NCBI GenBank assembly: GCA_964195615.1
Contig: CAXMSB010000159.1
Location: 1,747 to 65,746 of the forward strand
Length of the DNA: 64,000 bases
Direction of reading: 5' to 3'
Source of the DNA: an uncultured Granulosicoccus sp.
Lineage (GTDB): Bacteria; Planctomycetota; Planctomycetia; Pirellulales; Lacipirellulaceae
Part shown: positions 1-64,000 of the stretch, piece by piece
How positions within the stretch are numbered: the stretch's first letter is position 1
Layout: each line of letters begins with the position of its first letter
The notes under the pieces: generated by a model
What the model was told of the DNA's origin: nothing
Seen by the model: only the letters and a program-made list of their open reading frames with translations
The model's database searches: none
Position numbers and translations under genes: made by a program

Positions 1-1
1 A

Positions 2-949
2 GACACGGATATTGAAATCGCGGAATTCATCCATGACACGGATTTTCTCGATGGCATCCGCAAGCACACGCCAGAGCTGTACGAAGAACTGAAGGGCATC
101 GCGAAGGGTGCCGAGGTCGACTTCAACACGCTCTACGCCTTTCAAATGTTTGATGAGTTCGCCCTCTACTCGTCAAATAAGTATCGGCTTGCTCATCGCA
201 GCGGCCTGGGTGTGCATTCGCGGAAAGACATGCCGAACATCCTCGGCCAAAACAACGATTTGCCACGGTACTACGAAGGCACACATACGGTCTTGCGGAT
301 TAAGTATCCGGGCGGACACGAAGCGATTGTTTTTACTTGGGCTGGTTGTGTCGGACAGAACGGCGTCAATAACAGAAACCTCGGCGTCGTGATGAACATT
401 GTTCCGACCGCGAAAGGGACGGACCACGGTGTGCCGATGCCCTACATCATTCGCGGAGTTTTGGAAAGAAACAGTACCGATGAGGCGGTAAAATTCCTCA
501 AGAGTCTCGGTGGCTCGGCCGCCCCGATGAACTTCATTATCGGCGACGCGACCAAAGTCGTGACGGTGGAAAACACGGCTGACGGAGCCAAGGTCTTCGA
601 GAACTTCCATGGCGAAAACTGGGTGGCCCATACGAATCACCATCTTGACATCGATGTCTCGAGTCTCCCCGAAGGTGCCGTGTCCAAGTCCCTGCCGCGA
701 TATCAGTTTCTTGAAAAGGAACTCAAAGGGAAATCCAAGCTTGTTGATGCGGCACGAGTTAAAGAGATTTTCCGCACGCGGCCGGTCCTGAAAAACCTGG
801 TCACCGACCCCGGCTTCCCGACCATGGAAAGCATCGTCATTGAGCTGATCGAAGGGAACCCGCGCGTCCACATCGCTCCTGGTCCACCAGACTCGAACAA
901 ATACTCGACGTTTGATTTCAAGACGGGATATGTGAAGACAGAGGAGTAG
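2..949 (+). CDS. C45-family (AAT/Ntn hydrolase) peptidase, 5' end beyond window; predicted nucleophile is Arg instead of Cys
   Basis: Frame open from base 2. ELYEELKGIAKGAEV...QMFDEF, H-R-S-GLGV, GQNND, GVNNRNLGV, AHTNH and SLPRY follow the C45 pattern. Confidence 0.8.
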   Translation, partial: DTDIEIAEFIHDTDFLDGIRKHTPELYEELKGIAKGAEVDFNTLYAFQMFDEFALYSSNKYRLAHRSGLGVHSRKDMPNILGQNNDLPRYYEGTHTVLRIKYPGGHEAIVFTWAGCVGQNGVNNRNLGVVMNIVPTAKGTDHGVPMPYIIRGVLERNSTDEAVKFLKSLGGSAAPMNFIIGDATKVVTVENTADGAKVFENFHGENWVAHTNHHLDIDVSSLPEGAVSKSLPRYQFLEKELKGKSKLVDAARVKEIFRTRPVLKNLVTDPGFPTMESIVIELIEGNPRVHIAPGPPDSNKYSTFDFKTGYVKTEE

Positions 950-1027
950 TCCTTTGGCCGAGTCTCCTCGCACCTTCATTACTCGCGGGGGTGGATAAAA
1001 AGGGCCTAAATCGCGCGAGCGATCCGT

Positions 1028-1049
1028 AAGTCAGTCAACTGACTTTTTG
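1028..1049 (+). terminator. Rho-independent terminator after C45 gene
   Basis: AAGTCAG-TCAA-CTGACTT stem-loop running into a T tract. Confidence 0.6.
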
Positions 1050-1631
1050 TATTCCTTTTTTGCGATTGGAGAGTCCGATGAAGACAAAATTGTTGTAGCG
1101 ATCGATGTGCTCGACATGGCATCGGGCACTTCCGCTCTGGAGGCCGACGATCCGGGGGCGTACACCACCGACAAGTCACGTTATAACCGTTACAAGGCCA
1201 GCCTCGGCACCAGGCCAAAGACACCGATGACGTTGGATTCAACCTACGAATATGTGGCAATCTTGCCTCAGCATCGGCCGAACGGCGAAGCCTTCGAGTA
1301 CACATCCGTGAACACATTCGTCTGCGCCTGGCTGGTGGAACACGTGACCGGCCAGCCACTGGCCGAGGTGATCAGCCAGCGGATTTGGCAGAAGATGGGG
1401 GCCGAAAGCGACGCCATGATCATGATCTCGCCCCTCGGTGCACCTCACAACAGCTCGATTAACAGTACCCTCCGTGACCTTGGGCGTTACGGCCTGCTCT
1501 TCACGCCGAGTTGGAAGACCGTCGCCAAGGAGCAGGTGATCTCCGATGCGTACTTGAACAAGATCCAAAAAGGCGGACGGCCAGAGATCTTTGACACCCT
1601 CGGTCGGGTTACAATAACCGCCAAGAGCTAG
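1047..1631 (+). pseudogene. Internal fragment of a class C beta-lactamase/NylB-like serine hydrolase
   Basis: DVLDMASG, FEYTSVNTFV (Y-x-S), TLRDLGRYG. No SxxK N-terminus, and the C-terminus stops at the porin 3' end. Confidence 0.75.
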
Positions 1632-2995
1632 AACTCGCCTAGCAATCGAATCGTGAAGACGGATTGAAAGTCTTCATTGGGCGTCAGAGAAGGGTCGAAC
1701 CAGAATTGCACGCTGGGCGAAATCTGAATCAGCGGCGTAAGCTGCGTACGCCAGAATGTCTCGGCTACGTACTCATCACGTAAGAAAGGGTTCGTCGGGT
1801 CGGACCAACCAACCCCAACGCCCAACCAGTCCTCGGGAAACCCAAACGGGTTCTTCCAGACGATGCCCCCCGCCGCCGACTGCCTGACCGCAGGTTGCCG
1901 CTTGTCGGCCCTGTTGTACTTTGCAAACACGGCCCAGTCGTCACCCAGTGACTGTTCTGCGTTAACGCCCACAAAACGGGAATAGGTCGTAGACTCGGTC
2001 GCATCAATAGTGTGCAAGGCAACCTGATACTTGCCTCTGCCGAGGCAACCAATCTCTGGTTCGAACGCCACGTACGCACTCGACATGTAGTCGCCATGGA
2101 AGAACGAGTCGAAATCGAGGAAGTCGCCTTTTCCATTGGCGTCGGCAATAGCTCCACCAAGAAAGACGTTTTCATGGACTTCCGCAATAAGAGTCATGCC
2201 AACGCCCGCAGCAGGCACGGTTCGCGACGCCTCGTTGGAAAGCGGCGACGCGAGGAAAGCCCTGTTATCGTTTGCGTAAGGCAGTGCGTTGAACTGCGAA
2301 GTCGGCTCAATTTGTCCAATGCGGAAGTCAATGAGTCCGTCAACTAGCAGCTGTCGCCAGGCGACGGAACGAAAAAGGTCGGCGTTGCTGATGCTGTCGC
2401 TTGTGAACGAGCTGATGCCGAGTGATTGGGCGAAGTCGACGCCGCTAGTGCCATACTGACCGAGGTTAAGGTAGTGGAAGACAATTCCTCCCTGATTGGG
2501 CCCAGTTTGCCAAGTTGGCTTCCAGCCGATGAGAACATTGGTGTTGCCATTTCCTGTCTGGTCGCTGGGCGATCCCTGTGAGCCAAACTGACCGGCTGAC
2601 GCGTAGTAGACCAGGTAAGTGATGCCTGTTTCTCTGGCCAGGTCGATATTCCAGTCGGCGTAATCGACGATAGTCTGCTCGGGCACAATGTTGAAGAGGT
2701 GACCGAACGTACCAGCCGCAATTCTCTCCCTTTTAAGCTGCGTCTCCTCAAGTAGGTCAGCTGGGTCATAGTCGGGGCCTAACGCTTGACTCCAAGCATT
2801 GTTAACGTTTCCCAAGGCCAGTACGACCAAGAAGGCAAGGGCGATACGGATATACTTGGTCGCTTTCCACACCACTACGATCCCCAAACGGTATTCCCAG
2901 AATGCGTAGATAGACACAAGGGAGCTATCGGCATGTAGCCCGTAGACCGACCTGCTTGACTGACCTAACCGGCAGCACCCACAAAATCGGCTCAT
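1628..2995 (-). CDS. Carbohydrate-selective porin (OprB family); true start probably downstream of 2995
   Basis: Signal-like hydrophobic stretch, DFRIGQIEP, amphipathic beta strands, YVAETFWRTQLTP...ISPSVQ, C-terminal Phe. Confidence 0.8.
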   Translation of the reverse strand: MSRFCGCCRLGQSSRSVYGLHADSSLVSIYAFWEYRLGIVVVWKATKYIRIALAFLVVLALGNVNNAWSQALGPDYDPADLLEETQLKRERIAAGTFGHLFNIVPEQTIVDYADWNIDLARETGITYLVYYASAGQFGSQGSPSDQTGNGNTNVLIGWKPTWQTGPNQGGIVFHYLNLGQYGTSGVDFAQSLGISSFTSDSISNADLFRSVAWRQLLVDGLIDFRIGQIEPTSQFNALPYANDNRAFLASPLSNEASRTVPAAGVGMTLIAEVHENVFLGGAIADANGKGDFLDFDSFFHGDYMSSAYVAFEPEIGCLGRGKYQVALHTIDATESTTYSRFVGVNAEQSLGDDWAVFAKYNRADKRQPAVRQSAAGGIVWKNPFGFPEDWLGVGVGWSDPTNPFLRDEYVAETFWRTQLTPLIQISPSVQFWFDPSLTPNEDFQSVFTIRLLGEF

Positions 2996-3080
2996 TTTCC
3001 GAGTGGCTCTTGGGCGGCCCCCGCAAGGGGCAAGAGAGGCCGGCGGTGCCCGATCGGCCTCAAGAAACCATCACTGGCCA

Positions 3081-3132
3081 GCAGAACCATTCTGCTCGTA
3101 CAAGTACGAGTGGACTTGGTCCGCGACTTTGG
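3081..3132 (+). repeat. 52-bp direct repeat, copy 1
   Basis: 47/52 identical to 4154-4205; internal hairpins GCAGAA/TTCTGC and CTCGTAC/GTACGAG. Confidence 0.9.
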
Positions 3133-3189
3133 TAAGCCGCCTGCAGAATTGTGCCAGCTTGTCGTCGAGGTGGTTGGCCACGGTTCAAA

Positions 3190-3792
3190 CTAACTCCATT
3201 TACGCCGACAGTAACCCATACCCCACAGGCCGAGGGTGACGAGTAGGGCCGTTGTAGGTTCGGGAATATGCTCGGCGGAGTAAGAGATGGTCAGGGCGAC
3301 CGTGCCCGAGGGTGGCAGGTTGAAAGGACTGTCGATTGTTATCGTGATACTGTCGTCCGTATGGCCAACGCTAAAGGGGTAATTTCCTGGATTCGAAGAA
3401 ATGACGGCACCCGAAATAACTCCAGCAACGGGGCTGCCGCCTGCGTCCAGCCAGTCGAGATCGCTGAAGACCGCAGTGCCCGAAACATTCATGGCCCCCA
3501 CACCGACCAAATCTTGGACTGAGAGATCGATCGTCTCGGCTACTGGGTCAACGTCGATCGATATCTGCGCGAGCCCCAGATTTTCGTTCACTTCGTGGCC
3601 CGGATGGATCACCGTGAAAGAGTCGGAATAAGAAATCGGCAGAGTGCCTCCGCCAATTGGGTTAAGAACAGAGAAATTGACATCGACCTGAACGCTATCC
3701 CCGAGAAGGCTTGCGGTGGCCTCGGAAGCGTAGAAAAGTGTGAGCAATGTACCGAGCGCCAACCTGCGAAACAACTTCTGCTTGGAAATCAT
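3190..3792 (-). CDS. PEP-CTERM sorting-domain secreted protein
   Basis: Signal peptide; C-terminal IPEPTTALLVTLGLWGMGYCRRK. Confidence 0.9.
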   Translation of the reverse strand: MISKQKLFRRLALGTLLTLFYASEATASLLGDSVQVDVNFSVLNPIGGGTLPISYSDSFTVIHPGHEVNENLGLAQISIDVDPVAETIDLSVQDLVGVGAMNVSGTAVFSDLDWLDAGGSPVAGVISGAVISSNPGNYPFSVGHTDDSITITIDSPFNLPPSGTVALTISYSAEHIPEPTTALLVTLGLWGMGYCRRKWS

Positions 3793-3865
3793 AAATTCAA
3801 CTCCTGGGTGTCAATCGAAATGTATTTTCTTAATTGAAGACTGCTCAAAGAAATAGCTACAACAA

Positions 3866-3938
3866 AACGACCTCTCAATCGTTCCTACGGTCGACCGACG
3901 TGCGTCTCGGCCCTGGTAGAAGAAATTGAGAGGTCGTT
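3866..3938 (-). promoter_or_regulatory. Long leader hairpin (terminator/attenuator-like) upstream of PEP-CTERM gene
   Basis: 14-bp perfect stem 3866-3879/3925-3938 with inner stems; followed by TTTTGTT on the minus strand. Confidence 0.45.
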
Positions 3939-4153
3939 ATTCGATTAGCGTTTCTACTGAGTGTTTTGCTTATCTGCTGGAAATTAGCGGCTGAGGCTTG
4001 AGCATAGTTGCCCTGTGCTATTTGTCAATGTTATTTTGCGACAATAGGGCAATTTCCCCCAAGTCGCGGCAATATCGGCCAACGCACTTCACCAGACCAC
4101 GGCGGAGCTCACGCCCGCTGTTAGAAACTGCATCCTGCCAAGTGCAGACGCCG

Positions 4154-4205
4154 GCAGAACCATTCTGCTCGATCGGGTACGAGTGGACTTGGTCAGCGAC
4201 TTTGG
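4154..4205 (+). repeat. 52-bp direct repeat, copy 2
   Basis: Matches 3081-3132. Confidence 0.9.
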
Positions 4206-4308
4206 CAGAGGCGAATCGGAGCTCGAGAGTTGCTGAATAAGTGAAGCACTCGATAACTGAGAACAAAGAGCTCCCGCCCGGCTCTGCAGAATACCTTGGA
4301 TCGACGAC

Positions 4309-4381
4309 TGTAGGAGGCGTCTCCGATGGCGATCTTATCCAGCAATCCAGCCGGCTATCGCCCTCGGAGAGGCCTCCTACA
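4309..4381. repeat. REP doublet (REPIN), family A
   Basis: TGTAGGAGGCGTCTCCGATGGCGAT ... ATCGCCCTCGGAGAGGCCTCCTACA; same unit at 8291, 13563, 26581. Confidence 0.9.
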
Positions 4382-4460
4382 ACAGGTTCTCTACTGAGCC
4401 CTCCCGCCCCCTTCACTTGGCCAAGCAGGAGGACTGCAAGAGTCGATTCTTGGCCCTGCT

Positions 4461-4544
4461 GTCATTCCGAGGTCTGCCGAGGAATCTCCCTCGCGGTGCG
4501 GGTTAACAGGGCCAAGGAGATCCTTCGGCAGACCTCAGGATGAC
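4461..4544. repeat. 28-bp imperfect inverted repeat (GTCATTCC...GGATGAC type)
   Basis: GTCATTCCGAGGTCTGCCGAGGAATCTC / GAGATCCTTCGGCAGACCTCAGGATGAC, then a T tract. Confidence 0.8.
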
Positions 4545-5022
4545 ACTTTTTGACTTTGCAGCTCTCCTGTTTGGCAAAGCCAAATACTTGCAACTCAGTT
4601 TGGCTTGTGTACAATCGTGGCTAATGGATATAACGCTTGATGCTGCCGGCAACAGTCCGATTCGAACAAAGAAACCACTGATGTTCCGTGCTTATGCATG
4701 GAGTGCCAGTGGTTATTTCGTTTAGCATTCTCCAATCAGCTTATCGACTGCGACAGAGCTCCCATGCATCATGGCAATCCACGCCCTCCTGGGTGTGGTC
4801 AGAGTTCAATAGGTTTCGCCACCTGAAGGAAATTCGAACCGACGATTGACCAACAACACACGTAGCGACAACCGACAGGTTCTTGCCTTCTGAGGAGGCA
4901 AGACATTTCGTGCCCCTCTGGGGCTTATTCTGAAAGCTACCGGCTCTGCCGGTGGTTCCTTGACTGTTCATCGACGAATGATGACAGTAACCAATGCGAA
5001 TTCGCAGAATTGAGAGTGCTTT

Positions 5023-5619
5023 ATGTATCGAAGTATGATGATTTCGGGTCTTGTGTACGGTTTCATTGCCGGTTCGGTCGCCTACGGCGGATCAGTGAGT
5101 TGGAACTTCCAGGGCATTCCATTCGACGCCATTTTTTCGGGCACTAGTTTTACAACATCGGACTCGGTATCCGGATCGATGACGATTCTAGACCCCCAAG
5201 CATCGGGAAGCTGCACTGGTCTTGGGGCCGGTCCTACTGATTGCAACGTGACTGCAATTTCAATGACTGCGGCTTCCTCAACGACACCGGTATCTTTCTC
5301 GGGTTTGGCGCACGCAAACAGTTCAGCTTCGTGGACCTTCACTTTCGATGCAAGCAATAACATAACAGCTTATGCTTTGGAGTTTGTCGGAGACGTAGCC
5401 GGCGGGGCGGCGGCCGATATTATTGCCGTTCAATCGAGTCAGGTACTAAATGCGTTTCAGATCGACGCAATTCTTGATCTTAGCCACGAAGGGGTGGTTG
5501 GTTCGAACAATCCAGGGACATGGACGATCGTTCCCGAACCGGGCGGTACATCGTTGGCGCTGTGTGCCTTAGGAATGATGAGCGCTGTTCGCGGTCGCAT
5601 GAGAAGACGTTCGAGATAG
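5023..5619 (+). CDS. PEP-CTERM sorting-domain secreted protein
   Basis: Signal peptide; VPEPGGTSLALCALGMMSAVRGRMRRR. Confidence 0.9.
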   Translation: MYRSMMISGLVYGFIAGSVAYGGSVSWNFQGIPFDAIFSGTSFTTSDSVSGSMTILDPQASGSCTGLGAGPTDCNVTAISMTAASSTTPVSFSGLAHANSSASWTFTFDASNNITAYALEFVGDVAGGAAADIIAVQSSQVLNAFQIDAILDLSHEGVVGSNNPGTWTIVPEPGGTSLALCALGMMSAVRGRMRRRSR

Positions 5620-5641
5620 ATGCCGGCTTTGGGGGTCAGTC

Positions 5642-5714
5642 TGTAGGGTGCGTGGAGTGATCACGCAGCGCACCTCTTTCCCTGGTGCGTTGCGCTGTGC
5701 TTCACGCACGCTAC
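5642..5714. repeat. Degenerate GTAG-type REP doublet
   Basis: TGTAGGGTGCGTG...GCAGCGCACC / GGTGCGTTGCG...CACGCACGCTAC between convergent genes. Confidence 0.7.
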
Positions 5715-5727
5715 GAATTGCAGACGC

Positions 5728-7704
5728 CTACATCCGCTCGACGACTTCGATCCCCAGCAAGTCCAACCCCCGGGCGATCGTGCGGGCGGTCAGGTCGCAC
5801 AGCAACAAGCGACTGGTGCGCAACTCGTCGCTTTCGGCTTTTAGCACCGGGCAGTGCTCGAAGAATTCAGAATAGCGGCTGGCCAACTCGAAGAGGTACG
5901 TGGTGAGGTGGTTGGGGCGATAGTCCTCGACTACGCGGGCGAGCGTTTCGCTCAGTTGTAGAATTGCCAGGGCCAAGGCGCGTTCGGCCGGGTGGTCGAG
6001 AATGAGCGGCTCTCGGCCGTCGCGCAGTGACTCGGCCTCGACGCCCCCGCGAGCAAAAATGCTGCGCACGCGGGCGTAGCTGTATTGCATGTAGGCGGCC
6101 GTGTTGCCGGTCATGGCTAGCATTTTGTCGTAGCTGAAAACGTAGTCGCTGGTGCGATTGTGGGCCAGGTCGGCATATTTTATCGCGCCGATGCCGATTC
6201 GTTGGGCGACCGTGTGCCGATCTTCTCTGTCCAACAGCGGTTCGGGTCGAGCGTCGTCGTTGTCGGAAACGATTCGGAAGGCCCGCTCGACCGCTTCGTC
6301 GAGCAACCCCGTCAGGCCGACCGCCGAGCCGGTGCGGGTTTTGTAAGGCCGACCGTCTTCGCCGAGCACGGTGCCGAAGCGGACGTGTCGGAGTTCCACT
6401 TCTGTCGTGCCCGCCAGCCGCACGGTGGCGAACATTTGCTCGAAATGCAGCGACTGACGGTGGTCGACCACGTAGATGATTGCGTCGGGCGACCACTCGC
6501 GCATCCGATACTCGACCGTGGCCAGATCGGTGGTGGCGTAGAGAAACGCTCCGTCTCTCTTCTGCACGATCAGTGGCGCGTCGTAGCCATCGAGAAACAC
6601 GCACATCGCCCCGTCACTCTCGCGCACCAAACCTTTTTCTGTTAGGTCGGCGACCACACCGGCCAGGCGTCCCTCATAAAAACTTTCGCCGAGGGTGTGG
6701 TCGAACGAGACGCCCAGGCGGTCGTAGGTGGCGTCGATCTCGGCGAGGCAGGGCGGCAGGAATCTCTCCCAGAGTGCTCGGTTGGTGGAATCGCCCGCGT
6801 GCAGGGCGGCCGTTTCGGCCAGCACGGCGCGGCCGATCTCGGCGTGCTCGGCGGCCAGCTTCGAGAGATGCGAGTCGTCGTCGACCACGAGCACTTGCCT
6901 GCGCAAGACGTCGAGCTTCTTCCGCACGTCGGCCAACTGGTTCTCAGCTTGCCGCAGACGTTTGTCGACTTGCTTCTGCTCCTTGGGATCCTCGAGGATC
7001 GTCGCGTCGTGCATCTGTTCCAGATTCACGGCATGGCCGACGATTTGTTGCTCAAACGCGGGAATCTTGTTGTTGATCGCGTCGTGATACTCGACCAATT
7101 GATTAACCAGCTTGTAGAGCCGGCTTAGCTCGGCGACCGGCTCAGCGGCGAGCGCCGGCTCGTCGACGAAATGCTTATAGCCGTAGATGATCATGCCGAA
7201 CTGGGTGCCCCAATCGCCGATGTGATTGTCGCTAATCACCTTGTGGCCCAGAAACCGCAGCACGCGGCACAGCGCGTCGCCGATCACGGTCGAGCGAATG
7301 TGCCCCACGTGCATCGGCTTGGCCACGTTGGGCGACGAAAAGTCGAGCACGTAGGTCCGCGGCTGGGCGGCAGGCGCGATGGCCAGTTGCGTCTGGTCGA
7401 CGGCCACGTTTTGCAGTTGCTCGACGAGCCAGTCGCGTTTCAGACGGAGATTGACGAACCCGGGGCCGGCGATCTCGGGCGGCTCGCACATGTCGGCTAC
7501 GTCGAGGGCGGCGACCAACTGTTGGGCGATCTTCCGCGGCGCCTGGCCCAGTTGTTTGCCCAGCGGCATGGCGCAGTTGGCCTGGTAGTCGCCGAATTTT
7601 GCATCTTGGCTCGGCAATACCATTTCCGCGAACCGACCCGCCTCGGCATCCAACGACTCCAGGGCCGTCTTGAATCTATCGCGAAGTTCGACGAGCGTGT
7701 TCAT
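5728..7704 (-). CDS. argS: Arginine--tRNA ligase
   Basis: FGDYQAN, DFSSPNVAKPMHVGHIRST, HIGDWGTQFG, KYADL, GNTAAYMQY; C-terminal ERM. Confidence 0.98.
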   Translation of the reverse strand: MNTLVELRDRFKTALESLDAEAGRFAEMVLPSQDAKFGDYQANCAMPLGKQLGQAPRKIAQQLVAALDVADMCEPPEIAGPGFVNLRLKRDWLVEQLQNVAVDQTQLAIAPAAQPRTYVLDFSSPNVAKPMHVGHIRSTVIGDALCRVLRFLGHKVISDNHIGDWGTQFGMIIYGYKHFVDEPALAAEPVAELSRLYKLVNQLVEYHDAINNKIPAFEQQIVGHAVNLEQMHDATILEDPKEQKQVDKRLRQAENQLADVRKKLDVLRRQVLVVDDDSHLSKLAAEHAEIGRAVLAETAALHAGDSTNRALWERFLPPCLAEIDATYDRLGVSFDHTLGESFYEGRLAGVVADLTEKGLVRESDGAMCVFLDGYDAPLIVQKRDGAFLYATTDLATVEYRMREWSPDAIIYVVDHRQSLHFEQMFATVRLAGTTEVELRHVRFGTVLGEDGRPYKTRTGSAVGLTGLLDEAVERAFRIVSDNDDARPEPLLDREDRHTVAQRIGIGAIKYADLAHNRTSDYVFSYDKMLAMTGNTAAYMQYSYARVRSIFARGGVEAESLRDGREPLILDHPAERALALAILQLSETLARVVEDYRPNHLTTYLFELASRYSEFFEHCPVLKAESDELRTSRLLLCDLTARTIARGLDLLGIEVVERM

Positions 7705-7735
7705 CAGTGCGGTGGGGTCTTCCTAAGGCGGGTGG

Positions 7736-8170
7736 TCATTCCCGGTCGCCCTCGGCTGCTTCCTCGGCAGCCGTGTCGGATTTCTCCTGCCAGGGCAGGT
7801 GGACCTGGGGGGCTTCGCTCCAGAATTGCTCCAGGGCGTAGTAGTCGCGAGTTTCGCTGTCGAACAGATGGATCACCACGTTGCCGTAGTCCAGCAGAAT
7901 CCAACGGCTTTCGTTGTAGCCTTCGATCCCCATCCGCTGGTCGCCCAGCTCGTCTTCCAGACAGTGGTCGATCTCTTCGCTGATGGCGTGCAGTTGCCGA
8001 CGGCTGGTGCCGGTGACGATCACAAAGTAGTCGAACACCGGGGTAATCTCGCGCATGTCGAGCACCACGATGTTCTCGCCCCGATTGTCCTCGGCCGTGC
8101 GCGCCGCGGCCAGGGCCAACTTCAGACTGCGCTCGGCAGCCGGTTCAGCGGTGGAAGTCGATTCGGAAAT
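7736..8170 (-). CDS. rsfS: Ribosome silencing factor (start uncertain)
   Basis: IVVLDMREITPVFDYFVIVTGTSRRQ, WILLDYGNVVIHLF...RDYYALE. The ORF-track start at 8359 lies inside a REP. Confidence 0.92.
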   Translation of the reverse strand: MSESTSTAEPAAERSLKLALAAARTAEDNRGENIVVLDMREITPVFDYFVIVTGTSRRQLHAISEEIDHCLEDELGDQRMGIEGYNESRWILLDYGNVVIHLFDSETRDYYALEQFWSEAPQVHLPWQEKSDTAAEEAAEGDRE

Positions 8171-8290
8171 GGCTTTTCTCTTCTGTCGGAAGGCAAGGTG
8201 GGCGAAAGCCCGACATTCTACCCGACACCTGCCGTCATCGGCTAGTGCCTGTGGCACACGGCAACTTTCGGTTTCCGGCTTGCTTTGCTC

Positions 8291-8360
8291 TGTGGGAGGC
8301 GTCTCCGACGGCGACCTGAGGCAAAACGGAAGACGGTCGCCGTCGGAGACGCCTCCCACA
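8291..8360. repeat. REP doublet, family A
   Basis: 25-bp arms TGTGGGAGGCGTCTCCGACGGCGAC / GTCGCCGTCGGAGACGCCTCCCACA. Confidence 0.92.
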
Positions 8361-8371
8361 TGCGTGCCACA

Positions 8372-9277
8372 CTACTCTTTGGTCATCAGAAAAGCGAAAA
8401 TATCGTGTAGCTGTTTGACGGTGAGCATCTCCGACATGTTGTTGGGCATCAGCGAGGTGTCGAGCGCCAGTGTTTCTTCCAGATCGCGTTTGTCGAGGGA
8501 ATGGAATCGCCCGTCCTGCTCGCGGATTTGTACGCTGAAGTTTGTTTCGTTGATCCGCAAGCCGGTAATCGTCTTTCCAGCTTCGGTCAGCACCATCACT
8601 TGTTCGTACTGTGGATCGATGTCTTGCGAGGGGTTGACGATCGATTCCATGATGTATTGGGCCGAGCGACGGCTGGCGATGCGATCGAGCGAAGGGCCGA
8701 TTCCTCCGCCGCGACGGTCCAAGGCATGGCATTTGTTGCAGGTGAATTGCGATTTGGCGTCGAAGAACAGTTTTTCGCCCGCGACCGGCTCGCCTTCGGC
8801 ATACGGTATCCAGGTGTCGTCGCCCACCGAACGGGCCAGGCTACGGACGTAGGCGATGATCTTGCCGATCTGTTCCGGCTTAAGTGATTCGCCCAGTTTC
8901 TTCATTGTTGTGCCGGGCACTCCTCTCTCGATGATGCCGGAGACCGCCTTGTCGGTGCCGTCGCCGTGTAGCCAGCGGTCGTCGGTCAGGTCGGGTCCCT
9001 TGCCGCCGCGGGCCGCCCCGCCGTGGCAGCCGCTGCACAACCCGCGGAACATCGATTTTCCTTCGTCGAGCGCGTCCTGATTCTCCATGTACCGAGCCGA
9101 GAGGCTTCTACCTTCCAGCGGTGCCGCAGCCTCGGCTTCTTCCGCGCCGGCGTTCTGCTGCGCCAAGCCACTGTTGGCAGAGCAGTAAACGGCAAACACT
9201 CCAATAACGGCCCAAATCAATGCTAGTCGATGGTGCTTCATCAAGGTTGTCTTCACAATCGTGTTAAACAGATTCAT
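8372..9277 (-). CDS. Diheme c-type cytochrome, likely electron acceptor of the PQQ dehydrogenase
   Basis: CSGCH and CNKCH, GPDLT/GPSLD, SLMP; signal peptide; ATGA overlap with upstream gene. Confidence 0.88.
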   Translation of the reverse strand: MNLFNTIVKTTLMKHHRLALIWAVIGVFAVYCSANSGLAQQNAGAEEAEAAAPLEGRSLSARYMENQDALDEGKSMFRGLCSGCHGGAARGGKGPDLTDDRWLHGDGTDKAVSGIIERGVPGTTMKKLGESLKPEQIGKIIAYVRSLARSVGDDTWIPYAEGEPVAGEKLFFDAKSQFTCNKCHALDRRGGGIGPSLDRIASRRSAQYIMESIVNPSQDIDPQYEQVMVLTEAGKTITGLRINETNFSVQIREQDGRFHSLDKRDLEETLALDTSLMPNNMSEMLTVKQLHDIFAFLMTKE

Positions 9278-11622
9278 TCACTGACGGGGATGTGCCACTT
9301 GGCCAGCGCCTGTTGCAGTTGGCCCGACTCGCGCAGTTCGCCGAAGGCGCGGTCGAGAGCATCTTTGAGATCAGTTTCATGGCGACGCACCGCGGCGCAA
9401 ATGCCGAAGCGGTCGACGGCTGTTTTCGGTTGCACGAAGCGAATTCTGTCGGGCCATTTTTCCGCGGCGAGCCAATGAGCCCGACTGGAAACGACATAGC
9501 CAACCGGCGCCTCGCGCTTCGCCACGGCGGAGAGGATCGCTTCCAGGTTGGGATACCGATTGGTCTTGCGCCCCGCTAAACCTCGCACGGCAACGCCCGG
9601 CTCGGCGGCGATGGGCAAGGTTTCCAGATCGGTCGCGTCGCCGTCGGCGGGGACCGCGTACACGTAGTTGGCAAAGTAATACGGTTCGCTGTAGGCGACG
9701 CGATCCGCGAAGCGATCGTCGGGCATCACGCCGAGAATCACGTCGCAATATCGTTTCGTGGCCAGCTTCGACGGATAGGAGTCGTGCGACGAATAGGCCC
9801 AGTAAACCTTCAGCGATACGCCCAGCCGCTCCGCCAGGAGTTGGGCGATTTCGTAGTCGACCCCAGCCGGCGCTGGATGCGTTGTGGAAAATGGCAGATT
9901 GTTCTGATCGAGCCCGACGACCAAAGTCCCCCGCGAGCGAATCTTCGCCAGCCCGTCGTAACTCGCACGCGAACGCTGCCGCCCGCTCATCTCCGGCTCA
10001 AGTCCCCGATCAACCTTTCGAATCCGCGCCGTCCCACCGCTTGCCGGTTTCGCCCCCGCCGCCATCGGGAAAGGCACGAAATAGGGCACGTGATACTCAC
10101 GCAGCGCCTCGGCAACGTCGCCTGCTCGGATGATTTCCTCCAGAGCGTCGTCGATGTGCTTCTTGAGCTCAACGTCGCCGCGGCGCATGGCAACGGCGAT
10201 ATTCCAACGATCCTCGGGAACGTACCCCGCCACGATTGCCGCCTTGACCTCCGGCGATTGGTGCAACAACCAACCACTGTTCGACCACAGATAGGCGTAA
10301 TCGATCCCGCCTTTTTCCAGCGAGTTTAGCAGGGCTAACTGTGTGCCGAAGAGTCGCCGCAGATAGCCCCGTTGCCGCAGGCTGTAATCGGCAATCGTGC
10401 CCGCCTGCGTGCCCAGTCGTCGCGATTTTTCTCCCTTCAAGTCGGCCAACGAGGTAACCGGCTCCGCATCTTGGCGAGCGACGAGAAAGTACCCCGTGCC
10501 GTAGTAGGGGCGCGAGTAGAGCACCTTGCCGGCAAGCTGCTCTTCGTCGTCCATCGCGTCGGGGTCGATCGCCGCGCCGAAGGCCAGATCGCTTTCCCGA
10601 TCGAGCAATTGCCCGGTGGCTGTTTCGCTGTGGACGTCGATCCACTCGATCCGCAAGTCGACGCCAAGCTGCTTGGCGACGGCTTGGGCGATGACGACGT
10701 CGAAGCCGGGCCGCTCGGCGTCGGCGCTGGAATAGGGCAGATTGGCTGGGTCCATGCTGACGATCAGCGTACCGCCCGCTTCGATCCGCTTCCACGTATC
10801 GTTCTCGACCACGGCCGACTGTGCGGCAACTTCGACGAGCGGCGGACGATGCACGAGTCCATGCTTGGCGAACAACGGCGAGAACTTGGCATGACGCAAA
10901 CCGCCGTCGACGGCTCGCGAGATTTCCTCCCGCAGCGAACGGTCGTCCGCACGCACCGCGATGCCGATGCTCCAGCGGTGCTTGGAAACAAACTCGTCGA
11001 CCAGCCGCAACTTCAACTGGGGATGCTCCTGGAGATACCAAGCGGTGAAATCAACGTCGATGAGCGCCCCGTCCAGCTTGCTCTGCTCGAAATCGCGTAG
11101 CAACGCTTCCCGCGAAGGAAAGCCGACGATCTCGTGGTCCTGGCGCAAAAGGGACACGGTCCCCGAGACGATGCCCACCCGTTTGCCGCGTAGCTCGGTG
11201 AGCGAGCGGATGCCTCGTTGGTCGCCGCGCACCACGAGGCCGAATTTTCCGGAAGCGTAGGGCGACGTCCAGTCAACCTGCGACGACTGTACCGACTCGT
11301 GTGGCAAGCCAATCACGGCATCGCACTTGCCCGCCTGCAGGTTGTTCAGCCGGCAGGTGTCGCTCGCACAGGTGTGAAACTCGCACCGCCGGCCAAGCTT
11401 TTCGGCCAGCAGCCTCGCCACGGCGATGTCGACCCCTTCCAGCTTGCCCTCGGCCGAGCGCCCAGCGCGCGGCATCGCATTGGTGCAGACACAGAACCGC
11501 AGCACGTCGCTCTGTAGATTGTCATCGGCCCGCGCGACGAGACCGCCCGAAAGCAGCCAGGCGCACAACAGTACAACCAATCGAAAACGTATTTCAGCTA
11601 ATCGCATCAAGATGCCATTCAC
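9274..11622 (-). CDS. Periplasmic protein with three tandem SBP family-3 (XoxJ/MxaJ-like) domains
   Basis: Three repeats of N-(A/L)-(M/L)-P...G(V/F)D..(V/I)A..(L/V)A..LG and W(T)/YS.PY motifs; signal peptide. Confidence 0.85.
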   Translation of the reverse strand: MNGILMRLAEIRFRLVVLLCAWLLSGGLVARADDNLQSDVLRFCVCTNAMPRAGRSAEGKLEGVDIAVARLLAEKLGRRCEFHTCASDTCRLNNLQAGKCDAVIGLPHESVQSSQVDWTSPYASGKFGLVVRGDQRGIRSLTELRGKRVGIVSGTVSLLRQDHEIVGFPSREALLRDFEQSKLDGALIDVDFTAWYLQEHPQLKLRLVDEFVSKHRWSIGIAVRADDRSLREEISRAVDGGLRHAKFSPLFAKHGLVHRPPLVEVAAQSAVVENDTWKRIEAGGTLIVSMDPANLPYSSADAERPGFDVVIAQAVAKQLGVDLRIEWIDVHSETATGQLLDRESDLAFGAAIDPDAMDDEEQLAGKVLYSRPYYGTGYFLVARQDAEPVTSLADLKGEKSRRLGTQAGTIADYSLRQRGYLRRLFGTQLALLNSLEKGGIDYAYLWSNSGWLLHQSPEVKAAIVAGYVPEDRWNIAVAMRRGDVELKKHIDDALEEIIRAGDVAEALREYHVPYFVPFPMAAGAKPASGGTARIRKVDRGLEPEMSGRQRSRASYDGLAKIRSRGTLVVGLDQNNLPFSTTHPAPAGVDYEIAQLLAERLGVSLKVYWAYSSHDSYPSKLATKRYCDVILGVMPDDRFADRVAYSEPYYFANYVYAVPADGDATDLETLPIAAEPGVAVRGLAGRKTNRYPNLEAILSAVAKREAPVGYVVSSRAHWLAAEKWPDRIRFVQPKTAVDRFGICAAVRRHETDLKDALDRAFGELRESGQLQQALAKWHIPVSE

Positions 11623-11642
11623 TTTCAGACAGGGACACGCCG

Positions 11643-13412
11643 TTATTCAGGCAACGCAAACACAAACAGCGTATTCCCCTTGCGAGCGTCTCGCATCCAG
11701 GGAGCACCATCGCCCATGAAGCCGGCGGTCCAGCCGCCCCAGCCCGAGCAAACGGCAACGTACTGCCGACCGTCGAGTTCGTAGGTAATCGGCGAGGCGT
11801 GATGCCCGCTGCCGCATTGGTAGTACCAGAGGGCTTCGCCCGACTCGGCGTCGTAAGCGGTAAAGAAACCCTCGGCGTCGCCGGTGAACACCAGTCCGCC
11901 GCCCGTGGCCAACACGCCGGCCACCATCGGCGAACGAGTCTCGACTTCCCACTTGATGTCGCCCGTTCGCACGTCAATCGCCTTGAACGCCCCGGAGGCT
12001 TCGTTTTCGATCATCGTCAGCGAGCTTCCCCAATATGGCTGGCCCTTGATGAAAAACGCCTTGCCGGAGGTAAACTTCGCACAGTTGTTGATCACCGGCA
12101 CGTAGGCACACTGGGTGCCGGGGTGGTAGGCCATAGGGTTCCATTCCTTGCCGCCCGCCGCGCCGGGACAGACCCGCACGCCTTCGTCGTTGGGCATTGC
12201 CGCTTCGCTCACGAAGGGACGCCCCGTCTCGGGATCCAAGCCGTCGACCCCCTTCGAGCGATCGGTCCAGGTCACCTCGCAGAACGGTTTGCCGTAGAGA
12301 AATTTGCCGTTCTCGCGGTCGAGACAGTAAAAATATCCATTGCGATGCGCCTGCACGATCGCCTTCACTTTCTTGCCCTTCACTTCGGTTTCGACCAGCA
12401 CGGGAGTGTTCACGCCGTCGTAGTCCCACACGTCGTGCGGACTGTTTTGAAAGTGCCATTTGTAGGTGCCATCGTCGGGGTTGAGTGCGATGATGCCGCA
12501 GGTGTAGAGATTGTCGCCGGGGCGGACCTCGCCGTTGAAGTCGGGCGACGGGTTGCCGATGCCCCAGTACAGGGTGTTGAGATCAGGATCGTAGGTGCCG
12601 GTGACCCAAGCGGAGCCGCCGCCGGTGAGCCACGACGCGCCGCCCCAGCTCTTGAGCGCTTCCTTGGCATGGGCGGAATCATCGTCGGCGCTAGGCACGG
12701 TATAAAATCGCCACTCGCGTTTGCCAGTCTCGACGTTGTAGGCGTCGATGAAACCGCGAATGCCGTACTCCGCGCCGCTGATGCCGATGATCAGCTTGTC
12801 CTTAATCACCAGCGGAGCAAGCGTCGCGCTGTAGGCCAGCTTGTAGATGTCGCCGACTTCCTTGCCGTCGTCGCCTTCGACGGTGATCGCTTCGTCCCAC
12901 AGCTCTTGGCCCGTGTGACGATCAATGCAAATCAGATGGGCGTCGAGCGTGGTCATGTACAGCCGATCGCCCCAGGCGGCAAAGCCCCGATTCACGGCGT
13001 CGCAACAAAGGGCCAGGTTGTCGGGAAGCGACTTCTGATAGTGCCACAACTGCGAACCAGTGCGGCAATCGATCGCGTAGGCATGGTTCCAGGGCGTAGT
13101 GATGTACATCACGCCGTCGATCACCAACGGAGTACACTCGAACCCGTCGAGCACGCCCGTCTGAAACGACCAAACGGGGATCAGCTTCGACACGTTTTCC
13201 TTGTTGATCTTGTTGAGCGACGAATAACGATTGCTGTCGTAGGTGCGACCGTACATCAGCCAACTGGTGTTGTTCTCTTGGGCGTCGAGCAGTTCCTGCT
13301 GCTCCACGGGCCCCACGGGTTCGGCCGCCTCGACCTTCCCGCCGCCCAGCAGCGGCAGCGAACCGATGACCATGCACAACGACAACCAACCGGTAATGCG
13401 AATAGCAGACAT
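11643..13412 (-). CDS. Type I PQQ-dependent alcohol dehydrogenase with lanthanide-type active site (XoxF/ExaF/PedH-like)
   Basis: WLMYG, LCCDAVNRG, GAEYG, WGIGNP, WDYDG, GGKEWNP; SD AAGGAG before ATG 13412; no heme domain. Confidence 0.93.
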   Translation of the reverse strand: MSAIRITGWLSLCMVIGSLPLLGGGKVEAAEPVGPVEQQELLDAQENNTSWLMYGRTYDSNRYSSLNKINKENVSKLIPVWSFQTGVLDGFECTPLVIDGVMYITTPWNHAYAIDCRTGSQLWHYQKSLPDNLALCCDAVNRGFAAWGDRLYMTTLDAHLICIDRHTGQELWDEAITVEGDDGKEVGDIYKLAYSATLAPLVIKDKLIIGISGAEYGIRGFIDAYNVETGKREWRFYTVPSADDDSAHAKEALKSWGGASWLTGGGSAWVTGTYDPDLNTLYWGIGNPSPDFNGEVRPGDNLYTCGIIALNPDDGTYKWHFQNSPHDVWDYDGVNTPVLVETEVKGKKVKAIVQAHRNGYFYCLDRENGKFLYGKPFCEVTWTDRSKGVDGLDPETGRPFVSEAAMPNDEGVRVCPGAAGGKEWNPMAYHPGTQCAYVPVINNCAKFTSGKAFFIKGQPYWGSSLTMIENEASGAFKAIDVRTGDIKWEVETRSPMVAGVLATGGGLVFTGDAEGFFTAYDAESGEALWYYQCGSGHHASPITYELDGRQYVAVCSGWGGWTAGFMGDGAPWMRDARKGNTLFVFALPE

Positions 13413-13562
13413 GCGAAGTATCTCCTTAAGGACGAGCATCAAAAAAAAGGTGATCGCGACATCACGGACAAGACCCGCGAGTATGGCGAGTTCGCCGGAC
13501 GAAATCAAGTATCATTTCCTGCGTGGCCGGAGGACTGTGGCGTGTCTCACACCGCGAAATCT

Positions 13563-13587
13563 TGTGGGAGGCGTCTCCGACGGCGAT
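13563..13587 (+). repeat. Solo REP, family A
   Basis: TGTGGGAGGCGTCTCCGACGGCGAT. Confidence 0.85.
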
Positions 13588-13715
13588 CTTGTCCCACGAA
13601 AGAAGACGAAAGGAAGGTTCCTAGAACCCTTCACATCACAGAGACAAACTTCAAGACAAGAGACCGCTATTCTAGCGTCAGTAGGTGCCGAACGGTAGTA
13701 GTTGCTCGCCAGGCA

Positions 13716-15059
13716 CTAGCTGACGGCAGCGTCTACCCTCGTCTGCCTGGAGGGATGAGGAACTCTCTGGTGAAGAGTTCGCAAGGGCGTTTGCACTTCC
13801 AAAGCGCGGTGGATCAGATTCCGCACGAGGCCGGCGAAGACTGGATCTTCATTGACCCAAGGCGCACAGGCAACCGACCCAGCGTTGAAAACCCAGCCAC
13901 CTCCTGGTGTCTCGCGAAAGACCATGTACGCCGGCCCCTCGCGATTCTTGCCGATCGCCAGAACCTCGACGTCGGCGCTCTCTTTGGTGATCTTGTCGGT
14001 TTCGTAGCCACTTGCCCCGAACAGTTGGGGCGTGCCCGTGGATGAAGTGATCTGCTTTTCGTCGAACGTGTCACCATCCTTCACGCCGATCCCGTCGAAC
14101 ACCCAGTGCCTGGCATTGGCCACTTGATAGCCGGCATAGGTCCGGTATCCCCAAGCGTTGTACGAAGCGCCCAGCAATCGCGAGACGGGCGCCCGGTCTG
14201 TCTTGAAATTGCGGACCACGACTGCCCCTTCCACAAACTCCACCATTCGGTAAATGTTGTTACCCGAAATGAAAGCCGCCTTGCCGCCGCCGGCCAGATA
14301 GGAAGTTAATCGGCCCTGCATCTCTTCCGACCAATACTCGCTATGCACGTTGAAAAACAGCAGCTTGGCTTGCGTGGGCCAAGGGTCGTAGGCCAGGTCG
14401 TGATCGGAAAAGAGTCCGTACTCGACGCCCTCACGCTCCAGGAATCGCAGCAGGGCCCATTCCGCTCGGGCCAGATGTGAGAACGACTCGATCGGCGAGG
14501 CTTCCAGATCGCGCAGGTCCTCGTCCAACATAGAGTTCGGCCGGGCCAGCGGTAGCGGCACCGCGGGCACATAGCGGCGATCTCCCAACGTGAATCGCAG
14601 ATTCATAACCCTCATCAGGGTCTTCAAAGCTCGCAGCGGAAACGGCGTGCCGCGATCGTGGTAGTTCGAGAGCCCACCGAAGTGATTGTACGCTTGCCAG
14701 GTGTTCGTGGAACAGACGACCGCGACGTCGACTTGCCGGGCCGGCTTGATGATGATCGGCAGTCGAAACGTCACGTTGGCGTCTTCCCGGTGTGCAAGTT
14801 CCAGCAGATAGAGCCCGCTCTTCAGCGAGGAGGTGTCGATCGAGAGCTGAGGCTGCCAATTGAAACCCTTCCAGAAATGGTATTTTCCTGATTGGATGCA
14901 GGCCGGCAGTTGCTCCTGCCAACCGGTCTCGACGCTGCGCTCGCCGAGACGCAACAGCTTGGCCTGCGCGGGCCGGGTGGAATGGACGCAAATCTTCGCC
15001 GCCTCGCCCCTCGCTACCGAAGGATCGCTCAGGTAGGCCACCAGCGACGGCAGCCGCAC
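13716..15059 (-). CDS. N,N-dimethylformamidase large-subunit-like protein (DUF6605 type); 5' end possibly truncated
   Basis: STNTWQAYNHFGG, HSEYWS, GGKAAFISGNNIY, GASGYETD, GGWVFNAGS. Confidence 0.8.
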   Translation of the reverse strand: MRLPSLVAYLSDPSVARGEAAKICVHSTRPAQAKLLRLGERSVETGWQEQLPACIQSGKYHFWKGFNWQPQLSIDTSSLKSGLYLLELAHREDANVTFRLPIIIKPARQVDVAVVCSTNTWQAYNHFGGLSNYHDRGTPFPLRALKTLMRVMNLRFTLGDRRYVPAVPLPLARPNSMLDEDLRDLEASPIESFSHLARAEWALLRFLEREGVEYGLFSDHDLAYDPWPTQAKLLFFNVHSEYWSEEMQGRLTSYLAGGGKAAFISGNNIYRMVEFVEGAVVVRNFKTDRAPVSRLLGASYNAWGYRTYAGYQVANARHWVFDGIGVKDGDTFDEKQITSSTGTPQLFGASGYETDKITKESADVEVLAIGKNREGPAYMVFRETPGGGWVFNAGSVACAPWVNEDPVFAGLVRNLIHRALEVQTPLRTLHQRVPHPSRQTRVDAAVS

Positions 15060-15066
15060 CCGCGTC

Positions 15067-15516
15067 GGCCGCCTTGCTCGCGGCGTAAACAGCTTCGCCT
15101 TCCAATTTCAAGGGAACGGCCACCGTGGAGAAGTTCACAATTCTCCCGGCCTCCTGACGCCGCATGAGTTTTGCCGCTTCGCGACAACACAGAAACGTGC
15201 CGGAAAAATTCGTGTCGAATACCCGTCGCACCGTCTTGTGTGGGGTGAGCATGCAGTGATTCATCGAAGCGATGCCCGCATTGTTCACCAAGACATCGAG
15301 TTGCCCATATTCCTTTCGCACCTTTCGAAACAACGTCTGCACCGCGTCCTCGTCGGCCACGTCGACACAGAAATGTTGATATTCGGGATGATCGAGTCCC
15401 GACTCACTTCGACTACAGCCCACCACGCGAAAACCGGCATCGAGATAGTGTTCGGCAAGGCCGCGTCCAATGCCCTTGCGAGCACCCGTAATCAACATGA
15501 CTTGATCACTGCTCAC
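15067..15516 (-). pseudogene. FabG-like SDR truncated just after YxxxK
   Basis: TGARKGIG, NNAG, YAASK, then homology is lost and the frame runs over the next gene out of register. Confidence 0.85.
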
Positions 15517-15835
15517 AGGGCTGCTCCGTCAGCAATTCCTGCACGTAGTCGACCAATGTAGCAATGGTCAGAAACGGGCTATTCTGCCGCGACATGGCTT
15601 TCTCGTCAGCCAAGGTGAGTGCCACGCCATACTCGTCGTCGAGCTGCTCTTCCACGCCCACGATTAGCGAGACCAAACCGAGTGAGTCCATTTGGCTCTT
15701 GGCGCCAAAGAGTTGTGTCTCTTCGGATTTTTCGATCTGGTATTTCGCATCGTCCTCGGCGTTGATTTCATCGATAGCACGAAACACGCAGTCTCGAACC
15801 GCGGCTCGTTCGGCGATGGTATTCTGAGAGGGCAT
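15506..15835 (-). CDS. Acyl carrier protein
   Basis: LFGAKSQMDSLGLVSLIV (DSL phosphopantetheine site); acidic; overlaps the SDR start. Confidence 0.85.
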   Translation of the reverse strand: MPSQNTIAERAAVRDCVFRAIDEINAEDDAKYQIEKSEETQLFGAKSQMDSLGLVSLIVGVEEQLDDEYGVALTLADEKAMSRQNSPFLTIATLVDYVQELLTEQPCEQ

Positions 15836-16103
15836 GGGGGGCACTTCTCGCTGCGAAGGGAGGAAGAGAGGCTCGTTGGGCGGGACCTCACGCTTGGTCA
15901 CCACGAGTCGAAGCAAAATACACGGGGAAAGGAATTTGAACAGAACTCTATCGGAACCCCAGATTTCATGTCAACGTGGATACGCTAGAAAGGCGCCCCC
16001 GCGGATGCTAGCGGACGCTCGGGGCCGCTTCTCGGTGGGATTCTAACTTGGTATAGTGGTGAATTGCCCCCGATGCCCGCCTCAACGCTGTGAGTTACCA
16101 CCC

Positions 16104-17735
16104 ATGGACGAATCGATCACCAAACCCACCGTGCTGATCGTGCGAGATGGCTGGGGCCATAATCCGCATGCCCAGTGGAACCACGCCAACGCCGTTCATC
16201 TGGCCAACACGCCGGTGAACGACCGCCTGCTGGCGACCTACCCGCACGCGCAGATTCACACCTCGGGCGAAGACGTCGGCCTGCCCGCGGGCGTCATGGG
16301 CAACAGTGAAGTCGGCCACCAGAACATCGGGGCGGGACGGATCGTCGACCAGGAAGTGATGCGCATCACCCGGGCGATTCGAGAGGGAGAATTCTTTGAA
16401 AACCCACAACTTCAAGGCGCGGTAAAACACGTCGCCGACACGGGCGGTTCGTTGCACTTGCTGGGTCTGTTGTCCGATGGCCGCGTGCATAGCTCCCTGG
16501 ATCACGCCTTCGCTCTGGTCGATCTGTGCGAGAAAATGGGCCTCGAAGCAGGACGGTTGTTCGTGCATGCCATCATGGACGGTCGCGACACGTCGCCCAA
16601 CGGCGGCATCGCTTATATCGCGCAGTTGGAAGAGGCGTTGAAGAAGTCGGGCATCGGCCGCGTGGCGACCGTCGTCGGGCGTTACTATGCCATGGACCGT
16701 GATCTGCGTTGGGATCGCGTCGAGCAGGCGTACAATCTGTTGACCAAGGGCTCGGACAATCTGTTTACTTCTGCGCAGGCTGCGATTCAAGATTACTACG
16801 ACAACCCGACCGAGCCGAGCCGCAAGGGCGATGAGTTCATCATGCCCGCCACGATCTCGCCGATCGGACAACTCGAGCCTGATCAGCTAATCAAGCCGGG
16901 CGACGCCGTGGTATTTTTCAATTACCGGGGCGACCGAACTCGTGAACTGACCAAGGCGTTTTCTTTCTCGGATAGCCAGTGGGCGAAGATCGACGGCGGC
17001 GGGTTCGACCGCGGCCGACGAATCGAAAATCTCTACTTCGCCACGATGACCGGCTACGAGCAGGGGTTGCCGGTCGAAGTCGTGTTCGAGAAGCAAGCCA
17101 AAATGCCCGACATTTTGGGGGAGTGCATCAGCAGTCGGGGCCTCTCGCAGTTTCGCTGTGCCGAGACGGAAAAGTATCCGCACGTCACGTTTTTCTTCAA
17201 CGACTATCGTGACGATCCGTTTCCTGAAGAGGACCGTGTCATGGCGCCCTCGCCGCGCGACGTCTCCACGTACGACAAAAAGCCCGAGATGTCGGCCTAC
17301 GGCATCACAGAAGCGGTGCTCGAAACAATTGCCGCTGACAAGCACGATCTCTACATCATCAATTTCGCCAACGGCGACATGGTCGGCCACACCGGCAATC
17401 TCGAAGCCGCGATTCGCGCCGTCGAGGTGGTCGACGAGTGCGTCGGCAAGATCGTCGATGCCGTGCTGGAGAAGGGCGGCGCGCTGGTCGTCACCGCCGA
17501 CCACGGCAACTGCGAACAGATGATCGATCCCGCCACGGGCCAGGCCCACACGGCCCACACGACCTACGACGTGGATCTGATCGTCGTCGACGACCGAGCC
17601 AAGGGCGGCCGCCTGCACGAAGGGGGTCGACTAGCCGACATCGCGCCCACGTTGCTAGCCCTGATGGGACTGCCCAAGCCGCGAGAGATGACGGGCCGCT
17701 CGTTAGTCGACGCCGGCGAGCCAATCGCACGCTAA
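16104..17735 (+). CDS. gpmI: 2,3-BPG-independent phosphoglycerate mutase
   Basis: RDGWG, MGNSEVGH, DGRVHS, GRYYAMDRD, AETEKYPHVTFF, DMVGHTG, TADHGNCE. Confidence 0.97.
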   Translation: MDESITKPTVLIVRDGWGHNPHAQWNHANAVHLANTPVNDRLLATYPHAQIHTSGEDVGLPAGVMGNSEVGHQNIGAGRIVDQEVMRITRAIREGEFFENPQLQGAVKHVADTGGSLHLLGLLSDGRVHSSLDHAFALVDLCEKMGLEAGRLFVHAIMDGRDTSPNGGIAYIAQLEEALKKSGIGRVATVVGRYYAMDRDLRWDRVEQAYNLLTKGSDNLFTSAQAAIQDYYDNPTEPSRKGDEFIMPATISPIGQLEPDQLIKPGDAVVFFNYRGDRTRELTKAFSFSDSQWAKIDGGGFDRGRRIENLYFATMTGYEQGLPVEVVFEKQAKMPDILGECISSRGLSQFRCAETEKYPHVTFFFNDYRDDPFPEEDRVMAPSPRDVSTYDKKPEMSAYGITEAVLETIAADKHDLYIINFANGDMVGHTGNLEAAIRAVEVVDECVGKIVDAVLEKGGALVVTADHGNCEQMIDPATGQAHTAHTTYDVDLIVVDDRAKGGRLHEGGRLADIAPTLLALMGLPKPREMTGRSLVDAGEPIAR

Positions 17736-17743
17736 TCGTCCCA

Positions 17744-17881
<138 letters not shown>

Positions 17882-17894
17882 TGGGGCTGAGGCT

Positions 17895-18416
17895 TCACTG
17901 CCGTAGGTGGTTCCACAGCAAAATGCCAACCAGCGATTTGGCGTCTTCGATTTCGCCCCGCTCGACCATGGCGACCGCTTCGCTCCAGGGTACGAGTAGG
18001 TTCTCGATCTGTTCGCCCGCCTCGCGGGCCGGCGGGCCCGGCGTGAGACCCTCGGCGACGAACAGGTGCATTCGCTCGTTGAAGATTCCCGGCGACATGA
18101 AAAACGGAGGCAGCTCGCACCAGCGGGTTGCCGTGTAGCCGGTTTCTTCCTGCAGTTCGCGGATGGCGGTTTGTTGGGGCGGTTCGTTTGGTTCGAGCGT
18201 GCCGGCGGGCAATTCGACGAGTGTTTTACCAACGGCGATCCGGTAGTTGCGAATCAGGCAGACCTCGTCCCCCTCCGTCAGCGGTAGAATAGTGACGGCC
18301 CCCGGGTGGACGACCACCTGCCGTCGGACTTCGACTTGCTGGTCGCCGGCAGCAAGCACATGTTCCTCCACGCGGAACCTGGATGTCGTCAACAAAACCT
18401 GGGGCGGCTGGGACAT
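17895..18416 (-). CDS. NUDIX hydrolase (ADP-ribose pyrophosphatase-like)
   Basis: HPGAV, ELPAGTLEPNEPPQQTAIRELQEETGY Nudix box, SPG, DAKS. Confidence 0.93.
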   Translation of the reverse strand: MSQPPQVLLTTSRFRVEEHVLAAGDQQVEVRRQVVVHPGAVTILPLTEGDEVCLIRNYRIAVGKTLVELPAGTLEPNEPPQQTAIRELQEETGYTATRWCELPPFFMSPGIFNERMHLFVAEGLTPGPPAREAGEQIENLLVPWSEAVAMVERGEIEDAKSLVGILLWNHLRQ

Positions 18417-18638
18417 GGGAGCTTCTCCGAAAACAGTGTGCTTGCTCGGTAAGTATTCGCTTGTGGGAGGATGTTCTGGGCTAGACGGTCACAAAATGGG
18501 TAATTTCCTGCGGCTCGCTGTTTCATGCCAGCAGTCTAGGCCAGCGGCGGGCAAGGTTTGCCGTCTTTGCTCGCCGTTGTTAGGATATTCTTATCGGGGA
18601 TAATAAATCTAGGGGCCCCCTCGGGCGATCTTTTCGGC

Positions 18639-19718
18639 ATGACAAGAAACTCATCCGAGATCTGGAGTTTGTGCATCGGCCGTTGGCGAGGCATTGAAGT
18701 GCGCCTGCACATCTTGCTGCCCGTGCTGGCGCTGGTGGGCCTGCTGTTGGCGACGCACACGAGCATCGCCACTCCCCGGTTGATTGCCTGGGCATTGGTG
18801 GTGTTGGTGGCGAGTGTGACCTGCCATGAAGTGGTGCGGGTGATTACGGCAGCGCGCGTGGGCGGCCATGCCGACGCGATCGTCCTCGGCCCGGTCGGCG
18901 GTTGGACCAGGTTGCATCTGCCGATCGATCCTCCCGCGCACATCGCGACCGCCCTGGCTGGCCCGACGACTTTTTTCGTGTTGATGGTGGTGGCTGGCTG
19001 CGGGTTGGCGTTGGCGGGCGACCAGCAAGTGTTGCAGCTGATGAACCTGTACAATCCCCAGATCGATCGGCTCTCGATGACGGGAGTCGACACGCTGGGC
19101 ACGACTGACTCGATCGTAAGGATCATCGGCCAACTGGTGGTCTGGATCAACTGTTGCCTGTTCTTGGTGAGCCTGATGCCCATCGATCCGTGCGCCGGCG
19201 CCCAGTTGATGCGGAGCGTACTCTGGCCGATTGTGGGTCGCTCGACGGCGACCTCGCTGACTTCGCTCGCCGCGTTGGGAGCCGCCGTGTTCGCGGTGAT
19301 GCTGGCGTTGGTGCTGCCGCACGATGTGCCTGGCGGCCACTTGCCGACTTGGTTCCCCCTGGCCCTGGCCGCGTTGTTCTTGCTCTACGGCGGCAGTCGC
19401 ACGTCGCACGAGCGCCGCTACGACGTCGGGCTGGCCATCGACGAGTTCAACTCGGACGACGAAGATTGGATCTCCGGCGATTGGGTCGAAGAAGATGATC
19501 GCGAAGCCGTGTTGGTCGAACACCTGCAGGACAAACAGCAGGAAGCGATCGATCGCAAACGGCGCGAACGCGAAGCCAGCGAAGACGCCCGCGTCGACGC
19601 CATCCTGGCTCGAATGCAAGACGTTGGCTTCGAGCAACTCTCCGACGAGGACCGGGCCGTCCTAAAGCGGGCCAGCCGCCGCTATCGCCGCCGCCGCACC
19701 GGCGAGCACGAGTCGTAG
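18639..19718 (+). CDS. Site-2 protease (M50)-like membrane protein with degenerate zinc motifs and C-terminal DUF6576-like tail
   Basis: VRLHI, HEVVR, LGPVGG, AGP, SLMPIDPCAG, VDAILARM...EQLS. Confidence 0.8.
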   Translation: MTRNSSEIWSLCIGRWRGIEVRLHILLPVLALVGLLLATHTSIATPRLIAWALVVLVASVTCHEVVRVITAARVGGHADAIVLGPVGGWTRLHLPIDPPAHIATALAGPTTFFVLMVVAGCGLALAGDQQVLQLMNLYNPQIDRLSMTGVDTLGTTDSIVRIIGQLVVWINCCLFLVSLMPIDPCAGAQLMRSVLWPIVGRSTATSLTSLAALGAAVFAVMLALVLPHDVPGGHLPTWFPLALAALFLLYGGSRTSHERRYDVGLAIDEFNSDDEDWISGDWVEEDDREAVLVEHLQDKQQEAIDRKRREREASEDARVDAILARMQDVGFEQLSDEDRAVLKRASRRYRRRRTGEHES

Positions 19719-19749
19719 CGAAACTTCAGCGCTGGATGGCCGCGTTGGG

Positions 19750-19823
19750 GTGCCACTGTCTGGCTTGCCCAGCAGTGGAACCCTGAACCCGCTTCGCACT
19801 GCTGGCAAGCCAGACAGTGGCAC
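19750..19823. repeat. REP-like doublet, family B
   Basis: Same arms as 17783-17858. Confidence 0.9.
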
Positions 19824-19843
19824 ACACTACAACTCCACATTGC

Positions 19844-21244
19844 TTACAGCTGCACGACTTCGCTCTGCGATGCCAGGCGCAATGCGGCCAAATACGGCAC
19901 CGGCTCGCTGCCCAGCGCGTTGAGCACCGTGCCGCCGGCGGTGAAGACGTGGGTGACCCAGGTGGGCTCTCCATACTTTTCCAGCGACTTGCCGCCTTCG
20001 CCGCCGCCGACGTAGACCTCCACGCCCGCGTCGGTCATCCGCTTCAACTGGTTTGTGAACCGCTTGGTGCCCGCTTCGAAACGGGGGTCTTCGAACATGC
20101 CGAACACGCCGTTGTGAAACGCTACGGCGCCGTCGGCTTGCTTGGCGAGAAACTCGCCGACCCGCTGTTCAAAAAGCTCGCTCGACTTGGGGCCGATGTC
20201 GAACTGCTGTTGGTTCGGCTGGAGCTGCTCGACGACCGAGCCGTCTTCGATCACCGAATCGATCGGCACGACAAATTCGATGCCTTTCTCGCGACCGTCG
20301 GCAACCATCGCTTTGGCCTGGGCGATTCGCTCGGGCGGAATGTAGTACGGCTTGTCGGCATGGTCGGGATCTTCGGCCAGGCCGAGACAGCAGGGCGTTC
20401 CGTCGAGCTCGCCGATCGCCTTCTTGAGGGCCATCGCCAACGATCCGGCGGCCAACACCTGACGAATCGTGCCGCGGCCGATCATCGCTTCCAGGTCGTC
20501 GAGCTTGTCGATCTTCAGCCCGCTGAAGACCACCAACTGCGTCGCCAGGCAGCGGCGCATCGGGCCGTCGAATTCGCTGGCTTCGTAGAGGCCCATGGCG
20601 ACGCGATCCATCGCCGCCGGAACGACGGTGCTCGAAGCATCGAGGCTGCCGGCCGACAGGGCCTCGTGGACGTAGACGCTGGCGATCTTCTCGGCGAACT
20701 CGTTGGCAAACTTGGCGAGCTTCTCGACCAACGGCGGCAGGTCGTCGGCCGACGCTTTCCACAGCACGCGTTCGATGTCGTAGCGGCGCGTGTTGTCGAG
20801 CACCAGGACGCTGCCGGGCGCTGCGGCGGCGATCTGTTCGCGCACGGCATCGGCGATGGTCATGCTCGACTCGTCAAGCCAATCGGAGAGCAAGGGTACC
20901 TCGCACTGCAAGAGTTCGCCGAGTCGGCTGGCTACCTTGTCGAGCGTGCCTTCCGGCTTGCGGCCGATGTGGCCGAAGACGATTTGCTTCCAGCCGCGCT
21001 CTTGGCCGAATTTTAGTGTTTCGACCATCGAGCGGAGTCGGATGTCGCCTTGGCCGATGCTGGCTCCCGGCTTGGCGTCGACGTCGCCCCGCACGGCGAC
21101 GGGTGTTCCCGACGGCACGTCGGCCAACGAATCGAGACAGGGCGCCGCGGCCAGATAGTCGACGAGTTCCAGCTCGGGAGCGGCCTGTCGCCCGGCGACA
21201 AGTGCTTGGCACCACTGGAGCATTTGATCGGTGGAAACGGTCAT
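19844..21244 (-). CDS. pgk: Phosphoglycerate kinase (divergent)
   Basis: VRGDVD, HIGR, LDNTR, GLKIDKL, DIGPKS, NGVFGMFE, GGGEG, TAGG. Confidence 0.85.
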   Translation of the reverse strand: MTVSTDQMLQWCQALVAGRQAAPELELVDYLAAAPCLDSLADVPSGTPVAVRGDVDAKPGASIGQGDIRLRSMVETLKFGQERGWKQIVFGHIGRKPEGTLDKVASRLGELLQCEVPLLSDWLDESSMTIADAVREQIAAAAPGSVLVLDNTRRYDIERVLWKASADDLPPLVEKLAKFANEFAEKIASVYVHEALSAGSLDASSTVVPAAMDRVAMGLYEASEFDGPMRRCLATQLVVFSGLKIDKLDDLEAMIGRGTIRQVLAAGSLAMALKKAIGELDGTPCCLGLAEDPDHADKPYYIPPERIAQAKAMVADGREKGIEFVVPIDSVIEDGSVVEQLQPNQQQFDIGPKSSELFEQRVGEFLAKQADGAVAFHNGVFGMFEDPRFEAGTKRFTNQLKRMTDAGVEVYVGGGEGGKSLEKYGEPTWVTHVFTAGGTVLNALGSEPVPYLAALRLASQSEVVQL

Positions 21245-21283
21245 GGGTTATTCCTCGGTTGGAGATTTTTCATTTGAATTGGG

Positions 21284-21405
21284 GGAATAGAACGCGGATT
21301 TGGCGGATCGTCGCCGATTTTTTCTATGGCTGTATGACACGTGAAGTCTTTTCCGTTCCTATCCGTGAAAATCAGCCTGATCGGCGTTTATCTGCGTTCT
21401 ATTCC
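21284..21405. repeat. Inverted-repeat (MITE/REP-like) element upstream of pgk
   Basis: GGAATAGAACGCGGA / TCTGCGTTCTATTCC, 14/15 complementary; overlaps the redoxin gene stop. Confidence 0.55.
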
Positions 21406-22857
21406 TGAAGTGCGCTGAAGGTTTGCGTTGCTTTCGAGTGATACGTCTTTGATCGTGGCGGCTTCTAGTTCTTGCTCGTATTCTTGGACGAGCCCGTCAT
21501 GCTTGGCGTGCGCCTCGGCGGCGAGGTCTCCGCCTTCGAGCAGTTTGTGTACCGCCTCGACCAACGGCTCGCCCCGCACGTGCATACCGGGTTGGTACAT
21601 TTGCAGTCGACCGTCGCGGCCGATGATGATCGTGTGAGGATAAGCCGAGATGCCGAGCTTCGTATAGCTAGTTTCCTGGAGGTCGCGCAAGAGTGGGATC
21701 GAACCGCCCCAGCTCTCGAATAGACGAGCAATCGTCTCGTTCGAATCGGCCGCCAGGTTCGCGTTGACCGCGTAGAAGAGGAAATCCTCGGAGTCTTTGA
21801 GCTCTTGATACACTTGGCTGAGCAGGGGCGTGTGTTGACGGCAAGGCGGGCAGGTCTTCGACCAGAACTCCATGAGAACCAATTTACCGGCGAGCGTGGC
21901 GGGCGTGACCTCTTCTCCCTCGAGCGTCGTGAACGAAAACGGGGCAACCGGCTGTCCCAGGATCGCTGGCGGCGCCGGCGGCGGTGGGAAGACAAGCTTT
22001 CGCACGCGGCGCGCCCCTTCCGGCATTACATGGGTGAACGCGGCATCGTCGATCTCGGCGCCAAGAGCCGGATCCAAATAATCGATCCAGACCGAGTAGT
22101 GGCTAAACTCGTCGCGAGGATCAAGGGAAGAAAGTTGGGCTTCGGTCGGCAACTTCATCCGCCGCAGGGCGTGGGTCTCGACGTCGATCCACAGCACCCG
22201 CCGGCCCTCGGTGCTATCCAAGGCCACCCGATGGCAGTCGTGGCCGTGCAGCTTCTCTTGACCCAGCAGGTGGGGATTGCCATCGTCGGGAAACGGCGAC
22301 GCGGCGTCGCCCGAGGCGAGCAGCATCGGCAGTTGCGGATAGATGTTTTCCACCGAAACCCTCAGCACGGTGTCGCGCATGTGGGGTTCCGGGATAAAAT
22401 TCTCCGGCGTGAGGGTCTCCGGCGCGTCGACCTCGTGTACTTGCTCGGGCAACTCGCCGGCCCGAGAGCGAACCACTTCGCCGTTGGAAACCACGTCGAT
22501 ACTCAGATTCCGACGCGAGGGGGGAACCATTCGCTGGTGGTGGAAGCGAATCTTGTTCGGTCGCTCCAAAGCCAGCGAGAGATCAAAGAGGATGTCTTGA
22601 CGCTTCACGCCCTCCGCCCGCCGGACGACTTCCAGGACGTAGTTGGCATGATCGGAGTAGCGATCGGTCTGGCGATAAGCGGCGACCATCTGCTGGAGCA
22701 CTTCGGAGGCCGTTTGCCCCGTGGCGGTCCGCTCCAGGGGCGGCGGGGTTGCCGGCCCGCCCTGGCTGCAGCCAAGACTCCCCAGGGCAAGCACGCCGAG
22801 CAGTCCCAGGGCCCGGCCTGGCCAGCGCGATGAGGAAGATGTTCGGCAGAAGGCCAT
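21388..22857 (-). CDS. Lipoprotein with LolA-like domain and TlpA redoxin domain
   Basis: LGSLGC lipobox-like; LERPNKIR; EFWSKTCPPC; ISAYPHTIIIGRDG. Confidence 0.8.
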   Translation of the reverse strand: MAFCRTSSSSRWPGRALGLLGVLALGSLGCSQGGPATPPPLERTATGQTASEVLQQMVAAYRQTDRYSDHANYVLEVVRRAEGVKRQDILFDLSLALERPNKIRFHHQRMVPPSRRNLSIDVVSNGEVVRSRAGELPEQVHEVDAPETLTPENFIPEPHMRDTVLRVSVENIYPQLPMLLASGDAASPFPDDGNPHLLGQEKLHGHDCHRVALDSTEGRRVLWIDVETHALRRMKLPTEAQLSSLDPRDEFSHYSVWIDYLDPALGAEIDDAAFTHVMPEGARRVRKLVFPPPPAPPAILGQPVAPFSFTTLEGEEVTPATLAGKLVLMEFWSKTCPPCRQHTPLLSQVYQELKDSEDFLFYAVNANLAADSNETIARLFESWGGSIPLLRDLQETSYTKLGISAYPHTIIIGRDGRLQMYQPGMHVRGEPLVEAVHKLLEGGDLAAEAHAKHDGLVQEYEQELEAATIKDVSLESNANLQRTSGIERR

Positions 22858-23041
22858 GGCGGAAACCTGCAGGGCGGATTACGGGGGGGCTCGATTTGGC
22901 ACGACCGCAGAGGCCCTTGACCAACTCGGCCTTCAGTGCGCCAATGAACTCTTCAAAATACCACATGCTCCATTGCACAGCAAAGGGTGCATCCGTTCTG
23001 TGCTTTCTCTAACAGAGGGGCCGTTGCTGGACCCCAAAAAC

Positions 23042-24223
23042 ATGGTCGCCACAATTCAATTCGGCAACGAAGTCGCGCACGTACGTCCGGCCTCGCATGA
23101 ATCTGTCTCCCCGGAGCAGCTAGCGGAGCACCTGCGGGCGGCGCTCGAACAGCCTCTTGGCTATCCATCGCTGAGCGAGGCCACCGTGCCGGGTGACGAA
23201 GTGGTCGTCGCTCTCGAGCATGGCTTGCCGTTGGTGCCTCAGATACTGACGGGCACCAGTGCGGCGCTCCGCGATGCGGGCATCGAGCCGTCGCAAACGA
23301 CCTTTTTGTTTTCCCGAGAGCCAACACAATCGGGCGACGAACTCGACCAATGGGCCCCCGAGAGCGGCGTTCGGCTGGAGCGCCACAATCCGGCCGAGGC
23401 CGACGACTGCGCGTATGTCGGAGTCACCCAATCGGGCCAGGCCTTGCGCATGAACCGCCAGCTGAGCAACGCGGACATCGTGCTGCCCGTCGGGCTCACG
23501 TCGGTCGCGCTCGATGCGCAGCAGTGCGACACGTACTGCGGGTTGTTTCCCCATTACTGCGATCAGGAAACGATCGCCCGCTACCACGACTGCAAGAAAG
23601 CCGACACCGTCAAGCAGCGTCAGCATCGGCGTCGTGAGATCGACGAGTCGGGTTGGCTTCTGGGCGTGGGGCTGACGGTGCAAGTGGTTCCGGGATCGGG
23701 CGGGACGGTGGCTGCCGTGTTGGCCGGCGAGCCGACTGCCGTGGCCCAGGCGGCAACAGAAAAGTATCGCGAGGTGTGGAGTCGAGAGGTCGCAACGCGC
23801 GGCGATCTGGTAATCGCCACAATTACCGGTTCGACGGGCGAACAGTCGTGGGACGATCTGGCACGGGCCTTGGCGGCAGCCGAGAGTGTGCTGGAGAAGG
23901 GCGGTGCGATTGCGATTTGCTCGGAACTTGCCGAAGCGCCGGGACCTTCGCTCGGTCGACTCGCCGGAAGCAGTAATTTCGCCGAACTCGAACGAACGCT
24001 GCGCAGCGACAAATTTGCCGACACCCGCACGGCGCTGCACTTCTGTCGGGCGTTGGAGCGGGGCCCGGTTTATTTGCACAGCCAGCTCGATGCCGACCTT
24101 GTGGAGAATCTGGGTCTGGCCCCGATCGGCTCCGACGCGGAGCTGTCGCGGCTGGCCGAGTCGTACCAACGCCCCGTCGTGTTGGAAGACGCCCATCGGC
24201 TGTTGCCCAGGTTGAGTGAATAG
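23042..24223 (+). CDS. Lactate racemase (LarA)/DUF2088-domain protein
   Basis: ALEQPLGYPSL, VPGDEVVVAL, ERHNP, NRQLSNADIVLPVG. Confidence 0.75.
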   Translation: MVATIQFGNEVAHVRPASHESVSPEQLAEHLRAALEQPLGYPSLSEATVPGDEVVVALEHGLPLVPQILTGTSAALRDAGIEPSQTTFLFSREPTQSGDELDQWAPESGVRLERHNPAEADDCAYVGVTQSGQALRMNRQLSNADIVLPVGLTSVALDAQQCDTYCGLFPHYCDQETIARYHDCKKADTVKQRQHRRREIDESGWLLGVGLTVQVVPGSGGTVAAVLAGEPTAVAQAATEKYREVWSREVATRGDLVIATITGSTGEQSWDDLARALAAAESVLEKGGAIAICSELAEAPGPSLGRLAGSSNFAELERTLRSDKFADTRTALHFCRALERGPVYLHSQLDADLVENLGLAPIGSDAELSRLAESYQRPVVLEDAHRLLPRLSE

Positions 24224-24246
24224 TTCCTCCAGTGAACGGCCCTGCG

Positions 24247-25230
24247 ATGACCGCCCCCGACGACTATTCATTTCTTGACCAATATGATGCCTTGCTCAAT
24301 CGGTGCGGCTACGTGGCCCTCGAAAATTGGTCGGTCGTTGCCCTAACCGGCACCGATCGCCAGAATTTTCTGCACAACATGTGTACCAACGAGATCAGCA
24401 AGCTCGCGGCAGGCGAAGGATGCGAAGCGTTTTTCACGGACGTAAAAGGAAGGATCGTGGCTCACGCGTGGGTATTGCTGCGGGAAGATCGCATCACGCT
24501 GCTGGCCGTTCCCGAGCAAGCCGAGCTGATCGTCAGCCACTTGGATCGCTACATCATTCGCGAAGACGTGCAGCTTGCCGACCGGTCGCAAGCCGAGGTG
24601 TGGACGGTGGTCGCGGGGGCGCAAGCGGGCGCGGTGCTCAGCGATCATTGCGAACAGTTGACCAAGCCGTGGCAGAACGCGGCGTACCAATTGGGTGGCG
24701 TGAAGTGTCTGCTGGTGCGATTTGATCTGCCGGGGCGAATCGCATTTTTGTTGGGCACTTCCCGCGACCAAGCCGCCGCGCTTCATCAGCAGTTGGAGGC
24801 GGCGGGCACGATCGCCTGCGGCCAGCGGGCTTGGGATGCCCTGCGAGTCGAAACGGGCTGGCCGCTATTCGGCATCGACTTCGATCACTCGCACCTACCC
24901 CAAGAAGTGGCACGCAACGCCCAGGCGATTAGTTTCACGAAGGGCTGTTATCTCGGGCAGGAAACCGTGGCACGGATCGACGCCCTGGGGCACGTCAACC
25001 GACAGTTGACTACGCTCCGCTTTGCCGAAGGCGCGGCACCCGAGCCGGGCACCACGCTCACGCAGCAAGATCAACAGGTCGGCGTAGCCACCACCGTCGG
25101 ACAATCGCCCCGCGCCGGCGCCTCGCTGGCACTGGCCATGGTGCGACGCGGCTCGAACGAAGTCGGCACGACGCTCGATTCAGAAGTCGGCCCCGTCGAA
25201 GTCATCGCCACGCCAGCGTTCGCTCCGTGA
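24247..25230 (+). CDS. ygfZ: YgfZ/GcvT folate-binding protein
   Basis: TGTDRQNFLHNMCTN; KGCYLGQETVARI. Confidence 0.92.
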   Translation: MTAPDDYSFLDQYDALLNRCGYVALENWSVVALTGTDRQNFLHNMCTNEISKLAAGEGCEAFFTDVKGRIVAHAWVLLREDRITLLAVPEQAELIVSHLDRYIIREDVQLADRSQAEVWTVVAGAQAGAVLSDHCEQLTKPWQNAAYQLGGVKCLLVRFDLPGRIAFLLGTSRDQAAALHQQLEAAGTIACGQRAWDALRVETGWPLFGIDFDHSHLPQEVARNAQAISFTKGCYLGQETVARIDALGHVNRQLTTLRFAEGAAPEPGTTLTQQDQQVGVATTVGQSPRAGASLALAMVRRGSNEVGTTLDSEVGPVEVIATPAFAP

Positions 25231-25315
25231 CCTCACGGACATCTTGTGCCATGCACTGCCCCAGGCACAGGGACAAAACTAGGGCTTTGTCATTGCTAGG
25301 AACTAGGACGAGAGG

Positions 25316-26449
25316 CTAGGTGCGCAGCGAATGGCTCATGGCCACGGCGATGGGCAGGAAGATGAGAATCGGCAGCCAGGCGGCGAGCGTCGGGCGGAGC
25401 AGATTCAACCCCCCCAGCGATTGACAGGCCAACGTCGCCAGAGAGAACGCCACCGCCACCAGCAGACAGATGCCAAACGACAGGAACAGGTTGCGATTGC
25501 GGCGAGAAAACATCAGCGGCAGCCCCAGCATCAACAGCGTGCCATCCATCAGCGGCTGCATCAGCCGCGAGTGGACGGCCACGCGGACGTCGGCCCCCAG
25601 TTCGGTGCTGGGACTTCCCAATTCGGCGATCAGCTCGCCCGTCGAGGCATAGTTTCGCCAGGCAGAGCCGCTGGCCAGAAGTTGAAAGCGAACTTGCGAC
25701 ACGACGAACGCCTGTCCCGGCTCGAGCCAACTGGCGTCCCGGGGCGTGATGACAACCGGCTCGCCTTCAAGCGTGAGCGAAGCAAGGCGATCGATCTTGC
25801 GCGGCACCGTCACACCGTCGAGCAGGTAGCCGCTCGGATGCTCGCTCGTCGCCGCCAGGCAGTAGGCGTTTGCCGCGACGAGTTGCGTACCATAGCGAGT
25901 GAGTGTCGAGGGCAGGACGAAGGTCGGTTTGATAATCCGCTGTTCGGCAGCCACCGTCTTCTCGCCGCCGATGAGAATATCAGTGCGGCCATCGTAACGG
26001 GCCTCCAGGTCCCGCGACTGATTGCCGCCTAGGTTCTTCGTGTCGCGCATGAGCTCAGCACGGACGCTGGGAATGACAAACTCACGATTGGCAACGCCGA
26101 GCAAGCTGACCACGACCGCCGAAATCAACAACGGCTTAATGACGCGAAACTTGGAGATTCCGGCCGCCAACATCGCGGTGAGCTCTTGGTGCCGTTCGAG
26201 CCAAGTCACCGTAAACATGGCCGCGATCATCGCCAGCATGCCGCTGGTGCGGTCGAAGAAACCGAGCGAACGATAGCCGTAGTACTGGACAATGGTGCCC
26301 AACAGATTGCCATGCTCGGCCGCGTGGGCGGAGAAATGGTCCAGGTGGCCAAAGACGTCGATCACCACATAAAGCCCGGTGAGGCTCAGAAAGCAAATCA
26401 CGAAGATCTGCACAAACTGCCTCAGCAGGTAGCGATCGAGAATCATCAT
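25316..26449 (-). CDS. lptG: LptF/LptG family LPS export permease
   Basis: ILDRYLLRQF, ELTAMLAAGIS, six-TM layout, LAAWLP. Confidence 0.85.
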   Translation of the reverse strand: MMILDRYLLRQFVQIFVICFLSLTGLYVVIDVFGHLDHFSAHAAEHGNLLGTIVQYYGYRSLGFFDRTSGMLAMIAAMFTVTWLERHQELTAMLAAGISKFRVIKPLLISAVVVSLLGVANREFVIPSVRAELMRDTKNLGGNQSRDLEARYDGRTDILIGGEKTVAAEQRIIKPTFVLPSTLTRYGTQLVAANAYCLAATSEHPSGYLLDGVTVPRKIDRLASLTLEGEPVVITPRDASWLEPGQAFVVSQVRFQLLASGSAWRNYASTGELIAELGSPSTELGADVRVAVHSRLMQPLMDGTLLMLGLPLMFSRRNRNLFLSFGICLLVAVAFSLATLACQSLGGLNLLRPTLAAWLPILIFLPIAVAMSHSLRT

Positions 26450-26580
26450 CGGGCACTTTTACCGGCGGGGGAGGCTCGGCGAAGGGAAGCGGCGCGTAGC
26501 AGGATGCGGGGAGAGTACCGCACGGCAATTGCTAGCGTCAAGAGAGACGGCTCGCGATCCAGATTCACGGTGCAGTGCTC

Positions 26581-26649
26581 TGTGGGAGGCGTCTCCGACG
26601 GCGACAGTCCCAATCCAAGCTCATATCGCCGTCGGAGACGCCTCCTACA
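26581..26649. repeat. REP doublet, family A, at left island boundary
   Basis: TGTGGGAGGCGTCTCCGACGGCGA / TCGCCGTCGGAGACGCCTCCTACA. Confidence 0.92.
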
Positions 26650-26923
26650 TGGCACTACCCTTCCTTCCTAGATTGAAAATGAAAGACCCTGGCGTCCGCA
26701 AGGTTCTCAGAGAGACGATTGGTAGCGGTGCTGGCAGACGATATCCAAGCCGACCTTCTTGTCTCCCCTTGGAGGGGACGTACTGGGTCTCCCCTGATTT
26801 TCTTTCTTCCTGTATTTCCATGCGTCCAAACTTGTAACGGTATCCCCCTCATTCCAACGACTTGTCGTTGGCTCAGGAACCCTTGACGCTCTAGATATTC
26901 GACAAGGAATTCGTTAACCCCAA

Positions 26924-26952
26924 GTCGCCGGGCAACCCCCGGCGGCTTTTTT
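26924..26952 (+). terminator. Rho-independent terminator
   Basis: GTCGCCGGG-CAACC-CCCGGCGGC-TTTTTT. Confidence 0.7.
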
Positions 26953-26968
26953 CGTGTGCCCTATGGGC

Positions 26969-27243
26969 ATTGCCGCTGGCCGTGTTGCCGATGAGTGTGT
27001 TGTTGTCATTGTCGGAGTCGAGGAAGAAGCCGATGTGGTTATTGCCACTGGCTGTATTGCCCTTGAGCGTGTTGCCGTTGCCGCCCAAGAGGAAGCTAAA
27101 TCCGTCGAAGTTGTTGTCGCTGGCCGTGTTGCCGGTGAGCGTGTTGCCGTCGCTGCCGAAGACGAAGGTGAACCCATCGCCACCATTGTTACCGCTGGCC
27201 GTGTTGCGGATAAGCGTATTGGTGTCGCTGGCGGCGACCCCAA
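26969..27243 (-). pseudogene. Fragment of right-handed parallel beta-helix (NosD-like) repeat protein
   Basis: Four ~23-aa repeats: NTLIRNTASGN, NTLTGNTASDN, NTLKGNTASGN, NTLIGNTASGN; no start. Confidence 0.85.
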
Positions 27244-27810
27244 TGCGAGCGCCGTCACACTTACTTCAGGAGTTGCCGACTACTCAGCGGCTGTGTTTTC
27301 CGGATTTGATATCTACATGAACAGCTACAGCGAGATATCGTGGCACCTCGGTGAGTGGAAGGGGATACTGGCCCATGAAATCGGTCATGCCATTGGCCTC
27401 ACTGATGTGGGTCAATACGTGGAGCCCGACGACCCAACTCTCAGTCAATTCTACGACGACAACTACGACGATACGAGCAGCGCTACAGCACTGGCCACGC
27501 TCAGCAATTCGTTCGCGGACGTCATCGACCCGTTCGACCCAGACAACTCGCCCGCCCTGATGCTCCACAATGTCTGCGAGTTGACAACTCCCGGTGATCC
27601 TGATTCGTGCTTTGGCGATCCGGGCAGCGACACGCCAGGTGTCGATATCTTCATGGGCTTCGGTGGATCCAGTAGCAGTCCCCAAAACGACGACTTTGCC
27701 GGACGACAGCTTTTGTATCCGTATGTAGTTCCCGAGCCGACGTCGTTAGCCATGCTTCTCCTTGGGTTGGCAAGTTTGGTCCAAACGCGGCGGCGAAAGA
27801 GAACGACTCC
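27244..27810 (+). pseudogene. C-terminal fragment of a metzincin-like PEP-CTERM protein
   Basis: HEIGHAIGLTD (27374-); VPEPTSLAMLLLGL...RRRKR (27728-); N-terminus absent and no stop after the sorting signal. Confidence 0.8.
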
Positions 27811-27839
27811 TCGGTTGGGCAAAACTCGAAGTGCCGATG

Positions 27840-28305
27840 GGACGAATTATCAGCTGGAAAACGTCTGGCCGTCGCCCTCAGACAGGGTAAGAGCGGAGGC
27901 CGTCGACTTCTGGCTAGCTGAGTCAGCGCTGCCAGATCGATGCGTTGCCCAACAGCGAGCTCACCAATTGCTGATTGTCGCCAGAGATGAAAGCGGCAAG
28001 GTGGCCGGAGTCAGCACGGCGGTGCCAACATTCGTCCCACAACTCGGATTCGAATGCTTTTACTATCGCACCTTTATTGGTCAGGCGCACCGAGCACAAG
28101 GTCTGCGGAGCAGGCAACTATTCTGGCGAATCATGCGGGAATCGTACCACGTACTCAATACACGTTTTCGTCAGGGCTGCGACTCACACGTACTGGGCTG
28201 CTATGGCGAAATTGAGAGTTCCTCAATCATGCGATCGCAGAACAAATTGGTTTGGCAACACAACGGAATGAACGCCGTCTACATGGGTCGCACGCAAGAC
28301 GGAAG
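27840..28305 (+). pseudogene. Fragment of an unrelated cytoplasmic hypothetical protein, fused in frame
   Basis: Globular-looking segment QLENVW...AVDFW...VAGVSTA...YYRTFI after the PEP-CTERM tail. Confidence 0.5.
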
Positions 28306-28438
28306 GCACACCGTCCGGGCCCGCTGGTGTGCTGATGGCCGTATTGAATGCGACAAGCTCCCTGGCACCCGCGAATGGCGAATCCCGGGATCCGAATATC
28401 GCCGACTACGCGACGGTGGCAAAGCAAGACCTGCCTGA
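28306..28438 (+). pseudogene. C-terminal remnant of an excisionase-like HTH protein
   Basis: TVRARWCADGRIECDKLPGTREWRIPGSEYRRLRDGG resembles TVRxWCxxGRI...WRI..E..RL HTH tails. Confidence 0.55.
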
Positions 28439-28579
28439 TAGACTGGCAAGTGATCGATTAACGTAAGTGCATCGTCATGACATTCCCCTGACACCGAACA
28501 AGGGACAAATAAGGGACACGCGAAGCAGCAAGCTTCAGGCCAAGCAAGGGTAAGAATGTAATACCCCTGCTTTCTTCAG

Positions 28580-28599
28580 TAGCCGAGGCGGGACTCGAA
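28580..28599 (-). other. tRNA 3'-end remnant (T-arm plus acceptor strand, Leu-like), probable att core
   Basis: Minus strand TTCGAGT-CCCGC-CTCGGCT-A; similarity ends after TTCGA. Confidence 0.6.
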
Positions 28600-28928
28600 A
28601 CGATTGACCTACTCGCTGGGTAGACAACAACTTCGGTCGATGCCAGTTTGCAGGCGCTGCAGAATCCCATGCAGTTGGTACTGATTCGCCTCCGATCGCA
28701 GCCGATCTGGCCAAGGTGATCGAGGCGTGGCCGACACTCCCCGAGGCAACACGAGCGGCCATCTTGCGGCTGATCCACACCTGAGAGACTAGCGCCCGGC
28801 ACCCGTCTGCACGAGTCAGTGGGAGGGCCACCAGATCAACACTTAGGGTCACCCCTGGACTGTCCGCTGAGTCTATGAATACAGGCGCGAAACGCGGCTT
28901 GGGACCCATACACGCGAGAGAGGGGCAT

Positions 28929-29173
28929 TTTTGGATCGCCCCCCACCCCTTCGCGCATCGGTTCCATGGCGTATAGTCTCCCTCTTCCTCGCCACCGGTT
29001 TCCTGCTGGCGTGACGTGTGCGTGACGAAAGCGCCGGCATGGGACCCTAATCCGCTCAGAATCTCAACCGCCCCCTCGGGCCTCTCGGCGCAGGGAAGTT
29101 AGTTGACGGCCACAGCGCGCCGCAGGAAACGTAAGTTCCGTTAAGTGCGGCGGGTGTGCACGCCGCCGCAGGA
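28929..29173 (+). repeat. Left arm of ~245-bp inverted repeat
   Basis: Aligns over its length with the reverse complement of 32605-32850, with scattered mismatches. Confidence 0.95.
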
Positions 29174-29204
29174 AATGGACATTCTCAAATCCCCGTCGGT
29201 CGAT

Positions 29205-29460
29205 GAATCCTTATAGGATCACCAGTACACCGGCTTTGTGCGTCTGGCCAGAACGGAAGCCATTGCCGAGGCCTGGAGTTTTGGCTAGACGGAATCACAA
29301 AGCCGCCGCGATAATCGATTCGAAATGGTAGCCAGCTGGGCGTTACGGATAGATGAATCCAGCTGCTAGACGGCTTTGCACAGACCTCCGAACGCCTGGC
29401 TTGCTTCGCCCCCAACGGATCACTCAGATGTAGCTCTCGAAGCTCGCTATAAGGACTCCG
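29205..29460 (+). ncRNA. Putative IS110 bridge RNA
   Basis: Stems 29231-40/29296-305, 29242-54/29278-90, 29329-39/29359-68, 29209-16/29447-54; 9-nt matches to the junction at 29377-85 and 29423-31. Confidence 0.72.
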
Positions 29461-29518
29461 CCGGACGAAGCACGGCCTACCAACTGACTAGAATCTCATC
29501 AAACAAAGGAATCCAATC

Positions 29519-30793
29519 ATGAGCGATCAACCTCATCAACCGGCCCTGTTCATCGGCATCGACTGGGCAGACCAAAAACACGACTGCTATGTTATTGACC
29601 GTGACGGCCAAGGATCTCACCGAGTCATCTCACACTCTCCGGAAAGCATCAATGCCTGGGTGAATGAAATGCTCAAGCTTGCCAAGGGAAAACCGATTGC
29701 AATTATGCTGGAGCAGTCACGCGGGCCACTGGTGTACACACTGATGTTCCGAGAAAACGTGCTGCTCTACCCGGTCAATCCAAAGCAATTAGCCCGCTAC
29801 CGCGAAAGTTATCCTGGTGGAGGTAAAGATGATCCCACTGATGCCAAGTATCTGGCGAGAATGCTTCGTGAACGCATCACGACACTGACGGCCTGGCAAC
29901 CCGATGACAAAAACACACGTCTGCTAGCTCACTTGTCCGAGCAAAGGCGCAAACTAGTCGGAAGTCAGGTCAAACTTCGACAACAGCTCACCGCCCAATT
30001 AAAGCTGTATTATCCAGTGGTTTTGGAACTCTTTGGCAAGGAATGGCAACTGCCATTGCTGCTGGGGATATTGAGTCGTTGGACCGATCCTCGCCAGCTT
30101 CGTCGTGCTGATCGACGGCTAATTCGTCGCGTCTTGAGCGAACATTCGATACGCAACGACGAACGCCAAGATCAGATCATCGCTCACATTCGTTCGGCCA
30201 GGTTACTGAGCGATGATGAAGCACTCCTTGTGCCGTCGGCAATGAGCGTCAAGCTCTTAGGCAGTCAAATTCGACAATCACGCCAGATGATTAAGGAATT
30301 CGATGCCAAAATTGCTGAACAGATGAAGCAGCATCCCGATGGGCACCTCTTTACAAGCCTACGTGGTGCTGGCGCGGCACTCGCCCCACGATTACTCTGC
30401 GCGTTTGGTTCGCAGCGAGACCGCTGGAAAGATGCCGATAGCTTGGCAGCGTTCAGTGGGATCGCACCGGTCACCAAGAAGAGCGGCAAGCTCTGTCAGG
30501 TGCATCGGCGGTTCGCGTGTCCCAAGTATCTACGCCAAACATTTCATGAGTTTGCCGACAGTGCTCGAATGTATTGTCCGTGGAGCAAGGCCCGCTATCG
30601 CCTGCTGCGGGATCGAGGCATGAAACATCATGCTGCCCTCCGGAAACTTGCCCGCAGCTGGATCCGCATCCTCTTCCGCGTGTGGAAACTCGAACACCCT
30701 TCGATTGCGACCGCTACATCGAACAACTGCAACAACGGTGTCCAGAAATCAAACCGTACTTGGAATTGCAAAAATGACGAAAACAACAACTAA
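29519..30793 (+). CDS. IS110 transposase/recombinase with 1-nt deletion near the C-terminus
   Basis: IGIDWADQKH, MLEQSRG, KDDPTDA, FSGIAPVTKKSGK. The plausible true tail TRTPFDCDRYIEQL (stop 30777) is in another frame after TGGAAA at 30683-30688. Confidence 0.93.
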   Translation: MSDQPHQPALFIGIDWADQKHDCYVIDRDGQGSHRVISHSPESINAWVNEMLKLAKGKPIAIMLEQSRGPLVYTLMFRENVLLYPVNPKQLARYRESYPGGGKDDPTDAKYLARMLRERITTLTAWQPDDKNTRLLAHLSEQRRKLVGSQVKLRQQLTAQLKLYYPVVLELFGKEWQLPLLLGILSRWTDPRQLRRADRRLIRRVLSEHSIRNDERQDQIIAHIRSARLLSDDEALLVPSAMSVKLLGSQIRQSRQMIKEFDAKIAEQMKQHPDGHLFTSLRGAGAALAPRLLCAFGSQRDRWKDADSLAAFSGIAPVTKKSGKLCQVHRRFACPKYLRQTFHEFADSARMYCPWSKARYRLLRDRGMKHHAALRKLARSWIRILFRVWKLEHPSIATATSNNCNNGVQKSNRTWNCKNDENNN

Positions 30794-31017
30794 CCACTTG
30801 CGGAAAGCTCAGATGTCTGTGCAGTTTTGGAGCTTCCTTCTTGCCCTGCGGGGTGCCAACCGAGGGGTTTGCTCAACTTCCGTTTCCTGCGGCGGTCAGA
30901 TTCACCTCCGCCTCTTAATGCATGTCTCCAAGTCGCACAAGTGTGAGCCGTCGACACAATTTGCGTCCTTTGTGGACAGCGTTAGCATGTATCATGAAGG
31001 TGATATACACATTCCCC

Positions 31018-31533
31018 TTAAGTGGGCGGTTCCGACGATTTCGAGGGTCTGGCAAAGCGCCCAATCAACTCAGCACACCACAGGCCTACGAATACTAGGT
31101 AGACGGTGAGTGGCGTCCATATATCGAGCGGCGGATTCGGGGGTAGATTGGCCTGAAGCGTCCCATGCCAACTGTAGGCTAGTAACAACATCGTGGCCGC
31201 GCCGCACCATGTTATCCTCTGTGCCAACATCTGCCGTGTGGTCGCAACTCGTTCTGGCGCCAGCCAATACTCCTTGTGGGGCAAATTGATTAGTGTCGTC
31301 GGTACACGACTCATGAAGAGCGGTGGCACGGCAAGAAACATTAGCACAACCACCCAGGAACCAGCCATCACGCCGACGAATTTCTCCTTCGGCATCCAAC
31401 TGTCCGGCTGGCCCTGAGCATTGAAATGGCTCGCCGCAGGGTCCAGCAACTGCGGATAGTAATAGAAAGTTTCACCGCCGACGACAACGGTCGCCCCAAC
31501 AATCACTAGCCACGGCAACCAACAACGAAACAT
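31018..31533 (-). CDS. DUF1648-type membrane protein
   Basis: ASHFNAQGQPDSW, INLPHKEYWL, three TM segments. Confidence 0.8.
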   Translation of the reverse strand: MFRCWLPWLVIVGATVVVGGETFYYYPQLLDPAASHFNAQGQPDSWMPKEKFVGVMAGSWVVVLMFLAVPPLFMSRVPTTLINLPHKEYWLAPERVATTRQMLAQRITWCGAATMLLLAYSWHGTLQANLPPNPPLDIWTPLTVYLVFVGLWCAELIGRFARPSKSSEPPT

Positions 31534-32604
31534 TGCGACGCCTCACTTCGATAACAACTAGGTTAATCCTCCGCCGGTCTATTCGCCCAGCGGTGCGATA
31601 TCTTGCCAAAATTATCGTGCGGCCCATGCACACCCGCCGTTAGACACGGACGTTGTTGAATTGCTTTCGGCGTGAAACGCCGATGGGGACTTAGAAACTA
31701 GCGTCGGACGATGAAGCCGAAGCGTCAAAGCAATTCGCCAAAACTGCTTCGGTCATTTTGTCCGATGCAGGTTCGGGAATTCGATGTCTGCCCCAGACGG
31801 GACAGTCTGGATCATCGAACCAACTGCCGCTAACACCAGTCGGGCGATTTCACCGACCGCATTTGAGAATAGCCGGCTTCGACGCTTGGAAGGGGGCAAC
31901 CCACCCGTGCATCCAATCGTTAACCTCCAGGGTGCGGCGGTGTGCACAACCGCTGAGCTTAGCGAACGTTCGTTAACCTGCTCACGTGACCGTGTACTAG
32001 CCCGCTAGCAAAATCCCTCGTACCAATAATCTCTGCTGGTTGGTACGCCGTCGCTAGTTTGGTAGTCACCGTTTCTGGCTTCCCAAGTACCAGTTATTAT
32101 AATGCTAGAGTGCCATTCAACTGTTTAACCTCGAAAAGCCGGATTACTCCACGTGAATAAAATCAATAAGTAATGGACCGAGACTGCCGCATCGCGAGAG
32201 TTTGGCATCCCTTCGACGACTTTAAGACATGCCTCGACACGAGGCGACATCGAGACTGCTACGACGGCCTGCGGACTACCATTGCTATATGGTCCATCGA
32301 TTCAGAAATATAAACGGAAATATCGGCCTAACAACAAGATCAGCGGTGTCATCCGCCGTCGCCGTACAGCCGTAAGAAGCAAAGGGTTCATTCACGCAGT
32401 GCCAGATTCATCTATGCCCCAGGGTTCGGCGTTATGTGGATTGAGAGCGTTCTGGGGGCCAGCCATAAAAGGCAATCGCAAAGATACGCAAATCACCTGT
32501 GCTACATGCAAAGGGAGGGCAACGAGCAAGACTGTCTCTTAACCGGTCCTGAGGTCGCTTGCTCGAAACACAGATTGCACACTTCGGTCTTCTTGGCTGC
32601 CGTA

Positions 32605-32850
32605 TCCTGCGGCGGAGTGCACACCCGCTGCACTTAACGGAACCTACGTTTCCTGCGGCGCGCTGTGGCCGTCAACTAACTTCCCTGCGCCAAGAGGCCC
32701 CGAGGGGGCGGTTAAGTTTCTGAGCGGATTCGGGTCCCATGCCGGTGGTTTCGTCACGCACATGTCACGCCGGCTGGAAACCGGTGGCGAGGGGATGGGA
32801 GACTATACGCCATGGAACCGAGGCGCGAAGGGGTACCCCCGGATCCAAAA
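32605..32850 (-). repeat. Right arm of ~245-bp inverted repeat
   Basis: Reverse complement of 28929-29173. Confidence 0.95.
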
Positions 32851-33052
32851 TTCCCCCAGCGCACTTACATGATACCCCTATCCACACGGACAGTTGCAAC
32901 ATGCTTCAACACTCCACGGAAGACGCTCACAGTGACCGCAGCACGTGACTACAGCACACCAAACACCCGATTGTAGCCTCGGCTGCGAACGGACTGGGGT
33001 GGGTGGGTCCCGACACGATGCACTGACGGCGCACGGAGTGGGCCAGCACTCG

Positions 33053-34284
33053 CTAGCCGATCGCCATTGCCACCTCCATCCCCTTGGCAAAGTCACGCTC
33101 GGCGTACACTTGGGTCACGCCCAGCTTACTATGGCCGAGTATCACTCCCGCCGCCTCCAGGCCAAATTCTCGACGGATTTCGGTGGCCGCGGCGTGGCGT
33201 AGCTGGTTGGGTGACCAGTGGTGCTCTGACTGCCACTCGCGAAGTTCCTGCTTCTCGGCTTCGGTGAACTTAGAAAGCAGTTTGTAGCCCAACTTCGGGT
33301 GAGGAAAGGCCTTGTCACACCCGCGATTGATGGCACGGCGATAGCTGCAAGTCGTGTAGCACTCACCCGCTTCTCGCTTGGGATTGCTTTTGCGTCTTCG
33401 TGAGGGGCTCGGTGGAGTTCTTCTGGTGGATCGTGAGCCGGCATAACGCTTGGCCACGCTATCGATGGGTCGGAAGCAGTACATCGAGACATCGCGGGCC
33501 AGATACCGCAAGAGTATCTCCTGCCCCCTCGGCCCGATGGGGATGATTCGGTCACGCCCGTGGTGCTCGGTCTTGTGGGACTCAGGCCGGTATTCCCAAA
33601 CCTCACCGCTGCGGTCGATATCACACGGTCGCATGATACAGACCTCCCCAGGCCGCATCCCCGTCAGACGCTGTAGGCGGGTCATATCGGCCACTATGCT
33701 AAGCATGTGTACTAGGTAGCCGTGGCTACAGCGGCCACTGGGGGGCTCTCAGGGGCCTCTGTGCGGCCCTTCCGCAGGCCATCCACCGTAGATAGCGCCT
33801 GATGGACGCTCGCGGGAACCAATTCCTTGGAAACTCCCCAGCGAAAGACTCGCCGGACCCGGCTGATGGCGCAGTTGATCCCGGACCTACTCCGCCCCGT
33901 GGAAATCAGCCTTTGTCGGACTGCCTCAAGTGCCAGCGGTCCGAACTCCCGGGCGGGGCTATTGCCGTACAGTTCCCGGATTGGGCGCAGGGAGGATTTG
34001 ATTACGGCCACTTCGCTGGTCTGCTCGCCGTTCTTGCGATAGTAGCCCTTGGCGAATTTCCAGTAGCGCAAGAGCAACTCCGCTACGGTGAGGTCACTGT
34101 CCTGCCCACTAGCCAGTCCTCGGCCATTGGCTAGCCACTCTTCTATCAGACGGTCGTACTCACGCTTGCTGGTCTTGGTCCCGTGCCGCCCCAGATAGAT
34201 GTCGCGGCCATTGAGGGTGACAACCGCTTGCCCGCTGGCCCTGTGTTTGCGGTACTTGGGAACAGAATTCGATAGTCTTGGCAT
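33053..34284 (-). pseudogene. Tyrosine integrase split by a frameshift (ORFs 33712-34284 and 33053-33706)
   Basis: N-terminal PKYRKHRASGQAVVTLNGRDIYLG; GMRPGE, HKT, NQLRH, LGHS, TQVY. Confidence 0.92.
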
Positions 34285-34310
34285 CGTGCAGTCTCCTATG
34301 GTTCGGACGC

Positions 34311-34332
34311 CAAAACGGTATATACCGTTTTG
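34311..34332. promoter_or_regulatory. Perfect 22-bp palindrome upstream of integrase (candidate operator)
   Basis: CAAAACGGTATATACCGTTTTG, 27-48 nt before the start codon. Confidence 0.55.
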
Positions 34333-34429
34333 CGCCTCTTAAACAACAGGCTGCACTGCCGACCATCGACAGGTATTTCACTCTGGAAATCAGCGGGTTT
34401 CGTAACTTTCAGTTACCCGCATTCCATTA

Positions 34430-34895
34430 TACAGTTCCCTTGCTGGAGATGAAAGAGGATGCCACGGACCGGCTGGCGGGCGCGTTCGGAAAGCTCATCG
34501 CACTGCGGTTCGGCAAGACAATCCGCGAGCTTGAGCCCGATGCGGTGGTGCCGATCCCCATGCACGTCTGGCGAAGACTGTCGCGTCGGGCGAATCCGCC
34601 CGTTTCGCTGGCGGCGACGATCGGTCGACAGTTGGGTCTGCCAGTCGAGACGAATTTGCTCAGTTGGCAGCGCGACACCTCGGCCCAATTGGGCCTCTCG
34701 CAGCAGGGCCGTTTCCGCAACATGCGGGACGTAATGCGCGTTCGGCCCGGCTATCGGTTGGACGCACCACGACTGCTGCTGGTCGACGACATTCTCACCA
34801 CGGGCGCCACTTGCAGCGAAGCGGCCCGCGTGCTGAAACGGAGCGGCGCCGCGGAGGTCTCCGTGGTGGTCGTGGGCCGAACGCCTATTGTTTGA
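34430..34895 (+). pseudogene. comF: ComF-family protein lacking its N-terminus
   Basis: VVPIPMH, QLGLS..GRFRNM, LLVDDILTTGATCSE; upstream part of the ORF is non-homologous island sequence. Confidence 0.8.
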
Positions 34896-35010
34896 CCCCG
34901 ACGGGTAGTCATAACCGTTAAATTCCTGCTACAAAACAACCTCCGATGGGCTATCATTGAGGGTCCCCGCCAGATCCCCTAACCCAGCCGGCAACTCCCA
35001 GTAGTCCGCC

Positions 35011-35949
35011 ATGGATATTCCTGAATTCTCCGCCGCTTCCAAGCGCCGACCGCTCGACCCGTTTCGTCGTGCCGTGATTCGCGGCTTGGGGGTGTTGCTG
35101 CCGCCGCTGTTGACGATCGTCATTTTTGTTTGGATCGGCAACACCGTGGCCAACTACGTGTTGGGGCCGATGGAAGCTGGCTCCCGTCGCGTTCTGGTTG
35201 CCCACTACCAGGATCGGATTCTGCCAGAGAATAGTATTCCCGAGGAGCAGTTAACCGACGGTAGGGCGCAGCTCGACGGCGTGCTCTATCAGCAAACCGC
35301 CGACGGACGCTTCGTACCCGCGGAAGACTACGAATATGTCGAGCAGGCACTGGAACCGCTGTCCGTGCCAGAGAAAGCCAACGAGATCTACGGCGACTTC
35401 GTCGACCAGAAATTTCTCCAGCCGCATGTGGTGATCCCGCTGTTTCTGTGTGTCTTTCTGCTGGTGTTGTATCTGCTGGGAAGATTCCTGGCGGCTGGCG
35501 TGGGCCGATTCTTCTGGATGCAGTTTGAACGAATCATCAATCGGCTGCCGCTGATTCGTAACGTCTACTCGTCAGTCAAGCAGGTGACCGATTTCCTGTT
35601 CAGCGAACGGGAGATCGAGTACACGCGCGTCGTGGCGATCGAGTATCCCCGCAAGGGAATCTGGACGATCGCCATGGTCACGGGCGAGAGCCTGCTCGAC
35701 ATCCGCTGTGCGGCCAACGAACCGGTGCTGTCGCTGTTGGTGCCGACCTCGCCGATGCCTTTTACCGGGTTTACGGTCACGGTGAGGAAAAGTGCAACGA
35801 TCGACCTGGACATCACGATCGACCCGGCGTTCCAGTTCATCGTCAGTTGCGGCGTGGTGGTGCCATCGCCGCAGATTTCGCAGGCTCTGGCGGATCGCGA
35901 ACAGTCGCAACAGTCCGCTTCCTCGCTCTCCGCGCCGGTTGGCGAGTAG
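35011..35949 (+). CDS. DUF502 membrane protein
   Basis: GLGVLLPPLLT, RLPLIRNVYSSVKQV, VAIEYPRKG, VPTSPMPFTG. Confidence 0.9.
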   Translation: MDIPEFSAASKRRPLDPFRRAVIRGLGVLLPPLLTIVIFVWIGNTVANYVLGPMEAGSRRVLVAHYQDRILPENSIPEEQLTDGRAQLDGVLYQQTADGRFVPAEDYEYVEQALEPLSVPEKANEIYGDFVDQKFLQPHVVIPLFLCVFLLVLYLLGRFLAAGVGRFFWMQFERIINRLPLIRNVYSSVKQVTDFLFSEREIEYTRVVAIEYPRKGIWTIAMVTGESLLDIRCAANEPVLSLLVPTSPMPFTGFTVTVRKSATIDLDITIDPAFQFIVSCGVVVPSPQISQALADREQSQQSASSLSAPVGE

Positions 35950-36034
35950 CGATTGCTGGCAAGCGATTGACGCTCTACGATAGAGGCTTCCTCCGTCGTT
36001 TCCGCTTGGCACCTTGGGTTGAGATTGACCACTC

Positions 36035-36958
36035 GTGACAGCTCCCCGCGTTCGCATCGGCACTCGTGCAAGCCAATTGGCCCAATGGCAGGCCAACTGG
36101 GTGGCTGACGAGCTGCGCAAGTTGGGCGCCTCGGTCGAATTGGTCGAGATCGCCACCAGCGGCGACGTCCAGCAGGTCGGGCCGATTGCTGGCATCGGGC
36201 TGCAGGGTGTCTTTACCAAGGAGATCCAAGCGGCACTGCTCAACCAGCAGGTCGACGTCGCCGTGCATAGCCTCAAAGATCTTCCCACTGAAACGGTGGG
36301 CGGCCTGATGCTCGCGGCCGTGCCCCGGCGTGAAAGCTCTGCCGACGCTCTGGTTTCCAACACGGCACAAGCGCTCGCCGAGTTATCCCCAGGTGCCCGC
36401 GTGGGAACCGGCAGCCACCGCCGTCAGGCACAACTGAGACACTTGCGGCCTGATCTGCAGGTGGTTGGCATTCGTGGGAACGTTGACACTCGCCTACGCA
36501 AACTCGACGAGGAGCAGTACGACGCGATCATCCTTGCCGCAGCCGGCTTGCGGCGTCTCGGTTGGGAAGGTCGCATCCGAGAACTGCTCGAGCCGCCGCG
36601 GATGTTGCCCTCGCCAGGGCAGGGGGCTTTGGGGCTGGAATGTCGCGCGGCTGACTCCGCCTCGGGAGTGCTTCTTGCTGAACTGGACCATCTACCCTCG
36701 CATCAGGCCGTGACTGCGGAACGCTCGATGCTGGCGCTGCTACATGCCGGTTGTTCGGCGCCAGTGGGCGCTTGGGGACGGATCGAAGGGGCCGAGCTCG
36801 TGCTGGACGGGTTGGTTGCCAATCTGGAGGGGACGCAGGTGTTGCGAGCCTCGGCTCGTGGCGAAACCGCAAGCGGAGATCAGCTTGGTCAGAGGGTCGC
36901 GGAGGACTTGCTTGAGCAGGGGGCCGCGGCGATCGTGGAAGCGGCACGAGATGCTTAA
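36035..36958 (+). CDS. hemC: Hydroxymethylbilane synthase
   Basis: IGTRASQLA, GVFTKE, AVHSLKDLP, GTGSHRR, RGNVDTRL, GCSAPVG. Confidence 0.97.
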   Translation: MTAPRVRIGTRASQLAQWQANWVADELRKLGASVELVEIATSGDVQQVGPIAGIGLQGVFTKEIQAALLNQQVDVAVHSLKDLPTETVGGLMLAAVPRRESSADALVSNTAQALAELSPGARVGTGSHRRQAQLRHLRPDLQVVGIRGNVDTRLRKLDEEQYDAIILAAAGLRRLGWEGRIRELLEPPRMLPSPGQGALGLECRAADSASGVLLAELDHLPSHQAVTAERSMLALLHAGCSAPVGAWGRIEGAELVLDGLVANLEGTQVLRASARGETASGDQLGQRVAEDLLEQGAAAIVEAARDA

Positions 36959-37185
36959 CTCGTCGTGCTAGCGGCAACCTCTGCCGATCTTCGACCCTCG
37001 GAAGCGGCAGGCTCTGCCGGATCGTCGCGCCAGCATCATTGGGGCGCGATTCTCGCTGGCTCCGTAACACTCTACCCGGCTAGTACTTATGCCCAGGCGC
37101 AAGAATTACCACCTAGTTGGCACGGCGCGTGCGTAGACGTTCGTCGATGGCAGGGGGGCGCACCTGCAATCCCCAATGGGCGATC

Positions 37186-37941
37186 ATGCCATACGGAATG
37201 TACCTCTCGGCCGAAGGCGCCAAGGCTCAGGCACAGCGTCTGGAGTTTATCGCCAACAATCTGGCCAACGTCGACACGCCCGGCTTCAAACGCGACGTGC
37301 CAACCTTTCAGGCCCGATTTGCCGAGGCGATTCAGCGTGGCGAAGACTATCCGGGCAGCAAGTCACAGAACGACATCGGTGGCGGCGTGAAGCTGATGGG
37401 AGTCGAGACCGACTTTTCCCACGCCACGCTCCGCAGCACCAGCGTCGGCACCGATCTGGCGATCAACGGAGACGGATTTTTTTCGGTCCGCGGCGAGGGC
37501 GGAGAGGATTTCCTCACTCGCGCGGGGAACTTCATGGTCGACGCCACAGGCCGCATGGTCACGCAGACCGGCAAGTTCTCGGTGCTGGACGACGGAGGTG
37601 GCGAGATCAAGCTCGACCCCGAACTTCCCTGGGAAATTATGTCGGGCGGCGTCATCGAACAGGCCGGCCAGAGAATCGCCATCGGACTGGAACGGCCCCA
37701 ATCGCTCGGCGATTTGGTCAAGGTCGGCAGCAACATGTTCCGCTCCTTGGGCCCCGTCGAGACGGTTGCCGAGGGCGATCGCAACATTCGCCAAGGTTAC
37801 CTCGAAATGTCGGGCGTGAGCTCGACTCGCGAGATGATGTCGATGATCGAAACATCACGGGCTTTCGAAGCGAACACCAAGTTGATTCAGCATCAGGATG
37901 GGATGTTGAGCCAATTGTTGAGTCGGGTGTTGGCTTCGTAA
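37186..37941 (+). CDS. flgF: Flagellar basal-body rod protein FlgF
   Basis: ANNLANVDTPGFK, DLAING.GFF, TRAGNF; precedes flgG. Confidence 0.88.
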   Translation: MPYGMYLSAEGAKAQAQRLEFIANNLANVDTPGFKRDVPTFQARFAEAIQRGEDYPGSKSQNDIGGGVKLMGVETDFSHATLRSTSVGTDLAINGDGFFSVRGEGGEDFLTRAGNFMVDATGRMVTQTGKFSVLDDGGGEIKLDPELPWEIMSGGVIEQAGQRIAIGLERPQSLGDLVKVGSNMFRSLGPVETVAEGDRNIRQGYLEMSGVSSTREMMSMIETSRAFEANTKLIQHQDGMLSQLLSRVLAS

Positions 37942-38014
37942 GTGCGCCGGGGTCGGGGACGACCAGGCTCGCTGAGTTATTTAATGTTGGAAAACTGATT
38001 AGGGACTGAAAATC

Positions 38015-38818
38015 ATGAGCGTTCAAACCCTCTATACTGCCGCCACGGGCATGGAAGCCCTCGAGACCAAGCTCGACGTGATCGCCAATAACATGGCGAA
38101 TATCAACACGACCGGGTTCAAGAAAGATCGGGCGAATTTCGAGGACCTCATCTATCGGGTCAATCGGCTGCCTGGCTCGACCGACGCCGACGGGAATCTC
38201 ACCTCGACCGGTATCGAAGTCGGTTTGGGTACCCGGGTCACCAGCACGCAGACCAATCACACCCAAGGCGCGATGCAGGCCACCGGCAACCCGATGGATT
38301 TCGCCATCCAGGGTCGTGGATTTTTCAAGGTAACCGATCCCGCTGGAGATTTTCTGTACACCCGGGCCGGCAATTTTGGCGTCAACGCCACGGGACAACT
38401 GGTGTTGGGTTCGGCCCACACCGGTTGGGTGGTCGACCCGGCGGTGACCATTCCCGACAACGCGGTCGACGTGGTGGTCACCTCCGATGGTCAGGTACAG
38501 TACCGCACAACTGACACTCCCACGCTGCAAACCGCTGGGCAACTCAGCCTGGCAACCTTTATCAACCCCGACGGCCTGCTGAAAGTGGGTGACAATCTCT
38601 ACAAGGAAACCGACGCTTCGGGAACGGCCACGGATCTCAATCCTGGATCGCCCGGCGTTGGCGTGGTTGCACAGGGCGCGCTGGAGTCGTCGAACGTCGA
38701 GCCGGTGCAGGAATTGATCGACCTGATCACCACGCAGCGGGCGTTCGAGCTCAACTCGCAAGTGGTGCAGGCCGGCGACCAGATCATGCAAATCGCCGCC
38801 AATCTCCGACGAGGCTAA
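38015..38818 (+). CDS. flgG: Flagellar distal rod protein FlgG
   Basis: ANNMANINTTGFKK, FEDLIY, LESSNV, QRAFELNS. Confidence 0.95.
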   Translation: MSVQTLYTAATGMEALETKLDVIANNMANINTTGFKKDRANFEDLIYRVNRLPGSTDADGNLTSTGIEVGLGTRVTSTQTNHTQGAMQATGNPMDFAIQGRGFFKVTDPAGDFLYTRAGNFGVNATGQLVLGSAHTGWVVDPAVTIPDNAVDVVVTSDGQVQYRTTDTPTLQTAGQLSLATFINPDGLLKVGDNLYKETDASGTATDLNPGSPGVGVVAQGALESSNVEPVQELIDLITTQRAFELNSQVVQAGDQIMQIAANLRRG

Positions 38819-38828
38819 GACCCACGAC

Positions 38829-39887
38829 ATGAAATCACTCACCATAAGACTATTGGTTATTTTCGTCGCCGTGCTGGCCGCTGGTGCTCCGTCGGCGTTT
38901 GGGGCGAACGTGTCGCTCCGTGCCAGGTCGAACCACCAAGGCACGATGGTCCGACTGGGCGACATTGCCGACATCTCGGCCGCGTCGACCACCGAACTCA
39001 ACGACCTGAGCACCACGGTGCTGTTGCCGGCGCCAGCGCCCGGGACGCACCACTTTCTGCGGCGATCGCAGATTCGCGATTTGCTCGTAGCTCGGGGTGT
39101 TGATCTGGGTGCTATTTACATGAGTGGGGCTGATGTCGTTGAGCTTAGCGTCGCGAAACCGCAAGCGGTGGTTGGAGCTGTTGGAGGGTCTTCGGGTGCT
39201 CAACCGACTAGGGAAGAGATTGATTTCTCGCTGCAGGCTTTGATCCAGCGACATTTGAACCAGCAGACGGGACACACTCGTTGGCGAATAGAAACACCGC
39301 TCGATTCCTCCGCCTATCTGCGCCTGGCGAAACTCGGTTATGACCTTACCGTCTCCGGCGGGCGCAAGCCGTGGACCGGCAGGCAGTACTTCAAGGTCGT
39401 TGGCAGCCAGACTGACCAGGACGTGACCGTCGTGACGACCGTCACCAAGATTCAACCGGTGGTCACGGTGCTTCGCACCATTCAACGGGGCGACTTGATT
39501 CGTACCTCCGACGTTGAAATCAGGCAGCATGAAGGCCACCTATCCAAAGCGGCAGTTTCCAGCTTAGCGGAAGCCGTCGGCATGGAAGCCCAACGCTCCA
39601 TCAAGGCGGATACGATCGTCTTGGAAAACCACTTGAGAGCCCCGCTGCTGGTCGAACGGGGCGAGACCGTGACCATCTTTGCCCATACCGCGGGAATCAC
39701 CGTGCGAACATTCGCCGTGGCCCGCCAGGACGGCGCCCATGGAGAACTGGTACAGGTGGAAAGGCTCAATAGCAAAGAGCGATTCGTGGCCCGTGTTTCG
39801 GGGCGACGCCAATTGGAAGTGCTGGCGACGGGCGCCACGACCGGCGACTTCGCCACGCTGCCGCGCCACGAGCCGCTACGACGCTAG
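38829..39887 (+). CDS. flgA: P-ring chaperone FlgA
   Basis: VRLGDIA, SAF-like region, LVERGETV, ARQDG; position in cluster. Confidence 0.85.
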   Translation: MKSLTIRLLVIFVAVLAAGAPSAFGANVSLRARSNHQGTMVRLGDIADISAASTTELNDLSTTVLLPAPAPGTHHFLRRSQIRDLLVARGVDLGAIYMSGADVVELSVAKPQAVVGAVGGSSGAQPTREEIDFSLQALIQRHLNQQTGHTRWRIETPLDSSAYLRLAKLGYDLTVSGGRKPWTGRQYFKVVGSQTDQDVTVVTTVTKIQPVVTVLRTIQRGDLIRTSDVEIRQHEGHLSKAAVSSLAEAVGMEAQRSIKADTIVLENHLRAPLLVERGETVTIFAHTAGITVRTFAVARQDGAHGELVQVERLNSKERFVARVSGRRQLEVLATGATTGDFATLPRHEPLRR

Positions 39888-39933
39888 ACCCACACATTTA
39901 TCTTTCACAGTCCAATAGCAACGAGAACTTCCG

Positions 39934-40617
39934 ATGAAGCGGGAAATCATTCAACACGCCTGTTACGCCCTGACGGCCGTCGCCCTGGCGGCCGGCTCGG
40001 TCGAGGCACAAGACGGCAGCTTGTTTCTTAAGTCGGCCCAATCGCCACAGGGGCTCACGCTGCAAAACAGCTCGTTCATCCATCTCGATTTGCCGCCGGA
40101 GGCCCGTCCTCGCGAGTTGCAGGAACAGGATATCATCACGGTACTGGTCGACTTCCGCTCGCGTTTCTTGAGCGAAGGCGATGCCGAAAGCCGCAAGACG
40201 GCTAGCATCGCAGCGGTGCTAGCCGACTGGCTAAGACTCGACGGCGGCGCCATCAAGCCCGCCCCGCAATCCGACGGAGACCCGACAATTACCGGCTCGC
40301 TGAACAGTCAATTTCGGGCCGAGGCAGACGCGACGAGCCGCGATTCGTTGACCTTCCGCATTGCCGCGAAGATCGTCGACATTCGGCCCAACGGAAACCT
40401 GGTAATCGAAGCCCATCAAGTGATTCGCAACAACGAGGAGCGTTGGCGAATTTCGCTCACGGGTGTCGTGCGTCGCGAAGCGATTCAAGCGGATCGTACG
40501 GTGAGCAGCGACTCCATCGCCGAGCTGCAAATTGACAAGGATGAACTGGGCCAGGTCCGCGACGGGTACGCCCGCGGCTGGCTCGGGCGTTGGTACGACC
40601 ATTACAAACCGTTTTAA
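39934..40617 (+). CDS. flgH: L-ring protein FlgH
   Basis: DIITVLV, VDIRPNGNLVIE, LTGVVR...DRTV.S..IA. Confidence 0.9.
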   Translation: MKREIIQHACYALTAVALAAGSVEAQDGSLFLKSAQSPQGLTLQNSSFIHLDLPPEARPRELQEQDIITVLVDFRSRFLSEGDAESRKTASIAAVLADWLRLDGGAIKPAPQSDGDPTITGSLNSQFRAEADATSRDSLTFRIAAKIVDIRPNGNLVIEAHQVIRNNEERWRISLTGVVRREAIQADRTVSSDSIAELQIDKDELGQVRDGYARGWLGRWYDHYKPF

Positions 40618-40777
40618 TGATGACTGCGCGCCCAATGGCCCCAATGTTAGCGTTTGCTAGCGAAATCCAGGCTTCCGTTGGGCGCCTTCGGCTCATTGGA
40701 AACGCAGAGGTCAATAGGGTCGAGAGTCGAAGGTCGAGAGTCTAGAGCCAGATTGTTAGCTGTTGGAAATGGATACC

Positions 40778-41887
40778 ATGAGAAAGAATCAAGAAGTTCT
40801 CCGAATTCTGCTGGTGGTGGTTACCTGCTGGGCGATGGTCGTCGGCGATGCGCCGAGCGCCTCGGCCCGGACGCTGCTGCGGAACATTTGTCGTGTGAAG
40901 GGGCAGGAAGAAAACAAGCTGCGAGGCCTGGGTCTGGTGGTCGGGTTGAACGGCACGGGCGAAGCGAACGACGCCCAAACGATGCGTGCCCTGTCGCGTG
41001 CCATGGAGGTCATGGGCAGCCCGATTCCTCAGACCGGACTGCCGGGGCAGGGGGGCGTCTCCGAACGGTTCAAGATTCAAGGAAGTCTCGCGGAACTGAA
41101 GAAGATCAAGAATGTCGCCCTCGTCTGGGTCACCGCCACCGTTCCGGCAACAGGTGCTCGCCGCGGCGATAAACTCGACTGCAGCGTGAGCGCGATCAAT
41201 GGCAAAAGCCTGGACGGCGGCCAACTGACCTTCGCTGCTCTGAAGGGTCCGAATATTCAGGACGAAAGCGTCTATGCTCTCGCCGAAGGCGCGATTCATC
41301 TGGAAAACCCCGAGCATCCGACGGCCGGCAGAATTCACAACGGCTGTCAGATGGAAGCGGACGTCTACACGCCGTTTATTGATGACGGACTCATTACTCT
41401 GGTCTTAGAGAAAAACCACGCCAATTTCCAGACCTCCAGCGACATCGCCGGCATTATCCGCCAAACCTATTTCCAGCACCATCCCAATGATATCCAGGCC
41501 ATAAATGCCTCGAATATCGCAATGAAGGTGCCTGACATTTATGTGGACGACCCGGTGGACTTCATCTCCATCTTGCTCGACACGCAGGTCTACGCGCCCG
41601 AGCCTGAGGCCCGGGTGGTAATCAACGAACGGACCGGCAGCATCGTCATCAGTGGCGACGTACAGATCGGCGACGTCGTGGTTTCTCACAAGAACATTGT
41701 CGTCGACGCCGCAGCTCAGGTCCCCCCTTTCGCGGCTTTGGATCCCCAGGATGAGGGCGATTCACCCAAGCTGACCGCTTTGGTCGACGCCTTGAACGCT
41801 TTGAAGGTGCCCAACGCGGACGCCATCGACATCATCAAGAACATCGAACGCAGTGGTAAGCTGCACGGCCGACTGATTATCGAGTAA
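40778..41887 (+). CDS. flgI: P-ring protein FlgI
   Basis: GLGLVVGLNGTG, VSAING.SLDGG, ARVVINERTGSIV. Confidence 0.93.
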   Translation: MRKNQEVLRILLVVVTCWAMVVGDAPSASARTLLRNICRVKGQEENKLRGLGLVVGLNGTGEANDAQTMRALSRAMEVMGSPIPQTGLPGQGGVSERFKIQGSLAELKKIKNVALVWVTATVPATGARRGDKLDCSVSAINGKSLDGGQLTFAALKGPNIQDESVYALAEGAIHLENPEHPTAGRIHNGCQMEADVYTPFIDDGLITLVLEKNHANFQTSSDIAGIIRQTYFQHHPNDIQAINASNIAMKVPDIYVDDPVDFISILLDTQVYAPEPEARVVINERTGSIVISGDVQIGDVVVSHKNIVVDAAAQVPPFAALDPQDEGDSPKLTALVDALNALKVPNADAIDIIKNIERSGKLHGRLIIE

Positions 41888-41930
41888 CCCCTTTCTCGCC
41901 GTCGACTGTGACGGAGAAATTGCCACCGCC

Positions 41931-42359
41931 ATGAAAATCAACTCCCTTCAACTCCCGACGGTCGCGCCGATTGACCAGGCGACGAGCAGCGCCATACGAG
42001 GCCTGCAGCAGTCCGAAGGGGTCCTGAAGACGGGCAGTGCCAAACAGCGTCTGCAAGAGGCCGAAGAGGTCCAGAAGACGTTTCGCCAGTTCGTGGGCGA
42101 GGCCTTCTTCGGCCAAATGCTCAAGGCGATGCGCAGTACGCAGGGCAAGCCAGCCTACTTCCATGGCGGACAAGCCGAGGAAGTGTTCCGCGGGCAATTG
42201 GATCAGGAACTGTCTGAAGTGATGACCGAAGCCAGTGCGGACACGATCGCCGATCCAATGTTCCGTCAGCAGTTTCCTCGGCAGGCGGCCCTGCTCGAGG
42301 AGAATTCGAAGCGGGAGCAATCGTCGCTCTCCGATCTTAGTCGTTTGCAGCGACGTTAA
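41931..42359 (+). CDS. flgJ: Single-domain rod-binding FlgJ
   Basis: FFGQMLKAMRST...GGQAEEVFRGQLDQE. Confidence 0.85.
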   Translation: MKINSLQLPTVAPIDQATSSAIRGLQQSEGVLKTGSAKQRLQEAEEVQKTFRQFVGEAFFGQMLKAMRSTQGKPAYFHGGQAEEVFRGQLDQELSEVMTEASADTIADPMFRQQFPRQAALLEENSKREQSSLSDLSRLQRR

Positions 42360-42387
42360 TCTCACCCCTTGATCGAGACACACATCG

Positions 42388-42873
42388 ATGGACATCCATT
42401 GGGAAACCGAGCTTGCTGAACTGTTGAGCCGATTGTCGAACGCGCAGCAGCAGTTGCTAGCATTGCTTACCAAGAAAGGCGACCTGCTCACGAGCAGGGA
42501 TCACCAGGGACTGGCGGCTCTGATGCCGGAGGAAGAATCGCTCTGCGGCGAACTGCAAGCATGCTACCAGCGTCGGCAAGAATTACTTACCGACGCGGAA
42601 GCCGCCGGTTTGCCCTCTGATAGCATCCAGTCGCTGGCCGGCGCGTTGCCCTCGGAGACGGCAAAACCCTTTGAAAAACCACTTCAAGAGTCGGCGGAGC
42701 GCTCACGCTTGCTACGCCATCACAGCATCACTCAGTGGGTCGTGGTGCAACGAACTTTGCTGCATCTGTCCCATATGTTGGAGATTATTGCTACCGGAGG
42801 CCAATCTAAGCCGACATATGGGAATGGAGATGCATCGAACAGTAGTGGTGCGCTCATGGATCGAGCAGCTTAG
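42388..42873 (+). CDS. flgN: FlgN-family export chaperone
   Basis: Helical ~160 aa between flgJ and flgK. Confidence 0.7.
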   Translation: MDIHWETELAELLSRLSNAQQQLLALLTKKGDLLTSRDHQGLAALMPEEESLCGELQACYQRRQELLTDAEAAGLPSDSIQSLAGALPSETAKPFEKPLQESAERSRLLRHHSITQWVVVQRTLLHLSHMLEIIATGGQSKPTYGNGDASNSSGALMDRAA

Positions 42874-42924
42874 GGAGACGATATTTCGCGTCCCTGAGCC
42901 CTGACCTCTGACCTCTTTTCACAC

Positions 42925-44631
42925 ATGTCGCTATTCGGCTCCATTCAGTTGGCGGGCAATACGCTGCAGGCCATGCAAATTGGCTTGCATGTGGTGGGCA
43001 ATAATATTGCCAATGCCAATACGCCCGGCTTCATCCGCGAGAAAGCTATCTTCGCGGCGGCTCCGGTCCAGAAAATTGGCAATCTGACGCTGGGGCTCGG
43101 CGTCGAAGTTGCTGGGATTGTGCAAAGCGTCGACAAGTTCGTCGAAGGACGACTGCGCGACGCCGGCAGTGATCGGGCTAGCGCCGAAATACAAGAAAAG
43201 GTCTACCGCGATCTGGAATTAAGCTTGGGAGAGCTGAGCGACGTTGACATCAGCACCGCGCTAACAAAGTTCTTCGGCAGCATCGATCTGGTGACCCAGA
43301 CGCCCGAAGACATCGCCATCCGCAATCTGGCGATCGCCGACGGTGTGACGCTCGCTCAGCGAATCAACACCATCGACCGTCGCGTGCGGGCGATTCACCA
43401 GGATTTCAGCAGTCGGGTCAAGAACATTGCCAGCGAGGTCAACACACTCACCGAACAGATTCGCAAACTCAATCTGCAGATTGTTACCACCGAAGGGGGC
43501 GGCGCATCGGGCAGCGACGCCGGCGCACTGCGCAGCCAGCGCAACTCAGCCCTGAAGCAATTGGCCGAGATCACGAACGTCACGGCCACCGAACAACCGA
43601 CGGGCACGATCAACGTATCGGTCAACGGCGAGTTGCTTGTGTTCGAGGGCACGCGGCGGGAAGTCTCCGTCGCGTTGGTCAACGAGAATGGGTTGACGCG
43701 CACCGAAATCCGCTATGTCGACAATGACAGTCCCTTGATTGTTTCCGGCGGCGAATTGCATGGCATCTACGAATCGCGCGACTCGATCGTCACTGGATTC
43801 CTGGGAGGCCTCGACAAGTTCGCCTCGACTTTGGCTTTTGAATTCAACAAGATTTATTCCCAAGGCGAAGGAAAGGTGGGGTTCACTTCGCTCACGAGCG
43901 TTGAACGAGTCGGCGATCCCAACGCGGTATTGAACGCCGCGGGTCTCGATTTCACGCCCGTGAGCGGGCATTTTACGTTCAACGTACGAAACAAGGACTC
44001 CGGTCTATCTGACAGCCACGACATTTTCGTCGACCTCAACGGCTTGGATGGCGACACGACGCTGACTTCGCTGGCCAGTACGCTCGACGCGATCGACGGC
44101 GTCTCGGCACAGGTTACCTTCAACAACGAATTGGAGATCACCGCCGATTCGGCCGACGTGGAATTTAGCTTTGCCGGCGATACGAGCGGATTTTTGGCGG
44201 CGATAGGAATCAACACGTTCTTCACCGGCTCTTCCGCCAGAAACCTGGGCGTGAACCAAGTGTTGAGGACCGACGTAACCGCAGGCACCAAGTTCGCTGC
44301 CAGTGCTTCGGGAATCGGCGACAAAGCAGACAATGCCTTGCGTTTGATCAACCTCCACGATACGTCAATCGAAAGTCTGGACGGCGGTTCGATCACCGAA
44401 GTCTACGATCAGTTGGTCAACGACACGACGCAAGGCGCCACGGTCTCGGCCGCGGTGGCCGATGGTTTGCGCGTCTTCGAGGGTACCTTGGACGCCAGCG
44501 CTCAAGCGATCAGCGGAGTGAACCTCGACGAAGAGGCGATCGACATGATCATGCTCCAGCGAACCTATCAAGCCTCCGCCCGATACATTTCAACCCTGGC
44601 AGAATTGATGGATTTGTTAGTTAATCTGTAA
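42925..44631 (+). CDS. flgK: Hook-associated protein FlgK
   Basis: VVGNNIANANTPGF.RE, SGVNLDEE, YQASAR. Confidence 0.95.
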   Translation: MSLFGSIQLAGNTLQAMQIGLHVVGNNIANANTPGFIREKAIFAAAPVQKIGNLTLGLGVEVAGIVQSVDKFVEGRLRDAGSDRASAEIQEKVYRDLELSLGELSDVDISTALTKFFGSIDLVTQTPEDIAIRNLAIADGVTLAQRINTIDRRVRAIHQDFSSRVKNIASEVNTLTEQIRKLNLQIVTTEGGGASGSDAGALRSQRNSALKQLAEITNVTATEQPTGTINVSVNGELLVFEGTRREVSVALVNENGLTRTEIRYVDNDSPLIVSGGELHGIYESRDSIVTGFLGGLDKFASTLAFEFNKIYSQGEGKVGFTSLTSVERVGDPNAVLNAAGLDFTPVSGHFTFNVRNKDSGLSDSHDIFVDLNGLDGDTTLTSLASTLDAIDGVSAQVTFNNELEITADSADVEFSFAGDTSGFLAAIGINTFFTGSSARNLGVNQVLRTDVTAGTKFAASASGIGDKADNALRLINLHDTSIESLDGGSITEVYDQLVNDTTQGATVSAAVADGLRVFEGTLDASAQAISGVNLDEEAIDMIMLQRTYQASARYISTLAELMDLLVNL

Positions 44632-44719
44632 TCCGGGTCCTGCCCTTTACGAGTGCCCTCTGAAAAGTTTCCGACCCTGACCTCTGACCTCTGACCTCTG
44701 TCCCCAAAGACCCACCGTC

Positions 44720-47713
44720 ATGGCCGGACTCGTTCCCATCCCGACCTCGCGAATCCCAGGCCTGCTAGCCCGAGAGCGTCTGACGCAACAGATGCAAGCG
44801 GACCAGATTTCCCTGTTTCGCCTGCAGGATCAAGTGAGCACGGGGCGGCGCATCATCTTGCCCAGCGACGACGCTCCTTCCGCCCTGCGCAGCATCGCCT
44901 TGCAACGGCTGTTGGAGCGGAAGACTCAGTTGGATAGCAACATCTCCACAGGCCAATCGTTCTTGGAAAACACCTGGTCCACCTTGGGGTCGGTCGCCAC
45001 GCAGATGATCGACATCAAGGCCGCCACGCTAGGGGTTGTGGGCAACGTCACTACCGAGGAAGAACGAAACACCGCGATCATCGACATCAACAAGACGTTG
45101 GACAGCCTCGTTGGCATAGCCAATAAGCAGTTTCGTGGCCGCTATCTCTTCGCGGGTTCGCAGACGAGCCAGATACCGTTTTCCATGGAAAATGGCAGCG
45201 TCGTCTACCACGGCGACGACGGCTCGGTGCAAAGCTATTCAGACATCGGCGTGTTGTTTTCTTCCAACGCCTCGGGCCTCTCGGTGTTCGGCGGCGTCTC
45301 CGACGCGGTGTTCGGCTCCATCGACCTGAATCCGCCAATCAACGAGAACACTTTGCTAAGCAGCTTGCGTGGCGGTGCTGGCATTAAGACGAACGGTGCA
45401 TTCACGATTTCCGACGGGTCGAGCAGTTCGATCATCGACGTGAGCGGCGCTGTCACCGTGGGCGACGTGAAGCGGCTTGTCGAAGAAAACGTCCCCGGCA
45501 ACCGCGAGCTTACGGTTGGCATCACCGGACAGGGAATCAATCTGCAGTTCGATCCCAGCCTCGCCGCCAACGCGGGAGCCAACCTGATCGTTCAGGAAAT
45601 GGGCACCGGCACCACTGCACGTGAATTGGGCATTTTCACGACCGCCGGTGTTGGCACCGGGCTGCTGACGGGCCAAGATCTCGACCCGATCATCCGCGGC
45701 ACGACCCAGCTCGACGATCTGCTGGGAACCAAAGCCCGTGCAGAGCTGACCAACGGCGGCGACAACAACGATATTCAGTTGGAGGCCGCGGTAAACGGGA
45801 CGGCAGCGGACGGCGTGACGGTGCAGTTCGTGGACGACAGTCTGCTTCTGGCCTCTTCCGGTCTCACAGCCGGCAACGAAGTGGCCACTTATAACGCCAA
45901 TGCCCAGGCGTCCTCCGCGGCGCTCACGTTTTCCGGCTCGAACAACGATTTGGTGATCACGGCCACGACGCCCAGCTCAGCCTTCAACGATGTGAGGATC
46001 GACGTCCAGCCGACTGCCGTCGGAGGAGTTCCGACTGCAAGCTACGATTCAGTGAACAAAGTACTAACAATCAACCTTGAGTCGGATGGATCTTCGGACG
46101 CCAGTCAGGTGAAAACGGCCATCGATGGCTTGGCCGAGTTCAACGCTGCCTTGGACACCTCCGTGGAAACCGGCAACACGGGCCTGGGGACGATCGGAAC
46201 GCTTACCCAAGCCGGTTTCGGCAACACCGGCAACAGCGGGGGAGATGCCAAGACGCTCTACGTTTTCATCGATCCCGGCGCCACCACGGCCAACGACGTC
46301 GTCACCGCCATCGGGGCCGAAGGCACGTTTACCGCGAAACTCGATCCCGACGACACCACGTCTACCGCCCTTGCGGGGACGGGGCTCGTGGACCTCGCCG
46401 CCACGGCGACGACCTCGGGCGGCAGCGGCTCGACTCTGGACCAAACCTCCGGCATCCGGGTGGTCAACGGGGGCCAGACGTACGACATCACGTTCGAGAA
46501 TGCCGAGAATGTCAACGACTTGCTCAACATTCTCAACGCGTCCGACGCCGGACTGCAAGCCGAGATCAACGCCTCGGGCTCGGGCATCAACATCCGCTCC
46601 CGCTTGAGCGGCCAAGACTTTCAGATCGGTGAAAACGGCGGCACAACAGCCACCCAACTCGGTGTGCGCTCCTACAACAACAGCACCTCGCTCAGCGAGT
46701 TCAACTACGGTGCCGGCGTGCCGACCGGCGACGGCTTTGATCTGCCAACCATCGCGGGCACGGATTTCACGATCACCACCAGTGATGGCATCAATGTTGA
46801 CGTCGACCTAAGTCCTGCCACGTCGCTCGCAGACGTTGTCACCATCATCAATACGGCTACCGCCCTGGCCGCCCCGAACGTGTCTGCCTCGTTGCCAAAT
46901 CCTCCGGGCAATGTTCTGGAACTGGTCGAAAACCCAGCACCGGGGCCAGACCAGATGACCGTTACCCAGGCGACCGGTAGCGCCGCCGGGCGATACCTTG
47001 GCTTGATTCCAGATGGTCTAGATAGCGGCATCGCAGTGGCCAACACACTCACCGGAGACGACGGAAAATACACCGACTTCACAATTACCGACGCCAACGG
47101 ACAAGACTACGGAATCGACCTGAGCGGGGCCCAAACGGTTGGCGACGTCATCGCTGCGATTAACGCAATCTCGGGGAACGCGGTCACCGCACAACTGGCC
47201 GCGGTGGGCAACGGCATCGAATTGGTGGACACCACGGGCACCAATGGGCAGCTAACGGTGAGCGAAACCTTATCCGCTCAGACTGCCGAGGCCCTGGGGC
47301 TGATACCTTCCGGCAGCGACACGGCCAGCGTCGCGGGCACGGGCGCCACGCTGACCGGCACCGACCGCAATTTCCTGGAAACCGACAGCGTGTTCACCAC
47401 GCTCATTCGGCTGCGCGACGCCCTGGAAGCCAACGACGTCACCGCGGTTTCGCGTGCCGCGGCCAAGATCGGCGACGACATCAATCGCGTCACCTTCGCC
47501 CGAGCCGAAGTCGGTGCCCGGGAACAAGGGCTCGTCATCTCTCAGCAGAACCTGCAGGACGAGGATATCCAGCTCCGTTCGGCGCTCTCCGACGAAATCG
47601 ACGTCGATCTGATCGAGGCGATCTCGAACCTCACCTCCCGACAGGTCGCCCTGGAGGCATCGCTCCGAGTCACGGCAAGTCTAATGCAGCTCTCACTGCT
47701 CAACTTCATTTAG
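44720..47713 (+). CDS. flgL: Extended hook-associated protein FlgL (997 aa)
   Basis: STGRRI..PSDD, GRYLFAGSQT; C-terminal flagellin-like helix with a large beta-rich insert. Confidence 0.9.
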   Translation: MAGLVPIPTSRIPGLLARERLTQQMQADQISLFRLQDQVSTGRRIILPSDDAPSALRSIALQRLLERKTQLDSNISTGQSFLENTWSTLGSVATQMIDIKAATLGVVGNVTTEEERNTAIIDINKTLDSLVGIANKQFRGRYLFAGSQTSQIPFSMENGSVVYHGDDGSVQSYSDIGVLFSSNASGLSVFGGVSDAVFGSIDLNPPINENTLLSSLRGGAGIKTNGAFTISDGSSSSIIDVSGAVTVGDVKRLVEENVPGNRELTVGITGQGINLQFDPSLAANAGANLIVQEMGTGTTARELGIFTTAGVGTGLLTGQDLDPIIRGTTQLDDLLGTKARAELTNGGDNNDIQLEAAVNGTAADGVTVQFVDDSLLLASSGLTAGNEVATYNANAQASSAALTFSGSNNDLVITATTPSSAFNDVRIDVQPTAVGGVPTASYDSVNKVLTINLESDGSSDASQVKTAIDGLAEFNAALDTSVETGNTGLGTIGTLTQAGFGNTGNSGGDAKTLYVFIDPGATTANDVVTAIGAEGTFTAKLDPDDTTSTALAGTGLVDLAATATTSGGSGSTLDQTSGIRVVNGGQTYDITFENAENVNDLLNILNASDAGLQAEINASGSGINIRSRLSGQDFQIGENGGTTATQLGVRSYNNSTSLSEFNYGAGVPTGDGFDLPTIAGTDFTITTSDGINVDVDLSPATSLADVVTIINTATALAAPNVSASLPNPPGNVLELVENPAPGPDQMTVTQATGSAAGRYLGLIPDGLDSGIAVANTLTGDDGKYTDFTITDANGQDYGIDLSGAQTVGDVIAAINAISGNAVTAQLAAVGNGIELVDTTGTNGQLTVSETLSAQTAEALGLIPSGSDTASVAGTGATLTGTDRNFLETDSVFTTLIRLRDALEANDVTAVSRAAAKIGDDINRVTFARAEVGAREQGLVISQQNLQDEDIQLRSALSDEIDVDLIEAISNLTSRQVALEASLRVTASLMQLSLLNFI

Positions 47714-47870
47714 CCATTTTTTCTAACCCTCCTAATCCTCCAGCGCCGATAGGTACTTCTGGATACGTTGCTAGCGTCTGCTGGCTGGGTGTCCGTAGGC
47801 GATGGGGGACGGAGTTCCGACGGCGTCGGCAGACGCCCGTGGCGAGTCAAGGAAGGCAGTAGGTAGTCCA

Positions 47871-48311
47871 ATGGATGTTTACACAACCCGGTTCGGGACG
47901 CTTTCAGTCCCTCCGCAAGACGAACTACTCTTTGACCAAGGCCTGGTGGGTCTGGAAGACTGCCGCCGATGGGTCGTTTTGACCGATTCGGACAACCCCA
48001 CCCTCGGTTGGCTGCAAAGCGTCGAGCATGGCCACGTGGCGCTAGGGATTGTGAGCCCGCGTTGTTTTGTGCCCGACTATAAACTGCGTGTCGACCGCGA
48101 TAGTTTGGCGACGTTGCAGTTGGACTCGGCGCGAGACGCGGAGGTCGCGGTCGTTGCCAGCCGACAGCCGAGCGGTCTGACGCTGAATCTGCGAGCGCCG
48201 CTGGTGATCAACGTAGAAAGAAGGCTGGGATGTCAAGTGATTGCCAAGGACGCCCACCCGGTGCAATTCCCCTTGGCCACATCACCGGTACAACTGCGAC
48301 GCAGTGCCTAG
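47871..48311 (+). CDS. fliW: Flagellar assembly factor FliW
   Basis: TTRFG, GLVGLE, WLQSV, TLNLRAPLVIN. Confidence 0.93.
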   Translation: MDVYTTRFGTLSVPPQDELLFDQGLVGLEDCRRWVVLTDSDNPTLGWLQSVEHGHVALGIVSPRCFVPDYKLRVDRDSLATLQLDSARDAEVAVVASRQPSGLTLNLRAPLVINVERRLGCQVIAKDAHPVQFPLATSPVQLRRSA

Positions 48312-48425
48312 CGGCGGCGGTGAACGAAGTCACCGTCCGACTACTATAATCGAAACATTCCCGACATAACAATTCTTTACACCCCGTCGACGCCATCCGA
48401 GCGGCGACGTGAACAGGAGCGGCTG

Positions 48426-48665
48426 ATGTTAGTTCTCTCGAGACAACGCGACGAGAGCATTATCATAGGCGACAATGTCGTCATCACGATCGTCGACATC
48501 CGGGGCGATAAGGTCAAACTCGGTATCGAAGCGCCCAGAGAGATCTCGGTGCATCGCCGGGAGGTCTACGAGGCCATCCAGCGCGAAAACCGACAGGCCG
48601 CCTTGCTGAAGCCCGAGGATGCGCGACTTCTGGACCCCAACGCGGGCAGCCCCAGCACGGAATAG
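48426..48665 (+). CDS. csrA: Carbon storage regulator
   Basis: [16 protein letters not shown]...[15 protein letters not shown]. Confidence 0.97.
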
Positions 48666-48705
48666 GCCACTCTTCGGCTGCCCCGAGCGAACTCGTAGAG
48701 ACTCT

Positions 48706-48749
48706 ATCCTCTGGCAGGGAATAATTCTCATCCTCTGGCAGGGAATAAT
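48706..48749 (+). repeat. Tandem 20-bp direct repeat
   Basis: ATCCTCTGGCAGGGAATAAT at 48706 and 48730. Confidence 0.92.
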
Positions 48750-49157
48750 CCTCGTCAGCTTGTCACTAGCGACTGTAACGCTTGTAACGGTTGCATGTTT
48801 GCTTTTATCTCGAAGAGTCAAAAACGGCGAAAAAAACTTTTCTCGGCTTAAGGTACCTATTTTACCAGGTCGATACCTGCCCTAGATGTTTCGCTAGCGG
48901 AAACAATTCCCGCTGGCACCGCGCACTGCACGCTAACTGTCCTAGAGTTGGATACTCGGATTTTCTGAGCAACCAGCCACGGGGCGGGGCAGAACATATG
49001 CCGAGGACTGTCGGCAACATTTTTTTTAGCGGTGAAGTGACAAGTGAGGCGAGTGCCCTCGACGCCGTGCGACGACAAGCGATAGGCCGGAGTCAGCTGA
49101 CTCCCCAGTATCCGGTCTTCCTATGAAAACTGGTTTTTTTAAACAGGGGTGTTTGCA

Positions 49158-51320
49158 ATGACACGAATCAACACAAATGTCAGCTCGCTGGTTGCCCAAA
49201 ACACGTTGGGTCGGTCGAATGCGAGCTTGAACGAAGCCCTCACGCGGTTGAGCACCGGTTTGCGGATCAACACTGGTAAGGACGACCCGGCCGGTTTGAT
49301 CGCTAGCGAAAACCTGCGTAGCGACATCACCAGCATCAAACGGGCCATCGGCAACACCGACCGGGCCAATCAGGTCATCGCCACGGCCGACAGCTCTCTG
49401 GGCCAGGTGAGCTCGCTGCTCAACGATATTCGCGGACTGGTCACCGAGTCGGCCAACACGGGTGCTCTTTCTAGCGATCAAATTGCTGCTAATCAGTTGC
49501 AGTTGGATTCGTCGCTTGAGGCGTTGAACCGAATCGCTCAAACCACGACCTTCCAAGGTCGACGTCTGCTGGACGGTAGCTTGGACTTCCTGACCACGGC
49601 AGGCACGAACTTCACGAACCTTTCGAATTTACAGATCGACCAAGCCAACCTTGGCACTGCGGGTCAGGTAGCCGTCGACATCGACGTCTCCACCGCTGCC
49701 ACGCAGGCGACGATTGATATTGCCTCTATTCCGGCTGGAATTGCGGGCGTTACCGCGTCGGATGGTACGATCGACTTCCAGACGGCTGCGGTAACCATAG
49801 CACAGGCCAGCGGTACTATCGCAATTGGTGCTGCTGGTGCGGGTGGGTTCGATCTAGCTGCCGATGCCAGCGGTGCTGCCGATGGAGCGGCTGGCAACGC
49901 GGTTCAGGTCGACGTGATCGATGGCGGCGGCGGTTTCACCCTTGCGGCTGTCTATAATTCTGGCACGAACACGATTGAAGTGACCGGTGATATCTCAGGT
50001 GGTTTTACGGTCACCGATATTGCGGCTATCATCAATACTGATCTTGGTACCGATTTCACAACTTCAAGTGTCACCACTGGTGGTACGGCTGCCATTGTGG
50101 AGGCAAACGTAGGTACTCTCACCGGTGGTGTCGATGCGGTCGCCCAAGTGGACGCTGCGATCACGATTAGTGCTGCCTCTGCCGGTGCCTCGTTTAACCG
50201 GACGATTACCTTTATTAGCACCGCTGATTTGGGTGCTGGTGTAGCTACGGCAACCGATAACGGTACGACCTTGGCGATTAGTGTGGACGATGACACTGCC
50301 GTCGATCTGTCCGCGGTGGTAACTGCAATCGAGGGTGCGATTGGCACGACCAGTTTCACGACCTCATTGGTCAGCACCACGGGTGACAGCCAGTTCAACA
50401 CTACGGTAGACACCGATCCGACGTTGACCAACGTCGGTGCCACAACTGCCGGTGTGACCGCCGGCGGCGGTTTGACCGATGCGGTTGTTATCGAGTTGTC
50501 TGGTGCGGATGGTTCGGAAGTGTTGAGCTTCGGTGTTGGTACTTCCATTGCCGAGTTGGTCACAGGTATCAATCTGGTCAGCGACGCCACCGGCGTTACC
50601 GCTGCGGTAAACGGCACCACGGCGACCACGCTCGACCTGACCTCGGCTGATTATGGCGACAATGCTTTTGTCGACCTCAAGGTTATCAGCGAAGGCACGG
50701 GAACACCGACCTTTACGAATGATGTCGGTCAAGGTGAGCGAAACACGGGCACCGACATTGTCGCTTCGATCAACGGCGTGTCTGGGAGTGGCAGCGGCAA
50801 CGAATTGACGATCAACACCGCGACGCTCGATCTGACCACCGCGCTCACGGCAGGCTTCACGGGCACCGCCAGCTTCACGATCACTGGTGGTGGCGCGCTG
50901 TTCCAACTGGGACCAGATGTCGTGTCGAACCAACAAGCCCGTCTGGGTATCGGCAGCGTGAACACCGCCCGACTGGGTAGTCAGAGCGGCAAGTTGTTCC
51001 AGCTTGGTACCGGTGGTTCCAACGAGCTGACGAGTAGCTCGCTGGACGTAGCAGCTAAAATCGTTGAAGAGGCGATCGATCAGGTCACTTCGCTTCGCGG
51101 TCGATTGGGTGCGTTCCAACGAACGACTCTAGAAACCAATAAGCAAGCCTTGAACGACACGTTAGTCAACCTGAGCGAAGCGGAAAGTTCAATCCGCGAC
51201 GCTGATTTCGCCGCCGAAACGGCGAACTTGACGCGGGCCCAGATTCTGGTGCAGTCGGGTACCACGGTGCTTCAGATTGCCAACTCGAATCCGCAGAACG
51301 TCTTGGCACTGCTGAGATAG
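49158..51320 (+). CDS. fliC: Flagellin
   Basis: RINTNV, RLSTGLRIN...DDPAGL, SSIRDADFA.E, ANSNPQNVLALLR. Confidence 0.98.
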   Translation: MTRINTNVSSLVAQNTLGRSNASLNEALTRLSTGLRINTGKDDPAGLIASENLRSDITSIKRAIGNTDRANQVIATADSSLGQVSSLLNDIRGLVTESANTGALSSDQIAANQLQLDSSLEALNRIAQTTTFQGRRLLDGSLDFLTTAGTNFTNLSNLQIDQANLGTAGQVAVDIDVSTAATQATIDIASIPAGIAGVTASDGTIDFQTAAVTIAQASGTIAIGAAGAGGFDLAADASGAADGAAGNAVQVDVIDGGGGFTLAAVYNSGTNTIEVTGDISGGFTVTDIAAIINTDLGTDFTTSSVTTGGTAAIVEANVGTLTGGVDAVAQVDAAITISAASAGASFNRTITFISTADLGAGVATATDNGTTLAISVDDDTAVDLSAVVTAIEGAIGTTSFTTSLVSTTGDSQFNTTVDTDPTLTNVGATTAGVTAGGGLTDAVVIELSGADGSEVLSFGVGTSIAELVTGINLVSDATGVTAAVNGTTATTLDLTSADYGDNAFVDLKVISEGTGTPTFTNDVGQGERNTGTDIVASINGVSGSGSGNELTINTATLDLTTALTAGFTGTASFTITGGGALFQLGPDVVSNQQARLGIGSVNTARLGSQSGKLFQLGTGGSNELTSSSLDVAAKIVEEAIDQVTSLRGRLGAFQRTTLETNKQALNDTLVNLSEAESSIRDADFAAETANLTRAQILVQSGTTVLQIANSNPQNVLALLR

Positions 51321-51379
51321 CGGAAGAGAGTCTAGAGTCGAGAGCCAGATTGGCGATTGGCTCCTGAAGAGAACTTCAA

Positions 51380-51419
51380 GCCGGTTCGGTCCTTCGATAG
51401 GGCCGGACCGGCTTTTTTT
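51380..51419 (+). terminator. Rho-independent terminator after fliC
   Basis: GCCGGTTCGGTCCT/AGGGCCGGACCGGC followed by seven T. Confidence 0.85.
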
Positions 51420-51591
51420 GTTGCGCCTTGGCTTCTTCCGTGACCGATACATTCGATAGGGTTGCGTGCCGTGGTGCTAGCGTTCTGCGCGTTTAGCGCA
51501 ACCTATATTTTAGTTCTCACTTCTCCTTCCCTCGTTGAGCGCGGGAACCCGGCGCTTGCTGACCACTGATAGCTGACAGCTTAATCCATCT

Positions 51592-54500
51592 ATGGGCAGA
51601 ATCACTTCCAATATCGGACTGGTTACGGGAATTCCGATCGCGGATACCGTCGATCAATTGATGCAGATCTCCGGGATTCCTCGGGACCGGCTGGCGACTC
51701 GTACCCAAGGCCTGCAGTCTCAACAGCTGGCTATCTCATCGCTGTCGTCGCGGCTGCTGGCCATCAAGTTCAGTCTCAACAGCCTCAACGTCAGCAGCGT
51801 CTACAACGGCCGTGAAGTCACCTCCAGCGACACCGACGTCCTGACCGCCTCGCTAGCATCCGGCGCCAGCCCGCCGGTCGGCAACTTCGACGTGCGAACC
51901 GTGCGAACGGCATCCGCCCAACAACTGCTTAGCCAGCGATTCGAGGACCTGGAAAGCGGATTTGGCTCGGGCACGTTGTCTTTCGGATTCGGCGGCCTGG
52001 TCGACCGAGGCATCTCGCTCGACGAACTGAACGACGGCGCCGGCGTGACGCGGGGGCAGATTCAAATCACGGATCGGAGCGGCGCTTCAGCGGTGATCGA
52101 TCTCAGCGTCATTCGCTCGGTCGACGATGTCGTCCAAGCAATCAACAACGACACCACGGTCAACGTCACCGCCGTCGCCGACGGCGATGCCTTCAAGCTC
52201 ATCGACAACACGGGCGCTAGCGCCGCCAACCTCTCGGTGTCAGAGGTTGGCACCGGAACCACTGCGGCTGACCTGGGGCTGGACGGGATCAATGTCGCCG
52301 CGTCCGACGCGACGGGATCCGACGTGTTTCAACTTCATACCGGAACCAAGTTGTCATTATTGAATGACGGCAACGGTGTGCAGATCACCGGTGATCTGGT
52401 CGACGTCGACGATCTAACGATCACGCTAATCGACGGGACCGTTGATGGGGCCGACCTTTCGGGAGCCAAGACGCTCGACGACGTCATCAACGCGATCAAC
52501 AACGACGCAGGGCTTACCGGCAAGATTACTGCCGCGATCTCGGCCGATGGCAATCGCTTGGTGCTGACCGATTTAACCAGTGGCGGCGGCACCTTTAGCG
52601 TCGCCAACGGCCTGACCGGCACCACAGCCGATGACTTGGGCCTGACCGTCGCGGCAGCCGGCGCGACGATTACCGGCAATCGCCTGGTTTCTGGGCTGAG
52701 TGACACGCTGCTCTCCAGTCTCAACGGAGGCCAAGGCGTCGGCGCCTTGAGCCAGGTGGCGATCACCGACCGCAACGCCGGCAACGACACTGTTGATCTG
52801 GCAACGGCCGAAACGCTGGGCGACGTGATCGATTTGATCAACGCCTCGACGGCCGATGTGACCGCGGCAATCAACACCTCGCGCGGTGGGATCACGATCA
52901 CCGACACCTCCGGCGGAAGCGGCAGCCTCATCGTCGCCAATGGCGACGGGACCAACTCGGCCGACGCGTTGTCAATTGCGGTGAATGCCGCCCAGGCTTC
53001 GGTCGACAGCGGTACACTGAATCGCCAGTCGATCAGCGAAGCGACCCTGCTCTCGTCGCTCAACGGCGGGGCAGGAGCTACCGTGGGCGACATTTCGATC
53101 ACTGACACCAACGGCAAGACCATCGCGATTGACGTCAATCCGCTTGGCAATGAGGCAAAAACGGTCGGCGACGTGATCGATAAAATCAACGCCGCCGCCA
53201 CGGGTGTCAATCCGCTTGGCGTCGAGGCAAGGATCAATGACACGGGCGACGGCATCTTGATTGTCGATACGGTCAGCGGCGTCTCGACACTCGGCGTCAG
53301 CGACATCAGCGGCACGATTGCCGAGAGTTTGAATCTCACCCGCGCCAGCGCCACAGTCGACATCAACGGCACGCCAACGGTGGTGGTCGACGGCACAGAT
53401 CGATTCTCGGTCGACCTCTCCGATCTCGACTCCTCGCCCACCTCGATCAGCCTGGCATCGCTCAACGGCGGCGCCAGCATCGCGGCGGGCGACTTTACGA
53501 TCACCGACTCCGACGGCGGAATTACGGCTATCGACTTCAACGGCACCGACGCAGGGATCGCCACGATTGGACAATTGATCGATACGATCAACGCCCGCGC
53601 GGCGGCCAGCGGAGCGAACGTCACCGCCAGCATCAACAGCGCCAGCACGGGCATCTTGCTTACCGACAATGCCAATGGGTCGGAGAAGCTAACCGTTACG
53701 GATATCAACTCCTCCACGGCCGCCGACTTGAAGATCGAAGGCGAGACGACCGGGGGAACGATTGACGGTTCCGGTCTGTTTTCTGCGCAAAGCGTGAATC
53801 AGGGCGTGCTGGACAAGTTGACAGACCGCATCAACGATCTCGACGCAGGGGTGACGGCCGGCACGATTTTTGACGGCTTCGGATACCGATTGTCGCTCAC
53901 GGTTGATCAAACCGGCTCGGGCAACGAGCTGCTGCTCGACCCGGGCACGTCGGTGCTGGCGTTTGAGCAAATCACCTCCGCTCAGGACGCCTTGGTCGTG
54001 TTCGGCGAGCAGCCGACGCCTGGCTCGGGGGTGCTGATCAGTTCCAGAACGAACGAATTCGACGAGCTGGTCAGCGGGGTCAACCTGACCGCCATCGCGG
54101 CCAGCGCCACGCCAGTGACCGTTGCCGTCAATAGCGACGACTCGCCGGTTATCGACGCGGCCGAGGACTTCGTCGATGCGTACAATGCCTTGCGAGAAGA
54201 ACTCGATGAGCTGACAGCGTTCGACGAGGAAAGTCTGACAACTGGCTTGCTCTTCGGCAGCAACGAGGCGTTACGAGTCGAGACTGAGCTGTCACGACTA
54301 GTAACAGATCGCTTTCGAGGGCTGGGCAGCTTTGAGACGCTTGCCGAAATTGGGATCACCGTCGACGGCAAGGGCAAGCTGCAACTTGACAAGACCGAGC
54401 TGCAAGAGGCCTTTGCCGAGAATCCCTCCGCACTGCAAACGTTCTTCAGTGACGACAGCAACGGCGTCGTCGCGAAGTTCAACGAGGCCATCGATCGATT

Positions 54501-54720
54501 GGCTGACGTCGACAATAGTTTGCTTACCAACCGTAGCGACGCGTTGCAGGCAACGATTGAATCGAACGAACAGCGGATCGAACAACTCAATGAATCGTTG
54601 GATCGACAGCGCGAGCGACTGCTGCTGCAGTTTTTTCAGCTAGAACAGGTCATCGCCGGCTTGCAGCAGAATCTGTCAGCCCTGCAAGGCCTGCAGCCGC
54701 TGGCGCCGTTGTCGACCTAG
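51592..54720 (+). CDS. fliD: Extended filament cap FliD (1042 aa)
   Basis: GLVTGI...VDQLM, AQDA, FVDAYN, LAEIGIT, LLLQF..LE..IA.LQ. Confidence 0.93.
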   Translation: MGRITSNIGLVTGIPIADTVDQLMQISGIPRDRLATRTQGLQSQQLAISSLSSRLLAIKFSLNSLNVSSVYNGREVTSSDTDVLTASLASGASPPVGNFDVRTVRTASAQQLLSQRFEDLESGFGSGTLSFGFGGLVDRGISLDELNDGAGVTRGQIQITDRSGASAVIDLSVIRSVDDVVQAINNDTTVNVTAVADGDAFKLIDNTGASAANLSVSEVGTGTTAADLGLDGINVAASDATGSDVFQLHTGTKLSLLNDGNGVQITGDLVDVDDLTITLIDGTVDGADLSGAKTLDDVINAINNDAGLTGKITAAISADGNRLVLTDLTSGGGTFSVANGLTGTTADDLGLTVAAAGATITGNRLVSGLSDTLLSSLNGGQGVGALSQVAITDRNAGNDTVDLATAETLGDVIDLINASTADVTAAINTSRGGITITDTSGGSGSLIVANGDGTNSADALSIAVNAAQASVDSGTLNRQSISEATLLSSLNGGAGATVGDISITDTNGKTIAIDVNPLGNEAKTVGDVIDKINAAATGVNPLGVEARINDTGDGILIVDTVSGVSTLGVSDISGTIAESLNLTRASATVDINGTPTVVVDGTDRFSVDLSDLDSSPTSISLASLNGGASIAAGDFTITDSDGGITAIDFNGTDAGIATIGQLIDTINARAAASGANVTASINSASTGILLTDNANGSEKLTVTDINSSTAADLKIEGETTGGTIDGSGLFSAQSVNQGVLDKLTDRINDLDAGVTAGTIFDGFGYRLSLTVDQTGSGNELLLDPGTSVLAFEQITSAQDALVVFGEQPTPGSGVLISSRTNEFDELVSGVNLTAIAASATPVTVAVNSDDSPVIDAAEDFVDAYNALREELDELTAFDEESLTTGLLFGSNEALRVETELSRLVTDRFRGLGSFETLAEIGITVDGKGKLQLDKTELQEAFAENPSALQTFFSDDSNGVVAKFNEAIDRLADVDNSLLTNRSDALQATIESNEQRIEQLNESLDRQRERLLLQFFQLEQVIAGLQQNLSALQGLQPLAPLST

Positions 54721-54775
54721 AGAAGATTACTTACTTGTGCTGTTTCTCCCCACGTCTGTCATGCGAGCATCTATC

Positions 54776-55237
54776 ATGTCAAAACCTTCTGATTCACATT
54801 ATCTCGAGGGCAAGATTCTCACCGCGTCTCAACCCCGGCTGCATTTGATGTTGCTGGAAGGCGCTCTACGATTTGGCCAACAGGCGAAGCAGAAGTGGAG
54901 CGACGAAGAAATGTCGGCCGAGGTCGGAGAGTTGCTCAATCGCATGATGGACGTCGTGGAAGAGATGACGCTGAGCACCGCCGTCCCTGATAGCGAAATC
55001 GCCAAGCAGTTGGTCGAGCAATACGCGTTTCTCTATCGCGAGCTGGGCCAAAGCCGCGTCCATGGCGATCGCACGAAACTCGACGAATGCCTGGAGCTTC
55101 TGGAGTTTCATCGCGAGACCTGGAAACTCGCCTGTGAAAACGTGGCCGCCGACACGGCGACGCCCAGCAAGGCTCCGGTGCTTCCCCCCCATCATCTCTC
55201 ACCCAGCACCACAGACAGCTTTTCCTTGGAAGCGTAG
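54776..55237 (+). CDS. fliS: Flagellin chaperone FliS
   Basis: Y...ILTASQPRLHLMLLEGALRF; RETWK. Confidence 0.88.
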   Translation: MSKPSDSHYLEGKILTASQPRLHLMLLEGALRFGQQAKQKWSDEEMSAEVGELLNRMMDVVEEMTLSTAVPDSEIAKQLVEQYAFLYRELGQSRVHGDRTKLDECLELLEFHRETWKLACENVAADTATPSKAPVLPPHHLSPSTTDSFSLEA

Positions 55238-55251
55238 GAATCGCCTCCGCT

Positions 55252-55335
55252 AGCCGCATTGCCACGCGAAGCAAGGCGCGCCGTCTATCGCTGTTGCCCC
55301 CCCGCGCCTTGTGTTGCGTTGCAACACGGCTGGCA
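55252..55335. repeat. Partial family-B-like inverted repeat
   Basis: AGCCGCATTGCCACGC ... GCGTTGCAACACGGCT, like the outer arms at 17744/17866. Confidence 0.6.
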
Positions 55336-55418
55336 AGCGATTGACGCGCCGCTTGCGGTGCGCCTATCATCGGGCTTGCGGAATCAACCGTTTTCCACCC
55401 GTAGCGAGAGATTTCTTC

Positions 55419-56288
55419 GTGACTTCCACTAAGACCAAGCAGCTTATCCGCGTGGGACATAGCCCCGACCCCGACGATGCCTTCATGTTCCACGCCCTGG
55501 CCAACGACCATCTCGACACGGGCGACTACCAGTTCACCCATGAGCTGGTCGACATCGAGACGCTCAACCAGCGCGCGTTCAGTGGCGAGCTTGAGCTGAC
55601 GGCCGTCAGCATCCACGCCTACGCGTTCCTGAAAGACAAGTACCTGCTGTGCAACAGCGGGGCCAGCATGGGCGAGGGCTATGGGCCGATGGTCGTGGCT
55701 CGGGAAAAGTGCGGCGTCGAGGATCTGGCCGGCAAGGTGATCGCAGTGCCCGGCAAACTCACGAGCGCCTTCTTGGCCTTGCGAATGTGTCTGGGGAAGG
55801 ATTTCGAGCACGTCCTGGTGCCGTTCGACGAGATCATTCCATCGGTCGGTCGGGGCGAGTACGAAGGACAAAAGGTCGACGTCGGACTGATTATTCACGA
55901 AGGCCAACTCACCTACGCCGACAGCACACTGGAGTTGGTGCTCGACCTGGGCGTCTGGTGGCACGAGCTCACCGGCCTGCCGTTGCCGCTGGGCGCCAAC
56001 GCGATTCGCAAGGACCTGGGCACAGAAACGATCCAAGAGGTCGAGCGGCTGCTCTACGCCAGTATCAAGTATGGGCTCGAACATCGCGACGAGGCCCTGG
56101 CCTACGCGCTGCAGTATGGTCGAGACCTCGACCACAGCAAGGCCGACCGATTTGTCGGGATGTACGTGAACGATCGGACCCTCGACTTCGGCCCCGAGGG
56201 GCGCGAGGCGGTGGCTCGCTTCCTGGCCATGGGCCACGAGCAGGGGATCTTGCCTGAATTGGTGGTGCCCGAGTTTGTCAGTGCGTAA
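55419..56288 (+). CDS. mqnD: 1,4-dihydroxy-6-naphthoate synthase (futalosine pathway)
   Basis: GHSPDPDDAFMF, IETLN, GLIIHEG, LPLPLG, GMYVN. Confidence 0.92.
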   Translation: MTSTKTKQLIRVGHSPDPDDAFMFHALANDHLDTGDYQFTHELVDIETLNQRAFSGELELTAVSIHAYAFLKDKYLLCNSGASMGEGYGPMVVAREKCGVEDLAGKVIAVPGKLTSAFLALRMCLGKDFEHVLVPFDEIIPSVGRGEYEGQKVDVGLIIHEGQLTYADSTLELVLDLGVWWHELTGLPLPLGANAIRKDLGTETIQEVERLLYASIKYGLEHRDEALAYALQYGRDLDHSKADRFVGMYVNDRTLDFGPEGREAVARFLAMGHEQGILPELVVPEFVSA

Positions 56289-56332
56289 CGAAGCTGGCTC
56301 GGAACTGCACGTCAACTGCATTTGGACCTCAC

Positions 56333-57586
56333 ATGCCCGCCGACTGGAAAGATCAGCTTGATGCAATCATCGGCGACGTCCGCGCCGAAGTCGTCGGCTT
56401 GCGTCGACACCTGCACGCCCATCCCGAGCCGAGCGGCGCGGAGCTCCAGACGAGTCTTCATCTCTATCAACTGCTGGGCAAGATGGAACTCGACGTTCGC
56501 ATGGGCCCCGACGGCTGCGGAGTAGTGGCCGACAGCGAAACTCCCGGTGCGACCGATCTAGAGCGGCCGCCTGCCAGCCGCGTAGCCCTGCGGGGCGATA
56601 TCGACGCGCTGCGTATTCAAGACGGGAAACAAGTTGACTATCGCAGCACGAATGACGGCATCATGCACGCCTGCGGGCACGATGCTCACATGGCGATTGT
56701 CTATGGCGCGGCCCGGTCCCTCAAGATTCTCGAAGACCGGGAGCAAACACCGTGGCCGGTGGCTTGGCGGGTGATCTTTCAGCCTTCCGAGGAAACCGCG
56801 ACCGGCGCCGCGCGGATGATTGAGGCCGGCGTGCTCGAGCAGGTGACCAAGGTCTTTGCCCTGCACGTCGACCCGACGCGGCGGACCGGCGAAATCGGCA
56901 TGCGCTCCGGCGCTTTGACCGCGCACTGCGATTCCATCCAACTAACAGTTCGGGGCCAGGGAGGCCACGCTGCCCGGCCACACGAGTCGAAGGATCCGAT
57001 CGCCGCCTCGGCCCAGCTTATCAGCGCGCTCTATCAGTTCGTGCCGCGGACGACCGACACGCACGACGCGGTGGTGTTCACGATCGGCCAGATTCAGGGT
57101 GGGGAGAATGCCAACGTGATCCCCAGCGCTGTCGATCTGTGGGGCTCGCTGCGCACGCTCGATGCGACGGTCCGCTCGCAAACCGTCGAGAAGATCAGCC
57201 AGGTCGCGCGCGGCGTGGGCGAGATCACCGACACGGAAATCGACGTCGAGCTGCATACCAGCATTCCCTCGGTACACAACGACGCGGCATTGACGCGGCT
57301 CGTCTGGCACGAGGCCGAGGAGGTCGTGGGTAAGGATCACGTGCAACTGATCGCCCGCCCGAGCATGGGGAGCGAGGACTTTGCCTGTTATTTGCAGGAC
57401 ATTCCTGGCGTGATGTTTCGGCTGGGCTGTGCCAGCGACCTGGCCTCGGCCCGAGCGCTGCACACGCCCGATTTCGACATCGACGAGCGCTCGCTGGAAC
57501 TCGGGGTGCGTATTTTGGCTCGCTCGGCGATAATGGCTTGCCACCCAGATCTGTCGAACGACCGCGAGTCCGCCGGGAGTGAATGA
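56333..57586 (+). CDS. M20D-family amidohydrolase
   Basis: HPE, LRGDIDAL, MHACGHDAH, FQPSEE, GGHAARPH, SEDF, LH.P.F. Confidence 0.93.
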   Translation: MPADWKDQLDAIIGDVRAEVVGLRRHLHAHPEPSGAELQTSLHLYQLLGKMELDVRMGPDGCGVVADSETPGATDLERPPASRVALRGDIDALRIQDGKQVDYRSTNDGIMHACGHDAHMAIVYGAARSLKILEDREQTPWPVAWRVIFQPSEETATGAARMIEAGVLEQVTKVFALHVDPTRRTGEIGMRSGALTAHCDSIQLTVRGQGGHAARPHESKDPIAASAQLISALYQFVPRTTDTHDAVVFTIGQIQGGENANVIPSAVDLWGSLRTLDATVRSQTVEKISQVARGVGEITDTEIDVELHTSIPSVHNDAALTRLVWHEAEEVVGKDHVQLIARPSMGSEDFACYLQDIPGVMFRLGCASDLASARALHTPDFDIDERSLELGVRILARSAIMACHPDLSNDRESAGSE

Positions 57587-58727
57587 CATGGCCGTCATCG
57601 ATTTTCATTCGAACAAGAGCCCCTCACTTGGCATCGAGATCGAGCTCGGCCTGGTCGACGAGCATACGATGGCCCTGTCGAGCTCGTTCGCCGCGTTGAA
57701 AGATCAGCTTCCCAACGACGACGACGTCAATTTCAAGCCGGAACTGATGCAATGCGTGATGGAGATCAACACCGAGGTCTGCGCGACGGTCGATGAAGCC
57801 GAAGAGGACTTGCGGCGGAAGATCGCCGAGGTCGAGACGGCCACCGACGCATTGGGGCTGCGATTGTGGTGGGGCGCCACGCATCCCTTCTCCACGTGGC
57901 GAGAGCAGCAGGTCACGCCCAACGAGCGTTACCTTCAGTTGGTCGAGCTACTGCAGGAGTTGGCCCGCCGGCTGGTCACGTTTGGGTTGCACGTACACGT
58001 CGGCGTCGACTCGGGCGACAAAGCGGTGATGATCTGCGACCGCATCCTGAGGCATCTGCCGACGTTTCTTGCCTTGTCGGTCAGCAGCCCCTTTTGGGAG
58101 GCCCGCAAGACGGGCCTGCAGTCGCATCGCTCGAAGGTGATGGAAGGTCTGCCGACCGCCGGGCTGCCGACGCTGATGCGCAACTGGAGCGAATACGTCT
58201 GGTTGGTGAACCACATGGTCGACACCGGTTTTATCAACACGATACGCGAGATATGGTGGGACGTGCGTCCGCACCACAAGTTCGGCACCGTCGAAGTGCG
58301 AATCTGCGACATGCCCGGCAATCTGGAAGACACGCTGGCGATCGCCGCCCTGATTCAGTGCGTTGTGAAGGGCCTCTCCGATGAGATCGATCACGGGGCC
58401 TATCAGCACGACTGCCACCCGATGATGGTGCAGCAGAACAAGTGGCGCGCTGCCCGCTTCGGCACCGCCGCCCAATTGGTCGATTCCTACACACACCGGG
58501 CTCAACCGGTCGCCCAAGCGGTTGAAAATCTCACCGAGGAGCTCGCCTCGGTGGCCGCCGAGTTGGGTTGTGAAAGGCACATTGAGCAATGCCGACAAAT
58601 CGCCTCGTCACCCAGTTGGGCCGATCGGCAGTTGTCGATCCTGGCGGAAACCAACAGCCCCGAGGAAATCGTCCGCCAGTTGACCAATATCTCACGCATC
58701 ACGCCGGCAGCCCAGCAGGCATCTTGA
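57579..58727 (+). CDS. ybdK: YbdK/GCS2 carboxylate-amine ligase
   Basis: LGIEIEL, EL..C.MEINT, FGLHVHVG, SSPFW, WWDVRP, TVEVRICD. Confidence 0.9.
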   Translation: MNDMAVIDFHSNKSPSLGIEIELGLVDEHTMALSSSFAALKDQLPNDDDVNFKPELMQCVMEINTEVCATVDEAEEDLRRKIAEVETATDALGLRLWWGATHPFSTWREQQVTPNERYLQLVELLQELARRLVTFGLHVHVGVDSGDKAVMICDRILRHLPTFLALSVSSPFWEARKTGLQSHRSKVMEGLPTAGLPTLMRNWSEYVWLVNHMVDTGFINTIREIWWDVRPHHKFGTVEVRICDMPGNLEDTLAIAALIQCVVKGLSDEIDHGAYQHDCHPMMVQQNKWRAARFGTAAQLVDSYTHRAQPVAQAVENLTEELASVAAELGCERHIEQCRQIASSPSWADRQLSILAETNSPEEIVRQLTNISRITPAAQQAS

Positions 58728-58738
58728 GACTATTGGCG

Positions 58739-59305
58739 CTAGGCGTTGGGCTGATTGGCCCCGCGGAGTCGGGAGCGAAGTCGGCTGAGCATCGGGCCGA
58801 CGCTGTTGGTGGGCATGCCGACGGTGCGGCTGATTTCCTGGTAGGTCTTTCCTTCGAGATGAAACATCCGCACGACCTGCGCTTCGTTACCGTCGAGTTG
58901 CCCGAGCAATCGCTCGACCTCGTCGCGATCAGCAATCCGCTGTTCCGGGCCTGACTCGCCCTCCAAGGCGTTGGCTGCGGCAACTCCCAACGGGGTCGCC
59001 GATCGGCTTTCCAGAAGTTTGCGCACAACCACGCGCCGAGAAATCACGGTTAGATACGTGGCCAAACTACTCTGGCCCCGGAAGCGACGGAGCACGGCGA
59101 GATCGTCGGAGACGACGGCCAACATCACCTCGGCGGCCAGATCTTCCCGATCGGCTGGCGAGAGCAGTATCGAGCGACTCTGAGCCGTATGGTTGATCAC
59201 GTGCATCACCAGGCCCATGTAGCGGTCGACGAAGTCCTCCCAGGCACGCGGCTTCTTGGCGAGGCAGCGTTCGAGCAAGCTGCGGTCGATTTCGGATAAT
59301 GCCAC
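58739..59305 (-). CDS. ECF-type RNA polymerase sigma factor
   Basis: AWEDFVDRY, DREDL, FRGQSSLATYL, region-4 HTH YQEIS..V...LSR. Confidence 0.9.
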   Translation of the reverse strand: MALSEIDRSLLERCLAKKPRAWEDFVDRYMGLVMHVINHTAQSRSILLSPADREDLAAEVMLAVVSDDLAVLRRFRGQSSLATYLTVISRRVVVRKLLESRSATPLGVAAANALEGESGPEQRIADRDEVERLLGQLDGNEAQVVRMFHLEGKTYQEISRTVGMPTNSVGPMLSRLRSRLRGANQPNA

Positions 59306-59580
59306 GAGTGCTGCCCTAGAGGGAATGTCGCAAGACGAGGATACCGGCCACCCCACGAGGGCGACATAAGGAACCTACCAAGCGGCGCCCGCTCCTGCTG
59401 CAAAGCTAGGGAGCGATTCCGGACGTCTAGGTAGGCTACTGCCACCCGGGCGAACCGGTGATTCCAGTGCCGGCTGGTATACCTTTAATTCTAAATAGCC
59501 GCTCCGGCGGGAGCAAGGCGAACGTGTTGGACCCTGTAGACAGAGACTTTCACCGGTACACCTTGCCCGACCCACACCGC

Positions 59581-59612
59581 TTGACAGGGCCCCAGCGGGA
59601 GGCGTATATAAT
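59581..59612 (+). promoter_or_regulatory. Sigma70-like promoter upstream of ferredoxin
   Basis: TTGACA-N18-TATATA (TATAAT 2 nt further). Confidence 0.55.
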
Positions 59613-59806
59613 GGGCCGGCTGGTAGCGGTTAGAAGGCGAAAGTCTTTTCCAGGTAAATACTTGTCCTCTGTCAGCCGATACAGGTATCATTCAAAAATT
59701 GCGAGGCGTCAGCGGACCGCTCAACCGGCCGCGGCCCCTCCCCCTCCCGTGTGCTCGGCACACGTTGGTTTCGCCGTCGTAGATGTCGTAGAAGGAGACT
59801 TAGAGG

Positions 59807-60085
59807 ATGACTCACGTTGTATGTGAACCTTGCTTTGGCTGCAAATACACCGATTGTGTGGTGGTTTGTCCGGTAGAGTGCTTCTACGAGGGCGAGCAGA
59901 TATTGTACATCCATGCCGATGAATGCATTGACTGCGAAGCATGCGTGCCGGAGTGCCCCGTCGAGGCGATCTTCCACGAAGACAACGTCCCCGAGGAATG
60001 GGCCGACTTCACGGCACTCAATGCCGAAATGGCCCCGCAGTGCCCGGTGATCACCGAAAAGAAAGAACCGCTGTGCGACACTTGA
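59807..60085 (+). CDS. 7Fe (FdxA-type) ferredoxin
   Basis: [18 protein letters not shown]; [12 protein letters not shown]. Confidence 0.96.
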
Positions 60086-60128
60086 GCGGTTGCTCGAACG
60101 TGTGCGGCTCAGCGTAAAAGAACATTCG

Positions 60129-60160
60129 CCGCCGTCCGTGTCTTTCGGACGGCGGTTTTT
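60129..60160. terminator. Terminator between convergent ferredoxin and HNH genes
   Basis: CCGCCGTCCG/CGGACGGCGG followed by TTTTTT. Confidence 0.85.
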
Positions 60161-60182
60161 TCGTTGTGCGACTCGCTTCTTG

Positions 60183-60815
60183 CTACTTCAGATCGACCGA
60201 CCAGTAGGCCGAGTCGAGGAATGTTTTCCAACTGGCGTACTTGGGATTGCCCAGCTTGATTGAGAGCAGCGGGCTTCGCTTGGGCCGCGTAGGCTTCTTG
60301 ATCAGCCTCATGCGCGCCTCTTTGGGAGTGCGGCCCCCCTTGCGGACGTTGCATTTTACGCACGCGCAAACCAGGTTTTCCCAACTCGTGCCGCCGCCCC
60401 GACAGGTGGGCAACACGTGGTCGAGGCTCAGTTCGGAAGTCGAGAAACGCTTGCCGCAGTACTGGCACAGATTGGCGTCACGGGCGAATATGTTGCGACG
60501 ATTCAAGCGTACCCGCTGCTTCGGCAAGCGATCGTAGTGCAACAGACGCAGCACGCGCGGCACGCACACCTCGAAGTTGACGCTGCGGATCCAATCTTCG
60601 TCGGGCCCCTTGAACCCGGCTTTCAGTTCGCTAACTTCCCGCCAGGAGTGAAAGTCGTAGTTGGCGTATTGGCCGTCCTCGATGTGAATCACTTCGGCGA
60701 TGCAATTCAGCAGCAAGCCGAAAGCTCGCCGGACGCCGACCACGTGAACCGCCATGTACTGGCGATTGAGAACTAAGACACTGGCATTGAGCCCACTGAC
60801 TGCGGCGGTCGACAT
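60183..60815 (-). CDS. HNH endonuclease
   Basis: VLVLN, NIFARD..CQYCG, LDHVLP..GG..SWENLV.AC..CN..KG. Confidence 0.93.
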   Translation of the reverse strand: MSTAAVSGLNASVLVLNRQYMAVHVVGVRRAFGLLLNCIAEVIHIEDGQYANYDFHSWREVSELKAGFKGPDEDWIRSVNFEVCVPRVLRLLHYDRLPKQRVRLNRRNIFARDANLCQYCGKRFSTSELSLDHVLPTCRGGGTSWENLVCACVKCNVRKGGRTPKEARMRLIKKPTRPKRSPLLSIKLGNPKYASWKTFLDSAYWSVDLK

Positions 60816-61489
60816 TACAACAAACCCTTCCCGTCCTATCCTATCACGGCATTCCTGCACGCTAGGTTGTAGCTCGCTCTCCTGCGATCAACGATTCGCC
60901 GCTGCCTGGTCAGTCGACTCAAGAGACGTGATCGCTTTACAAAGCGACCACGAACCTCGTCGACCTGGAAGGCAGACGTTGCCAGGCGGGTTGTGGCAAC
61001 ACCAGGCAATGCGGCGAGACCAACTGCCAGCTAAGCTCGCATACAACTCACCCAACCCAAAATGAAAAGGAGGTCGCATGGCGAATCTGTCGCTTAGTGA
61101 CACCTTCATTCTAGACAGCCTTGTCGAACAAAACCAGCAGACATTTCGTCCATTTTCATCGGCGTTTGGCTTTTCCCTCGCATCAGAACCCCAATTACCG
61201 CCGATACTTCGGTTTCTGTCGGGCCTGGTCCAAGGCTGCCTTGCCAGCTGGAGATACCGACAACGGTCGGCACAATGCGTTCTACCTGGCTCACGATCTG
61301 GGCACGCAATTTGCCCTCATCTTGAAACCGAATTCCAACCTGGAAAATATTCTTTTCTCAAAAGTGGACGAAAAAACCTGGAAAGATTGTCTTGCCCCTG
61401 GTCAATGATCCTCGCTAGGATAAATGAGGGTGCAGTTCTTATGTCTTTTTGGACTGCACGGGGCCTTTGTCTTTTGGGGAGTCGGTGTG

Positions 61490-61795
61490 ATGATTCATTA
61501 CACGTGCGATAGCTGCAGACGGACCATCGATCCGGAAGTTGAGCTCCGCTACGTTGTCCGTCTAGAAGTCTACGCTTCGCTCGAGCCGATCGAGGATGAA
61601 CTGCACGATGATCGCGATCATCTGCAGGAAATCCAAGAAATCCTCGAGCGGCTCGACGACGCCCAGGACGAGCAAGTCTGCGACGACGTGTATCACCACC
61701 AACGCTTCGATCTGTGCAGCGAGTGCCGTAAGAGGTATGTCAATAATCCTCTCGCTCGTCCGACGGCCCACCATCTCGATTTCAGCCAGAACTGA
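61490..61795 (+). CDS. Small CxxC...CxxC hypothetical protein
   Basis: YTCDSC ... FDLCSEC; acidic linker. Confidence 0.75.
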   Translation: MIHYTCDSCRRTIDPEVELRYVVRLEVYASLEPIEDELHDDRDHLQEIQEILERLDDAQDEQVCDDVYHHQRFDLCSECRKRYVNNPLARPTAHHLDFSQN

Positions 61796-61823
61796 TCTTT
61801 CCGCACTGTCAGGCTCTCGATTC

Positions 61824-62372
61824 ATGACCCGTCGTGTGCGACGCAACTCTTGGCCGCGGGCGATGGTCATTCTGGCGGTGCTATTGCTGGTTGCCATCCG
61901 CGGATGGAATGAGCGAGATTCTTTCGAGTCGCCCGATTCGCAGCAGACGCGTCGGGACGACGGCACGCTTGAGGCGGGCGAGTACCGAGTGTTGCGAGTG
62001 ATCGACGGCGACACGCTATTGCTGGAGCACGCCCGCACCCGGGTACGGCTACAGGGCATCGACACTCCCGAAACCGTCAAGGAAGACACAGCCGTCGAAG
62101 ACTGGGGGCCCGAGTCGACGCAGTACACCAAACGGTTTGTCCAAGATGCCGAAGGGCGCGTACGGATCGAAGTCGACGGCGAAGCCGTGGACCGCTACGG
62201 ACGTCAGTTGGTGTTCGTTTGGCTCAACGACCGGATGTTGAACGAGGAACTGGTGCGGCAAGGCCTAGCCCGGGCGAAGCTGGCCTACGACTACAGCGAA
62301 GCGAAGAAACAACGGCTGCGGGCAGCCGAAGACGAAGCACAGAGCAACAAGGTCGGCATTTGGAGTAAGTAG
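61824..62372 (+). CDS. Thermonuclease (SNase) family protein
   Basis: RVIDGDT, VRLQGIDTPE, DRYGR, NEELVRQGLA. Confidence 0.93.
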   Translation: MTRRVRRNSWPRAMVILAVLLLVAIRGWNERDSFESPDSQQTRRDDGTLEAGEYRVLRVIDGDTLLLEHARTRVRLQGIDTPETVKEDTAVEDWGPESTQYTKRFVQDAEGRVRIEVDGEAVDRYGRQLVFVWLNDRMLNEELVRQGLARAKLAYDYSEAKKQRLRAAEDEAQSNKVGIWSK

Positions 62373-62424
62373 TAAGCCGCGAGGCGCTAGCCGAGCGCTC
62401 GGCTAGCGCCTCGCGGCTTACTAC
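62369..62424. repeat. Perfect 56-bp palindrome between convergent genes
   Basis: GTAGTAAGCCGCGAGGCGCTAGCCGAGC followed by its exact reverse complement. Confidence 0.95.
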
Positions 62425-62439
62425 CTTCTGGTACTGGCG

Positions 62440-63570
62440 CTAGCGGACTAGAATCCCGCCGGGCGGTAGGCCTTGGGCGACCGGTTGTTGCGGTGGCGAC
62501 TGCCCCAGGGGCACGGCCGGATAGGTGGCCAGCGGGGTTGGGCCCGGATGCACGGGTGGCGGCGTTGCGAAAGCTGTAGCGCCGCGGACTGTCTCGGGCG
62601 TCAGCCCCACAAACGACGGCGAGGCCCCCGTCGACCAATCGTTGCTCCCCGCGCTGCTGATCGCTGGAAACGCTCCCGGCGGGGCCGTCCCCAGGTCGAT
62701 CTGCGGATAGCCGCTCAATGCGGGCAGGCTCCACAGAGCCGGATTGTTCGCCACTTGGTTCAAAGCGACCGTCCCCACGTCGATCGACAGCGACATCTGC
62801 GCCGCTGGCATCCGAATTTCCACTTCTTGCGGCAGCGACACACCCTGACCTGGGTAAAACCGATGAGAGCGAGCCACGGAGCTGGCCAGCAGCGTGCCCG
62901 AAGTGTCGTACACATGCTGCTCCAGCACCCAGGCCCGTCGGGCGTCGATCACGGTGCTCTTGGTCATCGTGCCGCTGCGGGTCTGTATCACCGAACGAAT
63001 TTCCACGGTACCGTCGCCATGGGGCAAGGGACCTTCGTGGCGGTCGTTCGGCGAGAACTGCATCATTCCCAGCGCATCGGAAAGCCAATGCGGCTCCACC
63101 GGCATCAACTGCTGCGCGGCGCTGCCGACGAATTGATCGTGTCGAGAGAAGTAGAGAGCCGGCGGATCGTTCCGTCGCACCCAAAACCAAAACAGCTCTT
63201 CGTTGCTGCCCAAGTCAACCTCGGGTCCAGTCAGCGCGGTCGACGCCTGCAAACGCAAGCGACCGGGCCGCTGGGCGGCGATGTTGCCACGCAGAAGCGG
63301 AATGGCTGGCATCCCCGGCACGGTGATCGACGCGTTGTTACTCTGGTAGCTGACGATCCGCGACGAATTCTGATTCACCGCGGCAATCACCTGCTCCAGC
63401 GACGAACCGGGCAGTAACACCTCAGGCGCGGGTGGGCCCAGCGATGTGGCAAACGGATTGCGGAACGATCGCGAACAGGTTGCCCCCGAGCCGCAAAACA
63501 AGAGCAGCACCAGCAGCAGGCCTTGGAGAGGCCCGCTCAACGCGGCGGCGGATCGAGACGTACTCGGCAT
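62440..63570 (-). CDS. Exported hypothetical protein (possibly LolA-like fold)
   Basis: Signal-like segment, RLRLQA...EVDLGSNEELFWFW, Pro-rich tail. Confidence 0.6.
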   Translation of the reverse strand: MPSTSRSAAALSGPLQGLLLVLLLFCGSGATCSRSFRNPFATSLGPPAPEVLLPGSSLEQVIAAVNQNSSRIVSYQSNNASITVPGMPAIPLLRGNIAAQRPGRLRLQASTALTGPEVDLGSNEELFWFWVRRNDPPALYFSRHDQFVGSAAQQLMPVEPHWLSDALGMMQFSPNDRHEGPLPHGDGTVEIRSVIQTRSGTMTKSTVIDARRAWVLEQHVYDTSGTLLASSVARSHRFYPGQGVSLPQEVEIRMPAAQMSLSIDVGTVALNQVANNPALWSLPALSGYPQIDLGTAPPGAFPAISSAGSNDWSTGASPSFVGLTPETVRGATAFATPPPVHPGPTPLATYPAVPLGQSPPQQPVAQGLPPGGILVR

Positions 63571-63577
63571 GCGTGTT

Positions 63578-64000
63578 TCAGTCCGTGGCAGGAATATCGG
63601 GCGGCGAATCGGTTTCTCCGTCGCCGTAGAGTAGATCGATCATCCGCTGCTGAAGCTGCTCAGCCTGTGCGGCGTCGGGCTCGGCCACGAGCAACTTGAA
63701 CTGTTCGTCGCGGCGCGGACAGAACACAGTCAGCACCTCGCGCCCGTCCTCATTCTGCTGGGCATGTTCGCGGCGCACCGCACGTCGCCGCAGCAGCAAG
63801 AGCCCCAACAGATATCGGAACGGCTCGTCCTCCGGTCGACCGTCCAGCGCGACGAACAGATTGAGCATCACGTCGGTCGGCGCCAGCTTGGGCTTGGAAC
63901 CATCCTTAACCGGCACGCGCGACCTCCACCAGCCCACGCTCTCCTCGGGACCGCCTTCCCACGCCTCGACACTGTAGTCGCGGCGCACGAGCTCAGCGCC
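63578..64000 (-). CDS. Hypothetical protein, 5' end beyond window
   Basis: Open frame to window edge; GWWRS, RYLLGLLLLRRR. Confidence 0.6.
   Translation of the reverse strand, partial: GAELVRRDYSVEAWEGGPEESVGWWRSRVPVKDGSKPKLAPTDVMLNLFVALDGRPEDEPFRYLLGLLLLRRRAVRREHAQQNEDGREVLTVFCPRRDEQFKLLVAEPDAAQAEQLQQRMIDLLYGDGETDSPPDIPATD

Follow-up and report, generated by a model that had tools for sequence, protein, structure and literature searches.

The minus strand of the window, the whole 64-kb stretch of DNA that we analyzed, carries a trio of co-directional open reading frames encoding a PQQ-dependent alcohol dehydrogenase (ADH), a triple solute-binding protein (SBP) and a dihaem c-type cytochrome. 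On balance, we favour the view that this ADH-3xSBP-cytochrome cassette specifies a three-part periplasmic alcohol-oxidation module, which would use a lanthanide and obtain its PQQ from other organisms. The original prediction had seen in these genes a xoxF-like operon with xoxJ- and xoxG-like members. In part, this view was borne out: the first gene is assigned to the PQQ methanol/ethanol family of dehydrogenases and predicted to have a complete set of lanthanide-type ligands, a binding-protein gene adjoins it, and a cytochrome c gene is present. However, the dehydrogenase does not group with XoxF in the tree, the binding protein fuses three diverged domains and stays below the XoxJ cut-off, and the cytochrome has two haem motifs and falls well short of the MoxG cut-off.

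Organization of the locus

The gap between the ADH and SBP genes measures 20-35 nt, depending on whether the SBP start is placed at position 11622 or 11607, and the SBP stop and cytochrome start codons overlap in an ATGA. This tight spacing suggests that the three genes are co-transcribed. A Shine-Dalgarno sequence, AAGGAG, lies 8 nt ahead of the ADH start codon at 13412, within a conserved 5' leader or promoter region (13413-13522, minus strand) that extends to 13522, where DNA homology with the related locus L089 begins. A promoter scan of the cassette found no sigma-70 consensus, a null result of little weight in a planctomycete. At the other end, 12 nt past the cytochrome stop codon and just beyond the homology boundary with pqq-bearing relatives, a REP-like inverted pair (8292-8359, no strand assigned) forms a 26-bp perfect hairpin with a folding energy of -64.3 kcal/mol (z = -8.7), which is probably the 3' end of the operon. 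In an Rfam scan of the cassette, this hairpin matched miRNA models only, hits that we attribute to chance. The same 22-mer REP-like element occurs as a single copy at 13564-13585 (no strand assigned), 42 nt beyond the point where homology begins upstream, and 67 times genome-wide. Taken as a whole, the cassette is surrounded by housekeeping genes and has REP-like repeats at its bounds.

The dehydrogenase and its metal ligands

The ADH gene (11643-13412, minus strand) encodes a 589-aa precursor, a length shared by the orthologues P0001 and L089, with a Sec-type signal peptide predicted to be cleaved between MSAIRITGWLSLCMVIGSLPLLGGGKVEA and AEP. The protein passed the NCBIfam model TIGR03075 for PQQ methanol/ethanol-family dehydrogenases with 625.5 bits (cut-off 480) and matched the Pfam PQQ family PF01011 with 308 bits. 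Of the solved structures, PedH (6zcv/6zcw) came closest, with 427 bits and about 43% identity. We compared the ligands in a MAFFT alignment with reference sequences taken from the PDB search output, using the 589-aa numbering. The motifs named in the original prediction, all on the minus strand, were recovered: WDYDG lies exactly at 12414-12428, and the alignment confirmed the metal-ligand Glu215 in GAEYG (12762-12776; PedH E199), the metal-ligand Asn287 in GNPSP (12543-12557, with GNP at 12543-12551; PedH N281) and the vicinal pair Cys136-Cys137 (13002-13007; PedH C131/C132), which is expected to form the disulfide ring over PQQ. Also present are two PQQ-contacting residues, R357 and a Trp in the column of PedH W263. 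Within WDYDG, D330 would serve as catalytic base and metal ligand, and D332 as the additional, lanthanide-specific Asp. The second Asp had been proposed to occupy the lanthanide ligand position, and D332 indeed falls into the column of PedH D325, which together with D323 is a published lanthanide ligand (PMC12723673). The same column holds Asp in XoxF1-AM1, XoxF-5G and XoxF2-SolV, whereas the Ca enzymes MxaF, ExaA and ADH-IIB carry Ala, Ser and Thr, respectively. The Cys pair, Glu, Asn, catalytic Asp and D332 are invariant in 34 planctomycete orthologues, and the Asp in the D332 column is also kept in the verrucomicrobial sister. Also in agreement with the earlier view, sequence comparison placed the region around GGKEWNP (12135-12155, minus strand) nearer to PedH/ExaA than to XoxF or MxaF. 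An attempt to read substrate size from the PedH tunnel positions F412 and W561, here Ala and Phe, told us little, as Ala is found at 412 in XoxF and MxaF too.

Phylogeny and distribution

The XoxF and MxaF references, comprising solved XoxF5-, XoxF2- and MxaF-type sequences only, grouped together with 100% support and to the exclusion of the window ADH. The enzyme also falls outside the PedH+ExaA pair (100% support), and belongs to a separate Planctomycetota clade with 99-100% support and a verrucomicrobial sister; the deeper forks of this tree are poorly resolved. By its phylogenetic placement, the ADH is thus not a XoxF, and it appears to belong to a clade apart from both XoxF/MxaF and PedH/ExaA. 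Its close relatives all come from metagenomic Planctomycetota MAGs, and the neighboring ArgS is 63-71% identical to that of Pirellulales-type genomes, which upholds the predicted planctomycete origin. The supplements of the Voutsinos papers list no planctomycete PQQ-ADH entries. The cassette is kept in about 40 planctomycete MAGs, its order ADH-3xSBP-cytochrome being common to Pirellulales, Planctomycetaceae, Gemmataceae and Isosphaeraceae, and members of the ADH clade share 77-92% identity across planctomycete orders. Relative to the pqq-bearing locus L089, dN/dS amounts to 0.056 for the ADH, 0.13 for the SBP and 0.12 for the cytochrome, and the cassette is therefore under strong purifying selection. 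The ADH sub-clades track taxonomy and the ArgS ranking, yet between-order identity is far higher for the ADH (about 78%) than for ArgS (about 55%), and the cassette flanks are never syntenic among related loci; on horizontal versus vertical descent, these observations point in both directions. Clustering of neighboring genes in the related loci was muddied by shadow ORFs in the GC-rich DNA. DUF1559/N-methyl proteins were encoded near the cassette in 13 loci, an association that we treated as chance because these proteins are so abundant in planctomycetes.

Accessory proteins

The second gene (9274-11607, or 11622 with the alternative start; minus strand) encodes a secreted protein of 777 aa, which we classify as a fusion of three diverged XoxJ-like domains, all of them family-3 solute-binding (XoxJ/MoxJ-like) domains, connected by disordered linkers. 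PF00497 matched in three stretches, and an AF2 model (pTM 0.45) returned three folded domains with pLDDT values of 80-95, separated by linkers (residues 259-268 and 516-550) below 50. Domain D1 (10858-11511, minus strand) has the invariant cysteines C39, C80, C85 and C95 and scored higher with an LAO-type model (71 bits) than with the XoxJ model TIGR03871 (57 bits). Versions of the DPxNLPxS motif, which reads CADPANLPMS in XoxJ, occur in D2 (10093-10797, minus strand) as MDPANLPYS (10729-10755) and in D3 (9298-9954, minus strand) as LDQNNLPFS (9886-9912), and the motif is degenerate in D1. D2 is sister to a separate verrucomicrobial gene A (SH-aLRT 95) and D3 to verrucomicrobial gene B (SH-aLRT 91). 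Against TIGR03871, the whole protein reached 177 bits and the single domains 57, 76 and 59 bits, all below the cut-off of 212, compared to 296 for S. meliloti XoxJ. Nor does the protein match the single-domain format of about 280 aa typical of XoxJ/MoxJ (TIGR03871/TIGR03870). As XoxJ and amino-acid-binding proteins all have one fold in common, a Foldseek search with the AF2 model did not discriminate between them. About 30 loci keep the triple SBP in its full length, but only 2-3 full-length representatives were found among 1.84 billion cluster representatives. In all loci, the SBP gene adjoins the quinoprotein dehydrogenase gene.

The third gene (8372-9277, minus strand) encodes a 301-aa c-type cytochrome that scored 107 bits with TIGR02603 (cut-off 68) and that we assign as a two-haem protein, combining an N-terminal cytochrome cL-like domain (haem motif CSGCH, 9023-9037) with a C-terminal planctomycete-type haem domain (CNKCH, 8726-8740), both on the minus strand. 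Among PDB entries, its N-terminal domain matched cytochrome cL (2c8s; 9e-11) and the protein matched the Kuenenia dihaem cytochrome (7zs0; 4e-22; PMC11791136). With the MoxG model TIGR03872, it obtained 53.9 bits and did not reach the cut-off of 147.8. Roles for the SBP domains and the cytochrome in ADH function may be argued from gene position and weak similarity.

Supply of PQQ

The lack of pqq genes, noted originally for the 64-kb window, was confirmed there and extended to the genome: pqqA-D were absent from its own assembly, as judged by tblastn with probes from S. meliloti pSymB and the planctomycete relative L002 and by a PqqA regular expression, and PqqE-like matches were restricted to weak radical-SAM hits. 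The PqqC profile TIGR02111 gave no match in this genome, but none in the control genomes either. This lack tells more than had been supposed, given that the cassette of the nearest relatives runs directly into pqqABCDE, which has been lost or is absent here. In a relative with 92% identity, the genes are closely packed as ADH-SBP-CYT-pqqABCDE, and homology between L089 and the cassette, 82.6% over 5176 nt, runs from 13522 to 8370 and ends at the cytochrome stop codon. Beyond it, the present genome continues with the REP hairpin, followed by rsfS and argS. The MATE transporter gene that accompanies pqqABCDE in the closest relatives is also gone.

An alternative that is unlikely, but deserves real weight, is that the genome does make PQQ: its pqq operon would lie in the roughly 7% missing from the assembly or the bin, and there would be no auxotrophy. 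The assembly is 93% complete in 402 contigs, and the closest relatives all have pqq, as this scenario would require. However, in those relatives pqq directly adjoins the cytochrome gene, whereas the present assembly spans this junction intact within a contig exceeding 64 kb, and five pqq genes plus the MATE gene would need to be missing by chance. Moreover, pqqC is likewise missing from other planctomycetes that have the cassette and large assemblies, among them all eight cassette genomes (7.7-16 Mb) of the Isosphaeraceae sub-clade that were searched. Elsewhere in the phylum pqqC was nearly absent as well, with 4 weak matches in 201 genomes. The pqqC-less Isosphaeraceae genomes show that the cassette can persist stably without pqq, and they point to PQQ scavenging, which is also the likely mode for the dehydrogenase of this genome. 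A search of the genome for TonB-dependent receptors (Plug domain) found none, and the known uptake routes for lanthanophores (LutH) and PQQ (PqqU) are thus missing, a point against the favoured module.

Proposed mechanism

In the module that we favour, the exported dehydrogenase would bind PQQ together with an ion, probably of a light lanthanide, that acts as Lewis acid and is held by Glu215, Asn287, Asp330 and Asp332. Its substrate would be an alcohol, the sequence being nearer to ethanol-type than to methanol-type enzymes. Electrons would pass to the cL-like first haem domain, from there to the second haem domain and on to the respiratory chain, the dihaem cytochrome combining in one protein the roles of cytochromes cL and cH of methylotrophs. 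Growth that relies on XoxF requires both XoxJ and XoxG, and XoxJ has been proposed as activator of XoxF (PMC7391723). By analogy, the triple XoxJ-like protein may be an accessory factor for dehydrogenase activation or cofactor loading, and its three domains, which diverged long ago, probably differ in function. As the module is here uncoupled from pqqABCDE and the MATE transporter gene, the holoenzyme most likely relies on PQQ from other organisms.

The genome also encodes Fae and Mch. A more specific reading, which we regard as quite unlikely, makes the cassette the missing front end of H4MPT-linked formaldehyde oxidation in Planctomycetes, a pathway that has long been a puzzle: the ADH would be a lanthanide-dependent dehydrogenase for methanol or another C1-yielding alcohol, and the triple J-like protein would serve the periplasmic capture and loading of scavenged PQQ and/or lanthanides. 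Such a capture function would account for the survival of the cassette without pqq or TonB receptors, and, if the reading is true, some planctomycetes would be rare-earth-dependent methanol oxidisers.

On the strength of the D-x-D motif, PQQ dehydrogenases of the lanthanide type are now being predicted in numerous phyla; to our knowledge, metal use has been tested in XoxF and PedH/ExaF-type enzymes only. The motif is a predictor rather than proof, and we infer lanthanide dependence of the ADH from it. It is decidedly improbable that the enzyme instead uses Ca2+, or is promiscuous for its metal, with D-x-D being a lineage trait and no lanthanide switch. Although the window clade lies outside all characterised clades, and surveys contain mixed Ca/Ln predictions inside single clades (bioRxiv 10.64898/2026.07.10.737718; PMC11996626), all tested Asp-bearing enzymes in our alignment are lanthanide-dependent, the Ca enzymes differ at this position, and the Asp is invariant throughout the orthologues and in the verrucomicrobial sister. 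That the cassette is a decaying remnant, its dehydrogenase an inactive apo-protein being lost, would fit the missing pqq and MATE genes and the location among housekeeping genes and REP-like repeats, but is highly improbable given three intact frames, dN/dS values of 0.06-0.13, the full set of catalytic residues and a pqq-less state persisting across a whole Isosphaeraceae sub-clade.

The distinct and tightly conserved clade offers a clean test of whether D-x-D predicts metal use beyond the known clades. The three-domain J-like protein may help to reveal the role of XoxJ-type proteins, which is still unsettled, and the two-haem cytochrome suggests a shorter electron path. Cassettes naturally occur with and without pqqABCDE, and planctomycetes that have a PQQ enzyme, no PQQ synthesis and no TonB receptor should be good subjects for studying cofactor cross-feeding. 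With Fae and Mch encoded in the same genome, it becomes possible to test what supplies the H4MPT pathway of planctomycetes, which is an old question.

Comparison with known systems

Among characterised enzymes, PedH of Pseudomonas putida KT2440 and the ExaF-type dehydrogenases have a ligand set identical to that of the ADH (C-C, Glu, Asn and Asp-x-Asp), and the ADH and PedH also have in common the GxKxWxPMAY region of ethanol-type enzymes and the C-terminal region. In contrast to PedH, the ADH carries Ala at PedH position 412, and at 285 and 561 the Trp is replaced by Phe; the accessory genes of PedH differ from the triple SBP and dihaem cytochrome of the cassette. XoxF systems likewise comprise three components, a dehydrogenase with D-x-D, a cL-type cytochrome and a periplasmic binding protein, with pqq nearby in many organisms. 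However, the ADH is about 35% identical to S. meliloti XoxF, the J component of the cassette is tripled and highly diverged, and its G component has a second haem domain. The gene order, originally said to mirror xoxFJG, is F-J-G and in fact mirrors mxaFJG, the canonical xox order in S. meliloti and M. extorquens being F-G-J. Cytochrome cGJ of Methylacidiphilum fumariolicum SolV, reportedly described by Versantvoort et al. in 2019 as a XoxG-XoxJ fusion, provides a precedent within the PVC superphylum for fused accessory proteins of a lanthanide dehydrogenase. Whereas cGJ joins one cytochrome to one J domain, the cassette fuses three J-like domains and keeps the two-haem cytochrome separate. 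In fold, the AF2 model of the SBP came closest to the tandem domains of GlnPQ (6h30) and the periplasmic domains of BvgS/EvgS, which are likewise strings of family-3 binding domains with linkers. In those systems, the domains are attached to an ABC permease or a sensor kinase; the triple SBP, in contrast, is predicted to be free-standing and secreted, and is tied to a quinoprotein dehydrogenase.

A D-x-D dehydrogenase in a planctomycete clade of its own

ORF calling in the window delineated three genes, all on the minus strand and pointing in the same direction. The first encodes the PQQ dehydrogenase (11643-13412, minus strand), which starts at an ATG at 13412 preceded by AAGGAG and carries a Sec-type signal peptide; a longer, TTG-initiated ORF was discarded as an artefact because the orthologues likewise comprise 589 residues. 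With NCBIfam TIGR03075, the model for PQQ dehydrogenases of the methanol/ethanol family, the protein reached 625 bits (cut-off 480), and the Pfam PQQ model gave 308 bits.

As references we used sequences copied from PDB-search alignments, whose lengths agreed with the reported ranges (PedH 6zcv, ExaA 1flg, ADH-IIB 1kv9, XoxF1-AM1 6oc5, XoxF-5G 6dam, XoxF2-SolV 4mae, MxaF 4tqo and 1lrw), and S. meliloti XoxF from pSymB. In a MAFFT alignment, residues C136-C137, E215, N287, D330 and D332 of the 589-residue precursor match C131-C132, E199, N281, D323 and D325 of PedH, and R357 matches the PQQ-binding Arg; all of them are invariant across 34 planctomycete orthologues. D323 and D325 of PedH are published lanthanide ligands (PMC12723673). 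The D332 column holds Asp in 4/4 lanthanide enzymes, Ala in both MxaF proteins, Ser in ExaA and Thr in ADH-IIB. The original prediction had located the WDYDG motif at 12414-12428, an exact match on re-mapping. Its concern that the second Asp might lie off the ligand position is answered by the alignment, since D332 stands in line with the Asp of the lanthanide enzymes, including the PedH ligand D325. The PDB-search alignments also bore out its view of GGKEWNP as ethanol-type, and PedH was the best solved-structure match (427 bits). Lanthanide dependence of the dehydrogenase is inferred from the motif, and its alcohol substrate is likewise a prediction.

In a maximum-likelihood tree of 66 sequences, a phylogeny of the kind that had been proposed as a check, the enzyme fell into a clade of 34 planctomycete sequences (SH-aLRT 100) with a verrucomicrobial sequence as sister (support 99). 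This group stood apart from ADH-IIB and from two other groupings, PedH+ExaA (100) and XoxF+MxaF (100), and the deeper forks of the tree were not resolved. Because of this placement, the enzyme is no XoxF, and its sequence does not demonstrably make it PedH/ExaF-type. The observation behind the original prediction was right and its interpretation mostly so: a PQQ alcohol dehydrogenase system of lanthanide type in a planctomycete stood, and the likeness to a xox operon gave way to a separate clade.

Other D-x-D enzymes were also encountered. A paralogous second PQQ dehydrogenase, sharing about 31% identity with the one in the window, lies on a 3-kb contig of the same genome (C235, about 64-1761) and keeps the Cys pair and, at its metal site, D-x-D (WDRDP). 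More distant D-x-D dehydrogenases (42-52% identity) occur in Acidobacteriota and Gemmatimonadota (loci L040-L054), with a related dihaem cytochrome gene upstream rather than downstream and the solute-binding protein missing. At loci L055, L057, L058 and L075, Leu-Tyr replaces the Cys pair and D-x-D is kept.

A triple J-like protein and a dihaem cytochrome

The second gene (9274-11607, minus strand), 20-35 nt after the dehydrogenase, encodes a protein with three solute-binding domains of family 3, D1 to D3, preceded by a signal peptide. Each domain aligns over the full length of real XoxJ at 22-27% identity and scores 57-76 bits against the XoxJ model (cut-off 212), compared to 296 for S. meliloti XoxJ. 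The XoxJ motif DPxNLPxS is retained in D2 and D3, and for D1 the amino-acid-binding models give slightly higher scores than the XoxJ model. A recent triplication is contradicted by the domain tree, in which each of D1, D2 and D3 forms a single clade spanning planctomycete orders (support 99-100). Moreover, at the verrucomicrobial sister locus single domains are encoded by two separate genes, one sister to D2 (95) and the other to D3 (91), and Entotheonella loci have one such gene only. The protein is thus an old fusion of J-like genes that had already diverged. The AF2 model comprises three confident domains (pLDDT 80-95) joined by disordered linkers, with no fixed arrangement between them (pTM 0.45); in fold it comes closest to the tandem domains of GlnPQ and the periplasmic domains of BvgS/EvgS. 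Only two or three full-length matches were found among 1.84 billion cluster representatives. Genetically, XoxF cannot function without XoxJ, its proposed activator (PMC7391723); by position and descent, the triple protein would play a role of this kind.

The third gene (8372-9277, minus strand), whose ATG overlaps the preceding stop codon, encodes a cytochrome with two CxxCH motifs. At the N-terminus lies a haem domain that matches structures of cytochrome cL (2c8s, 9e-11) and reaches only 54 bits against the MoxG model (cut-off 148). The C-terminal domain is a planctomycete-type haem domain (TIGR02603, 107 bits), matching a dihaem cytochrome of high potential from Kuenenia, an anammox planctomycete (7zs0, 4e-22). 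With a second haem fused to its cL-like acceptor, the protein may relay electrons internally towards the respiratory chain.

The cytochrome stop codon is followed after 12 nt by a perfect hairpin of 26 bp (-64 kcal/mol, z = -8.7). The cassette neighbours are housekeeping genes (rsfS, argS, phosphoglycerate mutase, phosphoglycerate kinase, lptF/G). Nearby, a DMFA2_C-like ORF (N,N-dimethylformamidase beta-subunit-like C-terminal domain; 13716-15059) overlaps by ~630 nt an ORF at 14431-15516 with a short-chain dehydrogenase in its first 150 residues, which may reflect a frameshift, a mis-called start or true overlapping genes.

A rare cassette that has repeatedly lost its pqq genes

Scanning one genome per prokaryotic species yielded ~45 loci with 71-86% identical dehydrogenases, nearly all in Planctomycetota MAGs (Pirellulales, Planctomycetaceae, Gemmataceae, Isosphaeraceae). 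The triple protein (50-62% identity) and dihaem cytochrome (50-76%) come after the dehydrogenase in every locus with sufficient contig. Two planctomycete-type cassettes (79-80% identity) in MAGs labelled Deltaproteobacteria and Alcaligenaceae (L010, L016) are nested within planctomycete sub-clades, and their contigs were probably assigned to the wrong bins. Among 5.8 billion proteins searched, >100 dehydrogenase clusters reached >=74% identity, all metagenomic with generic names only. The cassette is rare in the phylum: among 201 evenly sampled planctomycete genomes, only the window's own has an orthologue.

Dehydrogenase sub-clades track taxonomy and the ArgS-identity ranking, between-order identity is ~78% for the dehydrogenase vs ~55% for ArgS, and the flanks are never syntenic between loci. 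The cassette may have come down by ancient descent with loss, or moved by transfer within the phylum.

The original prediction had called for a genome-wide pqqABCDE search. With pqqA-E of S. meliloti pSymB as probes, pqqB, C and D were not found in the window's genome, and PqqE-like matches were weak radical-SAM proteins only; planctomycete probes from related loci plus a PqqA pattern again returned no pqq genes, so that neither set detected pqqA-D. In its own sub-clade (L002, L003, L005, L006) and many other loci, pqqA-B-C-D-E directly follows the cytochrome gene, and in some Gemmataceae pqq lies upstream of the cassette. A 92%-identical relative, L089, has the tight order MatE-ADH-SBP-CYT-PqqA-B-C-D-E. 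Its DNA homology to the window (82.6% over 5176 nt, 13522 to 8370) covers only the leader and the three genes and stops at the cytochrome stop codon, both flanks being unrelated. Relative to L089, dN/dS is 0.056 for the dehydrogenase, 0.13 for the triple protein and 0.12 for the cytochrome. Copies of a REP-like 22-mer (CGCCGTCGGAGACGCCTCCCAC) bracket the cassette just beyond each end of this homology (8292-8359, 13564-13585) and recur at 4310-4331 and 26582-26648. Dispersed through the genome in 67 copies (~16 per Mb), it often forms inverted pairs that yield very stable hairpins; in spurious ORFs it reads as recurring 'GGVSDGD' or 'SPSETPPT'.

pqqC was not found in 8/8 searched cassette-bearing genomes of an Isosphaeraceae subclade (7.7-16 Mb); it occurs in nine other cassette-bearing planctomycete genomes, including Pirellulales-type and Gemmataceae, and is nearly missing from the phylum sample (4 weak matches in 201 genomes). 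Because of this distribution and the locus comparisons, we conclude that pqq and the cassette travel together in this phylum, and that pqq has disappeared on at least three occasions, with the cassette being retained under selection. For the window's own genome, only 93% complete, the simplest reading is that the dehydrogenase uses exogenous PQQ. A MATE-family transporter gene adjoins the dehydrogenase/pqq cluster in eight loci (L001, L003, L007, L013, L019, L030, L032, L089), with no orthologue found in the window's genome; where pqq is present, its product may serve to export PQQ.

Genome context and comparison with known systems

Known lanthanophore and PQQ uptake routes are missing, because no TonB-dependent receptor Plug domain was found in the whole genome, control genomes being positive. 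An OprB-type porin gene lies at 1628-2995 of the window. The dehydrogenase shares its genome with an H4MPT C1 pathway, represented by Fae (formaldehyde-activating enzyme; contig C105:272-745, 239 bits) and Mch (methenyl-H4MPT cyclohydrolase; C231:13218-14135, 380 bits). The H4MPT formaldehyde pathway in planctomycetes has long been known, yet is unexplained.

Judged by its sequence, the locus represents a lanthanide-type PQQ alcohol dehydrogenase system of a planctomycete in its own clade, accompanied by a triple J-like fusion protein and a dihaem cytochrome, both with predicted accessory roles. Since D-x-D enzymes are now widely predicted, the motif alone is unsurprising; the locus is of interest for how its accessory proteins are built, for the natural occurrence of versions with and without pqq, and for a possible H4MPT link.

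Follow-up and report, generated by a model that had tools for sequence, protein, structure and literature searches.

A three-module binding protein lies between a PQQ dehydrogenase and a cytochrome

The window, by which we mean the whole 64,000-nucleotide stretch of DNA that was analyzed, carries a gene cassette in the order PQQ alcohol dehydrogenase, triple SBP_bac_3 protein (called J3 here), and dihaem cytochrome c (Table 1). The J3 gene starts 20 nt past the stop codon of the dehydrogenase gene, and the ATG of the cytochrome gene overlaps the J3 TGA as ATGA. The dehydrogenase scores 625 bits on TIGR03075 (cutoff of 480), gives Pfam PQQ matches as well, and carries the lanthanide-type D-x-D motif (WDYDG) together with vicinal Cys-Cys. 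Among solved structures, the quinoprotein ethanol dehydrogenases 6zcv/6zcw come closest (427 bits), with XoxF at ~347. A paralogue with 31% identity to this dehydrogenase is also encoded in the source genome, where J3 is single-copy. The neighbors at the locus are RsfS, ArgS, PEP-CTERM proteins, a porin, iPGM, and a DMFA2_C-like protein.

Table 1. Coordinates of the cassette genes and of the parts of J3 in the window (domain limits are approximate)
Feature	Coordinates	Strand	Remarks
PQQ-dependent alcohol dehydrogenase	11643..13412	(-)	Start assigned to the Met33 ATG; frame open as far as a TTG at 13508
Triple SBP_bac_3 protein (J3)	9274..11622	(-)	GTG start, 782 aa
Signal peptide, residues 1-32	11527..11622	(-)	Basic n-region, hydrophobic core, ARA/DD; read from sequence
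Domain 1, residues 36-262	10837..11517	(-)	Most divergent module
Domain 2, residues 272-520	10063..10809	(-)	Most conserved module
Domain 2-domain 3 linker, residues 521-556	9955..10062	(-)	Variable spacer, then conserved peptide
Domain 3, residues 557-782	9277..9954	(-)	Long branch, derived from domain-2-like group
Dihaem cytochrome c, 301 aa	8372..9277	(-)	N-terminal cytochrome cL / c550 type; C-terminal TIGR02603 haem-binding domain

The first-pass annotation had described an open reading frame of this length with three SBP-3 domains, and this description was borne out, with the frame on the minus strand. Pfam model PF00497 (SBP_bac_3) matches J3 in three stretches at 153.8 bits against a gathering score of 26.4 (whole-protein E value of 2.6e-45), and the AlphaFold2 model contains three well-folded two-lobe modules (mean pLDDT of 83) and two low-confidence linkers at residues 264-273 and 522-554. 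Pairwise identity among the three domains is 23-28%. The N terminus looks like a Sec signal peptide ending at ARA/DD, and AlphaFold2 renders this stretch as one long helix with residues 26-33 at low confidence. We rejected a lipoprotein anchor at LLC (residues 18-20) because the residue at position -1 misfits a lipobox and an AxA cleavage site lies downstream. A pseudogene or chance open reading frame was likewise dismissed, given 36 orthologues with a mean column identity of 57% and numerous invariant positions in each of the three domains.

The cassette is conserved within essentially one phylum

The first-pass annotation raised the possibility that the three-module architecture is already common. 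This is the case in databases, where full-length relatives of J3 (50-83% identity) make up at least 437 clusters in metagenomes and the carriers comprise 53 species-level genomes, all of them metagenome-assembled genomes (MAGs). However, the architecture is confined to essentially one phylum, in that nearly all of these genomes are labelled Planctomycetota, and searching the literature for J proteins with several domains or for xox/ped systems of planctomycetes turned up nothing relevant. Uncultured Pirellulales, Gemmataceae, and Isosphaeraceae are among the carrier groups. Public annotation mislabels the triple proteins as polar amino-acid transport binding proteins.

Across the 53 species genomes, the dehydrogenase gene is directly upstream of the J3 gene in 46 of the 47 assessable loci, and the cytochrome gene lies downstream on the same strand in 47 of 48. 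Orthologues of the upstream dehydrogenase have a median identity of 79%. Three diverged relatives with unrelated flanks still keep the cassette, purifying selection acts on each of the three domains, and none of them has been dropped at any locus. At two loci (P0178 and L053), the triple protein and the cytochrome form a single polypeptide in which no second signal peptide is present; such fusions are uncommon, with 1 among 48 species loci.

Two separate samples of 300 other genomes from the phylum yielded J3 and the dehydrogenase only in the source genome, in a sampling that scored the top few candidates, missed the 31% dehydrogenase paralogue, and is silent on distant homologues. This outcome fits a cassette that is rare and patchy within the phylum. 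Two candidates for divergent triple loci, L069 (32% identity) and L071 (38% identity, labelled Terriglobia), were discarded as frameshifted copies, and P0181, P0213, and P0220 reflect the same kind of frameshift artefact. Searches with domain 1 or domain 2 alone mostly gave fragments of triple proteins from frameshift-rich long-read MAGs.

J3 falls outside the curated J families and lacks transporter features

We ran the Pfam and TIGRFAM scan proposed in the first-pass annotation, which had called the protein XoxJ/MxaJ-like. SBP_bac_3 is over its cutoff as given above, whereas both J-family cutoffs are missed. Domains 1, 2, and 3 score 22.9, 36.9, and 39.7 bits on TIGR03870 (MoxJ/MxaJ; cutoff of 258.1) and 56.7, 76.0, and 58.8 bits on TIGR03871 (PedG/XoxJ type; cutoff of 212.15), and TIGR03871 summed over the whole of J3 gives 177 bits. 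As controls for TIGR03871, four bona fide J proteins reach 268-313 bits, compared with 81 for an amino-acid binder that has its own permease. When aligned, domains 1-3 show no counterpart of the L8 loop insertion of MxaJ (FRAPRNQY in 9ISM, FKSRRNQY in 5SV6). XoxJ and MxaJ are also missing from the top 50 structural matches in PDB fold searches with the whole model and with domain 2, and ordinary amino-acid binding proteins outrank them for every domain in profile and fold searches alike. By both measures, the domains resemble class-II binding proteins of a generic kind, and the fold searches pointed to no particular function. What stands of the earlier label is the position in the cassette, which is that of the J class: a PQQ dehydrogenase and a c-type cytochrome adjoin, and ABC transporter genes are absent. 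“XoxJ/MxaJ-like” is an interpretation, not an observation.

Features of amino-acid receptors fare no better. On TIGR01096 (HisJ/LAO/GlnH, PAAT; cutoff of 256), domains 1, 2, and 3 reach 71.6, 56.9, and 35.6 bits, and for domain 1, the Lys/Arg/Orn model gives a slightly better score than the J-type one does. In HisJ, Arg77 is the clamp for the alpha-carboxylate and Asp161 is the contact for the alpha-ammonium group. In the alignment, the equivalent of Arg77 is absent throughout (Q/S/A/D/N/P in domain 1, L/I in domain 2, and F in domain 3), and the equivalent of Asp161 is kept in domain 1 only, with W in domain 2 and V/I/L/S in domain 3. The Trp at this site is shared by domain 2 and nearly all of the canonical J proteins aligned. 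Judged from these residues, all three domains appear to have lost the means of holding an amino acid.

The earlier observation that no ABC permease is nearby was also confirmed and can be extended to the genome. No cognate permease or ATPase genes occur within ~10 kb of the J3 gene, and the 93%-complete source genome encodes neither a HisQ/HisM/GlnP/ArtQ-type permease (at E < 1e-3) nor a second SBP_bac_3 protein. We found no fusion of the triple protein to a kinase or permease. J3 is not a transporter component.

Domains 2 and 3 group with single-domain proteins found beside PQQ dehydrogenases

In our phylogenetic tree, amino-acid binders form one clan (99/96) and canonical J proteins form a separate clan (100/100). 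The first-pass annotation had considered that the domains might cluster with ordinary amino-acid ABC binding proteins. This was not seen for two of them: domain 2 is nested among single-domain relatives with P0140 as its sister (100/96), and domain 3 falls inside the same group (86/92) on a long branch. Domain 1 takes no firm position; in the best tree, a weakly supported branch (78/63) puts it on the side of the amino-acid binders, and a search with domain 1 returned no independent single-domain relatives.

The single-domain relatives make up an uncurated clade (P0140, P0175, P0194, P0199, P0218, P0222, and P0223). A PQQ dehydrogenase gene adjoins all three members that have readable contigs (P0140, P0175, and P0222), and 21 of 23 further single-domain loci found by family patterns also follow a PQQ dehydrogenase gene. 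Domains 2 and 3 are members of this clade by nesting and by motifs. The motif GY.R.L(F/Y)..Q is present in domain 2, as is the C-terminal Y(H/G)VPY(F/Y)PPF, which has a truncated WHIP form in domain 3. An acidic insertion is carried by domain 2 and most single-domain members and is absent from P0222, P0223, and domain 3. Among the listed results of the whole-protein search, tallied by eye, single-domain matches mostly align to residues ~265-525 of J3. Fusions of a single-domain protein to a cytochrome occur in other lineages (P0175 and P0375), and P0175 is a close relative of domain 2. On these sequence relationships, J3 seems to belong to a separate, uncurated clade of single-domain proteins with a binding-protein fold. 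Domain 2 would be the retained ancestral module, domain 3 a fast-evolving duplicate, and domain 1 an older duplicate or a recruited module.

Each module carries its own conserved residues

Cysteines occupy positions 20, 44, 46, 80, 85, 90, 100, 626, and 742 of J3, and the first-pass annotation had drawn attention to those in domain 1. C85 and C90 never vary among the 36 orthologues, and C44 and C100 hardly do, whereas C46 (within “CVC”) and C80 (which opens “CEFHTC”) fall outside the columns with at least 90% conservation. In the subset of orthologues that was printed, C46 is present in the closest relatives only and C80 is sporadic. An additional Cys aligns with residue 94 in most relatives, and domain 1 also carries His83. 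In domain 3, C626 is invariant and C742 nearly so among the same 36 orthologues.

The mean column majority fraction is 0.64 for domain 1 and 0.75 for domain 2. The invariant positions of domain 2 include Arg and aromatic residues, and the acidic insertion of this domain (DPDAMDDEEQL) sits at the site of Arg77 in amino-acid binders. Domain 3 has the invariant motifs WxYSxHDSYP and DDRF. A distinct invariant motif lines the cleft of each domain, a pattern that would fit the binding of a small ligand as well as that of a protein loop. In linker 2, AlphaFold2 gives a pLDDT below 50 over residues 522-554 despite the conserved peptide ..DRGLEPxMxxRQRSxxxY.., in which R539, G540, E542, S551, and Y555 are invariant among the 36 orthologues.

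Many carriers lack PqqC

PqqC is over its cutoff in only 10 of 35 cassette-carrying genomes and is absent from the source genome. By comparison, it is over cutoff in 15 of 23 genomes with single-domain relatives (Fisher p = 0.008), a difference that is confounded by phylogeny and MAG completeness. The low frequency among carriers suggests a possible link to PQQ scavenging, and from their gene content, most carriers appear to depend on PQQ from neighbors. Scavenging of PQQ by nonproducers is widespread, and PqqT is a periplasmic PQQ-binding protein with another fold (PMC12124388, PMC11331073).

Discussion

Most likely, J3 corresponds to the single-module XoxJ/MxaJ proteins in a tripled and diverged form and is not part of a transporter. 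By position, it is the planctomycete counterpart of XoxJ, MxaJ, and PedG, and it is probably their counterpart by role as well. We assign a probability of about 0.5 to the reading that J3 is an accessory protein, exported by Sec to the periplasm, that is dedicated to the upstream lanthanide-type PQQ dehydrogenase and the downstream dihaem cytochrome c, and that it binds the apo-dehydrogenase and loads its cofactor. A chaperone or activator role had been proposed in the first-pass annotation. It survives without membership in a curated J family, and it is the best reading because J3 holds the J position with near-universal linkage and does not form part of a transporter.

The chaperone MxaJ opens MxaF so that PQQ can be inserted, and it leaves the mature enzyme (PMC12276312). 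What XoxJ and PedG do is settled only in part (PMC12997753). By analogy, and against the background of the observed architecture, conservation, synteny, loss of transporter features, and domain relationships, we infer that J3 would bind the newly exported apo-dehydrogenase in an MxaJ-like manner and hold its active site accessible until PQQ (and lanthanide) is in place. In MxaJ, the R-N-x-Y of the L8 loop touches the roof sheet and Asp303 of MxaF (PMC12276312). Because this loop is missing from J3, the contact elements must differ from those of MxaJ, and because the RNQY residues are absent with it, the contact mechanism of MxaJ is not transferable by homology. The two extra modules and the disordered peptide of linker 2 could provide further docking sites; candidate partners are the other protomer of the dimeric dehydrogenase, the cytochrome, and free cofactor.

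Several other readings deserve consideration. J3 might act in electron transfer and not in maturation, either as a scaffold for the dehydrogenase and the dihaem cytochrome c or as an anchor for the cytochrome. The translational coupling of the cytochrome gene to the J3 gene would suit such an adaptor, as would the natural fusions of the two proteins, the single-domain J-cytochrome fusions elsewhere, and the Methylacidiphilum XoxGJ fusion, which is a redox partner of XoxF (PMC8498564); the conserved peptide of linker 2 could be a docking motif. Given the rarity of these fusions and the demonstrated role of MxaJ, which inserts PQQ and leaves the mature enzyme (PMC12276312), we consider a purely electron-transfer function unlikely, but the two roles are not mutually exclusive and can coexist. 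Still less likely is that one or more modules bind free periplasmic PQQ and/or lanthanide, retain the scavenged cofactor, and pass it to the dehydrogenase, an activity that would matter most in carriers unable to make PQQ. The PqqC frequencies, the widespread scavenging of PQQ by nonproducers, the precedent of PqqT, the invariant Arg and aromatic residues and acidic insertion of domain 2, and the distinct cleft motifs are all consistent with cofactor capture. However, the same three-module protein is found with or without pqq genes, so the architecture does not track auxotrophy, the PqqC comparison is subject to the confounding described above, and we saw no resemblance to PqqT or to any known lanthanide-binding protein. 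An arrangement that combines these functions is a similarly doubtful prospect: J3 would be a periplasmic cofactor-loading platform, on which one module opens the apo-dehydrogenase while the others capture scarce exogenous PQQ, possibly bind lanthanide through the acidic loop, and dock the cytochrome.

The three SBP_bac_3 matches also allow J3 to be viewed as an ordinary solute receptor, a tandem binding protein that passes amino acids or some other small solute to a transporter or sensor with its gene elsewhere and was placed in the operon by chance or for regulation. Amino-acid binders are its best-scoring solved structures by profile and fold, domain 1 leans weakly toward them in its model scores and tree placement, and tandem binding domains have precedents in GlnPQ and BvgS. 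Yet the Arg77 clamp is gone from all three domains, every domain scores far below the family cutoffs, neither the locus nor the genome provides a matching permease, no kinase or permease fusion was found, and synteny with the dehydrogenase and cytochrome is near-universal. We therefore regard this as very improbable.

Comparison with known systems places the preferred reading, an accessory protein that loads the dehydrogenase with its cofactor, in context. MxaJ/MoxJ proteins (TIGR03870; 5SV6, 9ISM/9ISO) likewise have a periplasmic class-II fold, are encoded between or next to a PQQ dehydrogenase and a cytochrome, and lack a transporter, but they are single-domain proteins of about 250-300 aa whose RNQY L8 loop grips the roof sheet of MxaF. 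The XoxJ (6ONP)/PedG type (TIGR03871) has the same operon position with lanthanide-type dehydrogenases. It shares the N-terminal DPxNLP(F/Y)S with domains 2 and 3, and it shares a Cys-Asp before strand xVIG with domains 1 and 3 and most domain-2 orthologues (domain 2 of J3 itself has Ser). However, these proteins are also single-domain, and they score 268-313 bits on their model compared to 57-76 for the modules here. Methylacidiphilum XoxGJ (PMC8498564) unites a J module and a cytochrome in one polypeptide, as do P0178 and L053, but it has one J module and one cytochrome domain, whereas the three modules here are usually apart from the dihaem cytochrome. The best whole-model fold matches, GlnPQ (6H30) and the Venus-flytrap tandems of BvgS/EvgS (4Q0C, 9ILW), also carry class-II modules in a row. 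In those proteins, the modules are joined to a permease or histidine kinase and serve to bind or sense small molecules, whereas J3 has no membrane or signalling domain and no amino-acid clamp. PqqT (9B1U) resembles J3 as a periplasmic binding-protein type associated with the lanthanide/PQQ regulon and cofactor handling, but it has a different, larger two-domain fold without detectable similarity and is thought to serve PQQ transport.

How PQQ and lanthanides enter quinoprotein dehydrogenases is only beginning to be solved, with the structure of the MxaJ chaperone dating from 2025. The family described here indicates that the “J” function may be carried by more than one lineage of the binding-protein fold, and its three modules would offer a natural dissection of that function into separable parts. 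It also flags overlooked lanthanide-type alcohol oxidation in the uncultured planctomycete groups that carry the cassette. If J3 is indeed a cofactor-loading platform, planctomycetes without PQQ synthesis (~70% of carriers) could run a lanthanide/PQQ dehydrogenase, and J3 would become the first quinoprotein assembly factor with several stations to be described.

Cassette organization and domain architecture

The open reading frame of the triple SBP lies on the minus strand rather than the plus strand. The first-pass annotation described three SBP domains in its product, and Pfam recovers three SBP_bac_3 stretches (D1, D2, and D3; whole-protein E 2.6e-45) that share only 23-28% identity with each other. 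A Sec signal peptide, with ARA|DD at its end, can be read at the N-terminus. An AlphaFold2 model built from 36 orthologues (mean pLDDT 83) contains three separate two-lobe alpha/beta modules joined by linkers with pLDDT <50. Given a pTM of 0.42, the model does not predict the relative arrangement of the three modules.

Features of the triple SBP, its cassette, and related loci
Feature	Location	Strand	Remarks
PQQ dehydrogenase	11643..13412	minus
Triple SBP	9274-11622	minus	GTG start; 782 residues
Dihaem cytochrome c	8372..9277	minus	301 residues
D1	residues 36-262		boundaries set in this analysis
D2	residues 272-520		boundaries set in this analysis; invariant motifs W327, D329, T334-A335, SRPYYGTGY, LRQRGYLRRLF, IDYAYLW
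D3	residues 557-782		boundaries set in this analysis; invariant motifs WxYSxHDSYP, DDRF
First linker	residues 264-273
Second linker	residues 522-554
Linker-2 peptide	about 9928-10026; residues 533-565		..DRGLEPxMxxRQRSxxxYxGLxxIRSxG
Short-chain dehydrogenase ORF overlapping DMFA2_C-like ORF	14431-15516 and 13716-15059	both minus
Second PQQ dehydrogenase paralogue	C235:40-1902	minus	contig of the window's genome
Triple SBP-cytochrome fusion	L053:4762-7143
J protein-TIGR03865 fusion	L015:3992-5308		Azospirillum brasilense Sp7 plasmid p2

The genes for the dehydrogenase, the triple SBP, and the cytochrome c form a tight three-gene unit, in which 20 nt separate the dehydrogenase stop from the triple SBP start and the cytochrome ATG overlaps the triple SBP TGA as ATGA. 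The dehydrogenase (residues 33-621 of its long ORF) belongs to the methanol/ethanol family of PQQ enzymes (TIGR03075, 625 bits) and carries a vicinal Cys pair and the D-x-D motif (WDYDG) that marks lanthanide-dependent enzymes. Among solved structures it is closest to the quinoprotein ethanol dehydrogenases 6zcv/6zcw (427 bits); XoxF (about 347 bits) and MxaF rank behind them, which means that methanol is not necessarily the substrate. A second such enzyme is encoded elsewhere in the genome, a paralogue with 31% identity that has WDRD and vicinal Cys-Cys and lies on a contig of only 3 kb.

The cassette is flanked by genes for RsfS, ArgS, PEP-CTERM proteins, a porin, iPGM, and a DMFA2_C-like protein. 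None is a transporter gene, which bears out the earlier remark that no ABC permease is nearby. The short-chain dehydrogenase ORF that overlaps the DMFA2_C-like ORF matches adh_short positions 1-157 of 195, followed by low-complexity read-through, which suggests truncation or a frameshift in an SDR gene, or else an assembly error. Three relatives read gene by gene have the same cassette with unrelated flanks, and pqqABCDE comes after the cassette in one of them. Among loci with sequence, 46 of 47 have a dehydrogenase orthologue immediately upstream in the same orientation (median identity 79%), and 47 of 48 have the cytochrome downstream (median identity 62%); the triple SBP itself is less conserved than either (~52% across loci). 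In the database protein P0178 (1031 aa) and at locus L053, the triple SBP is fused in frame to a dihaem cytochrome c that has no signal peptide of its own, an arrangement found in only 1 of 48 species loci.

Distribution and PQQ supply

A word-seeded search over 5.8 billion proteins recovered at least 437 full-length relatives of the triple SBP (730-870 aa, 50-83% identity), whose named sources are Pirellulales, Gemmataceae, Isosphaeraceae, or Planctomycetota. After clustering at 50%, only two or three representatives of this family are left. When each prokaryotic species was sampled by one genome, 53 triple loci emerged, all from MAGs and nearly all labelled Planctomycetota, with three labelled Alcaligenaceae, Deltaproteobacteria, and Terriglobia. 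Two separate draws of 300 other genomes of the phylum yielded neither the triple SBP nor the dehydrogenase, and the cassette is thus rare per species and patchy across orders. The first-pass annotation had allowed that the architecture might already be common; it is common in metagenomes, but no paper describing the three-module family or its cassette was found in the literature searched.

Public copies of the cassette are often broken by frameshifts, as is typical of long-read assemblies (L010, on ERZ26871208 contig_125012, and the MFD long-read MAG loci L068, L069, and L071), and the resulting pieces enter protein databases as spurious “single-domain” and “divergent” family members. Two seemingly divergent triple copies, including the Terriglobia-labelled L071, owe their divergence to frameshifts in long-read assemblies and are not distant variants.

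No PqqB, PqqC, or PqqD homologue was found in the window's genome (93% complete). Only 10 of the 35 carrier genomes (the window's genome is one of the 35) have a PqqC that scores over the cut-off, and several of those lacking it are multi-megabase assemblies of high contiguity. When pqqC is present and the contig can be matched, pqq genes adjoin the cassette. By comparison, PqqC is over the cut-off in 15 of 23 genomes with a single-domain relative (Fisher p = 0.008, confounded by phylogeny and MAG completeness). It seems that most carriers cannot synthesize the PQQ that their enzyme uses. Scavenging of PQQ by non-producers is common (PMC12124388).

Comparison with curated J families

The initial description of the protein as XoxJ/MxaJ-like fails by curated models of the J proteins, the single-domain helpers of PQQ dehydrogenases. 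All three domains fall below the cut-offs of TIGR03871 (PedG/XoxJ type, 212 bits) and TIGR03870 (MoxJ, 258 bits), with D1, D2, and D3 scoring 57, 76, and 59 bits by the former and 23, 37, and 40 bits by the latter. Four genuine J proteins adjoining PQQ dehydrogenases (from S. meliloti, Methylocella, Azospirillum, and Methylocystis) served as controls and reach 268-313 and 122-164 bits, respectively, and an amino-acid binding protein from Mesorhizobium that has a permease of its own reaches 81 and 57 bits. Domain profiles score 70-95 bits against solved amino-acid binding proteins and 30-50 bits against XoxJ 6ONP or MxaJ 5SV6/9ISM. Likewise, the top Foldseek matches are the tandem-domain proteins GlnPQ SBD1-2, BvgS, and EvgS, plus amino-acid binders, and both XoxJ and MxaJ are outside the top 50 for the whole model and for D2 alone.

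In MxaJ, residues R161, N162, and Y164 of the L8 loop grip the MxaF roof sheet and the active-site Asp (PMC12276312). This loop is an insertion in 9ISM and 5SV6, whereas D1-D3 have no counterpart. MxaFJ has been reconstituted in E. coli (Zhou et al. 2025). Another multi-part J architecture occurs in A. brasilense, where a 438-aa protein consists of a canonical TIGR03871 J protein C-terminally fused to a TIGR03865 domain (“PQQ-dependent catabolism-associated CXXCW motif”).

Origin of the domains

Searching with D2 only returned mostly fragments, plus genuine single-domain relatives. These include P0140 (296 aa, 48% identical), which is in an SBP-cytochrome-PQQ dehydrogenase cassette; P0175, an SBP-cytochrome fusion that immediately follows a PQQ dehydrogenase and adjoins pqq genes; and P0222, directly after a PQQ dehydrogenase. 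Among the matches listed by the exhaustive search of representatives and judged by eye, single-domain proteins (29-46% identity) mostly cover residues about 265-525, corresponding to D2, and there are essentially none for D1 and D3. A PQQ dehydrogenase precedes 21 of the 23 single-domain loci caught with the family's patterns.

In a maximum-likelihood tree of the domains, amino-acid binders form one clan (99/96) and canonical J proteins another (100/100). D2 is nested among the single-domain relatives as sister to P0140 (100/96), and D3 also falls within this group, on a long branch (86/92). Clustering with ordinary amino-acid binders, envisaged at the outset, is therefore not seen for D2 and D3; D1 sits with that clan across a weak branch (78/63), and neither its union with D2/D3 (p-AU 0.10) nor with the canonical J clan (p-AU 0.35) is rejected. 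A C-terminal GVPYRPPF-type motif is common to D1 and the D2 group but also occurs in the Mesorhizobium transporter protein. Outside the triple proteins, the D1 profile has its nearest match in another SBP-cytochrome fusion. In the simplest history, a single-domain helper found beside PQQ dehydrogenases, whose clade is separate from the canonical J families, would have given rise to D2 and D3 by tandem duplication; D1 would have come from an earlier duplication or have been recruited.

Conserved residues and a linker peptide

The cysteines first listed for D1 are present as described, but C46 and C80 lie outside the columns conserved in ≥90% of 36 orthologues. Conservation is complete for C85 and C90 and nearly so for C44 and C100; within the printed orthologue subset, C46 is restricted to the closest relatives and C80 is sporadic. 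Most relatives have an additional Cys at position 94. The invariant motif that lines the cleft differs in each domain. D2 and most single-domain relatives also carry an acidic insertion, DPxAMDDEEEL (low confidence in the AlphaFold2 model), at the Arg77 site of amino-acid binders.

The second linker comprises a variable spacer of roughly 10-70 residues and then a conserved peptide, which is invariant at seven positions in the 36 orthologues (including R539, G540, E542, S551, and Y555) and is predicted to be disordered (pLDDT <50) despite its conservation. A variable spacer with an invariant yet disordered peptide is a pattern typical of partner-binding motifs, and the peptide may be one.

Proposed role of the triple SBP

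Relatives of the triple SBP are currently annotated as an amino-acid transport protein, a mislabel. Service as an ordinary transport receptor is very improbable, since all three domains lack the equivalent of HisJ/LAO Arg77, which 6 of 6 reference binders keep, and no HisQ/HisM/GlnP/ArtQ-type permease turned up in a six-frame search of the genome (93% complete). The same search found no other protein matching the D1, D2, or D3 profiles. The Asp161 equivalent is kept only in D1, and D2 has Trp at this site, like nearly all canonical J proteins aligned. With the Lys/Arg/Orn model, the domains score 36-72 bits versus a cut-off of 256. The protein is unlikely to be an ordinary amino-acid receptor.

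We favor, at a probability of about one half, an MxaJ-like role in which the triple SBP would load cofactor. Docking of the dehydrogenase to the cytochrome and, slightly behind it, capture of the cofactor are clearly less probable but still live alternatives, and partly compatible ones. The triple SBP almost certainly works in the periplasm as a partner dedicated to the dehydrogenase-cytochrome pair. By its position and the company of its closest relatives it is a ‘J’ protein, one that stands outside the curated J families.

Follow-up and report, generated by a model that had tools for sequence, protein, structure and literature searches.

The insertion sequence described here is very probably a member of the IS110 group, namely a 1607-bp, IS621-like element that carries a bridge RNA in its left end and has inserted into a REP-like intergenic mosaic. 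It is an ordinary RNA-guided IS110 element and a new member of an already described class. The window, as we call the whole stretch of 64,000 nucleotides that was analysed, is part of contig C159 of a Bythopirellula MAG (Lacipirellulaceae, Planctomycetota; G000, 4.2 Mb in 402 contigs, 59.7% G+C). Bythopirellula polymerisocia Pla144 is a member of the same genus. One full copy of the IS was assembled in this MAG, in addition to an 81-nt left-end fragment on another contig (C269), and hence targeting by the exact guide pair is not observable twice. The element and its junctions consist of the following parts, given with the position in the window, the strand and the evidence for each assignment:

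29202-29209, plus strand: left target (LT) GATGAATC; equals the left target guide at 9/9 positions, the first core base included
29212-29518, plus strand: left non-coding end (LE, 307 nt) with the putative bridge RNA, beginning with the right donor (RD) TATAG; alignments and a consensus fold with compensatory pairs
29214-29219, plus strand: -10 half of the putative junction promoter, TAGGAT; conservation in relatives
29231-29305, plus strand: 5' hairpin of the left end; alignments and consensus fold
29352-29360, plus strand: left target guide (LTG) GAUGAAUCC (DNA GATGAATCC); 9/9 to the left flank and first core base, same sense
29377-29383, plus strand: right target guide (RTG) UGCACAG (DNA TGCACAG); 7/7, reverse complement of core and right flank CTGTGCA
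29423-29431, plus strand: left donor guide (LDG) CUCAGAUGU (DNA CTCAGATGT); 9/9, repeats the final 9 nt of the right end in the same sense
29447-29454, plus strand: right donor guide (RDG) CUAUAAGG (DNA CTATAAGG); 8/8, reverse complement of C, CT and TATAG of the left end
29519-30793, plus strand: ORF of an IS110-family DEDD/Ser recombinase, 424 aa; Pfam, NCBIfam, alignment with IS621 8WT6 and frame comparison
30798-30816, plus strand: right end with TTGCGG (30798-30803, putative -35 half) and the left donor (LD) CTCAGATGT (30808-30816); conserved joined right and left ends (RE-LE)
30817-30823, plus strand: right CT core (30817-30818) and right target (RT) GTGCA (30819-30823), together the 3' arm of module B (see below); relatives' boundaries and guides

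The recombinase combines a DEDD RuvC-like N-terminal domain (PF01548, 2e-30) with a Ser-containing C-terminal domain (PF02371, 1e-12) and passes the equivalog model NF033542, 'IS110 family RNA-guided transposase', with 162.8 bits vs a cut-off of 140. These models bear out the family assignment of a preliminary description of this DNA. Similarity to the IS621 protein (8WT6) is remote (phmmer E 1e-5, 27.9 bits), and the GID, E, DxxD and SG motifs are retained in the alignment of the two. Comparison with six relatives revealed a 1-nt deletion near 30683-30692 that frameshifts the conserved C-terminal tail PFDCDRYIEQLQQRCPEIKPYLELQK; the frame carrying this tail stops at 30777. The deletion could represent a genuine defect or an artefact of the assembly, and because the tail is out of frame the activity of this IS copy is uncertain. 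The gene is embedded in a typical IS110-group layout, in which the left non-coding end (307 nt) is far longer than the right end, which extends 23 nt past the ORF stop (39 nt past the stop of the conserved-tail frame), and long terminal inverted repeats are absent.

Within the left end, four segments match the target and the ends of the element over their full lengths (9/9, 7/7, 9/9 and 8/8), and they are arranged in the order and strand sense of the guides in the IS621 bridge RNA. A consensus fold of 11 diverse left ends (RNAalifold) contains the 5' hairpin and a target-binding loop with its inner hairpin. In this fold 18 of 61 pairs keep pairing despite changes on both sides, and the pairing of the donor guide with the left tip (RD-RDG) is kept in 11/11 sequences. 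Covariation of guides and flanks was read from 22 loci with both junctions readable, which represent about 12 distinct elements. Here the right flank can be predicted from the RTG, with at most one mismatch, for nine different sequences of core and RT (CTCCGCA, CTGAGGT, CTCTGCG, CTCGCT, CTCTGGG, CTTCGGG, CTACGGG, CTGCAAT and CTGTGCA), the exception being one truncated locus with a 4/6 match. The LTG agrees with the left flank at 8-9 of 8-9 positions in most loci, if a register shift of 1 nt is allowed in a few. Rfam (evalue mode), searched with 28500-31500 and with seven loci containing repeat copies, returned chance matches plus one tRNA only. No tRNA was found within 20000-40000 of the window, and no intrinsic terminator in 28400-31600.

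RNA expression, a circular intermediate and activity of the element are inferred. The left end would be expressed as a bridge RNA with two internal loops. Its target-binding loop would carry GAUGAAUCC and UGCACAG, and its donor-binding loop, with CUCAGAUGU and CUAUAAGG, would pair with the element's own joined ends; strand exchange by the recombinase at CT would then leave CT at both junctions. The predicted circle junction of the joined right and left ends reads ...CTCAGATGTCTTATAGGATC... and brings TTGCGG and TAGGAT together at a distance of 17 nt (TTGNNN-17-TAGNAT in relatives). As a putative promoter, this arrangement fits the junction promoter that is known for the family.

The exact ends of the element were read from copies in relatives that are 74-83% identical at the DNA level. 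Similarity extends from CCTTATAG through CTCAGATGTCT; the conservation limits are CTTATAG at the start and GATGNCT at the end, the right limit of the shared sequence being CTCAGATG-N-CT. All copies in relatives have CT at both junctions, and uninterrupted sites have a single CT. The conservation limits, together with guide matches and covariation, thus place the element at 29210-30816 (1607 bp) with CT repeated at 30817-30818, or equivalently at 29212-30818; the left copy of the core is 29210-29211. Taken with the uninterrupted sites, the same data show that the core is CT, that the target is the 15-nt sequence GATGAATC-CT-GTGCA and that the insertion is scarless.

The flanks of the element are repetitive on both sides, and the following features were assigned there:

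28926-29175, plus strand: left copy of a species-specific repeat of about 250 bp, the last 60 nt of which are REP-like palindromic units; four-way alignment, 92-95% identity
29118-29169, no strand: REP-like units (module A), comprising the hairpin 29118-29152 and, at 29147-29169, the palindrome GCGGCGG-GTGTGCACG-CCGCCGC; inverted repeats, motif found genome-wide
29163-29200, plus strand: left palindrome arm, a REP half-site followed by the module B leader; homologous to A-B junctions on three other contigs (C42, C260, C181)
29193-29211, plus strand: left part of module B, running from the 5' stem arm CCGTCGG across the conserved loop TCGATGAAT into the beginning of the 3' arm; family alignment and HMM
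30859-30916, minus strand: right arm (30859-30895, an inverted REP half-site), then the hairpin GGCGG-TCAGATTCACCT-CCGCC (module C); uninterrupted B-C homologues in two genomes (G020, G024)

Module B has the consensus GCTTCGG-TCGATGAAT-CCGAAGC-AGTTTCGGAA. The family was collected with nhmmer, the rejoined site serving as the query and a module profile thereafter, which gave about 20 matches in the MAG, many of them near contig ends. In most genomes of the genus, a 20-nt module pattern also outnumbers the reversed pattern used as a control (e.g., 14 vs 3, 14 vs 1 and 12 vs 0). The proposal that the target lies within a repeated, hairpin-prone intergenic family is upheld by this recurrence in the MAG and across the genus. 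REP-like palindromes and a third type of hairpin (loop CAGATTCAC) are interspersed among the modules, giving BIME-like mosaics. The modules share with REP/BIME sequences the short imperfect palindromes, the many copies, the intergenic position and the mosaic clusters, at a copy number that is modest in this fragmented MAG. The assembly contains 10 exact copies of the arm motif CGCCGCAGGAAA, often as palindromes around GTGCAC. An inverted copy of the ~250-bp repeat lies at about 32590-32850, and the MAG holds about 6 copies; other species of the genus matched it only in short REP-like or terminal pieces. GTAG-tagged REPs have been reported for planctomycetes (PMC3733652), and insertion into REP elements is known for REP-targeting IS110 members. 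The MAG also encodes five Y1-transposase-like matches.

Uninterrupted copies of the target, GATGAATCCTGTGCAG, were found in relatives and metagenome contigs. Four metagenome contigs contain the 21-mer TCGATGAATCCTGTGCAGTTT; since two of them (L033 and L035) have nearly identical flanks, the contexts number at least three. One genome (G020) carries a homologous uninterrupted B-C element that is 83% identical over 93 nt of the right flank in the window; this similarity begins exactly at the base after CT, and the homologue extends leftward through ...ATGAAGCCT. A similar uninterrupted B-C element is present in a second genome (G024). Across the genus, 14 sites match GATGAATCCTGTGCAG with at most 1 mismatch, vs 5 for the reversed control, and most of the 14 are in module context. 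Exact scans of genome contigs returned neither the left junction nor the 22-nt empty site, and a search for the orthologous empty locus with the right flank and the DUF1648 gene in 27 genomes of the genus returned only paralogous or homologous repeat elements.

These sites also bear on the junctions given in the preliminary description, which had given the IS the limits 29201-30816 and a GT core and had put the target CCCGTCG-GT-CTGTGCA where one long hairpin is interrupted. GT does occur at both of these junctions (29199-29200 and 30815-30816), and the arms of the palindrome are significantly complementary. However, this reading places the 8 nt CGATGAAT inside the IS. No relative has the same 8 nt, not even the copies with 82-83% identity; the target guide at 29352-29360 matches them exactly, and they recur in uninterrupted sites. 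It further predicts the empty site CGTCGGTCTGTGCA (joined as ...CCCGTCGGT-CTGTGCA...), and a genome search with up to 2 mismatches for this 15-mer found no match in the context of the repeat. Uninterrupted members of the family instead read GGTCGATGAATCCTGTGCAG, a junction different from the proposed one, and contain CGATGAATC, which had been attributed to the IS. The GT core is refuted by these findings, and we regard the earlier model as barely credible. With CT as the core, the left junction lies about 10 nt, and the right one 2 nt, to the right of where it had been drawn, and relatives, guides and uninterrupted sites agree in replacing the earlier target with GATGAATC-CT-GTGCA.

The left target coincides with the invariant part of module B, while the core and right target lie in its 3' arm. 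Since most module copies read CG-AAGCA or CG-ACGCA at the position of core and right target, the IS uses a minority variant, CT-GTGCA. The MAG contains only two further sites with 1 mismatch, both in modules, and no other exact site. As most modules of this MAG have CG where the IS needs CT, and given these two sites, an adaptation of the guide to module B is plausible, not proven. Conversely, the location in a repeat module might be a coincidence and the repeat family might play no part in the spread of the element. The single IS copy, the lack of another exact site in the MAG, and relatives in one Lacipirellulaceae MAG that have inserted into unrelated flanks with loose LT matches would be in line with this. 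We nevertheless consider a coincidence unlikely, since the left target corresponds to the loop motif that is invariant in the module and since, in other genomes, most sites that match exactly or with 1 mismatch lie in this module as well. Moreover, a relative with 66-68% aa identity is present in nine copies, of which Stieleria magnilauensis has eight and Rhodopirellula sp. SM50 one, and all nine are inserted at ...CCCTCCC-CT-CGCT..., the same point of one REP-like repeat, which has a perfect 9-bp hairpin just downstream of the insertion point.

A long palindrome surrounds the insertion, and its two arms have the sequences and coordinates given in the preliminary description. The segment 29163-29200 and the reverse complement of 30859-30895 are identical in 31 of 39 columns, with 3 gaps. 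The best gapless inverted match of 32 nt has 24/32 identical positions; when both flanks were dinucleotide-shuffled 100 times, the best match averaged 17.3 and never exceeded 20. The inverted match of the two arms, as originally noticed, therefore exceeds chance. A hairpin of about 180 bp had been proposed for the rejoined site; the join does fold well (-62.7 kcal/mol with RNA parameters; -30.1 kcal/mol, z -4.4, with DNA parameters), and two other joins folded with z about -6.4. However, it measures 126 nt (117 nt with the earlier cut), and the break does not fall at GT. The insertion point is located in the apical region of the hairpin, the left arm ending about 10 nt before it.

The long palindrome does not extend to the family. 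Twelve paralogous or cognate sites, folded in the same way, gave no comparable structure (z about -1 for the cognate sites L033-L036), and the G020 homologue is without the left arm. Thus, the palindrome consists of two inverted REP half-sites that flank this copy of the module; it is locus-specific and incidental to recognition. What the family does share is the potential for a 7-bp stem around TCGATGAAT, which is a property of the consensus. No covariation was found in this module B stem, as 5.35 of 7 pairs form vs 5.31 when the 3' arms are dealt among the copies, and hence we make no claim of a selected structure.

It has been proposed for ISPpu10 that the DNA structure of the target acts as a gate in addition to RNA pairing, and a preprint (10.64898/2026.03.19.712850) reports that a target-encoded stem-loop adds specificity. 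Applied to our element, a DNA hairpin or cruciform would itself be required for recognition, which the consensus stem and the good fold of the rejoined site might suggest. However, the long palindrome is missing from the cognate sites, the small stem does not covary, and it is weakened in the very CT/GTGCA variant that is used by the IS. A requirement of this kind is quite improbable here. A broader possibility is that module B, with its invariant TCGATGAAT and variable arms throughout Bythopirellula, is a structured element with a function and that its stem-loop has the additional role of gating bridge recombination, the left guide of the IS being anchored on the invariant motif. This is speculative and, in our judgement, rather unlikely. 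If it were true, changing only the 5-nt right guide would retarget the IS among the variants of the module.

The palindrome could also be read as an attC-like integron site and the IS as an element of the IS1111-attC type, an analogy drawn in the preliminary description. A fragmentary tyrosine recombinase gene does lie 2.2 kb away (33053-34284). However, its fragments score far below the XerC/XerD and integron-integrase cut-offs, so that no integron integrase is among them, and a regex search of the rejoined site for an R''...R' pair (RYYYAAC...GTTRRRY) was negative. In addition, the guide RNA and the long non-coding end (307 vs ~23 nt) are both on the left, which is the IS110 layout, not that of IS1111; a long right end with a guide RNA and subterminal inverted repeats of 7-17 bp are absent. 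The probability of this reading is next to nil.

For the RNA-guided IS110 element that we favor, exact ends, core, guides and target have been fixed in a planctomycete, and the boundaries are backed by covariation in about 12 relatives. Bythopirellula polymerisocia Pla144 and Stieleria magnilauensis, which are among these relatives, are in culture, and the family is thus accessible to experiments. The locus also illustrates how junction calls can be led astray by a striking palindrome around an IS110 copy and how matching dinucleotides at both ends, here GT, can arise by chance, while the guide RNA gives the true junction. It adds one more case of bridge-recombinase targeting in a REP context, a behaviour that has already been described.

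Several known systems can be compared with this element. The IS1111 group (IS4321/IS5075; IS1111-attC) has the same recombinase superfamily and is likewise RNA-guided and site-specific. However, it carries its guide RNA in a long right end and has subterminal inverted repeats, neither of which is found here. As in REP/BIME and REPIN systems (PMC3733652), the flanks are composed, in mosaic fashion, of short palindromic units that point either way and end in ...CCGCCG(C/T)AGGA, and Y1 transposase (RAYT-like) genes are present in the genome; the copy number in this assembly is low in comparison. With the Pseudomonas elements ISPpu10, ISPpu9 and ISPa11 our IS shares site-specific insertion into dispersed palindromic intergenic repeats and a target that overlaps a potential stem-loop. 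The conserved 5' stem of ISPpu10, however, base-pairs with the LT complement and covaries, whereas the potential stem described here pairs the 5' arm with core and RT and shows no covariation. A parallel in organization is IS621 of Escherichia coli, an IS110-group element with a bridge RNA (Durrant et al. 2024, PMC11208160; structures 8WT6-8WT9). There are differences in detail, since the IS621 left end measures 191 nt vs 307 nt here, where it includes an extra conserved 5' hairpin of 75 nt and a -10-like box between this hairpin and the target loop. The proteins are only remotely similar, and the target of IS621 is the REP stem itself, whereas the target here is a module that adjoins REP-like palindromes. 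Nevertheless, both elements combine a DEDD/Ser recombinase with a long left end that encodes a two-loop bridge RNA, predicted in our case. In both, LTG, an inner hairpin and RTG are followed by LDG, an inner hairpin and RDG, with the left guides in top-strand sense, the right guides antisense and a CT core. Both also have a promoter split across the joined ends, putative here, and a natural target in an intergenic repeat.

The IS110-group insertion sequence lies between two inverted copies of a non-coding repeat, and the entire stretch from 28.9 to 32.9 kb of the window is rich in repeats. The features surrounding the element are as follows.

Window 28926-29175 (+): first copy of the ~250-bp non-coding repeat
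Window about 32590-32850 (-): second, inverted copy, with 92% identity between the copies
Window 31690-31735: additional unit resembling module B, the dispersed repeat module that holds the IS target (GCGTCGGACGATGAAGCCGAAGCGT)
Window 31925-31960: additional REP-like unit (GCGGCGGTGTGCACAACCGC)
Window 33053-34284 (-): split tyrosine recombinase, with one ORF for an Int_N-like part and a second for the C-terminal catalytic part

In the ~250-bp repeat, each copy has a TATAGT box at its start and REP-like hairpins at its end. The 3.4 kb between the two copies hold the IS, a DUF1648 gene and additional REP-like mosaics. The source genome contains about six copies of this repeat, while other species of the genus are matched by short pieces only. 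The split tyrosine recombinase, probably a decayed integrase, adjoins the right copy. In the downstream hairpin module, the loop TCAGATTCAC (window 30896-30909) agrees with the left donor of the IS, CTCAGATGTCT (30808-30818), at 7 of 9 positions, a likeness that is probably due to chance.

Within the IS, the recombinase ORF lacks 1 nt at window 30683-30692 compared with all six relatives examined. This deletion puts the final ~28 conserved residues out of frame; the catalytic motifs lie upstream of it and are intact. The left end carries a putative promoter.

Window 29286-29315: TAGACG-18-GATAAT, a sigma-70-like site with the 5' hairpin on one side and the target-binding loop on the other

Most relatives retain the -10-like box, and transcription of the bridge RNA in integrated IS copies could start from this site.

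Solitary left-end pieces of 60-190 nt, without a recombinase gene, occur in the source genome (G000) and in G001, G013, G018, G029 and G017.

G000:C269:758-838: solitary IS left-end piece (locus L005), 81 nt

This piece begins with its first base exactly at CCTTATAG, spans most of the IS 5' hairpin and is flanked by a cold-shock-like gene on one side and the start of another gene on the other. Such solitary pieces are probably relics of deleted copies.

Follow-up and report, generated by a model that had tools for sequence, protein, structure and literature searches.

Facing inverted repeats in a decayed planctomycete mini-island as apparent copies of a lineage-specific mosaic repeat

RESULTS

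A decayed island between lptF/G and comF

The 64-kb window (the whole stretch of DNA analysed here) contains a decayed mobile-DNA island of ~7.9 kb (26546..34440), located between lptF/G and a 5′-truncated comF. In the related genomes G005 and G018, lptF/G and comF are neighbours, ~450 bp apart, and homology to their intergenic region stops at ~26545 and restarts inside comF at ~34440. The N-terminal ~100 residues of ComF, which were searched for as a test of inversion, were found nowhere in the genome.

Within this region, a 3′ fragment of tRNA-Leu(taa) lies on the minus strand (28577..28601) and represents an att remnant. Over 28580-28599 it agrees at all 20 nt with the 3′ terminus of the intact tRNA-Leu(taa) gene (contig C159, 69002-69088), which is located 38.7 kb rightward of the fragment in inverted orientation. 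No tRNA gene was found in the 64-kb window, nor was a second tRNA-Leu att copy, so the island is not framed by att repeats at both ends. The fragment is followed by the WPTLP mini-ORF (28635..28787, plus strand, ending in ..DLAKVIEAWPTLPEATRAAILRLIHT*), which marks small islands at their tRNA-distal end. Of 41 related genomes, 35 gave six-frame matches to WPTLP, usually behind a reverse-complement tRNA 3′ fragment. The WPTLP islands of relatives are bounded by tRNA direct repeats, and those of other species have no internal inverted repeats of the kind described below.

The other side of the island is occupied by a tyrosine integrase gene, int2 (33053..34284, minus strand; Pfam Phage_integrase), which is read in two frames (33712-34284 and 33053-33706). 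The two halves are also in different frames on contig C222 and are joined in a single frame on C103. The integrase-proximal element end (34285..34406) shares 91% identity with the sequence that precedes the C222 paralogue; this likeness ends at 34406, with unrelated sequence beyond, and on C103 the corresponding region abuts tRNA-Ala. The decayed mini-island corresponds to 28577-34406 (5.8 kb). Due to the missing second att copy, the frameshifted integrase and the truncated host gene, we regard the island as a relic.

Two inverted arms

Two arms face each other inside the mini-island: arm L (28922..29185, plus strand) and arm R (32593..32857, minus strand). By blastn they align in inverted orientation over 253 bp with 89.3% identity (E = 2e-91) and are unlike at ~27 positions. 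The preliminary description of the locus had reported inverted arms that align throughout, inside an integrative element, and both points hold, with a repeat of ~253 bp and 89% identity inside the remnant of such an element. A repeat search splits the arms in two, 28945-29080/32699-32834 (136 nt, 90%) and 29071-29178/32600-32707 (108 nt, 92%). In the MAFFT alignment, homology starts on the outer side with GGGG.A.TTTTGGATC at 28922 / 32857 and ends on the inner side past CCGCCGCAGGA, at ~29178-29185 / 32593-32600.

The arm was divided into three modules, with borders drawn from copies elsewhere that consist of module 1 only (C58, G020) or of modules 2-3 only (C260, C151). In arm L these are module 1 (28929-28985), module 2 (28986-29117) and module 3 (29118-29185), and arm R carries the same three in inverted orientation. 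All motifs that had been listed were recovered at the positions claimed: TATAGT at 28972 (+) and 32802 (-), both pointing inward, GTTAGTT at 29098 (+) and 32674 (-), GTTAAGT at 29140 (+) and 32632 (-), and two repeats per arm, i.e. GCCGCAGGAAA at 29119 (+), 29165 (+) and 32649 (-), and GCCGCAGGATA at 32603 (-) within arm R, with a fifth copy in the interior. GCCGCAGGA occurs six times in the 64-kb window, and five of these are at the arms/interior locus.

That the arms lack coding potential was also borne out: the ORFs overlapping them gave no Pfam match, the arm copies are set apart by 1-nt indels, and an Rfam scan of 28400-33300 (E ≤ 1) returned just two chance-level matches. A small outward ORF starting at a conserved ATG in module 2 was considered and rejected, as its Arg-rich products terminate within unrelated flanking sequence and match no family. 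An att site with tRNA similarity was rejected as well, since the arm matches none of the 37 tRNA genes. No direct repeat was found outside 28922 / 32857, and an individual arm lacks terminal inverted repeats.

An IS110-family element and REP-like hairpins in the interior

The DNA between the arms holds an IS110-family element and a DUF1648 gene and is otherwise non-coding. The limits of the IS (29209..30823, plus strand) were set by comparison with the G006 and G004 copies, which are 82-83% identical. Its transposase ORF (29519-30793, plus strand) contains the DEDD_Tnp_IS110 (PF01548, 2.2e-30) and Transposase_20 (PF02371, 1.1e-12) domains and scores 162.8 bits against NCBIfam NF033542 (cut-off 140); from about 30690 onward the reading frame is lost for the final ~30 codons, a frameshift that is evident against four relatives. 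These limits leave the arm outside, so the arm was rejected as a part of the element. The DUF1648 membrane-protein gene (31018..31533, minus strand; Pfam PF07853, E = 1.9e-8) is the sole gene of the interior apart from that of the IS. Exact-protein look-ups for other assemblies spanning the arms returned one Logan and one ENA contig, both interior only; the Logan contig is 100% identical over 29551-31714 and has the same DUF1648/IS junction.

The fifth GCCGCAGGAAA (30883-30893) is part of a REP-like hairpin (30866..30920, minus strand) located 45 bp right of the IS110 end, which fits the GGCGG-loop-CCGCC-GCAGGAAACGGAAGTT unit of a dispersed family. A degenerate REP-like palindrome (31925..31980, plus strand; hairpin-pattern match at C159:33680-33702) lies in the non-coding interior. 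Module 3 of the arm consists of two imperfect GC-rich palindromes of the same REP-like type. A strict pattern detected 17 units of this family in the genome versus two in the reversed-genome control, ~40 are recognisable in a looser list, and the family is also found in G024, G006 and G042. Only the inner module of the arm has the REP-like character of an imperfect palindrome of ~35-55 nt with many dispersed copies. Five Y1_Tnp matches were obtained in the genome, none of them on a contig with a REP match. The earlier view that nothing already named accounts for the arms is only half right: their inner third is a REP-like palindrome doublet, and the fifth motif is a further REP beside an IS110 element. 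Insertion at REP sequences is known for the IS110 family (PMC1525189, PMC11208160, PMC11187229); the IS copy in G006 has a REP ~50 bp from its right end, and the copy in G004 has no REP nearby.

Module 1 and module 2

Module 1 is a 55-bp promoter-like block. Its -10-like box TATAGT (28972..28977, plus strand) is preceded by TTCGCG 16 nt upstream, and an equivalent box (TATAGT, TATTAGT or GATTAGT) is kept at the same position in G000, G020 and G014. The block recurs downstream of the WPTLP mini-ORF at tRNA-distal island ends, in the source genome as well as in three or more further species of the genus, module-1-like sequence lying behind WPTLP in G020, G014 and G006. In four species, the similarity breaks off ~10 nt past the TATAGT box, which suggests that the outer 55 bp behave as an inward-facing promoter module. 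The TATAGT site was missed by a consensus promoter scan because its -35 region is weak, which weighs against the promoter reading. Where module 1 DNA is 87-96% identical, the adjacent WPTLP peptides are just 44-58% identical, i.e. the block is more conserved than its coding neighbour. The tRNA fragment, the WPTLP mini-ORF and the promoter-like block together form a conserved island end module in this planctomycete group.

When module 1 was compared by BLAST with 400 genomes from the order, only marginal matches came up; an exact-pattern scan found G020 as the sole match among genome contigs and no match in viral contigs. In G020, module 1 lies directly beside a CRISPR array. Modules 2-3 were considered as a degenerate CRISPR leader/repeat and rejected, since past module 1 the alignment to the G020 leader is weak; neither Cas1 nor a CRISPR array was found in the source genome.

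Module 2 is a 130-bp block. A sequence model of it detected seven copies, all in the source genome, and none in 60 relatives; exact-pattern scans of genome contigs and metagenome contigs gave no match. Two GCGTGACG boxes spaced at an 11-bp period (29009..29027, plus strand) lie within it as a candidate protein-binding site, and the tandem GTGACG pair is retained in the 75%-diverged C151 copy. Module 2 has its GCGTGACG boxes on the same helix face and probably serves as a leader or as a segment to which protein binds. For the unit as a whole, promoter function, binding of protein and whatever influence it has on expression are inferences. Folding of the arm RNA on both strands gave energies no better than those of shuffled sequences (z = -1.0 and 0.0), leaving a structured RNA product unsupported, and the five copies compared with Alifold varied too little for a useful result.

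Copies of the unit elsewhere in the genome

The ~250-bp unit is present in ~7 copies in the MAG. Besides the arm, 6-7 full or partial ones were found, on contigs C226, C260, C364, C18, C58 (module 1 alone) and C151 (diverged). Most are located <400 bp from contig ends, which indicates that the repeat disturbs assembly. The outer and inner borders of the unit are sharp and common to copies with unrelated flanks, and the differences among aligned copies form a mosaic pattern. By blastn, arm L is 92.6% identical to the C226 copy and 91.9% to the C260 copy versus 89.3% to arm R, and each arm is as near or nearer to solo copies elsewhere than to its partner. This lends no support to a co-evolving pair. 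Based on these alignments, the arms are best described as two copies of a species-specific mosaic repeat and not as a unique pair.

The contexts of the copies are recurrent. Four module-1 copies (arm L, C18, C226 and C58) have a WPTLP mini-ORF ~140-210 bp upstream; among these four ORFs, three are preceded by fragments of different tRNAs (Leu, Ser-gga and Glu-ctc), and the C18 ORF is preceded by a tRNA-like fragment. Two further copies (arm R and C151) lie downstream of an int2 3′ end. The arm is not a regular feature behind every int2 paralogue, a possibility that was rejected as C103 has no significant arm-like sequence there. No gene was consistently found downstream of the arm copies, so the putative promoter has no obvious common target.

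Two of ~7 copies within 4 kb of a 4.2 Mb genome is not a random placement, and this close pairing can be accounted for only on the assumption that the unit is borne at both ends of a single island type. The MAG is in 402 contigs, and the two-ended arrangement is seen in one island, that of the window.

DISCUSSION

A mosaic repeat at island ends

The repeat family, its modules and contexts, and the limits of the IS and of the island are direct observations of the present study. We slightly favour, as their explanation, that each arm is a copy of a lineage-specific ~250-bp mosaic repeat residing at the ends of small islands and not one half of a recombination site. Module 1 behind the WPTLP mini-ORF at the tRNA-distal end would fire toward the island interior. 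In the window, one copy lies behind the WPTLP end and the other behind the 3′ end of the frameshifted integrase, and because both are in one decayed mini-island (28577-34406), the arms face each other. Convergent transcription from both ends into the interior would be a likely consequence, in which the REP hairpins may serve as transcript ends or barriers. A later insertion of the IS110 element into the gap between two converging REP units, a frequent habit of IS110 elements, would then account for the fifth motif.

Several other interpretations of the arms are not supported by the data. Paired attI/Pc integron sites had been proposed, and the integrase fits no integron-integrase model: in NCBIfam it has only weak Xer-type hits (24-32 bits vs cut-offs >220), no cassette array with attC sites was found, and the unit also occurs singly on other contigs. 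A duplicated origin or packaging region is likewise unsupported, as no replication or packaging genes are present. Ends of a transposon, IS or MITE would be hard to reconcile with the lack of target-site duplications, with the existence of solo arms and with the IS110 ends at 29209/30823.

Alternative explanations

It is possible, if unlikely, that the ~250-bp unit, or its ~190-bp modules 2-3, is a non-autonomous element (MITE-like, or of an IS110/IS200 type without terminal repeats) that inserts site-specifically behind island-end genes. The sharp borders shared by copies with unrelated flanks would be expected of such an element, as would the ~90% identity of copies whose neighbouring WPTLP ORFs are only ~45% identical in protein and the presence of modules 2-3 behind differing upstream sequences (C260 and C151). 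However, we found no terminal inverted repeats, target-site duplication or empty site; the ends that go with the genome's only IS110 transposase bear no relation to the arm, the Y1 transposase genes are on contigs without the repeat, and the mosaic differences among copies are equally suited to inter-copy recombination.

Quite unlikely, in our estimation, is the reading in which the arms are recombination sites and the integrase or homologous recombination flips 29186-32592, altering what the inward promoters read. A 253-bp repeat with 89% identity and long identical runs adjoins a tyrosine recombinase gene, and both arms have inward promoter-like boxes; however, this recombinase gene is split by a frameshift. 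The 11% divergence of the arms, together with the nearer solo copies, gives no sign of concerted evolution, the solo copies are partnerless, related islands of other species are without such repeats, and the independent assembly has the same orientation at the IS/DUF1648 part, with no arm spanned. Moreover, the repeats of known tyrosine-recombinase switches are short, at 10-30 bp. The locus resembles fimS and Bacteroides invertons in having inverted repeats with promoter-like boxes beside a tyrosine recombinase gene, but those systems flip a short promoter segment via their 10-30-bp repeats, whereas here ~250-bp diverged, multi-copy repeats enclose 3.4 kb including an IS.

We hold at the same low level the proposal that the arm is a small-RNA gene, in which the TATAGT promoter would produce a ~190-nt transcript ending in the REP hairpins and acting in trans, e.g. 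in island regulation. The order of a promoter-like module and a conserved 190-nt segment with GC-rich hairpins at its end is consistent with this, and module 2 blocks are retained in the 75%-diverged C151 copy. Against it, there is no Rfam match, the folding energy is like that of shuffles, the hairpins have no U-tract behind them, homologues are absent among 60 relatives, and the copies are too few and too similar for a covariation test. Finally, that the inverted arrangement arose by misjoining of contigs at the repeat is highly improbable, even with 402 contigs and most other arm copies at contig ends, since the ~27 differing positions make the two arms distinguishable in reads and the independent Logan contig, though it spans no arm, is 100% identical over 29551-31714.

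Relation to known systems

The mosaic-repeat explanation is mainly corrective, in that an apparent 250-bp recombination device would be two copies of an assembly-breaking repeat family. The inner third of the arm, a GC-rich palindrome doublet, resembles REP/BIME mosaics (E. coli BIMEs, Pseudomonas REPs and REPINs), and here, too, multi-copy dispersed palindromes join other short motifs in a larger mosaic unit. Unlike in those systems, the copy number is in the tens and not in the hundreds, no REP-flanked RAYT gene was found, and the unit has a promoter-like module and is tied to island ends instead of ordinary operon gaps.

As in tRNA-gene islands, an exact tRNA-Leu 3′ fragment is present at one end and an inward-reading tyrosine integrase at the other, and relatives have the tRNA fragment and WPTLP end module with clear att direct repeats. 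In contrast, the present island is away from its own tRNA gene, its second att copy is missing, its integrase is frameshifted and the host gene is truncated. To our knowledge, long internal inverted repeats are not usual in such islands. The defined end module (tRNA fragment, WPTLP and promoter-like block) should aid in delimiting small tRNA islands in this planctomycete group. As a more speculative and rather improbable extension, each WPTLP/integrase island of the species would carry two inward promoter-operator-REP units just inside its terminal genes. If so, these would form a regular subterminal inverted-repeat architecture for convergent cargo transcription or as accessory integrase-binding arms, and module 1, which in G020 stands beside the CRISPR array, would be a portable island promoter.

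The locus adds a planctomycete example of an IS110-family element among REP-like hairpins, which bears on the natural target choice of bridge-RNA elements. Like IS621, ISPpu9 and ISPpu10, the interior IS110 element has no terminal repeats and lies between converging REP-like hairpins (PMC1525189, PMC11208160, bioRxiv 10.1101/2025.01.17.633520), but it has inserted outside the hairpins, at a distance of 25-45 bp, and not within them.

The inverted arms and their copies

The inverted repeat is real but largely explained: a mosaic repeat specific to the lineage is present in two copies, which form the inverted arms amid mobile DNA. A repeat search of the window returned two adjoining pairs (28945-29080/32699-32834 and 29071-29178/32600-32707) with 90-92% complementarity, and blastn joined arms L and R in a single alignment of 253 bp at 89.3% identity (E = 2e-91), which bears out the preliminary description, where the arms were said to align throughout; the arm motifs listed there, and a fifth, minus-strand GCCGCAGGAAA at 30883-30893, were each found in place. 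When the arms were aligned with their flanks, homology began at GGGG.A.TTTTGGATC (28922 and 32857) and ended just past CCGCCGCAGGA, at about 29178-29185 and 32593-32600. The arms had also been said to lack coding potential, in agreement with the single-base indels that separate their copies and with the lack of any family match among ORFs overlapping them. An Rfam search of the arms gave no match.

Searching the arm against the full assembly (402 contigs, 4.2 Mb) yielded six further full or partial copies in the same genome, some next to an integrase or to the WPTLP peptide module discussed below. These are C226:393-634 (92.6% identity), C260:21992-22177 (91.9%, without the outer 60 bp), C364:137-329 (85%), C18:14385-14482 (truncated where the contig ends), C58:12530-12590 (no more than the outer 60 bp) and the 75%-diverged C151:34290-34537. 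Most copies lie within 400 bp of a contig end, so that assembly is disturbed by the repeat. The C226 and C260 copies are nearer to arm L than arm R is, and copies differ from one another in a mosaic pattern that does not sort by locus. A model of the arm's middle part, built from sequence alone, recovered seven copies, all in the window's genome and none in 60 relatives; exact-pattern scans of public genome and metagenome collections returned no match. Matching contigs of other assemblies cover the interior only and are identical to the window.

Three modules of the repeat unit

Copies carrying only part of the unit delimit three modules. Module 1 (28929-28985) has, in this order, a short hairpin and a C-rich run, then TTCGCG and, 16 nt on, TATAGT. 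It stands without the other modules in C58 and in the Planctomycetota MAG G020 (87% identical), and the relatives G014 and G006 also hold module-1-like sequence. In the arms and in all four of these, similarity stops ∼10 nt past the TATAGT, TATTAGT or GATTAGT box. Beyond the box, the arms continue with module 2, C58 with an unrelated leader, then a REP and a 486-aa gene, and G020 with a CRISPR array that has at least 15 repeats. Similarity ending after a −10-like box, with differing sequence beyond, is the pattern that a promoter would give; a consensus promoter scan did not call module 1. At the G020 locus (L002, C7:1-1220), a WPTLP mini-ORF lies upstream of the block, which is 55 bp from the array (37-nt repeat GCTTCAATGGGGCCGCAGTCACGTGACTGCGGAAAGC), therefore the array may be island-borne. 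Two Cas1 genes are present in G020 and none in the window's genome.

Module 2 (28986-29117) is specific to the window's genome. Two GCGTGACG boxes, 11 bp apart, are among its best-conserved blocks, and the diverged C151 copy retains the pair. Module 3 (29118-29185) pairs two imperfect palindromes with the layout GCGGCGG-loop-CCGCCGC-AGGAAACGGACGTTA. Under a strict pattern, 17 such units were counted in the genome versus 2 in the reversed-genome control, ∼40 were recognisable in a looser search, and the palindromes are present in the relatives G024, G006 and G042 too. They behave like REP elements, although the genome's five Y1-transposase genes all lie on contigs that hold no such units.

A decayed mini-island

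The genes lptF/G and comF, adjacent in relatives G005 and G018, are ∼7.9 kb apart in the window (26546-34440) and comF is truncated, therefore the arms sit in a relic. This relic is a 5.8-kb mini-island (28577-34406), now decayed and away from its tRNA, in which tRNA fragment, inward-reading WPTLP, interior and inward-reading integrase follow one another in the canonical order; the earlier assignment of the arms to an integrative element holds in this form. The phosphoribosyltransferase-type competence gene comF (34278-34895) lost ∼100 N-terminal residues, among them the cysteines of the zinc ribbon, at the junction with the island, and the missing part was not found elsewhere in the assembly.

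At the left end, positions 28580-28599 are identical to the 3′ end of tRNA-Leu(taa), whose gene lies on the same contig (C159:69002-69088, ∼67256 in window numbering and beyond the window), 38.7 kb to the right, in inverted orientation and directly followed by its own, different integrase gene, which suggests that the island end was moved and inverted. A mini-ORF (28635-28787) with the terminus ..AWPTLPEATRAAILRLIHT follows the fragment. Six-frame searches found its WPTLP module, which has no Pfam family, in 35 of 41 related genomes, several per genome and in most cases directly preceded by a tRNA 3′ fragment in reverse complement. In relatives' complete genomes it marks the end of small islands that is distal to the tRNA; these islands measure about 1.5-8 kb where the tRNA gene is close (one is ∼18 kb), and four of them have clear att direct repeats. 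The module would appear to be a marker, not described before, for the distal end of tRNA islands in planctomycetes. Its pattern, ..D.DLA.VI.AW..LPEAIRAGILAMV.. (loci L023-L051 and L090-L103), is conserved across the order, and the upstream ‘residues’ are often merely translated tRNA fragment.

Four module 1 copies of the window's genome (arm L, C18, C226 and C58) lie 140-210 bp downstream of a WPTLP mini-ORF. Fragments of tRNA-Leu, tRNA-Ser-gga and tRNA-Glu-ctc precede three of these ORFs, and the C18 fragment is tRNA-like, with no assignable tRNA. The neighbouring WPTLP peptides are 44-58% identical, versus 92-96% for module 1 among own-genome copies. Just outside the tRNA-Glu fragment/WPTLP/module 1 end of C58 is a Doc-type toxin gene (11299-12075; MTEPVWITEELARAIHSRQLAEHGG..), preceded by a small ORF.

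Right of arm R, the tyrosine integrase (33053-34284, minus strand) is split in two frames, and the region upstream of it matches a paralogous locus on C222 as far as 34406. The C222 paralogue (139-1466, 77% identical) is likewise split between its N-terminal and catalytic halves, either through decay common to both or, alternatively, through a programmed frameshift. The C103 paralogue is unbroken, in a single frame, and abuts tRNA-Ala. The diverged C151 arm also comes after an integrase C-terminal fragment.

Interpretation of the arms

In the simplest account, the 250-bp unit would be a component of island ends in the source species and the window would hold one island relic with a unit copy behind each terminal gene, which would be why the copies face each other. 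Module 1 would serve as an inward promoter, module 2 as a leader that contains a tandem binding site, and module 3 as REP hairpins ending or protecting the transcript, activities that we infer from sequence anatomy. The unit belongs with REP/BIME-like mosaic repeats, and the arm/WPTLP end with tRNA-island end modules; the arms are largely accounted for, although they had been presented as explained by no named feature.

A regular subterminal inverted-repeat architecture of such mini-islands is a residual possibility. In principle, 250-bp repeats that are 89% identical can undergo homologous recombination, hence rare inversion is conceivable. Nothing indicates joint action of the two arms: they are not mutual closest relatives, solo copies exist, the integrase is broken and relatives' WPTLP islands are without long internal inverted repeats (eight loci, the only exception being the ends of an IS3 element). 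Two suggestions of the preliminary description are not supported: paired attI/Pc-like sites, as in an integron, fail on the integrase (NCBIfam profile search), and a duplicated origin or packaging region has no supporting gene.

The IS110 element between the arms

A 424-aa transposase ORF of the IS110 family occupies 29519-30793 (Pfam DEDD_Tnp_IS110 and Transposase_20; NCBIfam NF033542 above cut-off). Copies of 82-83% identity in G006 and G004 set the element's ends at CCTTATAGGATC (29209) and GCTCAGATGTCTGTGCA (30823), therefore the arm is outside it, across a gap of about 24-30 bp. A transposon-end reading of the arms fails on these limits and on the lack of target duplications. The fifth GCCGCAGGAAA is held by a REP-like hairpin (30866-30920, minus strand) that begins 45 bp right of the element and, jointly with the terminal REP of arm L, forms a long imperfect palindrome (I3 of the repeat search); the G006 copy has a REP ∼50 bp to its right. 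The element is lodged between REP-like hairpins and is of the same kind as other REP-associated IS110, insertion of this family at REP sequences being well documented (PMC1525189, PMC11208160, PMC11187229). Otherwise, the interior comprises a DUF1648 gene (31018-31533, minus strand) and ∼1 kb devoid of recognisable genes, in which another degenerate REP lies.

The last ∼30 codons of the transposase (30680-30793) are out of frame: the C-terminus of relatives, ..RVWQTRTPFDCDRYIEQLQQRCPEIKPYLE, is encoded in another frame. This is probably a real mutation, because a Logan contig (ERR13301390) has the identical sequence, and the window's copy may be defective. The first ∼80-190 bp of the left non-coding region, where the bridge RNA would lie, are also present as stand-alone pieces that lack a transposase gene, at C269:758-838 and in G029, G001 and G018.
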